DNA from: a virus | Lineage: Duplodnaviria > Heunggongvirae > Uroviricota > Caudoviricetes | IMG/VR virus record: IMGVR_UViG_2695420565_000013 | Reading direction: 5' to 3' (one strand) | Length of the DNA: 18,319 bases | Shown here: positions 1 to 18,319 of the stretch, piece after piece | How positions within the stretch are numbered: position 1 is the stretch's first letter | Layout: every line of letters starts with the position of its first letter | Notes under the pieces: generated by a model | Seen by the model: the letters and a program-made list of their open reading frames with translations, nothing else | What the model was told of the DNA's origin: nothing | The model's database searches: none | Translations under genes and position numbers: made by a program

Positions 1-101
1 CCTCCGCTATGTCCTTGACGTCATAGCCGACTGGCCGATAAACCGGGTCGGCGAACTGCTCCCCTGGCGCGTAGCACTGCCGACTGAATAACACATCCCC
101 G

Positions 102-248
102 TCAATACGGTTCTTGCTGCACGCTTACGGAGATATTCACGCAGGGAAAATATCTTTCCCCCTCCGGTGTTCTCACCACGAAGCCGCACGACTCCGCTGG
201 CGCACATCGCCGGGCGTGCGCCAGAATCGCTGATTCTGTCTCTGTCAT
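102..248 (-). pseudogene. K: Tail tip assembly protein K (lambda gpK-like), N-terminal fragment only: 48 codons then TGA at 102-104
   Basis: ATG at 246-248 lies 5 nt after the L stop. Translation MTETESAILAHARRCAPAESCGFVVRTPEGERYFPCVNIS matches the lambda gpK N-terminus as I recall it, then diverges (VSVQQEPY*). No JAMM/MPN HxH motif follows in any frame. Confidence 0.55.
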
Positions 249-253
249 GGGAT

Positions 254-952
254 TCACTGCGAAAGTTTGTTAATGGAAAGGAAGCCGCCAAAGTTGCCGA
301 CGTTATTGCGAAACTTACAGCCGCTCAGGCATTTGCTGCATTTATCCTTCGTGATATCGGAGGTCGGCTGGTCATATTCATCCGCGACCGCCGGACCGTG
401 ATAACCGCACTCATCACCGCGATAGGTCCAGGTGCAGGTATTAGCCAGCATGATGCGCCCCGGAAAAACAGCGCCGTCCGTTTCCGTCGGCGTGGACAGT
501 ACAAAAGAGGCACTCACCGCGCTCAGTTCGCTGCACTGCTCGATGCGCCAGCGGCTGATCACCTCCTGCTCCGGATCGGCGTCACTGTTTCCGTTGACGA
601 AGTTCACCGCATCCAGAAAACGGGCGTAAACCTTACGCCGGACCACCGTTCCTCCGACCAGACTCTGCAGGTCTTCCGCCATCCCGGTGACCATGCCGTG
701 CAGGTTAGAAACCGTCAGTGTCGGACGGGCAGCACTGCCTTTGCCGTTCAGTTCAAATCCCGTCCCCTGAATGGGATACGCCTGATACTGTCGCCCCTGC
801 CAGGTGACCGGCTCACCTTTATCGTTCTGCTCATTACAGAAAAAATAACGTTCTCCACCGACCACTGTCAGATCGATTTCCCAGAGCACCACCAGGGCTG
901 ACTGAGTGAGGCGTGTCGTCTCATGATGTGTTTCCTGTGGAATATCCTGCAT
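254..952 (-). CDS. L: Tail tip protein L (lambda gpL-like, 232 aa, C-terminal Cys cluster)
   Basis: ORF of 232 aa, MQDIPQET...CSKCLSGCKFRNNVGNFGGFLSINKLSQ, near-identical in length and sequence to lambda gpL as recalled. AGGAG Shine-Dalgarno 6 nt upstream of ATG 950-952. Confidence 0.9.
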   Translation of the reverse strand: MQDIPQETHHETTRLTQSALVVLWEIDLTVVGGERYFFCNEQNDKGEPVTWQGRQYQAYPIQGTGFELNGKGSAARPTLTVSNLHGMVTGMAEDLQSLVGGTVVRRKVYARFLDAVNFVNGNSDADPEQEVISRWRIEQCSELSAVSASFVLSTPTETDGAVFPGRIMLANTCTWTYRGDECGYHGPAVADEYDQPTSDITKDKCSKCLSGCKFRNNVGNFGGFLSINKLSQ

Positions 953-961
953 CAGAGACTC

Positions 962-1291
962 CTATGCCACGACCTGTTCAAAATCTGCCGTTATGGTTAC
1001 CCACAACGCCCCCACGCTTGCCGACCATTTACGACAAACCACCCTGATCGGCTTCCAGTCATAAGGTGGCGTCCACTGAAATGCGCGGACGCCACCGTGC
1101 CGTTCCAGAAAGGCTTTTAAAGATGGGTGTTCACATTTACGAACACGTATCGTCACGCTGTAAATCGACAACTGGTTATTCAGTCCCGCCGCACGACGCT
1201 GTTCATAACCATCGCCCAGCTTCACTGTCACCACTTTCGGCTCTGATACCACATTCATATCCGGGCGCACTTTCCAGTGAAATGTCTCCAT
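962..1291 (-). CDS. M: Minor tail protein M (lambda gpM-like, 109 aa)
   Basis: METFHWKVRPDMNVVSEPKVV...FQWTPPYDWKPIRVVCRKWS...ADFEQVVA parallels lambda gpM (MKTFRWKVKPGM...EFEQVVN). The start ATG overlaps the upstream stop as TAATG. Confidence 0.9.
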   Translation of the reverse strand: METFHWKVRPDMNVVSEPKVVTVKLGDGYEQRRAAGLNNQLSIYSVTIRVRKCEHPSLKAFLERHGGVRAFQWTPPYDWKPIRVVCRKWSASVGALWVTITADFEQVVA

Positions 1292-2898
1292 TACCGATAT
1301 GCTCCACTTAACCGACCACCATCACGGGCCTGCTGTTGCATAAAGTCCGCTGCCGCTTTTTTCCCAAGGTCATAAACCACCTTCAGGGCAGCCGGACCTA
1401 TCTGCCCGTTCGTGCCATCGTTATTGATCTCGATGTTGTACTGCGGGGCAAACATCGCCATACCTGAACCACCAATATCCGCCACAACCCCCAGCTTACC
1501 GTCAGCACCACGACGCAGTGGCAGAATGGCTTCAGGTCCAGCTTCCCCCATCACACCCGCGCCTTTTGCAAAAGCAAAAAACGTCGGACGGTTAACCACC
1601 GTGCCACTGTAACGACTCAAATCAGCAGACTGATAAATCCCCCCATTGGCATTCAGGGAAAGGCTGCTGAGATCAAATCCCAGTACACTGCCAATCCCTT
1701 TTATCGATTTCATCATGGTTGCCTGCGCCAGGATTTTCGCCATATCTGACAGCACCGAAGAGGTGAAGGATTTGAAGTTGAGTTTGCCGGTAGTGACAAA
1801 AGTTGCCAGGCCATTTCCCATGTTGCTGAAGGCTGATGAGAACACCTGTTCTGCTGTTCCTGCCGTATTGTCTGCATCCACGGTAAAATCCTGAAATGCA
1901 CGCAGGACTCCGTTTTTCCAGTTACCCTGCACAACTTCAAGCTGTTGCCAGTAACGGCGATTCTCATTCAGTTGTCGGTTCAGGCTCTCCGTCAGCGCCT
2001 GCTCGGCCTTTCTGTAGTCATCCGTGTTATATGTCCCTTTCTGCTCACTATCCCGCCTCAACTGCTCCAGCTGTTGCTGGTATTTCTGGCGAAGACTCAG
2101 TTGTACCTGATATCGCTGCCGCTGCTGATCACCCATACCCACCGTGGCGATATCCAGGTCATGTTGCTGACGCTGAGCGCGCTCTTCTTCAGCCAGTTGA
2201 CTGGTCAGCTGAATTGTTTTTTTCTTCAGATCGTTGAGTGCCGTTTGTTTCTGAAGCTCCTGCTGTTTTACATCCAGCAGCGTCAGTGCCTGCATCAGTT
2301 CATCTTTACGGGCCAGCACACTCTTTTCATCTGCCGTCAGTTTTTTCCCGTCCAGATCGCTGATGCGCTGCTGCAGAGCCAGAAGCTGTTTATGCGCTTC
2401 TGTCATCTTTTCAGTGGCAATGCCTGCTGACTGTCTTGCAGCAGCAATCTGTCCTTCCACCTGTGCCTGTTGCTGACTGTACTGCAGCAATAACCGGGTG
2501 GCCTCATCATTACGGGTTTCGCGTGTTTTTTTCTTACCGGATGCCAGGGCTTTCTCGTAACGTTCATTTTCACGTTGTATCGCCGCATCCCTGACAGCCT
2601 GGTCGGCGTACTGCATGGCATTAATACGCGCAATTTCACGCTGATGTCGTGCTGCTTCCGTTTCATTCATCCGGTTCAGTGCAGCATTTTCAGCATTACG
2701 TCGTTTCTGTTGCTCCTGATAATTCCGCTCTGCCTGCTCTTTTGCATCCTGCAAATCCTTCTGGCGTTTTTTCTCCTGAAGATCGTTAAGACGCTGCTGA
2801 TCGTATTCAACCTGAGAAGATGATGCGTCTTTTCGCCCGCGATACTTTCTCCTGTAAAGCGGTAATCTGTTCATCCAGCGAGTCTTCACGACCAATAT
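1291..2898 (-). CDS. H: Tail tape measure protein, C-terminal portion; in +1 frame relative to the N-terminal portion (frameshifted, possible pseudogene)
   Basis: 534-codon open frame with a long coiled-coil (Q/E/K/R-rich) region and a Gly-rich C-terminus, ending by overlapping the M start. It has no plausible start of its own: the frame opens just after a stop at 2899-2901. Confidence 0.7.
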   Translation of the reverse strand: MLVVKTRWMNRLPLYRRKYRGRKDASSSQVEYDQQRLNDLQEKKRQKDLQDAKEQAERNYQEQQKRRNAENAALNRMNETEAARHQREIARINAMQYADQAVRDAAIQRENERYEKALASGKKKTRETRNDEATRLLLQYSQQQAQVEGQIAAARQSAGIATEKMTEAHKQLLALQQRISDLDGKKLTADEKSVLARKDELMQALTLLDVKQQELQKQTALNDLKKKTIQLTSQLAEEERAQRQQHDLDIATVGMGDQQRQRYQVQLSLRQKYQQQLEQLRRDSEQKGTYNTDDYRKAEQALTESLNRQLNENRRYWQQLEVVQGNWKNGVLRAFQDFTVDADNTAGTAEQVFSSAFSNMGNGLATFVTTGKLNFKSFTSSVLSDMAKILAQATMMKSIKGIGSVLGFDLSSLSLNANGGIYQSADLSRYSGTVVNRPTFFAFAKGAGVMGEAGPEAILPLRRGADGKLGVVADIGGSGMAMFAPQYNIEINNDGTNGQIGPAALKVVYDLGKKAAADFMQQQARDGGRLSGAYR

Positions 2899-4345
2899 TC
2901 ATGGCCGCATCCCAGAAACGACTCCACAAATCAGACAGATACTTCAGCGTACTGCCAAGCGCATTGAGGTTATTATCAATATCCGCAGTACGCCGACCGG
3001 TTTCCTCTGCCAGTGCAGACATGGCTATCCGTGCAGCATCACTGGACCGTCCCTGATCCCCAAGGACACGTATCTGCTCAAGCTGAGTGGCAGTAAGAAA
3101 ATGCAGCTCATTGTCCAGAGCCTTCGCGGCATTTACAGGATCATCCTTCAGCCGCTTAAACTGATTTATGGTATCGCTGACCGACTGGCCAACCGATCGC
3201 TCCATCTGTGCGGCAGCTCTCGCCACCATACCGATATCGTTTCCACGAAATGCACCACTCCCCACCACCTGCGCCAGCGCACCGGCTGCAGCATGTTGCG
3301 TGATACCATTCCCGGAAATAGCACGACTGAGCGTCCACAGCTGCCCGGCAGTGACTCCGGCATAATGCCCCGTCAGCGACAACTGGCGGTTAAATTCTTC
3401 CCCCTCCTTCTGACCGTCATACCAGGCTTTACCCAGACCATAGACGGCCGCGGCAATACCGCCAATAACCCCGCCAAGCATCATGCCTTTCGGTGACATC
3501 AGTGTGTCTATCCATCCGGCACGGTTAGCCAGCGTTATCCCGGATCCCCTCAGCGCCCCTAAATTGCCGCGGGCCAGTTCACCTATCAGAACGCCTATCT
3601 CCTGGCGGGCTGCTGCACTTTTCAGACCCAGCGAATGCGTGGCTTTTCCTGCCTGCTCCATTTTGCGGATATACACTTCTGCAGCACTGCTTACCCCCAG
3701 CTGGGCTGCCTTGGCACGAAGCAACTCAGAAGATGAAAGATTCTGGCGGGTTGCCTGCTCTTTAAGCTGACGGATAAACGCCACTTTCTGTCGGGTAGCC
3801 TCTTCCTCAGCCTGTGTAAGAACACGGGTTTTCGCAGTAACCTCAGAAATCAGCGCCAGATAATCCTGCTGACCAATCCCGCCACTGTTTCTGGCCTGTC
3901 GGATCTGCTGCTGAATACGCTGTAATTCCTGCAGCCCCGCACTGGCCTGTTTCACACTGTCAATCTGACGATAAAACGCAGCAGCCGCTTTATCCTGAGC
4001 CTCCGCCAGAGCCATGGCCTGCGCCTGTTCCTCGCGCATTTTCTGGCTCAGCGCCTCCATGCGCTGGCGGGTTTTCTCCACCTCGCGGGCCATGCGTTCA
4101 TGAGCCTGTGCGTTCTTCTCCACCGTCTGCGCATGGACGGATGCGGCTGTTGCAGCCGAAGAAGTCGCCTGCGTTGTCTGCCGGGCGGCCTGAGTCTGAC
4201 GCTCCATAAAACGCTGCATACGGGCAGACGACCGTTCTGCATCGCTGGCGGCACCATTCAGAAGGTTTTTGATACGGGGAATTTCATTTTTAAACTCTGC
4301 CGCATCAATCCCCAAATCAATGACCAGGTTGGCTATCTGGTCCAT
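2807..4345 (-). CDS. H: Tail tape measure protein, N-terminal portion (ends at TGA 2807-2809, 89 nt into the other frame)
   Basis: ATG at 4343-4345 preceded by GGAGGT (7 nt spacer). The product MDQIANLVIDLGIDAAEFK... has a coiled-coil N-terminus and a Gly/Ala-rich hydrophobic segment (GMMLGGVIGGIAAAVYGLG) typical of tape measure proteins. Position between G/T and M matches lambda H. Confidence 0.75.
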   Translation of the reverse strand: MDQIANLVIDLGIDAAEFKNEIPRIKNLLNGAASDAERSSARMQRFMERQTQAARQTTQATSSAATAASVHAQTVEKNAQAHERMAREVEKTRQRMEALSQKMREEQAQAMALAEAQDKAAAAFYRQIDSVKQASAGLQELQRIQQQIRQARNSGGIGQQDYLALISEVTAKTRVLTQAEEEATRQKVAFIRQLKEQATRQNLSSSELLRAKAAQLGVSSAAEVYIRKMEQAGKATHSLGLKSAAARQEIGVLIGELARGNLGALRGSGITLANRAGWIDTLMSPKGMMLGGVIGGIAAAVYGLGKAWYDGQKEGEEFNRQLSLTGHYAGVTAGQLWTLSRAISGNGITQHAAAGALAQVVGSGAFRGNDIGMVARAAAQMERSVGQSVSDTINQFKRLKDDPVNAAKALDNELHFLTATQLEQIRVLGDQGRSSDAARIAMSALAEETGRRTADIDNNLNALGSTLKYLSDLWSRFWDAAMNIGREDSLDEQITALQEKVSRAKRRIIFSG

Positions 4346-4679
4346 AACGCACACCTCCGGAAATACCTTCCCCAAGATGCATCAGTTCTTCGTCCGTTCG
4401 CTCCGGTATCCCGTTCTCTTCCGGTAAAAGGCTGAAATCAGCCACCGCAGCATCACTGCTGCCGGACACCATTCTCACGATCAATGCCTTCAGCGAGGCA
4501 AACTGCGCATCCATCCACACATCACTGAAGCTCTGCATCCGGAAATAATCGCCCCACTCACCAAGCTCAGTGGCCGACATTTCCGACAGCATCCGCCGCC
4601 AGTCTGCCCGCCGGAACTCCCGGGCAAGCCGCATGACAAACTGCATTTCCCGCGTCAGGACTTTTCCGGCGTCAGCGCC
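4317..4679 (-). CDS. T: Tail assembly chaperone T domain, probably made only as a G-T fusion by -1 ribosomal frameshift near the end of G
   Basis: The -1 frame relative to G is open from 4679 to 4317 and overlaps the last codons of G. Its internal ATG at 4646 has no usable Shine-Dalgarno. The arrangement mirrors lambda G/GT. The likely slip site is the A AAG lysine codon (mRNA CCGGAAAAGUCC; + strand 4658-4669). Confidence 0.55.
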   Translation of the reverse strand, partial: GADAGKVLTREMQFVMRLAREFRRADWRRMLSEMSATELGEWGDYFRMQSFSDVWMDAQFASLKALIVRMVSGSSDAAVADFSLLPEENGIPERTDEELMHLGEGISGGVRYGPDSQPGH

Positions 4680-5044
4680 TCATGCTCATCATCCCCGGCA
4701 TTATCAATGGCCCCCATACCGCTCAGCGACAGAACCATCTCCGCCCCCGCCCCCAGGGCATCATACGACCATGTTGTAATAACGGATGCGCAAAGCGTCT
4801 CTACATCCTTAGACTGATCCGCATTCCACAGTGAGCGGGAAACCAGCCAGGCATTGATATCCATCCCCATCCGCAGAAAAGCAATCTGTCGTTCAGCCTC
4901 CGGCAGTTCTCCCTCCCCGGCATCAAACTTTGCCGTTCGCTGCTGAACAAACGCCAGATATTCAATTCTCTGCAGCCCGGACAGCTCACTGAGCACCACG
5001 GACTGTTTTTCATAATTAAACGTGTCCTGTTTCAGAAACATCAT
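4655..5044 (-). CDS. G: Tail assembly chaperone G (lambda gpG-like)
   Basis: MMFLKQDTFNYEKQSVVLSELSGLQRIEYLA... versus lambda gpG MFLKTESFEHNGVTVTLSELSALQRIEHLA...; located between V and the tape measure gene. Confidence 0.85.
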   Translation of the reverse strand: MMFLKQDTFNYEKQSVVLSELSGLQRIEYLAFVQQRTAKFDAGEGELPEAERQIAFLRMGMDINAWLVSRSLWNADQSKDVETLCASVITTWSYDALGAGAEMVLSLSGMGAIDNAGDDEHEALTPEKS

Positions 5045-5057
5045 GTTCTACACCTGC

Positions 5058-5081
5058 AAAAAAGCCCCGGATAACCGGGGC
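5058..5081 (-). terminator. Intrinsic terminator between major tail gene V and G
   Basis: Minus-strand RNA reads GCCCCGG-UUAU-CCGGGGC (7 bp GC stem, 4 nt loop) followed immediately by UUUUUU. It sits 20 nt after the V stop and 14 nt before the G start. Confidence 0.6.
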
Positions 5082-5101
5082 AAATGATGAGTATCGTCCT
5101 G

Positions 5102-5845
5102 TTAACCTGCGGCGCTGACAGTCACCGCAGCCACAGCCACAAAATTCCCGTCAGCGGTCATGCCCACAATGCTGACACTGCCCTGCTTCACGCCTTTCAC
5201 CGTGGCCACAAGCCCGTTCAGGGTCACCGTGGCAGTCTGTGGATCTGACGAATGCACACTGATCGCTTTGTCACTGGCTCCGTCAGGTTTTACTGTAAAG
5301 GTCAGCGTGGTGGTTGCTCCCACATTGACACTGGCAGATGCCGGTGCCACCGTCAGCCCGGTAACGCCCACGATTTCAGTGCCTTCCTCTGCCAGATACG
5401 GACGCCCCACACCGCTGATTTTCACTGTGCGGGTCATCACGTCTTTTGAGGCAATGGTTTTACCCAGTGAACTCAGCCAGCCACGGAAAACATCAACAGT
5501 ACCGTTGGGATATTTGATACGAAAAGCGCAGACTTCACCGGAGTCGAACAACTGAACCAGTTTTTTCTGCCCGCTGTCCCCCGGACGCCAGGCCAGCGTC
5601 GCCGAAGTATCACCGACTGATTTCTGCCCCTGGGTTGTCGTTTTCCAGTCTGCATCTTCATCATCGAGATAAGTGTCATCTTCTGCATCAGCGGTCATTT
5701 CGCCAGGTTGCAGATCCTTCACCATCGCAAGACGCAGCCAGTCAGTGTCCGATAAAGGGTTCGCAAACGCATCGCCCTTGCCGGTATACATCCAGAACGT
5801 CGTTCCCGCACCTTTCGTTTTTGCCAGTGGATTTGGTGTGGTCAT
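5102..5845 (-). CDS. V: Major tail protein V (lambda gpV-like) with C-terminal Ig-like (Big_2-type) domain
   Basis: From ATG 5843-5845 (AAGGAGG 5 nt upstream): MTTPNPLAKTKGAGTTFWMYTGKGDAFANPLSDTDW...YLDDEDADWKTTTQGQKS...NGTVDVFRGW... closely parallels lambda gpV. The ORF-track extension upstream (MIMRWPP...) overlaps U and is rejected. Confidence 0.9.
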   Translation of the reverse strand: MTTPNPLAKTKGAGTTFWMYTGKGDAFANPLSDTDWLRLAMVKDLQPGEMTADAEDDTYLDDEDADWKTTTQGQKSVGDTSATLAWRPGDSGQKKLVQLFDSGEVCAFRIKYPNGTVDVFRGWLSSLGKTIASKDVMTRTVKISGVGRPYLAEEGTEIVGVTGLTVAPASASVNVGATTTLTFTVKPDGASDKAISVHSSDPQTATVTLNGLVATVKGVKQGSVSIVGMTADGNFVAVAAVTVSAAG

Positions 5846-5855
5846 TACCACCTCC

Positions 5856-6257
5856 TTAATTCGTGTACGTGATCTGGTACGTGATTTCCGCCATCGCCCA
5901 GGTGGCCATCTCATTATCACGTTGATAGTTAAAACCGAGTGGGATCAGGGTGTCGATGAGTCCGGAAAGTGCTGGTACATCATTCAGGGCCGGGAAAATG
6001 GTGCTCTCCATCCACATATCCAGCTCTGAATCCGGTGCCTGTGCCCGGATGAAGACAGCAATATGCAGAACAGCCTGCCAGTCATCTTCATCCGTCATTT
6101 TTCCGGTGTACTGAGCATCACTCAGCCACACCGCCACGGCAGGCAGTTCCTGCGCATCAACAAATGCCGGAAGCCCGTCAAAAAACGTGGCGCTGTCTCC
6201 ACACTGTTCCCGAAGGCGTGCCAGTACGACCTGGCGGATTTGTGTATGTCGGTTCAT
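5856..6257 (-). CDS. U: Tail terminator protein U (lambda gpU-like)
   Basis: MNRHTQIRQVVLARLRE...ATFFDGLPAFVDAQELPAVAVWLSDAQYTG...ELDMWMESTIFPALNDVPALS parallels lambda gpU (MKHTELRAAVLDALEK...ATFFDGRPAVFDEADFPAVAVYLTGAEYTG). ATG at 6255-6257 overlaps the Z stop as ATGA; an upstream ATG at 6269 is also possible. Confidence 0.85.
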   Translation of the reverse strand: MNRHTQIRQVVLARLREQCGDSATFFDGLPAFVDAQELPAVAVWLSDAQYTGKMTDEDDWQAVLHIAVFIRAQAPDSELDMWMESTIFPALNDVPALSGLIDTLIPLGFNYQRDNEMATWAMAEITYQITYTN

Positions 6258-6832
6258 CGGGTCAGCCATAACCTCAGTTGTTGTTTCAGTGCATACCCCA
6301 GCTGTTTCGGCATTTCCGCAGCAATGATGCGGTCGCGGGCATCTTCAAATGCCTGTGTCAGCGGTCCGGACAGCGGGATTTTCACCACATCAATGGGGTA
6401 ACGATTTTTGCCATCAATACGCCGCATCACATGCCAGCGACCATTCGCCAGTTGCTGAATAAACGCATCCCGGAAAAGATATTTACCCACCTTCAGCACA
6501 CTGCCACGGTACTGCAGTTTTCCACCACGCCGGGCCAGTCTGACCCGGGCTGTCCCCAGCTTAATGGCAGGCAGATTGCCCCGGTTAACGCGGATCCTGG
6601 CCGTCATTTTTCCTGACGGACTGGCTTTAAACACCCGGACACGCTGACGTACCAGTTTCAGGGGGATCCCTTTCACCTGGTTATCTCCCGCAACGGTATT
6701 CCCGGCAACCTGCCGGGTGGCAACCGAGACCGCTTTCTGTGCCACACGGTTTATCGCCCATGCGCTGGCCTGTGGCACCATACGGGTATCAAGGCTGTTC
6801 AGATTGCGGATGGCATTCTCAAGCCCCTTCAT
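6254..6832 (-). CDS. Z: Tail completion protein Z (lambda gpZ-like, 192 aa)
   Basis: 192-aa basic protein lying between the FII-like gene and U, as in lambda. AGAGG Shine-Dalgarno 6 nt upstream of ATG 6830-6832. Assignment rests on size, position and recalled family features. Confidence 0.75.
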   Translation of the reverse strand: MKGLENAIRNLNSLDTRMVPQASAWAINRVAQKAVSVATRQVAGNTVAGDNQVKGIPLKLVRQRVRVFKASPSGKMTARIRVNRGNLPAIKLGTARVRLARRGGKLQYRGSVLKVGKYLFRDAFIQQLANGRWHVMRRIDGKNRYPIDVVKIPLSGPLTQAFEDARDRIIAAEMPKQLGYALKQQLRLWLTR

Positions 6833-6843
6833 CCCACACCTCT

Positions 6844-7119
6844 TTACTCAATAAAGATCATTGGCTTACCGTTAAAGCGTTCATGCCGTGTGACCGTCCA
6901 TTGTTGTCCGTCATAAACAACGCGATCCCCGCGCCGTGGGCGGTATCCCGAAGAAAACACCACCAGAGAGACCGCAGGTCCGGACAGAGCATTCAGCTCT
7001 GCCAGTGTTTCTCCCGGGATCACAGTCATATCGACATCATTAATCGAGGCTGTCTTTCCCATCTTTCTGACCGTGATAGCATCCATACGCGCTGCCAGCC
7101 GGGAAAAGGGATCAGACAT
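6844..7119 (-). CDS. Head-tail joining protein (lambda gpFII-like)
   Basis: 91-aa protein with ...MGKTASI...VVFSSG...RRGDRVVYDGQQWTV..., resembling the gpFII pattern (..MGTSATI.....LFV....RRGD.L.......W.V). Position immediately before Z. Its start overlaps the upstream gene by 8 nt. Confidence 0.55.
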   Translation of the reverse strand: MSDPFSRLAARMDAITVRKMGKTASINDVDMTVIPGETLAELNALSGPAVSLVVFSSGYRPRRGDRVVYDGQQWTVTRHERFNGKPMIFIE

Positions 7120-7435
7120 TGAGTTTTACCGGCACTTCTTCTGCACTGGTTCCGGCATCTGCCCAGACAACCCCGACCAGCGGATCAGAGCCGCTGTTAG
7201 TCAGCTGAACTTTTCCGGACTTCAGATAAACCTTCTTACCCGTTTTCATGTCATCCGTTTTCAGCTTAGGCAGCATAAACACACCTTCGGTCATGCCGTC
7301 GCCTGTTTCACCCTGTGGAATATCGGTCAGCGCCACCGCAAAAACATCGCCCACCTGCACCAGATCTCCGCTGCTGATGGCTGCACTGGCAACAATCGCC
7401 ACCGTTTTTCCTTCTTCTACAAAATTCTTTGCCAT
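7112..7435 (-). CDS. Small head-associated protein, DUF2190-like (107 aa)
   Basis: ATG at 7433-7435 with GGAGA 5 nt upstream: MAKNFVEEGKTVAIVASAAISSGDLVQVGDVFAVAL...GKKVYLKSGKVQLTN.... The ORF-track TTG start at 7480 is rejected. Composition and position (just after the capsid gene) fit DUF2190 proteins; function unknown. Confidence 0.5.
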   Translation of the reverse strand: MAKNFVEEGKTVAIVASAAISSGDLVQVGDVFAVALTDIPQGETGDGMTEGVFMLPKLKTDDMKTGKKVYLKSGKVQLTNSGSDPLVGVVWADAGTSAEEVPVKLNV

Positions 7436-7477
7436 AACTGTCTCCGCACAGCCCCGTTCAGGGGCTGATTTCAGGTA

Positions 7478-7498
7478 CAAAAAAAGCCCTTACGGGCT
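7478..7498 (-). terminator. Intrinsic terminator immediately after the capsid gene
   Basis: Minus-strand RNA AGCCC-GUAA-GGGCU (5 bp stem, GNRA-type tetraloop) followed by UUUUUUU, 24 nt after the capsid stop codon. A second U-less hairpin (CAGCCCC-UGAAC-GGGGCUG, + strand 7449-7467) lies just upstream of the next gene's Shine-Dalgarno. Confidence 0.5.
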
Positions 7499-7521
7499 AT
7501 CAGAGTTGTTGTCTGCGACGT

Positions 7522-9480
7522 TTACGCCGTACATTTCACCAGACCGCGGTGATCAACTGGCGCGACACCGGCGTCAATACGCACTTTCGTTGTCACGCCA
7601 TCCACACTGAAGCCCTCCATCTGATCAATATATGGCGTATCCACACCGTTGAGATAAGCCACTTCAATCGTATCGGAGCCTTTTGACGCAGCCAGGTAGA
7701 AGGTGGTCTGGCTGTTATCATCAAGACGAGGCTCTGCAATAACGGTCGCAAAATCTTTCACCGGGTTAATAATACCGGCGTTAATGTCAGCCCCCTTGAC
7801 ACTTGAGGAGCGAATGACCTGGTTAGCAACAGACTCCATCGCCGTCGGTACCAGTACGAACGCAGGACGAATATTCAGATGACGCTCCCCCTCTTTCTGA
7901 ACGCGCATCAACTGGCGGGCTTTATCCAGCGATGCCACATCCATTGCAGCGCTCTCCAGTACGTTTGCATGTTTCGCTTTATCGAACAGACTTACATTAT
8001 CTGTGGAGATTTTCGGGTTAGACGTCAGAATGGCATAAACCAGATCGGCAATAGTGGATTTCGCCGCACGGCCCAGTTTCATCGGGACATCGGTCAGCAT
8101 ATTCAGATCATCATTGATAATGGCCTGACGGGTGATACTGAACAGCTCGCCATAGGTCGCCAGTGCAATAGTGGCCTGTTTATCTCCGGTGGTGACGTAT
8201 TTATATTCCGCCCCTTCACGCACCTGACGCAGAGCACTGAAGCCCCCCATACCCACACGATGGGCAATTTTAAAATCAGACAACTGACCTTTCCGCGTCC
8301 ACTGTTCATAGGTTTCAGGGGCATCTTCCCAGCCCTGCAGAATGGCTTTGTTCGCAACATCCAGCAGAATATTACCGAAGTCAGACGTACTGTGTGTGAA
8401 CGCCGCACCGACCATCTGCATCGGGTTATAACCGGAAACCCCAATACCCCGTTCAGTTAGTGACATACGGGCATATTCACGCAGGGTCATCCCGTTGTAG
8501 ACATTATCACGTTCGGTTTTTTCAAATCCGGCACGCGCCATCAGCGCCTGGCGAATCCCGTCCCCCACAAAATTACCGTTACCGGCATAAATATGAGCCG
8601 GGGTATTTTTATTGGATGGCGTGGACTCGCGCCCCATCTCGTTCAACAGCTTTTCACGGGCCTGCTCCAGCGAACATTCAGGATCGGCAAGACACTGAGC
8701 CTGCAGCGTCTGATAACGCCCGCCAAACATGGCAAACAGATCATTAATACCGTTTACACGCGCTTTTTGCTCTGCCAGTACCTGCGCACGGATGCTGTTT
8801 TCATCCACCACGGGTGCTGCTGCCTGCACTGGCGTCCAGGAGGCTTCAGATTCATTATCCTGTACGCGTGGAGCACTGTTGCGTGGCGGAGTAATCATGT
8901 TTCGAATGGATTCCGGCATCTTTTTAAATTCCTCTGTACGTTTTGACTGAATACATGCCATTGCCTTAACGGCTGGCGTTACCTGATCAGCAAATCCATG
9001 TGCCAGACATTCGGCACCGGACATCCAGGTCTCATCCGCCAGCATGGCAGCAATTTCATCGGTGGTTTTCCCGGTTTTCTGTGCATAAGCGGGTAACAGA
9101 ACCGCCTCAACTTTATCGAGCAGGTCGGCATAGGTGCGCATGTCCTCCGCATCACCGCCCGTAAAGCCAAATGGTTTATGAATCATCATGAAGGTGTTTT
9201 CCGGCATAATGACCGGGTTTCCTACCATCGCAATGACCGACGCCATTGACGCCGCCACACCGTCGACATAAACGGTAATGGACGCACCATGTGTTTTCAG
9301 CGCATTAAAAATGGCGATGCCTTCAAAGACATCGCCACCCGGTGAATTAATATGGAGATTAATGTGGGTGATATCGCCCAGTGCATTCAGATCACTGATA
9401 AACTGCTTCGCTGTAACACCCCAGAAACCAATCTCGTCATAAATATAAATATCCGCGTCACTCTGGTGACCAGCCTGCAT
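7522..9480 (-). CDS. Prohead protease (ClpP/S14-like) fused to HK97-fold major capsid protein (about 652 aa)
   Basis: The N-terminal ~200 aa have ClpP-like motifs (IYIYDEIG..., INSPGGDVFEG..., GVAASMASVIAMVG, MMIHKP). A long central linker and a C-terminal ~300 aa capsid-like region follow. Start placed at ATG 9478-9480 (13 nt after the portal stop) rather than the ORF-track start, which overlaps the portal; the start is uncertain. Confidence 0.75.
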   Translation of the reverse strand: MQAGHQSDADIYIYDEIGFWGVTAKQFISDLNALGDITHINLHINSPGGDVFEGIAIFNALKTHGASITVYVDGVAASMASVIAMVGNPVIMPENTFMMIHKPFGFTGGDAEDMRTYADLLDKVEAVLLPAYAQKTGKTTDEIAAMLADETWMSGAECLAHGFADQVTPAVKAMACIQSKRTEEFKKMPESIRNMITPPRNSAPRVQDNESEASWTPVQAAAPVVDENSIRAQVLAEQKARVNGINDLFAMFGGRYQTLQAQCLADPECSLEQAREKLLNEMGRESTPSNKNTPAHIYAGNGNFVGDGIRQALMARAGFEKTERDNVYNGMTLREYARMSLTERGIGVSGYNPMQMVGAAFTHSTSDFGNILLDVANKAILQGWEDAPETYEQWTRKGQLSDFKIAHRVGMGGFSALRQVREGAEYKYVTTGDKQATIALATYGELFSITRQAIINDDLNMLTDVPMKLGRAAKSTIADLVYAILTSNPKISTDNVSLFDKAKHANVLESAAMDVASLDKARQLMRVQKEGERHLNIRPAFVLVPTAMESVANQVIRSSSVKGADINAGIINPVKDFATVIAEPRLDDNSQTTFYLAASKGSDTIEVAYLNGVDTPYIDQMEGFSVDGVTTKVRIDAGVAPVDHRGLVKCTA

Positions 9481-9493
9481 CCTGAACCAGGAA

Positions 9494-11002
9494 TTATTCT
9501 TCGGACTGGTCGTCGGTGTGCTGCGGCTCCTGTCGTTTCGTTGCGGCACTACTGCCTCCTTTATCACTGGCCGGATCGGTATCAAATACCAGATCCAGCT
9601 TGCGGTTTTCATCAATTTCGGCCTTGCGCCGACGTTTGACATCATCCGGATTACGACCACCAGCACGTACCCAGTCTGATTCTGTCGCCGCTCCACCACG
9701 AATCTGGATTTTCCAGGCCTCAGCCTCCTTAACAGGGTCAATCCACGGCATCACTGGTCCGGAATACACCGCGGTATACAGTGAAGAACGGTCAAGATCG
9801 CGGGGTAGCCTGATAACACCGGATGCCACAGCCTGTTTCAGCCATGCACGATACATCGGGCGGGTGACGGCACCAATAAACCAGTCCTGCAGGATCAGGT
9901 AGCCATCAGTGGATTCAACCAGCTCCTGACGCTGGGCGCTGTAAGTGCCGTTATAGTTGCGCGCTGTACTGGAAAAACTCAGACGACTGCCCGCCGCCAC
10001 GGCACGCAACTGACCATTACGAAAAGTTTCAAGGTTAGGATTGGGGCGATCCGACTTCACCATTCCGATTTCTTCGCCGGGTTTCAGATCGTCGTAAATA
10101 ATGCCCGGCTGAATGGTAAGCTCACGTTCATTCTCCTTTCTGCCATTACCATCCGGTTCATAGCTCTGCCCGTCGCCTTTCCGGATGTACATCCCCAGAG
10201 CAGCGGCGATCCTTGCTGCAGTCAGCTCAGAATCTTCATATTCTTTCAGGGCACTGAGGCGGATCAGCACACCGGACAACAAAGACGTCCCGCGCATCTG
10301 GTGCAGACGGCGAACAAATTTAAGATGCAGCATTCGCTCTGCATCCACTTCTTTGGTTTCCATCTGCCGTCCGGATACGGGACGGCTTTTATACACCAGA
10401 TATTTTTCGGGACGCCCCCAGTCATCAACAAACACGCCCTGATTCAGCCTGTTGCTCTCATCACTAGTCATGGGAATAAAGTCCGGCTCGAGCGCCTCCA
10501 GCCAGAAATGAACACCGGCAGAAGGCGCCAGGCTGTTTATGCGCCCGGAAACCATCTGGGCAAACACCTCACCATCGCGCAGCCAGGTACGAAGCATCAG
10601 ACGTTCCAGCATCGGACGGGTAAACTGCCCGGTGACTTCCGGGCTGACAGACCATTCACTCCATCGGGTGCGAATCTCCGCAGCCAGGTCACGGGCAATG
10701 GCCCCATTGCGTAATACCGGATGTGGCTCGACAATAATCCCGTTTTTCCCCACCACCCGTTCTTCCAGCTTGTCAAATACACCAATAACCAGATCGTGGT
10801 TGTTATCAAGGTAACGGGCCTGCTCACGTAACGACACGGCCCCGTACTGGCTTAACTGGTCGGCAGTTCGGTTCTCCCGTCGGGCTTTGTGTGTCCGCGT
10901 CGTTTTTACGGCCTCATAAGCCTGGATCACCGCACGGGAACGCAGCCTTGCCGCTTTCCATCCTGGTGAAAAAACGCCAATCACATCATCAAGAATTGCC
11001 AT
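9494..11002 (-). CDS. Portal protein (502 aa)
   Basis: Large ORF directly after gpW and before the protease-capsid gene. ATG at 11000-11002 overlaps the W stop (TGATG) and is preceded by GAGG (5 nt spacer). The ORF-track GTG start at 11074 would overlap W by 73 nt and is rejected. Assignment by size and synteny. Confidence 0.8.
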   Translation of the reverse strand: MAILDDVIGVFSPGWKAARLRSRAVIQAYEAVKTTRTHKARRENRTADQLSQYGAVSLREQARYLDNNHDLVIGVFDKLEERVVGKNGIIVEPHPVLRNGAIARDLAAEIRTRWSEWSVSPEVTGQFTRPMLERLMLRTWLRDGEVFAQMVSGRINSLAPSAGVHFWLEALEPDFIPMTSDESNRLNQGVFVDDWGRPEKYLVYKSRPVSGRQMETKEVDAERMLHLKFVRRLHQMRGTSLLSGVLIRLSALKEYEDSELTAARIAAALGMYIRKGDGQSYEPDGNGRKENERELTIQPGIIYDDLKPGEEIGMVKSDRPNPNLETFRNGQLRAVAAGSRLSFSSTARNYNGTYSAQRQELVESTDGYLILQDWFIGAVTRPMYRAWLKQAVASGVIRLPRDLDRSSLYTAVYSGPVMPWIDPVKEAEAWKIQIRGGAATESDWVRAGGRNPDDVKRRRKAEIDENRKLDLVFDTDPASDKGGSSAATKRQEPQHTDDQSEE

Positions 11003-11220
11003 CAGAACCTCGCCAGCCGGTACCCGGGATGCCCCCGTCGTCGTGTAATCAGAGCCGCAAGGCGGCGCTCCCACTCCTGCCGTCCCTGCCGGATCTCAGA
11101 TAAGTTTTCCATGGTCATCTGCTGACCATTAAAGGTGACGGATTTTCCGTCCAGCACCGCCATTTCAGCTTCCGTATAACGCTGAATCATGGCTTCGATA
11201 TCATTCTGGTTCATAACCAT
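11002..11220 (-). CDS. W: Head-tail joining protein W (lambda gpW-like)
   Basis: About 70-aa protein ending ...ALITRRRGHPGYRLARF, compared with lambda gpW ...QTGMTQRRRGPAGFYV. Lies between terminase large subunit and portal as in lambda. Start ATG overlaps the TerL stop (ATGGTTATGA). Confidence 0.7.
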   Translation of the reverse strand: MVMNQNDIEAMIQRYTEAEMAVLDGKSVTFNGQQMTMENLSEIRQGRQEWERRLAALITRRRGHPGYRLARF

Positions 11221-13310
11221 CCTCCGGAAGTCAGCCAGGGGTTAACATCGTCAGTTACTGTTTTCTTCCGTTTTTGTTTTTTAACAGGCGTGGATACCGG
11301 TTCCGGTGAGGATGACGGTTCGGTACTGTCCTGGACACACTCCAGCCAGGTCTCCCGGCTCGCCCACTCCGGTGCATCCGGCCAGCGGATCTTTTCGTAT
11401 CCATGCAGAATGACCAGAGCCTCGGCATACACCATCAGGTCAAAAGCTTCGTTGGCACCGCGACCCGGCTTACTCCATTTCCCGTCACTGCTCCGCTCTT
11501 CATACGTCAGTTCGTCGTAAAACCAGCTCCCCAGCCAGTCAGGGAAATGCACATAGCCTGGACCTGGCGAGTCACGCCATAACGCGTTATTCACCCGGTC
11601 TTTCAGGGCATCCGTCTGAAGAAGCCAGAGCGGCACATCACCTGCGGCCTGCGCCCGGCGGCCCGTTCGTCCGGTGTTATCAGGGAATGTACGGCTGATC
11701 AGTTTTGCGCGCCGGATGCTGTCACCCTTAAACAGGTAAATACGTTTACCAAGGCCATCACGACGGCAACGACGCCAGAATTTATAGGCATTATCAGTGA
11801 CCCCGTCTTCACCGCCGGAGTCCACCGCCATTGCCATCAGTCGCATTTGTTGAGAAGGATCGGAGGCCAGCGCCCAGCTTTTATGAAAAACATCCGTCAG
11901 CAGGACATCCCAGTCTTCCGGATAGCTGGCCGGATCAATTCGCTGGCTCTCCCCGTCGCAGTCACTGCGCAATGACTGCGTGATGTTGTAACGATCAATA
12001 ATCCAGCGTTCGCCACGACTGCCATAGCCCGTTACCTGAACCACAAAACGGCGATGACGTCCCGCCTGCACATCCACTGTCGCCACAAGGAAATTAACGC
12101 CATCCGGCACACTGCGGGAAGGAACTGGCTCTGCCCGCTGCTCAAGCAGTTCACTTTTTCGTTGCTCCATGCTGGCACGAGGAAGATAAGGCAATCCCCA
12201 GTCGGTGTTGATAACCGCCCTGAGTGTTTCTTCGCTTCCTGTCGCTTCATACTCCTGTTCTGCAGTCAGTAATTTGTAAACCAGTTGCGCCCAGGTCTGA
12301 TACGCAGCAGCTGGCCCTTCCATCCAGAAACTGGCGATACGGGAGCGGCGCGGTTCACCGGAAACGTTGCCGTTACGATCAATGACCTGACCTTCACGCA
12401 ACCAGACTCCTGCACTATTGAGCTCACGCTTTTTCTCCGCAGTGATAATGCCGCTGCAGTGCGGGCAAAGTAGATACGCCGCCTCACTGGCTTTAAAGGG
12501 ATCCGGTTCATTACGGTAGCCGGTCATGGCATCCATGGCTGGCTGAAAATATTCACCGCAGTGCGGACATGACCAGTACCAGCGGCGGCGGTCACCACGA
12601 TTGTAAAGGGAAAGAATACCAGTCGTCGGTGGCGCTTCATGAGGCGACTTACGTCGCCATTTGCTGTCGCAGATGTCACGTCCCGGCGAGCTCTCCACCA
12701 GAGTCATCCCAGCGGACATAAATGTGGTGGTACGTTTTGAGGCCAGGGAGAAACCATCACCCTCGCTGTCGATATTCTCCGGAAAACGGTCGTAATCGGT
12801 TAAGGCGACAAACCGGTAATCCGACGACGACATAATGTTGACCGAGGGCCAACCAATTTTAAGGAACGAGCCATCCCTGAACGTCTTATCATGGACATTA
12901 TTGTCGTTACGACGTGGACTCATTCTTTTCTTTACCGCCGCACTGCTTCTGAACGTTCTGTCGAGGCGCTTTTTAGAATGCTCGCGGGCCTTATCTTCGG
13001 TCATCTGCACAACGAGCATGTCCGAAGGATCGCAAACGATGGTATAGACAATCCATCCATCGATCAGACCAATGGTCTTCCCTGTTCGCGCAGGACCAAC
13101 AAAAATCACCGCATCGTATTCACGCGATGCCAGGCAGTTCATGGGCTCAATGATGTAGGGTGTCAGTTCAGGATCCCATGGCACCGAGTTACCAGCCCCC
13201 TTGGGAACACGCATGAATTTTTTAACAGCCTCCGAAATCGGCATGCGACGTGGTGGGGAAAATCCTGCCGATATGTCCCTTCCCAAATTTCGGGCTGATG
13301 AAAAACCCAT
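11211..13310 (-). CDS. Terminase large subunit (699 aa)
   Basis: 699-aa ORF with Walker A-like motif VGPARTGKT and paired Cys motifs (CPHCGEYF...CPHCSG). AGGAGG Shine-Dalgarno 4 nt upstream of ATG 13308-13310. Directly follows the small subunit gene. Confidence 0.9.
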   Translation of the reverse strand: MGFSSARNLGRDISAGFSPPRRMPISEAVKKFMRVPKGAGNSVPWDPELTPYIIEPMNCLASREYDAVIFVGPARTGKTIGLIDGWIVYTIVCDPSDMLVVQMTEDKAREHSKKRLDRTFRSSAAVKKRMSPRRNDNNVHDKTFRDGSFLKIGWPSVNIMSSSDYRFVALTDYDRFPENIDSEGDGFSLASKRTTTFMSAGMTLVESSPGRDICDSKWRRKSPHEAPPTTGILSLYNRGDRRRWYWSCPHCGEYFQPAMDAMTGYRNEPDPFKASEAAYLLCPHCSGIITAEKKRELNSAGVWLREGQVIDRNGNVSGEPRRSRIASFWMEGPAAAYQTWAQLVYKLLTAEQEYEATGSEETLRAVINTDWGLPYLPRASMEQRKSELLEQRAEPVPSRSVPDGVNFLVATVDVQAGRHRRFVVQVTGYGSRGERWIIDRYNITQSLRSDCDGESQRIDPASYPEDWDVLLTDVFHKSWALASDPSQQMRLMAMAVDSGGEDGVTDNAYKFWRRCRRDGLGKRIYLFKGDSIRRAKLISRTFPDNTGRTGRRAQAAGDVPLWLLQTDALKDRVNNALWRDSPGPGYVHFPDWLGSWFYDELTYEERSSDGKWSKPGRGANEAFDLMVYAEALVILHGYEKIRWPDAPEWASRETWLECVQDSTEPSSSPEPVSTPVKKQKRKKTVTDDVNPWLTSGGWL

Positions 13311-13318
13311 TATTCCTC

Positions 13319-13846
13319 CTAGAGACTCTCTCCTTCCTCATCAGGAATTAATTCAGCAGCACAAGCCTCGTAGGATTTTTCCTGAAGAGTGTATCGCAGG
13401 TCATCAATGGCCTGCTGTACAACGCCGACGGCCTGAGGAGTCAGGGCGCAATCGCGTTCAAGAACATCCGGAATTGTCTCCAGAACCTGGACGACAGCCT
13501 TTCTCATGGACGAATAGACGATGACTACTTCATCAACGGGGATGAGTTTTCGCTGCTCCTTTTCCAGCTTGATCCTTTCATTTTCAGATTGGTACCAGTC
13601 CTTTCTCTCTTTCGGCTCCATACGGGATGGATCATGAACAGAGTCTGCTGCCTCATGCTTCACACTAAACAGGGCTGGCCCGACATGCTGCAGGGCGTAA
13701 ACGGGGTTCCCCCTGACAGTCGCAGCCACAGGAGTGTTAGCCGCGAGGAGCCGTTTTTTTACTGTGTCCCGGTGAAGCCCAAAGGCCTCAGCGATTTTAA
13801 AAACACTCCAGTAATAAGCATCACCGATCCCGCTCACATTTGACAT
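13319..13846 (-). CDS. Terminase small subunit (about 175 aa)
   Basis: Start placed at ATG 13844-13846 (GGAG, 6 nt spacer), giving MSNVSGIGDAYYWSVFKIAEAFGLHRDTVKKRL... with an N-terminal helix-turn-helix-like segment. Immediately upstream of the large subunit. In K-12 the Qin gene at this position is the pseudogene nohQ. Confidence 0.7.
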   Translation of the reverse strand: MSNVSGIGDAYYWSVFKIAEAFGLHRDTVKKRLLAANTPVAATVRGNPVYALQHVGPALFSVKHEAADSVHDPSRMEPKERKDWYQSENERIKLEKEQRKLIPVDEVVIVYSSMRKAVVQVLETIPDVLERDCALTPQAVGVVQQAIDDLRYTLQEKSYEACAAELIPDEEGESL

Positions 13847-14070
13847 AAGCAACTCCATCTGGCAGGTGAAAATCATGTTTATTTATATATTTCAATTAAT
13901 TGCAAACTGGTCTAATGACAGGGAGAAAGAAATATTGTACAGGTGAAAAGAGAAATAACTTTTAATTATCAATAAATTACCAAACATGCTGCCGCCGCCA
14001 TGGAAATGCAAAAACTAGCCTTTTTCCGCGACGCTCCCGCCCGTGGCAGGGGCCCCCACCGGGAGGACCC

Positions 14071-14094
14071 GACAGCCTGACAGCCTGACAGCCG
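14071..14094. repeat. Three tandem copies of GACAGCCT (third copy GACAGCCG) inside a GC-rich island
   Basis: Read directly: gacagcct gacagcct gacagccg at 14071-14094. Preceded by GGGGCCCCC and CCGCCGCC elements (about 13990-14070), in an otherwise AT-rich 540-bp non-coding region upstream of the terminase genes. Confidence 0.6.
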
Positions 14095-14229
14095 TGATGA
14101 GCATCTGATACAGCGCTTTACATAATGGCATAGGAATAATTCAGAAGGACATCACAGCATGCCCACACAAATTAGTGTGAGTGTCCTGTTTCTTCCTACG
14201 CACAGGACTGACGAGCATGAGGGGAAAAT

Positions 14230-14397
14230 ATGCGAACCATAAATGCCTCATCTTCAGCAATGCAACCGGCATCCGAACAGGACGATATTGTAAATTCACC
14301 TAATTACGAGGACATTGCAGTAGTTGAATTGCAGCTCTGTATTAGCCTGACAGTGACAGAATGCGATATTGACTCTGTCACAGGTGAAATAGTTTGA
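14230..14397 (+). CDS. Hypothetical small acidic protein (55 aa); speculative
   Basis: ATG 14230 preceded by GAGGGG (about 6 nt spacer). Encodes MRTINASSSAMQPASEQDDIVNSPNYEDIAVVELQLCISLTVTECDIDSVTGEIV. Below the ORF-track size cutoff. No recognised family. Confidence 0.25.
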   Translation: MRTINASSSAMQPASEQDDIVNSPNYEDIAVVELQLCISLTVTECDIDSVTGEIV

Positions 14398-14417
14398 ATG
14401 ATTAGCAGTTATGGTGC

Positions 14418-14624
14418 TCAGTCAACCACCAGGGAATAATCCTTCGAATTCTTATCGTGCTTCACCAACGCTGCCTCAATTGCCCTGAATGCTTCCAGAG
14501 ACACCTGATGTTCTATACATGCAATTACAACATCCGGGTAACTCATAGAAATGGTGCTATTAAGCATATTTTTTACACGAATCAGATCCAACGAGACTTC
14601 ATCAGCAGATTGTTCTTTATTCAT
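14418..14624 (-). CDS. ynfO: Small hypothetical protein (68 aa) at the position of Qin ynfO
   Basis: ATG 14622-14624 with GGAG 7 nt upstream: [26 protein letters not shown].... Symbol assigned from synteny with the K-12 Qin order (nohQ-ynfO-ydfO-gnsB-ynfN-cspI) as I recall it; sequence identity not checked. Confidence 0.55.
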
Positions 14625-14924
14625 TTTGTCGCTCCATGCGTTTGCTCGTCATCTAGCGGTTAAAATATTACTTCAAATCTTACTGCATAAAAGAGGAAAA
14701 GTATGAAAGTTTGAGTACATCGACCTTACATACATCTGTCGGTTGCATATCCCTCCTGGATGCCAGCAAGGCTCAATTTTGTTACGCAATCAACACTATT
14801 CATTAAAAACAGGCTTAATATTTGACATAAATCATCAACAAAACACAAAGAGGTCAGACCAGATTGAAACAATAAACACGATAATGCTAACTACGCGCCA
14901 TCGTATCACATGGAAGGTTTACCA

Positions 14925-15335
14925 ATGGCTCAGGCTGCCATTTTTAAAGAAATATTCGATCAAGTGCGTAAAGATTTAAACTGTGAATTATTTTATTCTG
15001 AGCTAAAACGTCACAATGTCTCACTTTATATTTACTATTTAGCCACAGATAATATTCACATTGTGTTAGAAAACGACAACATAGTGTTAGTAAAAGGACT
15101 CAAAAAGGTTGTAAATGTTAAATTCTCCAGAAACAAACATCTTATAGAGACCTCCTATAATAAGTTGAAATCAAAAGAAATCACATTTCAACAATACAGG
15201 GAAAATCTTGCTAAAGCAGGAGTTTTCCGATGGGTTACAAATATCCAGGAACACCAAAGATATTACTATGCCTTTGATAACTCATTACTATTTACTGAAA
15301 GCATCCAGAAAACTACACAGATCTTACCACGCTAA
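14925..15335 (+). CDS. ydfO: DUF1398 family protein (YdfO/YbcV-like, about 136 aa)
   Basis: Only plus-strand gene in the island. Start placed at the second ATG (14925; GGAAGG 7 nt upstream) giving [18 protein letters not shown]...; the ORF-track start is 14910. Size and position match YdfO/YbcV (DUF1398) of lambdoid prophages. Confidence 0.6.
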
Positions 15336-15486
15336 ACCATAACGTCCGGCTTCTCTCACTCCTGAGCCGGACTGCATTGGTTTAATAAAAACCATCAACA
15401 ATTGTGATTTAGATATTCGGAACCATTCAAATATAACAAAACCCCGTAAAAACGAGGTTTATGGATAAATTTTATTATTGAATACA

Positions 15487-15660
15487 TCAGATTAAATTAA
15501 TCTTGACATCATAGCTTTCAAGACCCGTCATTTTTTCCCGTGCGGTAAACTGAATACTGGTAACTTCTTTCCCGGTCTTTTTCTTAAGTTCAATAATTTT
15601 TTTTGTTATATATTCAGAAATATCTGCTTCTGCTTTTGTTTTTAAGTTTTCAATATTCAT
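15487..15660 (-). CDS. gnsB: GnsA/GnsB family protein (57 aa)
   Basis: Not in the ORF track (under 60 aa). Reverse-complement translation: MNIENLKTKAEADISEYITKKIIELKKKTGKEVTSIQFTAREKMTGLESYDVKINLI, versus E. coli GnsB as recalled MNIEELKKQAETEIADFIAQKIAELNKNTGKEVSEIRFTAREKMTGLESYDVKIKIM. AGAGGA Shine-Dalgarno upstream; an in-frame ATG at 15661-15663 is an alternative start. Confidence 0.75.
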   Translation of the reverse strand: MNIENLKTKAEADISEYITKKIIELKKKTGKEVTSIQFTAREKMTGLESYDVKINLI

Positions 15661-15831
15661 CATTTCCTCTTTTAGTCTGTTATGACTTTCCAGTTACACA
15701 GTAAGTCGATTATATGGTGCAAACGTGTAAAAGATAAGATGAAACATCGCAATAATCAACATACGATAGTCTAAATTTTACACAAACAGACAAAGAGAAT
15801 TTTCCTGAATTATCAATACAATAGCATCAAA

Positions 15832-16062
15832 TCAACTCAAGAGCCTTATTGCTGCTTCCAGAATTTCTTCTGAAGTAACATGTCGATCCGCGGCTACATA
15901 AATGACTTTATGATCTCCGGTCAGAGATGGAAACCCTGCGGCCATTACAGTAAGGTGTGTTTTTTCGCCATTTGGATATTCACGCATGATGGTGTTAACT
16001 CCAGTCATCGCTGGCACTACCACTGCTGGTTCAGAGTTAAAAAAAACTATGATTTTTTTCAT
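15832..16062 (-). CDS. ynfN: Small hypothetical protein (76 aa) at the position of Qin ynfN
   Basis: ATG at 16060-16062 (the ORF-track TTG start at 16104 is rejected): MKKIIVFFNSEPAVVVPAMTGVNTIMREYPNGEKTHL.... Symbol from synteny only (between gnsB and cspI). Confidence 0.5.
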   Translation of the reverse strand: MKKIIVFFNSEPAVVVPAMTGVNTIMREYPNGEKTHLTVMAAGFPSLTGDHKVIYVAADRHVTSEEILEAAIRLLS

Positions 16063-16106
16063 GATGTTACCGTAGTATGTGAGTATCCATCGAATAGATA
16101 CCAAGC

Positions 16107-16127
16107 AAAAAAGCTCCCGAAGGAGCC
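16107..16127. terminator. Hairpin with tetraloop flanked by T-runs on both strands (bidirectional terminator candidate)
   Basis: Minus-strand RNA GGCUCC-UUCG-GGAGCU followed by UUUUUU; the plus strand reads GCTCC-CGAA-GGAGC followed by T-rich sequence. It lies about 205 nt downstream of the cspI stop and about 45 nt upstream of the ynfN-like start. Confidence 0.55.
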
Positions 16128-16333
16128 TTCATTTTCACTTTTTTAAATCCAACGACAGACGGCTGGCATTTAAGTATTGTGAAATATTATCAAATGTAAT
16201 CATCATTGATTTACAAAAGATACATTTTGCCCCGAAAGGATTCATGTCAGAAACATCAAAAGATGATGTTCTATACTGGGAACCATGACAACACGGGCAT
16301 CTAAAGTGAATATGGTTTGTAATATTGTCTACC

Positions 16334-16546
16334 TCAAAGCGCCACTACATGAACAGCGGCAGGACCTTTAGGTCCGTTCTCAATACCAAATTCAACTTCC
16401 TGATTCTCAGTTAATGTTTTGAAATCGTTGCTCTGAATTGCTGAGAAATGGACAAACACATCTTTGCTGCCATCTTTCGGCGTGATGAAACCAAAACCTT
16501 TTTCAGGGTTAAACCATTTCACTAAACCAGTCATTTTGTTAGACAT
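16334..16546 (-). CDS. cspI: Cold shock protein, CspA family (70 aa)
   Basis: [70 protein letters not shown]: cold-shock domain with RNP1 motif KGFGFI and RNP2-like VFVHF. AAGG Shine-Dalgarno as in cspA. Matches the Qin-encoded CspI as recalled and lies next to Rz as in K-12. Confidence 0.9.
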
Positions 16547-16907
16547 AATTATTACCTTTTGAAGAAATTAGCCCTTGGGCAGAATGGTCCGAAAAAAATA
16601 TCAGAGAGAAAAACCAACAAGGAAATCTCAAGAGGTACAAATAATAAAATTATAACAATGACTGCTTCAGATAAATTTGTAACAAACCAGAACACCATTA
16701 ACGCATGATTAACCACCCATAGCAAGGATTACTTTTGTAAAGAAAAACACAGCAATGAAAGAATAGCTTTATTTATTAATAAAACGTGTCATTCTGATTA
16801 AGACCTTTTATCTTACCCTTAAGATTTCAGGAATTTTGGCTCATGGAAGAGTCCTTTTTATTTAAATTTTACATTCCGCGATGTAAATGTTCCGATTTAA
16901 TATTACC

Positions 16908-17931
<1,024 letters not shown>

Positions 17932-17935
<4 letters not shown>

Positions 17936-18211
17936 ATATATTTATGATGAGGACGCTCGTGCTTATTGGCAGGATTTTCAATCTTAAAGGAGTACTGATG
18001 CTGCAGATAAGACTCAACTTTTTCTGACAATTTTTCTGCTACTTCCAGGAAGACTTGCCGGACGCTCCTTCTGGCTGCTGCCTCATAAAACTCCAGCGCA
18101 GCTCCTTCAACACGGTCCATGGCGACATCCAGGTCAAAAATTTCACCGTCAAAGCGTTCCTTGTCCTGTAAGGCTACAGTTACCGTAACTTTATTCTCAA
18201 AATTACGGACT
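17932..18211 (-). pseudogene. 3' part of the gene upstream of R (ydfR-like position, between holin and endolysin); 5' end removed by the IS629-like insertion
   Basis: The reading frame is open from the IS boundary (18211) to the stop at 17932-17934 (...VRNFENKVTVTVALQDKERFDGEIFDLDVAMDRVEGAALEFYEAAARRSV...HKYI*). The only internal ATG (18120) lacks a Shine-Dalgarno. Upstream of 18211 the frame continues into IS sequence and hits a stop. Confidence 0.45.
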
Positions 18212-18319
18212 CTGAACCGCCCCGGGTTTCCTGGAGAGTGTTTTATCTGTGAACTCAGGCTGCCAGATCATCGTTTCCGATGGAAGCATAATAAGCTTTT
18301 TCTGCTTCTGCCGGAGGAG
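18212..18319 (-). mobile_element. IS629-like (IS3 family) insertion sequence, terminal 108 bp; element continues beyond the window
   Basis: 18212 onward reads TGAACCGCCCCGGGTTTCCTGGAGAGTGTTTTATCTGTGAACTCAGGC..., which matches the IS629/IS1203 terminal inverted repeat as I recall it (IS3-family ends start with TG). The minus strand encodes the OrfB C-terminus. Confidence 0.75.
18255..18319 (-). CDS. IS3-family transposase OrfB, C-terminal 21 codons (partial; runs off the window)
   Basis: Minus-strand translation ...PPAEAEKAYYASIGNDDLAA* with TGA at 18255-18257, 43 bp inside the IS end. This matches the C-terminal motif of IS629/IS3-type transposases as I recall it. Confidence 0.7.
   Translation of the reverse strand, partial: PPAEAEKAYYASIGNDDLAA

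Follow-up and report, generated by a model that had tools for sequence, protein, structure and literature searches.

ISEc22 in tail gene K of a Qin-like lambdoid Escherichia coli prophage and recurrent IS66-family insertion at the same site

Phage lambda requires the K gene product for tail-tip assembly, as is established by lambda genetics, and gpK combines a JAB/MPN domain with an NlpC/P60 domain. Defective lambdoid prophages that are disrupted by IS elements are also known in Escherichia coli, examples being cryptic prophages of the Qin type and those that IS elements have inactivated in pathogenic E. coli. Here, we describe an 18,319-bp stretch of lambdoid prophage DNA (the window) in which K breaks off against foreign DNA derived from ISEc22, a member of the IS66 family with the relatives ISEc23, ISEc8, and IS679. 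With high confidence, the ISEc22 right end at K reflects a simple insertion that splits the gene rather than a deletion, and the contig broke inside the element. Related elements occupy the same site in other prophages, and the site is a likely insertion hot spot.

The foreign DNA at the left of the window comes from ISEc22 and represents its right end (Table 1). Bases 1 to 135 have matches in 2,813 chromosomes and plasmids of E. coli, almost all at 99 to 100% identity and with every match ending at 128-129, and the matching records are annotated as 'IS66-like element ISEc22 family transposase' or 'tnpC'; judged by sequence, the match of bases 1-128 to this ISEc22 end, at 99 to 100% in over 2,500 E. 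coli replicons, is not a chance one. The 29-residue tnpC fragment (the open reading frame [ORF] ends ...LRYVLDVIADWPINRVGELLPWRVALPTE) matches PF13817 (DDE_Tnp_IS66_C) over profile positions 17-39 of 39 with an E value of 6.7e-6 and 26.6 bits, a score under the 30-bit cut-off because the fragment is incomplete. In strain 64.1 (L001), where the annotated tnpC stops at the equivalent base, the full-length TnpC at this junction has both domains of an IS66-type DDE transposase, PF03050 (5e-107) and PF13817 (9e-17). Full copies at the same K site, in strain 64.1 and on a second draft contig (L004), have the tnpA-tnpB-tnpC organization, which lies outside the window.

The terminus and the target duplication are likewise those of ISEc22. 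The window element has the expected end (5'-GTAAGCG...), finishing with ...GCACGCTTAC at 128, the reverse complement of GTAAGCGTGC; the inverted repeats were compared as left end GTAAGCGTCGTCTCAGCACCGTCT versus reverse complement of right end GTAAGCGTGCAGCAAGAACCGTAT, and the left end reads GTAAGCGTCGTC both in strain 64.1 and on a 4,378-bp contig, CYDC01000125.1 (L089). The element boundary is at 128/129, where the identity to K ends; the C at 128 is common to intact K and the IS terminus, and the BLAST break is therefore at 127/128. One copy of the 8-bp duplication is in the window and the second is on CYDC01000125.1, and perfect 8-bp duplications are present at all distinct ISEc22 insertion sites with both ends resolved (14 of 14).

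On the phage side of the boundary, window 128-1300 shows 100% identity to numerous prophages of E. coli that have an intact 247-residue K, annotated as 'C40 family peptidase'. In the late operon, gene L, labeled 'phage minor tail protein L' in relatives, directly precedes K; on the minus strand, L terminates with a stop codon at 254-256, and the K ATG follows 5 nt later, at 248-246. Codons 1-40 of K (MTETES...YFPCVNIS, window 248-129; full reading MTETESAILAHARRCAPAESCGFVVRTPEGERYFPCVNIS) are the same as in the intact K of close relatives. This fragment matches PF14464 over residues 3-39 (E = 4e-5, with 23.9 bits, under the 25-bit cut-off) and the tail families PHROG 30, 4199, and 2635 with E values of 1e-17 to 1e-20. 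Intact K has Pfam Prok-JAB/MPN (residues 4-98; E = 2.2e-14) and NlpC/P60 (residues 111-224) domains, and after PCVNIS it continues as GEPEAYFRMSPEDW...ALVHSHPGGLPWLSETD, the latter (residues 65-81) being the HxH...S..D part of the JAMM motif.

Table 1. Features of the window and IS66-family insertions at the K site
Feature	Position in window	Strand or orientation	Details
ISEc22 right end	1..128	+	IS66 family; complete copies are 2,454 bp; window begins 128 bp inside the element
tnpC 3' end	2..91	+	last 29 codons (...LPWRVALPTE) and TAA 89-91
Right terminal inverted repeat of ISEc22	105..128		imperfect, ~24 bp; outer end ...ACGCTTAC, reverse complement of GTAAGCGT
8-bp target duplication, right-hand copy GGAGATAT	129..136		partly K codons 38-40; flanks both IS ends in L001
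K 5' fragment	129..248	-	codons 1-40, N-terminal part of Prok-JAB/MPN domain; 100% nucleotide identity to intact K
Truncated ORF K'	102..248	-	40 K codons, 8 IS inverted-repeat codons (VSVQQEPY), and TGA 104-102; 48 codons
Tail gene L	254..952	-	232 aa, intact; ORF list; PHROG 18 minor tail protein, E = 1.6e-151
Tape-measure gene	1291-4345	-	1,021-aa gene split by 11-bp frameshift into a 512-aa ORF and ~487 aa
Site a, ISEc22	128/129 (exact window site)	window orientation	duplication GGAGATAT; 6 avian-pathogenic strains
Site a, ISEc22	128/129	opposite orientation	duplication GGATATAT (that K allele); 4 complete genomes (GF8 group)
Site a, ISEc23	128/129	window orientation	duplication GGAGATAT; 1 complete genome (23CRST030)
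Site a, ISEc23	128/129	opposite orientation	duplication GGAGATAT; 6 complete genomes (1446/AZ/REF2 group)
Site b, ISEc22	4 bp left of site a		duplication CTGCAGAG; 7 complete genomes
Site c, ISEc22	21 bp right of site a		duplication ATATCTTT; 2 complete genomes

The truncated product K' retains the place of gpK in the tail operon between L and I, with K' 5 nt past L and with distal K sequence followed by I and J on CYDC01000125.1. It keeps the glutamate of the E19-x-CG motif, and the HxH...S..D residues lie beyond the break, such that the full E...HxH...S..D signature of the N-terminal JAB/MPN domain, present in the intact relatives, is missing, as is the C-terminal NlpC/P60 (C40 peptidase) domain, which is found across the IS on CYDC01000125.1 (PF00877). 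K' is thus a gene fragment and not a functional gpK-like member, because the JAB/MPN metal-binding motif is lost. The identical 48-aa product has been called on L004, and a 51-aa GTG-start version is not on record; scanning of window 1-600 gave no promoter or terminator above the shuffled expectation. It is scarcely credible that K' is a natural short variant of K, or that its stop is a sequencing error past which a K-like protein continues; nothing was found in support of this, the sequence left of 128 has no K similarity in any frame and is 100% ISEc22, and the intact relatives differ from it immediately after PCVNIS.

An earlier note on this DNA, made without database searches, had anticipated much of this. 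Its reading of K as starting 5 nt after L, matching gpK through PCVNIS, and running to a TGA at 102-104 after 48 codons agrees with the sequence, as does truncation, with 40 genuine codons followed by foreign DNA. The ~128 bp that it took to be of different origin are 99 to 100% identical to the ISEc22 right end, the breakpoint that it placed near 126-131 is exactly at 128/129, and the search for IS ends at about 100-130 that it proposed finds the ISEc22 terminus at 128. The missing JAMM/MPN motif is accounted for by the HxH...S..D part not being in the window. The 3' end of a plus-strand ORF that it reported is real, with the TAA at 89-91 and not at 88-90.

Position 1 of the window is a contig end, because contig CYDC01000071.1 (18,317 bp; GCA_001285425.1) starts at the identical base. 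We recovered this contig using the truncated tape-measure product of the window as a lineage marker, and it matches window 1-14345 at 100% identity (14,345 bases compared); GCA_001285425.1 is a sister assembly (an 18,317-bp contig versus the 18,319-bp window) for which derivation from the same isolate is not demonstrable. The window ends inside ISEc22 because short-read assembly could not pass a multi-copy element. Ends within repeats are typical places for misjoins, and a chimeric contig in which an IS end is fused to a K gene that is really intact would look similar in this respect. We regard such an artifact as exceedingly improbable, however, given that the same junction is present in an independent assembly and in long-read complete genomes, and that the reciprocal left junction, with a matching 8-bp duplication, is in the same assembly; a misjoin would not yield a precise duplication.

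The single junction visible in the window would, taken alone, leave a deletion possible, and the earlier note had proposed loss of most of K, and presumably of I, J, and the tail fibre genes, through a deletion or recombination event; this could occur by IS-mediated adjacent deletion or between two ISEc22 copies. We therefore consider the left junction, for which we predicted an ORF composed of 31 residues from the ISEc22 left end and K residues 39-247. The fusion ORF was built on the K alleles of the closest uninterrupted prophages, and the version with the strain 64.1 allele was a positive control and was found. Versions with the K-distal alleles of L005, L002, and MEI003 have no match in look-ups, a result that favors deletion, and all 216-aa GTG-start forms are similarly without a match. 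However, the fusion ORF with the B1_2/DEC9B K allele is on record (WP_374195485.1) and is encoded by CYDC01000125.1, which belongs to GCA_001285425.1, the same assembly as the window-identical contig. Shown in the window orientation, CYDC01000125.1 ends ...GGCTCACC GGAGATAT and then GTAAGCGTCGTCTCAGC..., with the 112 nt that follow GGAGATAT being the ISEc22 left end. Encoded on it are K residues 39 to 247, I, and a J gene that the contig end cuts short; these have 99.86% identity to L005, and the match to L005 stops exactly at the base equivalent to window 136.

Both copies of GGAGATAT and the retained K-distal, I, and J sequences therefore indicate simple transposition and not deletion, although this two-junction proof comes from two separate contigs of the sister assembly. 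Strain 64.1 has a full 2,454-bp ISEc22 at the same K position with GGAGATAT on both sides, and beyond it lie the remainder of K and the genes I, J, lom, and stf (tail fibre). The K insertions resolved in complete genomes, six in total, are each simple, have perfect 8-bp duplications, and leave the tail module downstream intact; the E. coli collection contains no complete genome of the window lineage. The loss of K-distal, I, and J sequences claimed in the earlier note is contradicted by their presence on CYDC01000125.1, and we consider deletion or recombination to be very unlikely. In the simple insertion that we favor, ISEc22 (tnpA-tnpB-tnpC; 2,454 bp) would have transposed into K at codons 38-40 and duplicated the 8-bp target GGAGATAT, and the window shows the right-hand junction only, with the last 128 bp of the IS, the duplication, and K codons 40 to 1 (minus strand).

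We note that a 240-aa ORF starts at an ATG within the left end of ISEc22 and fuses the 31 IS residues to K residues 39-247 (L001, 6043-6765; L089, 22-744). These putative fusion ORFs are labeled by RefSeq as intact 'C40 family peptidase' proteins (WP_374704724.1 and WP_374195485.1), and the predicted product would be without the N-terminal Glu of the JAB domain.

Splitting of K would leave the first 40 JAB/MPN residues, with the conserved Glu among them, on one side of the IS and the HxH...S..D residues and NlpC/P60 domain on the other. The insertion would also put 2.45 kb, with tnpC transcribed convergently to K, into the late operon ahead of I, J, lom, and stf. No functional tails are expected, because K is required for lambda tail-tip assembly, and we infer that a prophage with a split K is likely tail-defective; the insertion may also be polar. 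The tail defect suggested in the earlier note thus probably stands, as K is still split. In addition, comparison with L005 shows that the window is without 11 bp (CGTCCAGGGGA) between 2826 and 2827 in the tape-measure gene. This deletion is common to 8 contigs from several samples and therefore serves as a genuine lineage marker rather than reflecting a read error; it is present in 0 of 5426 complete E. coli genomes. It would constitute a second, independent tail-inactivating lesion. We also observed that two Logan contigs of the same lineage (L075 and L076), from independent assemblies, break at window 2358 in the tape-measure gene with ~29 unmatched end bases, which suggests either an additional variant or a repeat that a second prophage also carries.

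Insertion at this position in K is recurrent. The exact window site (site a) is occupied in 17 of the 5426 complete E. coli genomes, and together with sites b and c (Table 1) it defines a region at window 125-157, corresponding to K codons ~31-41 (loci L001, L003, L006, L082, L083, L084, L043, L078, and L079). IMG/VR contains ISEc23 ends at site a (L078 and L079) and ISEc22 at site b (L043), with no exact ISEc22 site-a junctions, left or right; searches of species-representative genomes and metagenomes for the pattern of an IS66 terminus, a gap, and a K anchor gave only chance matches. The use of different elements and of both orientations excludes the spread of a single insertion, and at least four independent events have therefore occurred at the same phosphodiester bonds. 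The window prophage is 1.8 to 2.5% divergent from the avian-pathogenic E. coli (APEC) prophage with the same junction, with the first mismatch 34 bp from the junction, whereas it is 99.9% identical to uninterrupted relatives, and the window lineage therefore probably represents a fifth event at site a, as judged from these sequence distances. As controls, only one pair of sites falls within 100 bp among 52 distinct ISEc22 flanks in IMG/VR, and, of the 55 distinct right-end flanks of ISEc22 collected across IMG/VR and the complete-genome loci, only one falls in K apart from these events. We conclude that the K site is likely, although not certainly, a base-pair-precise insertion hot spot for IS66-family elements.

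Several candidate causes of the hot spot were considered and rejected. The ISEc22 target consensus, derived from 55 right-end and 19 left-end flanks, is weak and palindromic (nnWTAWnn, with G two bases beyond the duplication), and the K site fits it poorly, position 4 of GGAGATAT being G, the base least often found there. As single-stranded DNA, the target in intact K forms small hairpins (z = -3.9), and 6-bp palindromes overlap both site a and site c. As a general rule, however, hairpins do not hold, because, of 10 ISEc22 targets outside K, a single one overlaps a stem of at least 5 bp (versus 14% in a random control), and the K allele at site b has no palindrome. Comparison by eye of the K target with the IS inverted repeats yielded nothing convincing. 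The literature searched contains no description of K as an IS66 target or hot spot. If true, the hot spot points to an undescribed feature of target choice by IS66-family transposases, and a natural hot spot in K could serve as a defined substrate for studying IS66 target choice, which is poorly understood.

At its right edge (18213-18319), the window runs into the terminus of an IS3-family element (TGAACCGCCCCGGGTTTCC...) that has inserted into a lysis-region gene of the ydfR/DUF1327-like type, and strain F8704-2 has an IS3-family copy in the same ydfR/DUF1327-like gene, ~50 bp away. The window is thus a short-read contig with repeated IS elements at both edges. Between them, window 128-18212 is 99.9% identical to the uninterrupted prophage L005 (strain OkiPb01717), with 7 mismatches over 18 kb, and there are single-base length differences at window 14039 and 16591 (in a C-run and an A-run) that are probably intergenic. 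The prophage is Qin-like and lambdoid and is decaying through IS insertions and a small frameshifting deletion; its 99.9% identity to the uninterrupted relative indicates that this decay is recent. IS insertion into a structural gene of a prophage, seen at a contig end, is a known and routine kind of decay, and in related complete genomes this junction already carries labels from annotation pipelines. A gene that ends at foreign DNA on the edge of a draft contig should accordingly be read as an IS junction before a deletion is proposed. The recurrent, base-pair-precise use of the K site by IS66-family elements may be the sole item of novelty.

Among known systems, the visible part of the element does not differ from ISEc22, sharing 100% nucleotide identity over 128 bp, the tnpC C terminus, the GTAAGCGT/ACGCTTAC terminus, and the 8-bp duplication, although the window holds only its last 128 bp. 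The K gene has the same place after L as that of lambda, and its first 40 residues are those of the intact K of the closest prophages, which is 98 to 99% identical over its full length to the K proteins ('tail tip assembly protein K') of mEp460 and Ayreon, both functional lambdoid phages. In contrast to lambda gpK, the window gene is split after codon 40, and its 48-aa product is without HxH...S..D and the whole of NlpC/P60. The prophage resembles Qin-type cryptic prophages in its lysis and cold-shock genes (cspI, cspB, rrrQ, and essD) and in its IS insertions, ISEc22 in K and an IS3-family element in ydfR, but unlike the Qin prophage of K-12, it keeps a complete head and tail module.

What the first reader, a model, noticed from the sequence alone, without database searches (positions are those of the whole stretch)
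2807..2901. Tape measure gene is split into two overlapping frames (+1 shift), probably at a T4 homopolymer
The N-terminal part (stop at 2807-2809) and the C-terminal part (frame opens after a stop at 2899-2901) overlap by about 90 nt, and the second part has no start of its own. Removing one base within this overlap fuses them into a single protein of about 1040 aa. The best candidate site is the homopolymer TTTT at 2830-2833 (mRNA GCGAAAAGACGC); with three A's the junction would read ...ITALQEKVSRAKDASSSQVEYDQQRL.... This is either a genuine pseudogenising insertion, a sequencing error, or, least likely, programmed +1 frameshifting.
Basis: seen in the sequence. Interest (0 to 1): 0.6.

Follow-up and report, generated by a model that had tools for sequence, protein, structure and literature searches.

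The report
Tape measure gene broken by 11-bp deletion
The tail tape measure gene of this E. coli prophage is split into two reading frames by a real 11-base deletion, not by an extra base in the T run, so this is an ordinary, very recent case of prophage gene decay.

Summary
On the minus strand the tape measure gene (window 4345..1291) is split into a 512-aa N-terminal ORF, with its stop at 2809-2807, and a C-terminal frame that opens after the stop at 2901-2899. The two overlap by 89 nt and are offset by +1.

The proposed cause is wrong. Near-identical E. coli prophages, the phages mEp460 and cdtI, and the more distant Gifsy-1 all have one uninterrupted gene here (3066 nt, 1021 aa in the closest relatives). 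The window lacks 11 bases (mRNA TCCCCTGGACG) between 2827 and 2826. The A4/T4 run at 2830-2833 is identical in the intact E. coli copies. The true junction reads ...SRAKRLPWTASSSQ..., not ...SRAKDASSSQ....

The same truncated protein and junction occur on 8 contigs, from an NCBI assembly and two Logan assemblies of sequencing runs. One of these contigs is a SNP away from the window, so a sequencing error is very unlikely. None of 5,426 complete E. coli genomes carries the deletion. All 23 other genes in the window are intact.

Verdict: a recent, lineage-specific pseudogenising deletion that should abolish tail assembly. Nothing points to programmed frameshifting. Interest is low.

The parts
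1291..4345 (-). Whole tape measure (lambda gpH-like) pseudogene. It is 3055 nt here against 3066 nt in intact orthologues.
   Evidence: Collinear at 99.6% with single CDS annotated 'phage tail tape measure protein' (1021 aa) in E. coli B1_2, FHI_NMBU_03 and OkiPb01717. Re-inserting the 11 bases restores a 1021-aa ORF.
2807..4345 (-). N-terminal ORF of 512 aa. It ends in 7 out-of-frame residues (RRIIFSG) and a TGA at 2809-2807.
   Evidence: Pfam TMP_2 at 169 bits. The exact protein is found on 8 contigs and as CTW37824.1/CTW88358.1.
1291..2898 (-). C-terminal reading frame (535 codons), open from just after the TGA at 2901-2899. It has no start codon of its own in orthologues.
   Evidence: Pfam TMP_4 and Tape_meas_lam_C. 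In orthologues this is the continuous second half of the gene.
2826..2827 (-). Deletion junction. Eleven bases (mRNA TCCCCTGGACG, encoding part of K-R-L-P-W-T-A) are missing between c2827 and g2826.
   Evidence: Alignments with L001, L002, L003, mEp460, cdtI and Gifsy-1.
2830..2833 (-). It is unchanged relative to the intact E. coli genes aligned, so it is not the lesion.
   Evidence: GCGAAAAGAC is identical in the window, OkiPb01717, FHI_NMBU_03, mEp460 and cdtI.
2810..2898 (-).
   Evidence: Read directly.

Best explanation
The window is a complete contig from a draft E. coli genome. It carries the late (head, tail, lysis) region of a lambdoid prophage of the mEp460 / cdtI / Qin type.

Its tape measure gene suffered a single 11-bp deletion (mRNA TCCCCTGGACG, between window 2827 and 2826). 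Translation therefore leaves the correct frame after Lys-505, adds 7 wrong residues and stops at 2809-2807. This gives a 512-aa N-terminal fragment that lacks the TMP_4 and lambda-type C-terminal domains. The second half of the gene has no start of its own and is not expected to be made.

A lambda-type tail needs one continuous tape measure protein to nucleate tube polymerisation on the tail tip and to set tail length. That requirement is established knowledge and was not tested here. By inference, the prophage can no longer build tails on its own and is defective.

The mutation is very recent and confined to a narrow lineage. Shown: the deletion, its reality in several assemblies, and its absence elsewhere. 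Inferred: the loss of function.
For: 1. All top hits among 1,821 E. coli genomes that cover at least 80% of the query span 3312 nt against 3301 nt of query. They are annotated as one tape measure CDS. The CDS is 3066 nt, 1021 aa.
2. Base-level alignment shows a single 11-nt gap plus one synonymous SNP against strain B1_2.
3. The 11 bases are present, and the tape measure ORF is continuous, in phages mEp460 and cdtI and, in diverged form, in Salmonella Gifsy-1. All 20 phage records that cover the region do so as one uninterrupted 477-nt translated piece.
4. Five intact proteins of the 3,366-member 90% cluster were read, and all have SRAKRLPWTASSSQ.
5. The exact truncated protein sits on 8 contigs. 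Three were read: NCBI GCA_001285425.1, Logan SRR11041451 and Logan ERR10017103. All three carry the identical junction, and the SRR contig differs from the window by 1 SNP in 11,988 nt.
6. All 23 other CDS in the window are intact, and 22 are identical in protein to strain OkiPb01717. The window differs from that strain by only 7 SNPs and two 1-bp intergenic homopolymer indels over 18.1 kb.
7. Re-inserting the 11 bases restores a 1021-aa ORF.
Against: - No reads were inspected directly. The reality of the deletion rests on agreement between assemblies.
- Loss of tail assembly is inferred from lambda biology and not measured.
- Complementation by another lambdoid prophage in the same genome cannot be excluded. 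E. coli genomes hold up to 7 related tape measure genes.
- The deletion is not flanked by a clean direct repeat. GAC...GAC would predict a 10-nt deletion, not 11, so the mutational mechanism is not explained.
Confidence: 0.93

Rival explanations
1. Sequencing or assembly error: the real genome has an intact tape measure gene and the 11 bases were lost in the draft assembly.
For: The window is a short-read draft contig. Two other differences from the closest relative are 1-bp homopolymer-length differences.
Against: An 11-bp loss in non-repetitive sequence is not a typical read or assembler error. The same junction appears in an NCBI assembly and in two Logan assemblies of sequencing runs with unrelated run accessions, one of which is 1 SNP away from the window. 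The protein has two NCBI accessions, CTW37824.1 and CTW88358.1. A de Bruijn collapse of two intact alleles cannot create a deletion that neither of them has.
Confidence: 0.03
2. Frameshift rescue: ribosomes slip +1 at AAA_AGA_C (2833-2827). Lys-tRNA can re-pair on the A4 run and the rare AGA codon sits in the A site. This would give a ~1017-aa protein (...SRAKDASSSQ...) in amounts sufficient for some tail assembly, either by chance or as a programmed event.
For: The heptamer formally fits a Ty1-like +1 context (own knowledge of +1 sites, not tested). It lies inside the 89-nt overlap, and the resulting ORF is open for 1017 codons. Losing 4 residues would hardly change tail length.
Against: The same AAAAGAC is present in the intact E. 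coli orthologues aligned, where no shift is needed, so it was not selected for shifting. No orthologue is split. No Shine-Dalgarno-like stimulator lies at the prfB-type 3-nt spacing; the nearest AGGAG is about 17 nt upstream. The allele is rare and recent, which is the pattern of decay and not of a conserved recoding signal.
Confidence: 0.03
3. Functional split: the two halves are made as separate proteins, the second from an internal TTG (2895 or 2754), and together substitute for the tape measure protein.
For: A gene caller did call a 487-aa product starting at the TTG at 2754.
Against: No orthologue has two genes or an internal start here. The called TTG has an AAGGA only 1 nt upstream, which is poor spacing. 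Length determination by one continuous tape measure protein is the established model (own knowledge).
Confidence: 0.01

Closest known systems
Tape measure protein of lambdoid phages mEp460 (AFM76050.1), cdtI (orf13, BAF63346.1) and of many E. coli prophages (for example WP_053902950.1); a lambda gpH homologue
   Same: Same gene, same position between the G/T chaperone genes and the gpM/gpL tail tip genes. The 159-aa stretch around the site is 97.5% (mEp460) and 98.1% (cdtI) identical in protein, and the gene is 99.6% identical in DNA to the B1_2 prophage copy. Same Pfam domains: TMP_2, TMP_4, Tape_meas_lam_C.
   Different: The window copy lacks 11 nt and is out of frame after codon 505. All the named relatives are single ORFs of 1018-1021 aa.
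Gene decay in defective or cryptic lambdoid prophages of E. coli (for example Qin, whose cspI-ynfN-gnsB-rzpQ-rrrQ module is also present here)
   Same: A small indel inactivates an essential virion gene in an otherwise lambdoid prophage. Qin-type accessory and lysis genes sit next to it.
   Different: Here decay has only just begun. One lesion was found, and all 23 other genes of the 18-kb late region are intact. Classical cryptic prophages have lost most of the late region (own knowledge).
Programmed frameshifts in phage tail genes (lambda G/GT -1 frameshift) and the +1 frameshift of prfB
   Same: Two overlapping frames within a tail gene cluster. A genuine G/T overlapping pair lies immediately upstream, at 4317-5041.
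   Different: Programmed sites are conserved across orthologues. This split is absent from every orthologue examined and is explained by a deletion.

Membership tests
Lambda gpH-type tail tape measure protein gene | Pfam TMP_2 in the N-terminal half, and TMP_4 plus Tape_meas_lam_C in the C-terminal half | tested here: met
   TMP_2 169 bits (cut-off 30.2), Tape_meas_lam_C 80 bits (cut-off 23), TMP_4 64 bits (cut-off 27).
Lambda gpH-type tail tape measure protein gene | Position downstream of the G/T chaperone pair and upstream of gpM/gpL homologues | tested here: met
   T 4317-4646, G 4655-5041, M 962-1291, L 254-952.
Lambda gpH-type tail tape measure protein gene | One continuous ORF encoding the whole protein (needed for function) | tested here: not met
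   The frame is broken at 2827|2826 by an 11-nt deletion, so this is a pseudogene of the family.
Programmed +1 ribosomal frameshift site | The two-frame arrangement is conserved in orthologues | tested here: not met
   The top-listed E. coli genome hits and the three prophage copies fetched, 20 phage records and 5 intact cluster members are all single-frame here.
Programmed +1 ribosomal frameshift site | A shift-prone P-site codon followed by a slowly decoded or stop A-site codon | tested here: inconclusive
   AAA_AGA_C is present, but it is identical in the intact E. coli orthologues aligned. Shifting efficiency was not measurable here.
Programmed +1 ribosomal frameshift site | A stimulatory element, such as a Shine-Dalgarno-like sequence about 3 nt upstream as in prfB | tested here: not met
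   The nearest AGGAG is about 17 nt upstream of AAA_AGA (read).
Homopolymer-length frameshift (slipped-strand or sequencing-type 1-bp indel) | The homopolymer differs in length from that of intact orthologues | tested here: not met
   The A4 run is identical in the window and in the four intact E. coli and phage copies aligned.

The most novel reading that the evidence does not exclude
The AAA_AGA_C heptamer just 5' of the deletion, with a slippery Lys codon on an A4 run and a rare Arg codon next, lets a small share of ribosomes shift +1. The 'pseudogene' would then still yield some ~1017-aa tape measure protein and the prophage would remain weakly viable. This would be an accidental case of a frameshift mutation being rescued by translational leakiness.
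Probability: 0.03. Interest if true: 0.35.

Novelty: already known. Interest (0 to 1): 0.1.

Why it matters
It matters mainly for annotation. The two ORFs should be annotated as one frameshifted tape measure pseudogene, and the prophage should be scored as probably defective for tail assembly although its late region otherwise looks complete. The 11-bp deletion is also a convenient marker for the narrow E. coli lineage that carries it. It raises no new biological question.

Tried and rejected
1. One-base insertion at the A4/T4 run. Rejected: the run has the same length in the four intact E. coli and phage copies aligned.

2. A natural length polymorphism at this site. The 90% cluster holds both 1018-aa and 1021-aa forms, but the 3-aa difference lies in the variable C-terminal module (...GFDLSSLSLNANGG versus ...PFDFVANADGG) and not at the junction.

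3. Wider distribution of the deletion allele. Exact-junction scans of genome contigs (two patterns) and of metagenome contigs found nothing. No complete E. coli genome gave a full-length gap-free match to the 120-nt junction query; the best full-length matches were 90.8% identical, which is the 11-nt gap.

4. A simple direct-repeat slippage mechanism. GAC...GAC flanks the site but would predict a 10-nt deletion, not 11. The placement of the 11-nt gap is unambiguous (by inspection). The mutational mechanism is left unexplained.

5. An RNA element at the site. An Rfam gathering scan of the whole window found only a cspA thermoregulator far away.

6. Other broken genes that would point to a generally poor assembly or an old cryptic prophage. 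None was found.

Full report
**Observation.** The genes in this part of the window run on the minus strand. An ORF from 4345 ends ...GCG AAA AGA CGC ATC ATC TTC TCA GGT TGA, with the stop at 2809-2807. Orthologues use the ATG at 4345, while the ORF lister starts at a TTG at 4375. A second frame, +1 relative to the first, opens just after a TGA at 2901-2899 and runs to a stop at 1293-1291. Both frames are open over 2898..2810, which is 89 nt. The A4 run (T4 on the + strand) is at 2833-2830. Deleting one A does fuse the frames, into 1017 codons. The N-terminal part carries Pfam TMP_2. The C-terminal part carries TMP_4 and Tape_meas_lam_C. Together they are the two halves of one lambda gpH-type tape measure gene.

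**What the lesion is.** A megablast of window 1200-4500 against 5,426 complete E. coli genomes found 1,821 genomes covering at least 80% of the query. Every top hit spans 3312 nt for 3301 nt of query and is annotated as a single 'phage tail tape measure protein'. In strains B1_2, FHI_NMBU_03 and OkiPb01717 that CDS is 3066 nt, or 1021 aa.
- Base-level alignment shows one gap. The window lacks 11 bases, TCCCCTGGACG on the mRNA strand, between c2827 and g2826.
- Against B1_2, the only other difference in the gene is a synonymous GTG/GTA change at 2843.
- GCGAAAAGAC, which includes the A4 run, is identical in the window and in the intact E. coli and phage copies aligned. The homopolymer is therefore not the lesion.
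- Re-inserting the 11 bases restores a 1021-aa ORF that reads ...ALQEKVSRAKRLPWTASSSQVEYDQQRL....

Five intact proteins of the 3,366-member 90%-identity cluster all read SRAKRLPWTASSSQ. The 1018-aa versus 1021-aa length polymorphism lies elsewhere, in the C-terminal module. A tblastn of a 159-aa segment spanning the site gave 20 phage records that cover at least 80% of it in a single uninterrupted translated piece. These include mEp460, cdtI, Ayreon, phi458, Tritos, HannyBb and Salmonella Gifsy-1 and Gifsy-2. In mEp460, cdtI and Gifsy-1 the annotated gene is one CDS. The DNA alignment shows the 11 bases in all of them, diverged in Gifsy-1 (CGCCCTGGACG). No orthologue has two genes or an internal start at this position.

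**Real mutation or error?**
- The exact 512-aa truncated protein is on record under two NCBI accessions, CTW37824.1 and CTW88358.1, both E. coli. Its longest contig is 18,319 nt, the length of this window.
- It is encoded on 8 contigs. Three were read: NCBI GCA_001285425.1, Logan SRR11041451 and Logan ERR10017103.
- All three carry the identical junction. The SRR contig differs from the window by one SNP in 11,988 nt, so it is not the same sequence re-used.
- An 11-nt loss in non-repetitive sequence that recurs in separately produced assemblies is not a sequencing artefact.
- The allele is rare. No complete E. coli genome has it. Exact-junction scans of one genome per species and of JGI metagenome contigs found nothing.

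**Context.** The window is the late region of a lambdoid prophage of the mEp460/cdtI type, joined to Qin-type lysis and cold-shock genes. Its gene order is gpL, gpM, tape measure, T, G, tube protein, U, Z, head-tail joining genes, ClpP-capsid fusion, portal, large terminase, DUF1441, then gnsB-ynfN-ymcF-cspI-rzpQ-rrrQ. Over 18.1 kb it differs from strain OkiPb01717 by 7 SNPs, the 11-nt deletion and two 1-bp length differences in intergenic homopolymers. All 23 other CDS are open, and 22 are identical in protein to OkiPb01717. The tape measure gene is therefore the only broken gene, and the break is very recent.

**Mechanism and consequence.**
- Shown: the deletion shifts the frame after Lys-505. 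Seven wrong residues (RRIIFSG) follow, and then a stop.
- Inferred from established lambda biology (tape measure protein as tail-length ruler, Katsura and Hendrix 1984; G/GT chaperones, Xu, Hendrix and Duda 2004; cited from my own knowledge, not read here): the truncated product keeps the N-terminal part but lacks the C-terminal domain that anchors in the tail tip complex. Tail initiators therefore cannot form, and the prophage should make only tail-less heads unless another resident lambdoid prophage supplies a compatible tape measure protein.
- Not explained: how the deletion arose. The flanking GAC...GAC repeat would predict a 10-nt loss, not 11.

**Rivals.**
- Sequencing error is set at about 3%, for the reasons above.
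- Programmed or accidental +1 frameshifting is also about 3%. AAA_AGA_C does look like a Ty1-type +1 context: Lys-tRNA can re-pair on the A run and a rare AGA codon follows. However, the identical heptamer sits in the intact E. coli orthologues aligned, no orthologue is split, and there is no prfB-like Shine-Dalgarno element at the right spacing.
- A functional two-protein split is about 1%. The only support is a gene caller's choice of a TTG at 2754 with a badly spaced AAGGA.

**Comparison with what is known, and novelty.** This is a frameshifted pseudogene of a well-known family inside a well-known kind of prophage. It is the first step of the prophage decay that produced elements such as Qin. 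It meets the domain and synteny criteria of a gpH-type tape measure gene but fails the criterion of one continuous ORF. It fails the conservation criterion for a programmed frameshift. Nothing here is new in kind. The value is in correct annotation and as a lineage marker.

**Verdict.** Interest is 0.1.

Noticed in passing
window 4317-5041 (-), candidate slip site 4661-4669: The G (4655-5041) and T (4317-4646) tail chaperone genes lie just upstream of the tape measure gene. The T frame is -1 relative to G and stays open back across the G stop. The only slip-like sequence at the end of G is CCG_GAA_AAG (GGAAAAG), not lambda's G_GGA_AAG. A GGGAAAT lies just after the G stop.
   Followed up: partly
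window 16307-16691 (-): Rfam cspA thermoregulator (RF01766, 114 bits against a gathering score of 78). It covers the 5' leader and start of the prophage cold-shock gene cspI (16334-16546).
   Followed up: no
window ~14037-14039 and ~16592-16598: The only other indels against the closest relative (OkiPb01717) are 1-bp length differences in intergenic homopolymers, C3 versus C4 and A7 versus A8. They could be natural polymorphism or read errors. Neither touches a gene.
   Followed up: partly
window 1-127 and 18213-18319: The two ends of the contig do not align with the closest relatives (the 99.9% hits cover 128-18212 only). They do align in other E. coli prophages, for example in O39:NM F8704-2. 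This indicates mosaic module boundaries in gpK and in the ydfR/essD lysis region, and probably explains why short-read contigs break there.
   Followed up: no
window 2358 (end of L005 and L006): The two Logan contigs that carry the deletion both end at the same point inside the C-terminal half of the tape measure gene (window 2358). This suggests a repeat shared with another prophage tape measure gene in those genomes, which could be a complementing copy.
   Followed up: no
window 7522-9549 and 9494-11002 (-): The ClpP-like prohead protease / major capsid fusion gene overlaps the 3' end of the portal gene by 56 nt. This is identical to the arrangement in relatives and is not a lesion.
   Followed up: yes

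What the first reader, a model, noticed from the sequence alone, without database searches (positions are those of the whole stretch)
4646..4682. G/G-T programmed -1 frameshift with a non-lambda slip site
As in lambda, a T ORF in the -1 frame overlaps the end of G and has no usable ribosome binding site, so it is probably translated only as a G-T fusion. The lambda heptamer G GGA AAG is not present. Within the overlap window (open in both frames from 4679 to the G stop at 4655) the only obvious slip site is CCG GAA AAG, where tRNA-Lys could shift from AAG to AAA. The efficiency and exact site would set the G to G-T ratio.
Basis: partly seen in the sequence, partly recalled or inferred. Interest (0 to 1): 0.45.

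Follow-up and report, generated by a model that had tools for sequence, protein, structure and literature searches.

The report
Lambda-type G/G-T tail chaperone frameshift
This is the well-known programmed -1 ribosomal frameshift that joins the phage tail-assembly chaperone G to its T extension, here on the heptamer G_GAA_AAG that the phage N15 and phi80 records already annotate as their slip site, so it is real but ordinary.

Summary
On the minus strand, G (5044/5041..4655, Pfam Phage_TAC_2) ends ...CCG GAA AAG TCC TGA. The -1 frame (Pfam Phage_tail_T) is open from 4679 to 4317. The only codon in the 23-nt overlap that can re-pair cognately after a -1 slip is AAG (4663..4661), giving the heptamer G_GAA_AAG at 4667..4661.

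Comparison of 16 lineages fixes the junction at this Lys codon. G is conserved up to P-E-K and then stops. The -1 frame becomes conserved from G-K onwards and aligns without a gap to lambda, N15 and phi80 G-T.

ATG 4646 has no Shine-Dalgarno sequence and is not conserved in relatives, so free-standing T is unlikely.

"Non-lambda" is only narrowly true. The site sits at the homologous position and differs from lambda's G_GGA_AAG by one base. It is identical to the heptamer annotated as "slippery sequence for -1 translational frameshift" in the N15 and phi80 GenBank records. It was the commonest type in my panel (10 of 16 lineages).

I found no supported stimulator, either an upstream SD-like element or a downstream structure.

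The window is an mEp460/cdtI-like E. coli prophage. This G-T module occurs in 1845 of 5426 complete E. coli genomes, and T is annotated there as a separate gene. Verdict: already known, low interest.

The parts
4655..5044 (-). Gene G, the tail assembly chaperone in the zero frame. Homologues begin MFLK, so the true start is probably ATG 5041. Stop TGA is at 4657..4655.
   Evidence: Pfam PF06894 Phage_TAC_2, E 2.8e-40. 99% identical to mEp460 gp11. PGAP names it 'phage tail assembly chaperone G'. SD-like CAGGTG lies upstream, -6.3 kcal/mol.
4661..4667 (-). Slip heptamer G_GAA_AAG. P-site codon GAA is 4666..4664 and A-site codon AAG is 4663..4661. After the -1 shift the pairing is GGA AAA and the next codon read is GTC (4661..4659).
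   Evidence: It is the only site in the overlap that allows cognate re-pairing. CCGGAAAAG is invariant in 8 lineages down to 54% G identity while the preceding ~20 codons are hypervariable. The same heptamer is annotated as the slippery sequence in N15 and phi80.
4658..4679 (-). Stretch open in both frames before the G stop codon: -1 frame codons from 4679, just after the -1 frame TGA at 4682..4680, to the base before the G stop.
4317..4661 (-). T segment, read in the -1 frame from the slip site to its stop. The predicted G-T fusion is join(5044..4661, 4661..4317), 242 aa (241 aa from ATG 5041).
   Evidence: Pfam PF06223 Phage_tail_T, E 5.1e-15. The predicted fusion aligns collinearly, with no gap on the T side of the junction, to the fusions predicted the same way for lambda, N15, phi80 and 12 other lineages.
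4644..4646 (-). ATG used by the database annotations seen for this module (mEp460, PhiR47_1, RefSeq PGAP) as the start of a free-standing T. Probably not a real initiator.
   Evidence: Best anti-SD pairing upstream is -1.1 kcal/mol, against -13.1 for the tape-measure start and -6.3 for G. The codon is Q, I, R or L in relatives, and gene callers pick different T starts.
5102..5920 (-). Major tail tube gene (V homologue), the upstream neighbour that defines the V-G-T-H gene order.
   Evidence: Pfam Phage_TTP_12, E 8e-67, plus Big_2.
2807..4345 (-). Tape measure gene (H homologue), N-terminal part. It is the client of G and G-T. The start is ATG 4345, preceded by GGAGGTG.
   Evidence: Pfam TMP_2, E 1.3e-49. 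SD pairing -13.1 kcal/mol. The frame is broken by an 11-bp deletion relative to mEp460.

Best explanation
G and T form the lambda-type tail assembly chaperone pair of an mEp460/cdtI-like lambdoid prophage.

Most ribosomes translate G and terminate at UGA 4657..4655. A small fraction slip back one base on G_GAA_AAG (4667..4661). tRNA-Lys moves from AAG to AAA, which is cognate. tRNA-Glu either re-pairs from GAA to GGA through a central G:U, or is not involved if only tRNA-Lys slips. Translation then continues in the -1 frame (GTC CTG ACG ...) to 4317 and yields a ~241-aa G-T fusion.

By analogy with lambda, G and the G part of G-T coat the tape measure protein, while the T part recruits the major tail protein. 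Slip efficiency sets the G:G-T ratio.

Shown here: homology, frame geometry, uniqueness of the site, its conservation and the position of the junction. Inferred: that slippage occurs, its efficiency, and which tRNAs move.
For: - Homology: G matches PF06894 and the -1 frame matches PF06223, in V-G-T-H gene order.
- Unique site: the overlap is 23 nt and AAG is its only cognately re-pairing codon.
- G-side conservation: in alignment A1 the G C-terminus P-E-K is nearly invariant, while the ~20 residues before it are hypervariable.
- DNA conservation: CCG GAA AAG NCN TGA is invariant in the window clade and in 7 E. coli/Salmonella lineages down to 54% identity, Fels-1 included.
- T-side conservation: the -1 frame is unconserved and of variable open length (23-83 nt) before the heptamer. 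From G-K onwards it is conserved in all 16 lineages, and the predicted fusions align without a gap on the T side of the junction.
- Prior annotation: N15 and phi80 carry GGAAAAG at the homologous place, annotated as 'slippery sequence for -1 translational frameshift', with a joined gpG-T CDS in phi80.
- Related heptamers at the same place: G_GGA_AAG in lambda, 434, Stx2a, Serratia and Symbiopectobacterium, and A_AAA_AAG in VT1-Sakai.
- No independent start: ATG 4646 lacks an SD (-1.1 kcal/mol) and is not conserved.
- Literature: A_AAG is the most shift-prone tetramer in E. coli (PMC4066793). CGA_AAG sites lacking a canonical XXX are used naturally (PMC5009743). GAA->GGA re-pairing through G:U has been proposed for other tail-chaperone frameshift motifs (PMC10885494).
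Against: - There is no experimental evidence for this phage. None of the annotated records of this module that I opened (mEp460, Ayreon, PhiR47_1, the identical E. coli JE86-ST05 locus) shows a join, and no feature name among the 17 phage hits suggests one.
- G_GAA_AAG is not a canonical X_XXY_YYZ heptamer.
- A_AAG alone was near background in reporters and reached 5.6% only with a pseudoknot (PMC4066793).
- I found no supported stimulator. Downstream MFE z-scores are about 0 to -0.7, the alignment covariation term is unfavourable, and upstream SD-like pairing is no better than background.
- In this particular window the tape measure gene is frame-broken, so the system may no longer be in use here.
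Confidence: 0.87

Rival explanations
1. T is made as a free-standing 109-aa protein from ATG 4646, either by ordinary initiation or by termination-reinitiation after the G stop 8 nt upstream. This is how the opened database records of this module annotate it.
For: An ATG lies 8 nt after the G stop, a distance at which bacterial reinitiation can occur. mEp460, PhiR47_1 and the RefSeq PGAP record annotate T from this ATG; the Ayreon record uses a later start.
Against: There is no SD: -1.1 kcal/mol against -6 to -13 for neighbouring genes. The ATG is replaced by Q, I, R or L codons in relatives, and gene callers choose different starts in each lineage. The -1 frame is conserved for 7 codons upstream of this ATG, starting exactly at the heptamer. 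From established knowledge (Levin et al. 1993; Xu et al. 2013, as summarised in PMC5009743), lambda T is made only as G-T.
Confidence: 0.06
2. The shift happens at the same place but by slippage of tRNA-Lys alone (A_AAG tetramer mechanism, in the A site or in the P site with an empty A site). tRNA-Glu does not re-pair, and the efficiency is lower than lambda's.
For: GAA->GGA is not a Watson-Crick re-pairing. A_AAG tetramers work naturally at CGA_AAG sites (PMC5009743). Ewingella has GCA_AAA followed by a stop, where only tRNA-Lys can re-pair.
Against: The base before GAA is invariantly G in every G_GAA_AAG lineage. That fits selection for GGA in the -1 P site, although it also encodes the conserved Gly of the -1 frame. 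Tetramers alone were near background in reporters. This rival differs from the best explanation only in mechanistic detail.
Confidence: 0.35
3. The fusion arises from transcriptional slippage of RNA polymerase on the A run, not from ribosomal slippage.
For: The site contains a run of four A.
Against: From established knowledge (reviewed in PMC5009743), productive transcriptional slippage needs runs of roughly 7 or more A/T. A run of four A is too short. Lambda, with only three A, frameshifts ribosomally at the same place.
Confidence: 0.01
4. In this genome the site is an inactive relic. The prophage is tail-defective, so the frameshift signal is intact but unused.
For: An 11-bp deletion breaks the tape measure frame at about 2827, relative to mEp460 and E. 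coli JE86-ST05.
Against: The G-T region is 100% identical to loci with an intact tape measure gene (H18). The deletion could be an assembly error. This rival concerns current use, not what the element is.
Confidence: 0.3

Closest known systems
Phage lambda G / G-T programmed -1 frameshift (Levin, Hendrix & Casjens 1993; Xu, Hendrix & Duda 2004, 2013, 2014)
   Same: Same Pfam families (PF06894, PF06223) and the same V-G-T-H gene order. The -1 overlap lies at the end of G. The slip falls at the homologous Lys codon, and the -1 frame product G-K-V... aligns residue for residue.
   Different: The heptamer is G_GAA_AAG instead of G_GGA_AAG, one base apart, so the P-site codon is Glu GAA rather than Gly GGA. 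The G stop comes 1 codon after the heptamer instead of 5. The G parts are 32% identical and the T parts 38%.
Phage N15 gene 14/15 and phage phi80 gene G-T (GenBank AF064539, FN582354)
   Same: Both carry the identical heptamer GGAAAAG in the same frame at the homologous position. Both records annotate it as 'slippery sequence for -1 translational frameshift'.
   Different: The preceding codon is GCG (Ala) instead of CCG (Pro). The stop is 5 codons downstream. G identity is about 31% and T about 40-42%. These lineages have a GC-rich hairpin about 33 nt downstream that is much weaker in the window clade.
A_AAG tetramer -1 frameshift sites in E. coli and Bacillus (IS3; IS1222 G_CGA_AAG; B. subtilis cdd A_CGA_AAG)
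   Same: tRNA-Lys slips AAG->AAA next to a P-site codon that cannot re-pair canonically (PMC5009743; PMC4066793).
   Different: Those in IS elements usually rely on a downstream pseudoknot or an upstream SD. No such stimulator is supported here.

Membership tests
Lambda-like G/G-T tail assembly chaperone with programmed -1 frameshift | Two overlapping ORFs lie between the major tail protein gene and the tape measure gene. | tested here: met
   The order on the minus strand is V homologue 5102..5920, G 4655..5044, T frame 4317..4679, tape measure from 4345.
Lambda-like G/G-T tail assembly chaperone with programmed -1 frameshift | The upstream ORF is homologous to gpG. | tested here: met
   PF06894, E 2.8e-40, covering profile positions 1-123 of 126. 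tblastn finds lambda G at 32.6% identity, E 8e-10.
Lambda-like G/G-T tail assembly chaperone with programmed -1 frameshift | The downstream ORF is in the -1 frame relative to G and is homologous to the T segment. | tested here: met
   PF06223, E 5.1e-15, full profile 1-73. The frame relation was verified base by base.
Lambda-like G/G-T tail assembly chaperone with programmed -1 frameshift | A slippery sequence in the overlap allows tRNA re-pairing in the -1 frame. | tested here: met
   A-site AAG->AAA is cognate. P-site GAA->GGA is near-cognate (G:U at position 2). The heptamer is not a canonical X_XXY_YYZ, but it is the one annotated in N15 and phi80.
Lambda-like G/G-T tail assembly chaperone with programmed -1 frameshift | The slip site and junction are conserved among homologues. 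| tested here: met
   Across 16 lineages all junctions fall at the same Lys codon: G_GAA_AAG in 10, G_GGA_AAG in 4, A_AAA_AAG in 1, GCA_AAA in 1.
Lambda-like G/G-T tail assembly chaperone with programmed -1 frameshift | The T segment has no independent translation start. | tested here: met
   Tested in silico only. There is no SD before ATG 4646 (-1.1 kcal/mol) and the ATG is not conserved. Termination-reinitiation cannot be excluded by sequence alone.
Lambda-like G/G-T tail assembly chaperone with programmed -1 frameshift | A G-T fusion protein is actually produced at a low, fixed ratio to G (about 1:30 in lambda) and is required for tail assembly. | not testable with these tools
   This needs a reporter assay, Western blot or mass spectrometry. 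The 30:1 ratio for lambda comes from PMC5009743.
dnaX/IS911-type -1 frameshift signals with flanking stimulators | An SD-like element lies about 10 nt upstream of the slip site. | tested here: not met
   GAGG sits 10 nt upstream in the window. Anti-SD pairing in the -25..-4 region is no better than background blocks of the same genes: the fraction of blocks as good is 0.38 for the window and 0.06-0.97 across lineages.
dnaX/IS911-type -1 frameshift signals with flanking stimulators | A stable hairpin or pseudoknot lies 5-9 nt downstream of the slip site. | tested here: not met
   MFE z-scores downstream are -0.01, +0.81 and -0.72 for 45, 70 and 100 nt, and -1.16 for the 141-nt context. The RNAalifold covariation term is +1.59 (unfavourable). 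Only a 5-bp hairpin abuts the heptamer, with no spacer.

The most novel reading that the evidence does not exclude
G_GAA_AAG breaks the X_XXY_YYZ rule, yet it was the commonest slip site in my small panel of the gpG/gpT family (10 of 16 lineages) and shows no detectable flanking stimulator. It may work through P-site tRNA-Glu re-pairing on GGA by a central G:U pair, or through a stimulator not yet recognised. Its efficiency, and hence the G:G-T ratio, may differ clearly from lambda's. A measured efficiency for this heptamer would extend the rules for bacterial -1 slip sites.
Probability: 0.2. Interest if true: 0.3.

Novelty: already known. Interest (0 to 1): 0.12.

Why it matters
The practical value lies in annotation. 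This G-T module occurs in 1845 of 5426 complete E. coli genomes and in 17 deposited phage records. In the records of this module that I opened, T is annotated as a free-standing gene, with starts that differ between callers, rather than as join(G..slip, slip..T). The comparison also shows that the one-base variant G_GAA_AAG is at least as common as the textbook lambda heptamer in my panel of this family. Detectors that accept only X_XXY_YYZ will therefore miss it. Biologically it adds nothing new to the established G/G-T mechanism.

Tried and rejected
- Upstream SD-like stimulator, as in dnaX. GAGG lies exactly 10 nt 5' of the heptamer, and several relatives have AGGAG or GAGGTG there. However, anti-SD duplex energies are no better than random 22-nt blocks of the same genes in most lineages. 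Rejected as unsupported.
- Downstream stimulatory structure. Single-sequence folds are not better than shuffles for the window clade. The consensus fold of 8 lineages has an unfavourable covariation term. Rejected.
- Ribosome collision at the slow UGA-C stop (PMC6815119). The stop is only one codon after the heptamer, far less than a ribosome footprint, so a trailing ribosome would not sit on the heptamer. Rejected on geometry; this is inference.
- Natural G-T fusion proteins in the protein database (P0028, P0039). These are internal in-frame deletions seen on single contigs and say nothing about slippage.
- Literature. Xu et al. 2004 is not held. Searches for GGAAAAG, mEp460 and N15/phi80 found no paper that measures this heptamer.
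- The genome-contig scan gave only 11 loci. Diversity had to come from encoding-contig look-ups and phage records.

Full report
**What is in the sequence**

The genes in this part of the window run on the minus strand. The ORF at 4655..5044 (129 aa) ends ...GCG CTG ACG CCG GAA AAG TCC TGA, with its stop at 4657..4655. One base back from that frame, a second frame has a TGA at 4682..4680 and is then open from 4679 down to 4317. Its first ATG is at 4646.

Lambda's heptamer G_GGA_AAG is absent. G_GAA_AAG lies at 4667..4661.

**What the genes are**

- The upstream ORF matches Pfam Phage_TAC_2, the lambda gpG family (E 2.8e-40).
- The -1 frame matches Phage_tail_T (E 5.1e-15).
- The gene before them is a lambda-type tail tube protein, and the gene after them is a tape measure protein.
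- The G-T segment queried (4300..5060) is 99.5% identical to phage mEp460 and 98.9% to phage cdtI. The same segment occurs in 1845 of 5426 complete E. coli genomes.
- None of the annotated records of this module that I opened shows a joined CDS. mEp460, PhiR47_1 and RefSeq PGAP annotate T as a separate 109-aa protein from ATG 4646, and the Ayreon record uses a later start.

**Is the site more than chance?**

The bare heptamer occurs 7 times in the window against 3.2 expected, so its presence alone means little. In-frame A_AAG occurs at 0.45% of codons in the window's genes, so about 0.03 are expected in a 7-codon overlap. Of the codons in the overlap, only AAG gives a cognate -1 re-pairing (AAG->AAA). 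GAA->GGA keeps positions 1 and 3 and would need a G:U pair at position 2.

**Comparative evidence**

I collected junctions from several sources:
- 80 IMG/VR contigs and 11 species genomes;
- six divergent E. coli and Salmonella contigs;
- the phage records Fels-1, phi80, N15, an Stx2a phage, VT1-Sakai, mEp213, ev017, 434 and lambda.

In the G protein alignment, the C-terminal P-E-K is nearly invariant, while the roughly 20 residues before it are hypervariable.

At the DNA level, CCG GAA AAG NCN TGA is unchanged in the window clade and in seven further lineages down to 54% G identity.

The -1 frame upstream of the heptamer is unconserved, and its open length varies from 23 to 83 nt. From the G-K encoded by the shifted heptamer onwards it is conserved in every lineage. 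Fusions predicted at this Lys codon align with no gap on the T side across all 16 lineages: K|VLTREMQFVMRLAREFRRADWRRML in the window against K|VFDGELSFALKLAREMGRPDWRAML in lambda. This places the junction at the Lys codon.

**How different is it from lambda?**

The window's heptamer sits at exactly lambda's position and differs by one base. At this position the 16 lineages carry:
- G_GAA_AAG in ten: the window clade and its E. coli and Salmonella relatives, Fels-1, Superficieibacter, mEp213, phi80 and N15;
- G_GGA_AAG in four (lambda, Stx2a, Serratia, Symbiopectobacterium), and also in 434 and ev017, which were examined but left out of the 16;
- A_AAA_AAG in VT1-Sakai;
- GCA_AAA followed by a stop in Ewingella.

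The N15 record (AF064539) and the phi80 record (FN582354) each carry a misc_feature "slippery sequence for -1 translational frameshift". I read the sequence under it in both, and it is GGAAAAG in both. The "non-lambda" site is thus already on record for this family.

**Independent translation of T**

ATG 4646 has essentially no anti-SD complementarity upstream (-1.1 kcal/mol). The tape measure start has -13.1 and G has -6.3. The codon at that position is Gln, Ile, Arg or Leu in relatives, and gene callers place the T start at different positions in different lineages. Seven conserved -1 frame codons lie upstream of this ATG. Reinitiation after the G stop 8 nt upstream cannot be excluded from sequence alone. 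It is not a conserved feature of the family.

**Stimulators**

Neither kind of stimulator is supported.
- A GAGG lies 10 nt 5' of the heptamer, the spacing seen in dnaX. Across lineages, however, SD-like pairing in that region is no better than in random blocks of the same genes.
- Downstream folding energies in the window clade do not differ from shuffles.
- The consensus fold of eight lineages has an unfavourable covariation term. The only nearby helix is a 5-bp hairpin that abuts the heptamer with no spacer.

**Mechanism**

The most likely mechanism is low-level -1 slippage in which tRNA-Lys moves from AAG to AAA. A_AAG is the most shift-prone tetramer in E. coli (PMC4066793). tRNA-Glu either re-pairs on GGA through a G:U pair, an idea already raised for other tail-chaperone motifs (PMC10885494), or plays no part. 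Sites with a non-canonical P-site codon before A_AAG are used naturally: IS1222 uses G_CGA_AAG and B. subtilis cdd uses A_CGA_AAG (PMC5009743).

The function follows lambda. G and G-T bind the tape measure protein, and the T part recruits the tail tube protein. The ratio in lambda is about 30:1 (PMC5009743).

The efficiency here is unknown. Tetramers alone were near background in reporters, so the true level and any hidden stimulator remain open.

**Verdict**

The feature is a homologue of a textbook system and uses a slip site already annotated in N15 and phi80. It is already known and of low interest. The main practical point is that databases annotate T in this very common prophage module as a free-standing gene.

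Noticed in passing
window 2807..2895, break at about 2827, minus strand: The tape measure gene is split into two ORFs, 2807..4375 and 1291..2895. An 11-bp deletion (TCCCCTGGACG) relative to mEp460 and E. coli JE86-ST05 causes the split, and the frame from ATG 4345 stops after 512 codons. The prophage in this window may be tail-defective, or the assembly may carry an error.
   Followed up: partly
window 5064..5081, minus strand: A terminator-like hairpin, GCCCCGG-TTAT-CCGGGGC followed by T6, lies between the major tail gene and G. The mEp460 and N15 records annotate it as a rho-independent terminator. It may lower G/T/H expression relative to the tube protein.
   Followed up: no
L004 (lambda), L104 (phi80), L105 (N15), L108, L014, L106, L107: about 33-70 nt 3' of the heptamer: A GC-rich hairpin, GGCGCG(~20 nt)CGCGCC, sits inside the T coding region (LAREFGRPDWRA). 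Its folding energy is well below shuffles (z -2 to -4.5) in the lambda and N15-type lineages but not in the window clade. It is too far from the slip site to be a classic stimulator, and its role is unknown.
   Followed up: partly
window 4317..4646 and the homologous loci L001, L002, L003, L005, L097-L103: Database annotations treat T as a free-standing gene, with start positions that differ between records: from a 4-nt overlap with G (start before the G stop) to 75 nt after the G stop. Among the lineages examined, only the N15, phi80 and 434 records mark the frameshift: a joined CDS in phi80 and 434, and a slippery-site feature in N15 and phi80.
   Followed up: yes
window 7522..9741, minus strand: A 739-aa ORF corresponds to the gene that PGAP annotates as 'ClpP-like prohead protease/major capsid protein fusion protein' in the identical E. 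coli locus, and that mEp460 annotates as 'head maturation protease'.
   Followed up: no
proteins P0028, P0039 and P0001 (relatives of window G): A few database proteins join G and T in frame through internal deletions, or carry a duplicated G segment. Each comes from a single contig. They are probably rare deletions or assembly artefacts and are unrelated to slippage.
   Followed up: partly

Follow-up and report, generated by a model that had tools for sequence, protein, structure and literature searches.

A predicted lambda-type cohesive-end (cos) site preceding a DUF1441 small-terminase gene in an Escherichia coli prophage

Late region of the prophage and its terminase genes

The window, by which we mean the whole stretch of 18,319 nucleotides analyzed here, came from a lambdoid E. 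coli prophage and represented its late region; the late operon lay on the minus strand. From the lysozyme gene, the gene order ran through an Rz-like gene and an accessory cluster to the cos region, and onward to the small terminase, the large terminase, a head-tail adaptor, a lambda-family portal, a ClpP-capsid fusion, and the tail genes (Table 1). The nearest complete genomes were E. coli prophages, e.g., those of strain OkiPb01717 (99.9%) and O26:H11 11368. In near-identical prophages annotated by NCBI with PGAP, the interval from the DUF1441 small-terminase gene to ybcW contained no annotated gene, in agreement with the non-coding status that an earlier note on this DNA had assigned to the stretch. 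The small-terminase gene probably starts at ATG 13846 rather than ATG 13876, with GGAG upstream at 13856–13853; if it does, the non-coding stretch would probably begin at 13847. The same note had described a GC-rich block at about 13990–14100 in AT-rich surroundings, and the base composition bore this out: the GC content was 65.8% in 13990–14100 and 25.7% in 13877–13989, with 45% in 14101–14229 and a mean of 50.4% over the window.

Two observations were made on neighboring sequences. On the plus strand, antisense to the late operon, a 55-aa ORF (14230–14397) with a strong GAGGGG ribosome-binding site gave a full-length match to PHROG 4035 (unknown function; 1.2e-41), and part of it was 88.6% identical to unannotated lambda DNA (47917–48090). 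PGAP left this ORF without annotation in the near-identical prophages, and a codon-position check had too few distinct homologues to inform. The ybcV (DUF1398) gene contained a 21-bp tandem repeat at 15058–15099 (2.0 copies, 85% match).

Table 1. Positions of genes, predicted cos subsites, and length differences in the window
Feature	Position	Strand	Remarks
Lysozyme gene	17402–17935		First in the late-region gene order listed
Rz-like protein gene	16908–17405		Next after lysozyme
Accessory cluster	Between Rz-like gene and cos region		cspI, ynfN, gnsB, ybcV, ybcW
A8-to-A7 length difference	16591		Intergenic, cspI/Rz-like gene; A7 exact in 127 complete genomes
Tandem octamer repeat	14071–14093	−	AGGCTGTC on the minus strand; adjoins cosQ on its 5' side
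cosQ heptamer	14064–14070	−	GGGTCCT; identical to that of lambda, same relative place
cosQ–cosN spacer	14043–14063	−	21 nt; includes GGGGCCCC at 14049–14056
G loss (length difference)	In cosN		Private
Predicted nicks	14043/14042 (minus strand); 14031/14030 (plus strand)
cosN, predicted 12-nt cohesive end	14031–14042	−	5'-GGGCGGGAGCGT; 8/12 match to lambda GGGCGGCGACCT
cosB, AT-rich	14030–13847	−	Between cosN and terS
cosN-proximal block	14000–14030	−	CGCGGAAAAAGGCTAGTTTTTGCATTTCCAT; common to cos sites with different cosB/TerS modules
TerS-specific cosB part	13847–13999	−	Nearly invariant in 81 sequences with 99–100% identical TerS
IHF consensus, perfect	13967–13979	+	TATCAATAAATTA (WATCAANNNNTTR); bp 64–76 from left genome end
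TTTTCACCTG copy 1	13940–13949	−	Candidate R-like TerS-binding repeat, low confidence
TTTTCACCTG copy 2	13863–13872	−	Candidate R1-like TerS-binding repeat, just upstream of TerS ribosome-binding site
Small terminase subunit gene	13319–13846	−	175 aa; Pfam DUF1441, 1.9e-44; PHROG 141 'terminase small subunit', 7.9e-65
Large terminase gene	11211–13310	−	Lambda gpA family; Pfam GpA_ATPase, 4.2e-80; GpA_nuclease, 3.8e-86
11-bp deletion (length difference)	2826		In no complete E. coli genome

The N-terminus of the small terminase (TerS) contained a helix-turn-helix-like segment, KIAEAFGLHRDTVKKRL. TerS cross-matched phrog_57, the family of lambda Nu1, at 1e-9, and Nu1 matched phrog_141 at 5.6e-8. 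These reciprocal matches extended over most of the length and indicated that TerS is a remote homologue of Nu1. Pfam placed TerS in DUF1441 and not in Phage_Nu1, BLASTP of TerS against lambda Nu1 was not significant (E = 4.6), and a PDB search with a five-sequence TerS profile gave a chance-level match only and did not find Nu1. A scan of a genome collection with TerS gave at least two loci among the matches listed. One contig (JAGZPX010000007.1, our L010), assigned by its label to a metagenome-assembled genome of Veillonella parvula, encoded a TerS 99% identical to that of the window and is most likely a mis-binned Escherichia contig. The large terminase (TerL), the enzyme expected to nick cosN, aligned with lambda gpA along nearly its entire length at 24% identity (E = 2e-22).

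Arrangement of cosQ, cosN, and cosB

Read on the minus strand, the region consisted of AGGCTGTC three times, GGGTCCT, CCCGGTGGGGGCCCCTGCCAC, GGGCGGGAGCGT, and CGCGG, for comparison with GGGTCCT, 23 nt, GGGCGGCGACCT, and CGCGG in lambda. The lambda cos site is composed of cosQ, cosN, and cosB, the last with the order R3-I1-R2-R1, in which the R3/R2 pair is inverted, and cosQ is the packaging-termination signal. The composite pattern GGGTCCT-N(18–27)-GGGCGG had a single occurrence in the window and none in 200 shuffled sequences; thus, the arrangement was not due to chance. A 105-nt alignment to lambda cos scored 16, well above all 500 shuffled sequences (−14.4 ± 8.3). We therefore consider, with high confidence, that the region is a lambda-type cohesive-end site on the minus strand, just upstream of the small-terminase gene. 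The earlier note had proposed a candidate cos at this place, and the proposal was borne out by the match to lambda cosQ and cosN and by the ends of relatives' records. The GC-rich island is made up of cosQ, the spacer, cosN, and the first part of cosB. Elements of this kind were known before, and the ends of phage records already in the databases imply this very site.

The comparison with relatives, a check named in the earlier note, was made with an alignment of 81 sequences (78 IMG/VR loci, Tritos, cdtI, and the window) representing 68 distinct upstream regions. The GenBank records of cdtI and Tritos both start with GGGCGGGAGCGT, and the Tritos record ends with ...CCTGCCACG (...CCACG), following the same convention as the lambda record. 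Window positions 13700–14042 aligned at 98% identity to the opening 343 bases of the cdtI record (AB285204) and window positions 14042–14450 at 99.3% identity to the closing 409 bases of the Tritos record (OV696610), and the match to these records broke at window position 14042. Both phages encode a TerS 100% identical to that of the window. Tritos is plaque-forming with siphovirus particles (PMC9928086); the paper on Tritos contains no statement on genome ends (PMC9928086), and the two records may have been opened at cos by homology rather than by experiment.

The heptamer GGGTCCT was present in all relatives having enough upstream flank. Conservation rose sharply at its first base and ran through cosB, and the DNA 5' of the heptamer was mosaic; similarity among the relatives, and to the TerS-less cassettes described below, started precisely with its first G. 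Lambda-like phages show high conservation of the 7-bp cosQ, and in the lambda-like cohesive-end group cosQ is invariant, cosN variation is confined to positions 7–12, and CG is kept beside the nicks (PMC4669245). Gifsy-1, phi80, 21, N15, and Monarch belong to the lambda-like cohesive-end phages and have a lambda-like 12-nt 5' end and a conserved cosQ (PMC4669245). The cosN of the window was identical to GGGCGGCGACCT at positions 1–6, 10, and 12 and different at positions 7, 8, 9, and 11, whereas that of Gifsy-1, as described in PMC4669245, differs from lambda at 8, 9, and 11. The surrounding sequence CAC(G)GGGCGGGAGCGTCGCGG (14046–14026) matched the nick region of lambda, and the CG flank at the right nick was present (14030–14029). 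A literature search for the 12-mer returned unrelated human or rat gene papers only.

The window resembled lambda in the order and orientation of the site relative to terS and terL, the cosQ heptamer, the CGCGG right flank, a spacer of similar length (21–22 vs. 23 nt), an IHF site inside cosB, and a gpA-family TerL. It was unlike lambda in that cosB was unrelated beyond about 30 bp from cosN, TerS was a DUF1441/PHROG 141 protein only remotely related to Nu1, TerL identity was as low as stated above, and the candidate repeats were direct, whereas lambda R3/R2 are inverted.

A pac site for headful packaging would also sit near a small-terminase gene. Nevertheless, headful packaging is extremely improbable here because TerL belongs to the gpA family, that of the cos-cutting terminase of lambda, and because the sequence matched lambda cosQ and cosN; in addition, the records of related phages have their unique ends placed here. 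Another reading, which the earlier note had offered as its alternative, is that the region encodes a small RNA or serves to regulate transcription. The GC-rich island lies in a non-coding stretch, and its fold (−50.8 kcal/mol) was stable in absolute terms. However, folds of the GC block on both strands were no better than those of shuffled sequences (z = −0.49 and +0.75), there was no Rfam family at E ≤ 1 in 13300–15000, a scan found neither a promoter-like nor a terminator-like site within the region, and conservation tracked the cos subsites and not a hairpin. The Rfam, promoter/terminator, and fold scans thus left this alternative unsupported, and we give it hardly any credence.

The subsites of this lambda-type cos differed from the anatomy proposed in the earlier note, in which GGGGCCCC was the nicking core of cosN and three GACAGCCT units were R sites. 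Both motifs were found near the terminase genes: the palindrome occurred once, and Tandem Repeats Finder reported the repeat with period 8, 2.9 copies, and 100% match for the unit GACAGCCT, the third unit ending in G and not in T. Their proposed roles did not hold. The palindrome fell within the cosQ–cosN spacer, in the most variable columns inside cos, and was present in only 19 of the 81 sequences, and the ends of the phage records lie 7 bp from it, at CACG/GGGCGG. The repeat lay 5' of cosQ, outside cos and on the wrong side of cosN for cosB. Of the 81 relatives, 12 carried three units and at least 43 carried two, either exact or degenerate. In at least 15, unrelated sequence took the place of the repeat; cdtI, whose sequence 5' of cosQ differs, was one of these. 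Tritos and the window share the same three units. Among phages recovered as virions, the number of octamer copies was 3 in Tritos, 2 in HannyBb, and 0 in cdtI, and the TerS-less cassettes were entirely without the repeat. This comparison indicated that the GACAGCCT repeat is variable and dispensable for cos, and, lying outside the conserved block, it is probably neutral and slippage-prone. The proposed anatomy is accordingly very unlikely. What the earlier note had treated as AT-rich background, 14030–13847, corresponded to cosB.

In the lambda-type arrangement, cosB was composed of two parts. The cosN-proximal CGCGGAAAAAGGCTAGTTTTTGCATTTCCAT block was kept in mEp460_ev081, VT1-Sakai, PSTCR8lys, Trabulsiella, and Gifsy-2 and was recognizable in lambda, and the modules diverged only past it. 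In the TerS-specific part, the minus-strand CATGGCGGCGGCAGCATG (13992–13999), which is the CCGCCGCC correctly reported in the earlier note, occupied the position equivalent to lambda R3. The IHF consensus match was the only one in the 18.3-kb window, over which about 0.76 was expected, and its core was invariant in the 81 relatives. A match at bp 64–76 was also found in Providencia phage PSTCR8lys and a one-mismatch version at bp 63–75 in a Trabulsiella prophage, whose TerS proteins were 53–57% identical to that of the window with a nearly identical putative recognition helix. The element at 13967–13979 is a candidate counterpart of the lambda I1 bending site.

The exact decamer TTTTCACCTG occurred twice in the 18.3-kb window, both times within cosB. 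Copy 2 was invariant among the 81 relatives with the exception of one singleton, was found as the same decamer in the same place in PSTCR8lys, and was retained in the TerS-less cassettes. Copy 1 was variable in about 20 of the 81 relatives, and this polymorphism weakened the case for a TerS-binding role. Both copies were direct, and a search of cosB revealed neither an inverted partner of TTTTCACCTG nor an inverted R3/R2-like pair. We regard both copies as low-confidence candidates for small-terminase binding sites. When 8-mers recurring in three diverged cosBs were sought without bias, most of those returned were AT-rich words, along with a TTTTCA core; since these cosBs are related by descent, the enrichment over shuffled sequences was not independent evidence.

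By analogy with lambda, the small terminase would bind cosB on concatemeric phage DNA via its N-terminal helix-turn-helix, and an IHF-induced bend at 13967–13979 would aid this binding. The gpA-type large subunit would thereby be placed to nick cosN 12 bp apart, generating the 5' overhang GGGCGGGAGCGT. Packaging would proceed from the terminase-gene end and would stop when the motor reached the next cosQ–cosN.

Co-segregation of cosB with TerS and TerS-less cassettes

In 111 cos sites with an identical 25-nt cosN core, each cosB type paired with its own TerS type, and there was no cross-combination among the matches listed. This co-segregation is the strongest functional evidence for cosB that the sequences provide. 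Across loci L097–L216, the identical 25-nt core was joined to at least three cosB/TerS modules, with the TerS N-termini ...YYWSVFKIAEAFGLHRDTVKK..., MDRELKNLTLNISQLAALSGVHRQTAAA..., and MDHELKNLVLNINQLAALSGLHRQTVVA..., and the module joint lay about 30–40 bp to the right of cosN. The TerS proteins of Gifsy-2, Fels-1, and VT1-Sakai belonged to the same DUF1441 family as that of the window. The cosN of Gifsy-2 was different from that of the window, and a scan of the Gifsy-2 cosB found no match to the IHF consensus or to a CACCTG-type motif.

Several contigs carried cassettes lacking TerS, in which the similarity spanned the first G of cosQ to about the TerS start codon, corresponding to window positions 14070–13835, and the whole 13847–13999 part of cosB was retained. 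These limits indicated a bounded portable unit of 14070–13835. Two or three direct cosQ–cosN sites were observed in L100 (IMGVR_UViG_2574179916_000005; positions 67, 8202, and 10738) and also in L153, L183, and L207. One site per such contig was a complete window-type cos cassette between terminator-like hairpins, with a mutated TerS start codon and no TerS gene after it; the cassette of L100 was situated between an integrase/Bro/AAA_25/SSB block and a ClpP-capsid gene. The four contigs could represent satellite-like elements or rearranged prophage remnants packageable by a cdtI/Tritos-type terminase. In PICIs, the cos-rpp arrangement carries a cosQ–cosN unit without the terminase gene of its own phage (PMC9026076), and the TerS-less cassettes of the four contigs resembled such PICI cos sites. 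The window cos was unlike them, being the phage's own site, within a complete late operon that includes its own terS and terL.

In phage HannyBb (PP925841, locus 582–981), three short genes for 'hypothetical protein' were annotated across cosB, cosN, and cosQ. These are probably over-annotation; PGAP calls none in the equivalent prophages.

The missing G and the state of the prophage

The window copy differed from its relatives at the left nick. The sequence CCACGGGGCGGGAGCGTCGCGG was present in 78 of the 81 related sequences (CACG/GGGC, the slash marking the nick), and among them only the window was short of a G. The window read CCAC-GGGCGGGAGCGT (three Gs, G3), whereas the relatives, including cdtI and Tritos, read CCACG-GGGCGGGAGCGT (four Gs, G4); the 12-mer itself was intact. 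Because one G was missing, the left-nick flank of the window read AC, so the nick-flanking CG was found in the family and not in the window copy. The loss also placed cosQ 21 nt from the left nick instead of 22; the cosQ–cosN spacer was 22 nt in Tritos and cdtI, 23 nt in lambda and PSTCR8lys, and 24 nt in VT1-Sakai. None of 5,426 complete E. coli genomes matched the G3 variant exactly over its full length, and it had no match in IMG/VR or in 241 M metagenome records and no counterpart among 79 other sequences with a scorable G run. The G4 form gave at least 120 matches among those listed, and the cos core was matched in about 1,900 of the 5,426 complete E. coli genomes. Since the conserved G beside the left nick is missing, the window copy may not be functional.

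Compared with the nearest genome, the window showed three length differences only, namely the G loss, the A8-to-A7 change, and the 11-bp deletion (Table 1). The 11-bp deletion shifted the reading frame of the tape-measure gene, which appeared as two overlapping ORFs (1291–2895 and 2807–4375, minus strand), whereas the gene of the relatives was a single 3066-nt CDS. Because this deletion was absent from complete E. coli genomes, the prophage is probably tail-defective. The frameshift also suggested that the prophage is probably decaying, and its cos may be cut poorly.

These data bear on the possibility that the site is a relic, i.e., a cos by descent in which the base loss at the left nick is real, correct cutting is abolished, and the site no longer works. 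Consistent with a relic, the G3 form was absent from every collection searched, and the lost base belonged to a CG flank, which is under selection, as is the left half of cosN (PMC4669245). The private 11-bp tape-measure deletion in the same prophage is no homopolymer artefact, and a prophage that looks defective makes a real cos lesion plausible. The A7 at 16591 is a common natural allele, and therefore the sequence does not look error-ridden. On the other hand, the shortening of a G run by one base is typical of errors in sequencing or assembly, and G3 may be such an error. Moreover, the 12-mer was still readable, and the natural cosQ-to-nick spacing ranged over 22–24 nt, against 21 nt here; therefore, cosB-anchored cutting might tolerate the loss of the G. 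Weighing both sides, we consider a relic possible, with the chances somewhat against it.

Equally tentative is the view that the G loss is real and private, resulting in a cos-defective, locked-in prophage or in an altered cut, and that the DUF1441 TerS and its cosB, with the IHF site and the direct TTTTCACCTG repeats, represent an uncharacterised packaging specificity that differs from the ones of lambda, 21, and N15. If this specificity is distinct, the portable cassette 14070–13835 may be borrowed by TerS-less elements.

The PGAP annotation of two near-identical prophages has no feature over the cos stretch, and the missing G together with the tape-measure frameshift suggests that this prophage is no longer able to make infectious particles. 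Neither the point on annotation nor that on the strain changes the understanding of DNA packaging. For an E. coli prophage family that is very common, the predicted site would define where the genome ends lie and in which direction packaging runs.

Follow-up and report, generated by a model that had tools for sequence, protein, structure and literature searches.

The right end of an IS629 element adjoins a truncated ydfR gene at the edge of the 18,319-nt window, by which we mean the whole stretch of viral DNA analysed here, and we regard this assignment as virtually certain. The gene belongs to the lysis region of a Qin-like lambdoid prophage of Escherichia coli. The junction is present in independent assemblies, and it leaves the endolysin and spanin genes intact while separating ydfR from its ribosome-binding site and start codon.

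The right end of IS629 adjoins ydfR

The last 107 bases of the window match the IS629 element of phage VT1-Sakai (AP000400) at 107/107 positions and correspond to bases 1-107 of this 1310-bp element. The first of them, T18213, is the outer base of the feature annotated in AP000400 as 'inverted repeat from right end of IS629'. From 18213 onward the sequence reads TGAACCGCCCCGGGTTTCCTGGAGA..., and the terminal inverted repeat, which coincides with the annotated 25-bp right inverted repeat (IRR, Table 1), starts with TGAACCGCCCCGGG as in IS629. On the minus strand, positions 18255-18317 are translated into PPAEAEKAYYASIGNDDLAA*, the C-terminus of the IS629 transposase OrfB; the last 20 codons and the stop codon are present with DNA identical to the annotated orfB, and the remainder lies beyond the contig end. 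The IS629 (isoform IS1203) copy of VT1-Sakai, a prophage of E. coli O157:H7 Sakai, carries the same 107 bases base for base, including the IRR and the OrfB C-terminus; the window copy likewise resides in a prophage, but its insertion site, in ydfR, differs. The 107-base end was also found in 176 phage records and in 2670 plasmid records, among them Salmonella and Klebsiella plasmids, and several of these matches are annotated as IS629 OrfB or IS629 ORF2. The subtype is not distinguishable from these bases, since annotated copies that are 4% apart overall (loci L001 and L004 versus L003) share them.

On the other side of the junction, positions 17932-18212 correspond to nucleotides 32-312 of ydfR, which in its intact form has 312 nt and codes for a 103-aa 'YdfR family protein' (DUF1327), and nucleotides 1-31 are absent. 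Many complete E. coli genomes contain an intact ydfR-rrrQ region that matches the stretch 17900-18212 at 100% and departs from the window after 18212. The boundary between IS and gene is therefore 18212|18213, with the sequence ...GTTGTGAAAGGAG|TGAACCGCCCCGGGAATCC... across it. The original prediction, made from the sequence alone, had proposed an IS3-family element of the IS629 type with a transposase C-terminus just inside its terminal repeat, and both parts are borne out by the exact identity to annotated IS629 and by the minus-strand translation. The predicted terminal repeat is present as well, but it starts one base later than the proposed position 18212, as C18212 still agrees with intact ydfR. 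A search for repeats around the junction returned only short repeats at chance level, and an Rfam scan of positions 17932-18319 gave no match.

Table 1. Features of the window discussed in the text.
Feature	Position	Strand	Evidence or remarks
Tail tape-measure gene, two parts	2807-4345 and 1291-2895	-	products of 512 and 487 aa
rzpQ, Rz-type inner-membrane spanin, DUF2514	16908-17405	-	Pfam PF10721, E=7.7e-39; annotation in relatives
rzoQ, Rz1-type outer-membrane lipoprotein spanin, within rzpQ in another frame	16958-17230	-	ORF; lipobox L-T-S-C
rrrQ, endolysin, 177 aa	17402-17935	-	Pfam Phage_lysozyme PF00959, E=1e-23; annotated rrrQ in relatives
ydfR' remnant	17932-18212	-	100% identity to O26:H11 11368 and E2865 up to 18212; PF07041; first usable ATG at 18120, giving 62 aa
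Presumed target trinucleotide	18210-18212	.	CTC on the plus strand, GAG on the gene strand; inferred, second copy outside the window
IS629 right end, cut by the contig end	18213-18319	-	107/107 to AP000400 from the annotated outer base of the IRR
25-bp IRR, 17-base spacer and OrfB stop codon	18213-18237 (IRR); TGA 18255-18257	-	annotation match and translation

Simple insertion or rearrangement

We propose that IS629, which when complete has 1310 bp with orfA, orfB, a programmed -1 frameshift and a left inverted repeat, would have transposed into codon 11 of ydfR within the late operon of the prophage, the host being an E. coli lineage near O26:H11 and bovine strains. The rest of the element, a GAG 3-bp duplication, nucleotides 1-34 of ydfR and the holin gene essD would then lie just past the contig end, and the left junction predicted for a simple insertion with GAG duplication would read ...GAACTGGTTGTGAAAGGAG|TGAACCGCCCCGGGAATCCTGGAGAC.... 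We consider it probable that the insertion is indeed simple and that the holin gene is still located on the far side. A 3-bp duplication would lie within the range of 3-4 bp described for IS629, and 62% of the IS629 copies of O157 are located in prophages (PMC3271280).

A second reading, which we judge somewhat unlikely yet worth weighing, is that this IS629 copy forms the edge of a deletion, an inversion or an inter-IS629 recombination and that the DNA past it is unrelated. The prophage would in that case have lost the holin gene together with the 5' end of ydfR, and perhaps the region of the Q-dependent late promoter, which would leave R-Rz-Rz1 stranded. Simple insertion is not the sole likely state, since only 21/47 IS629 sites in O157 have a matching duplication, which is absent from the other 26/47 (PMC3271280), and since excision of IS629 dependent on the excision enhancer IEE, which is common in O26:H11, leads to adjacent deletions ranging from a few nucleotides to more than 40 kb (PMC9943667). 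Moreover, another assembly with the same 62-aa ydfR remnant (L011) has an unrelated integrase/exonuclease region directly upstream, which shows that this gene does undergo rearrangements. Every contig found with the junction ends inside the IS, so that none of them reaches the left end of the element, the duplication or the holin side; contig breaks at an IS are, however, normal in short-read assemblies and uninformative about the DNA beyond. A relative with the same terminase variant and an intact ydfR (L017) also breaks 41 bases upstream of ydfR; the essD side is therefore itself a repeat, and short reads would fail to assemble it even if the insertion were simple. In addition, both fully assembled insertions of IS3-family elements into ydfR, described below, are simple, with 3-bp duplications and an intact essD. 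Exact-match scans of viral, metagenome and species-representative genome collections returned neither the right junction nor, with 0-2 extra bases allowed, the predicted left junction, and a look-up of the terminase variant of this lineage led to the source contig and to clone-mates but to no contig longer than 20 kb.

Prophage background and spread of the junction

The window is the reverse complement of a complete contig, CYCZ01000068.1, of assembly GCA_001283765.1. Along 18.1 kb it follows the Qin-like lambdoid prophage of E. coli O26:H11 str. 11368 collinearly with 99.1% identity, a value that rises to 99.9% in the final 5.2 kb, and its head and tail region agrees to 99.8-99.9% with bovine strains and with strain DEC9B. 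The lysis region essD-ydfR-rrrQ-rzpQ/rzoQ of O26:H11 11368 (NC_013361) and of the K-12 Qin prophage has the same gene order and the same overlapping start and stop codons. In these relatives essD, which codes for a PF04971 holin, is located upstream of ydfR, and in the window strain the corresponding site is on the far side of the IS and past the contig end. The disrupted gene had been predicted to sit between holin and endolysin, which agrees with the position of ydfR between essD and rrrQ in uninterrupted prophages.

The same junction is found in GCA_001283765.1, in GCA_918376305.1 (100% identical over 6357 bases) and in the ENA metagenome scaffold ERZ28645592, and a contig of GCA_039870805.1 is 100% identical and stops 4 bases before the junction. 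As at least two other assemblies contain it, the junction is real, and it marks a clone. That it is an assembly artefact, namely a chimeric contig end produced by repeat collapse with no real IS beside ydfR, might be suspected from the position of the IS at the very contig end and its length of 107 bases only. We consider this very improbable: the identical junction in GCA_918376305.1 and ERZ28645592 comes from different projects and assemblers and is followed by a different length of IS in each, and the break coincides exactly with the biological terminus of the element. Among 5426 complete E. coli genomes the junction was present in none, and the single match covering at least 80%, in strain SW071614, represents a different insertion site. 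When the 62-aa remnant was looked up, the junction was recovered only in the short contig of GCA_918376305.1; the remnant at the other nine places goes back to a frameshift, an N-run, a different IS element or a rearrangement.

At the opposite end of the window, positions 1-127, which belong to a tail gene annotated as C40 family peptidase, do not align to O26:H11 11368 and align instead with O39:NM F8704-2 and E110019. The left contig end therefore lies at a boundary, mosaic or repetitive, where lambdoid tail modules meet. The late region of the prophage also contains a full-length match to the Rfam cspA thermoregulator (RF01766, 114 bits) at 16307-16691 on the minus strand, comprising the 5' leader and start of cspI.

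The ydfR remnant is a pseudogene

The start codon and the first 10.3 codons are missing from the remnant, as is the GAGGAG ribosome-binding site, and what remains is not a full-length YdfR of 103 aa with its own start and ribosome-binding site but a pseudogene. Pfam DUF1327 (PF07041) is matched with E=2e-45 and 153 bits (cut-off 25) over profile positions 12-93 of 93. Read backwards, the ydfR frame is open through the junction up to a TGA at 18268-18270 in the IS; the first ATG, GTG or TTG that follows this stop is the ATG at 18120. The open frame without a start, the identity to intact ydfR and the missing DUF1327 positions together indicate that the gene is truncated, and the earlier claim of an upstream gene that continues in frame to the junction and has lost its 5' end proved correct. 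The comparison with uninterrupted orthologous prophages, which had been proposed as a check, gave the same answer, as ydfR is intact there and the identity breaks at 18212. The idea of a gene that is short by nature, with the ATG at 18120 as its start codon and the IS lying in intergenic DNA and disrupting nothing, has practically no chance of being right: mechanical ORF callers do report a 62-aa ORF from this ATG, but the intact orthologues have 103 aa with 100% identical DNA right up to 18212, the DUF1327 alignment sets in at profile position 12 with the very first residue of the remnant, and the other public 62-aa calls are frameshifted, N-masked or IS-interrupted copies.

Full-length YdfR would no longer be made, since the remnant is cut off from its ribosome-binding site, start codon and first 10 codons; initiation at the internal ATG might yield a C-terminal fragment of 62 aa at most. 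YdfR has been described to bind the catalytic N-terminal half of RNase E via its first 72 residues and may bind RNA (2026 study, PMC13232886). The original prediction had also assumed a loss of promoter-proximal context, a point on which we disagree: there was no promoter context specific to ydfR to lose, and what has gone is the ribosome-binding site and the start codon.

In the deposited contig, a gene call at 74-388 (window 17932-18246, minus strand) reports a 104-aa 'DUF1327' protein that starts at a non-standard ATA in the IS629 inverted repeat (IKHSPGNPGRFR...), and this call is an annotation artefact of the junction. The 62-aa and 104-aa 'DUF1327' calls at this locus are accordingly to be read as remnants of a 103-aa gene. 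NCBIfam provided no names for YdfR', Rz or Rz1.

Endolysin and spanin genes and the predicted effect on lysis

Downstream of the remnant, the endolysin gene and the nested spanin pair are present and intact, with PF00959 and PF10721 matches on intact ORFs and the lipobox LTSC in RzoQ (Table 1). The window rzoQ gave no match in the Pfam and NCBIfam copies searched; for the equivalent ORF at another locus (L008), RzoQ PF28595 is on record. The rrrQ ATG overlaps the ydfR stop codon (ATGA, 17932-17935), and no Shine-Dalgarno motif is found in the 15 nt upstream of it. The GTG start codon of rzpQ overlaps the rrrQ stop codon (GTGA, 17402-17405) and is equipped with a GGGGGA ribosome-binding site. 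The GAGGAG ribosome-binding site of intact ydfR sits in the 3' end of essD and is detached in the window. In intact relatives, the four lysis-region genes form a chain in which ydfR starts 4 nt after the essD stop codon.

The insertion had been predicted to cut R-Rz-Rz1 off from the late promoter and thereby to impair lysis, which appears doubtful to us. OrfB is encoded on the minus strand, as are all late genes, so that the transposase genes of the IS are co-oriented with the late operon. In the fully assembled IS629 that is inserted in ydfR in the same orientation in SW071614, two terminator-like sites were found versus 2.2 expected, and a terminator search along the full element, read in the direction in which the late genes are transcribed, yielded one weak site, no more than in shuffled sequence. 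Late transcription of lambdoid phages is rendered terminator-resistant by Q, and a Q homologue, ydfT, is encoded upstream of essD-ydfR-rrrQ-rzpQ in uninterrupted relatives. Because the IS is co-oriented, shows no excess of terminators and would be read by terminator-resistant polymerase, a loss of R-Rz transcription would not be expected from a simple insertion, and R-Rz-Rz1 are probably still transcribed through the element from the Q-dependent late promoter.

Reduced translation of R seems more plausible than a loss of R-Rz transcription. Since rrrQ has no Shine-Dalgarno motif of its own, its start region suggests that the accessory gene ydfR normally sets the translation of the endolysin. 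Endolysin translation would probably drop upon insertion, since the rrrQ start overlaps the ydfR stop codon and lacks its own ribosome-binding site, and it likely relied on ribosomes translating ydfR. We put the chance of such a translational effect, brought about by the lost coupling to ydfR, at about even. If the endolysin indeed depends on ydfR translation, the insertion would weaken lysis.

The alignment of RrrQ to the phage 21 endolysin (3hde) and to RrrD (4zpu) starts at residue 9, and the N-terminus of RrrQ is weakly hydrophobic and resembles a signal-anchor-release (SAR) domain. These features suggest that RrrQ may be an enzyme of the signal-anchor-release type, which would be less strictly dependent on a holin, and one might speculate that lysis by this prophage needs the holin less than in lambda.

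A hybrid promoter directed outward from the IS right end (TTCAGA, 17 nt, TAAAGT) was also weighed. With 8/12 matches, this candidate is below the threshold of 9 of 12 and was rejected; a scan of 16700-18319 for sigma-70-like promoters with this threshold found no site at the junction.

Other insertions and breaks in ydfR and related prophages

The closest parallel is the IS629 copy in ydfR of E. coli SW071614 (NZ_CM129856.1; L001, 4277-5586), which concerns the same gene, the same type of prophage and the same orientation of the IS. This copy is fully assembled, with 1310 bp, a 3-bp duplication AGC and an intact essD upstream. As it is inserted at nucleotides 69-71 of ydfR, compared with nucleotides 32-34 in the window, it represents an independent event. 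IS629 is also found at ydfR nucleotide 69 in GCA_045757555.1 (L014, 1-379), in the orientation opposite to that in SW071614. In OZ040996.1 (L007, about 4715-5960), a different IS3-family element, the ends of which we take to be IS911-like, is located at ydfR nucleotides 85-87, with a GAA duplication and an intact essD. A break of another kind is seen in the Logan assembly SRR26349129 (L011, about 5800-6001), where the 3' part of ydfR is joined to the integrase/exonuclease region with no IS in between; this is the endpoint of a deletion or rearrangement in ydfR near nucleotide 95.

At least four independent insertions are thus present in the first 87 nt of ydfR in public assemblies, which may reflect a local hot spot or simply deep sampling. 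It has little going for it, in our estimate, that ydfR is recurrently hit by IS3-family elements because its knockout, or the uncoupling of endolysin from holin, is selected during prophage domestication. A related case outside ydfR is found in PPompW_EH2201 (LC567828), in which IS629 is inserted in rem, a small accessory gene, among Qin-type genes (ydfU, rem, gef) and with an annotated 3-bp duplication TAA; the gene and the host strain differ from those of the window. The insertion described here is of a known kind, namely an ordinary IS629 insertion, or an IS629-bounded break, in a prophage accessory gene, and no new kind of element is involved.

Tape-measure frameshift and probable order of decay

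O26:H11 11368 has no IS in ydfR and an undamaged tail tape-measure gene (1021 aa), and relative to it the window combines the IS629 insertion with a second lesion. An 11-bp deletion (CGTCCAGGGGA) at about position 2826, between GTC microrepeats, divides the tape-measure gene of the window in two (Table 1). The longer tape-measure allele is present in 1803 complete-genome records, and the Logan assemblies SRR11041451 and SRR29074249 have the 11-bp deletion in common with the window. The deletion is absent from the metagenome scaffold ERZ28645592, which has the IS junction together with an intact tape-measure gene, and from this comparison the IS insertion probably preceded the tape-measure deletion. 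The IS insertion would then be one step in the decay of the prophage, with the tape-measure frameshift following later in the window strain. In this order, IS629 in ydfR and then the 11-bp deletion, the two events would add a dated step to the decay of Qin-like prophages in an O26-related lineage.

Distribution of IS629 and use of the junction

The statement of the original prediction that IS629 is characteristic of O157 and Shigella is too strong. The 107-base end is present in 4082 of the 5426 complete E. coli genomes (75%), with a median of three places per genome and up to 50, and the prophage itself is closest to O26:H11 and bovine strains. A high copy number of IS629 is typical of O157; the mere presence of the element is not diagnostic of it. 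The IS629 copy explains the position at which the contig ends, and the junction with ydfR could serve as a clone marker for typing in the style of IS-printing.
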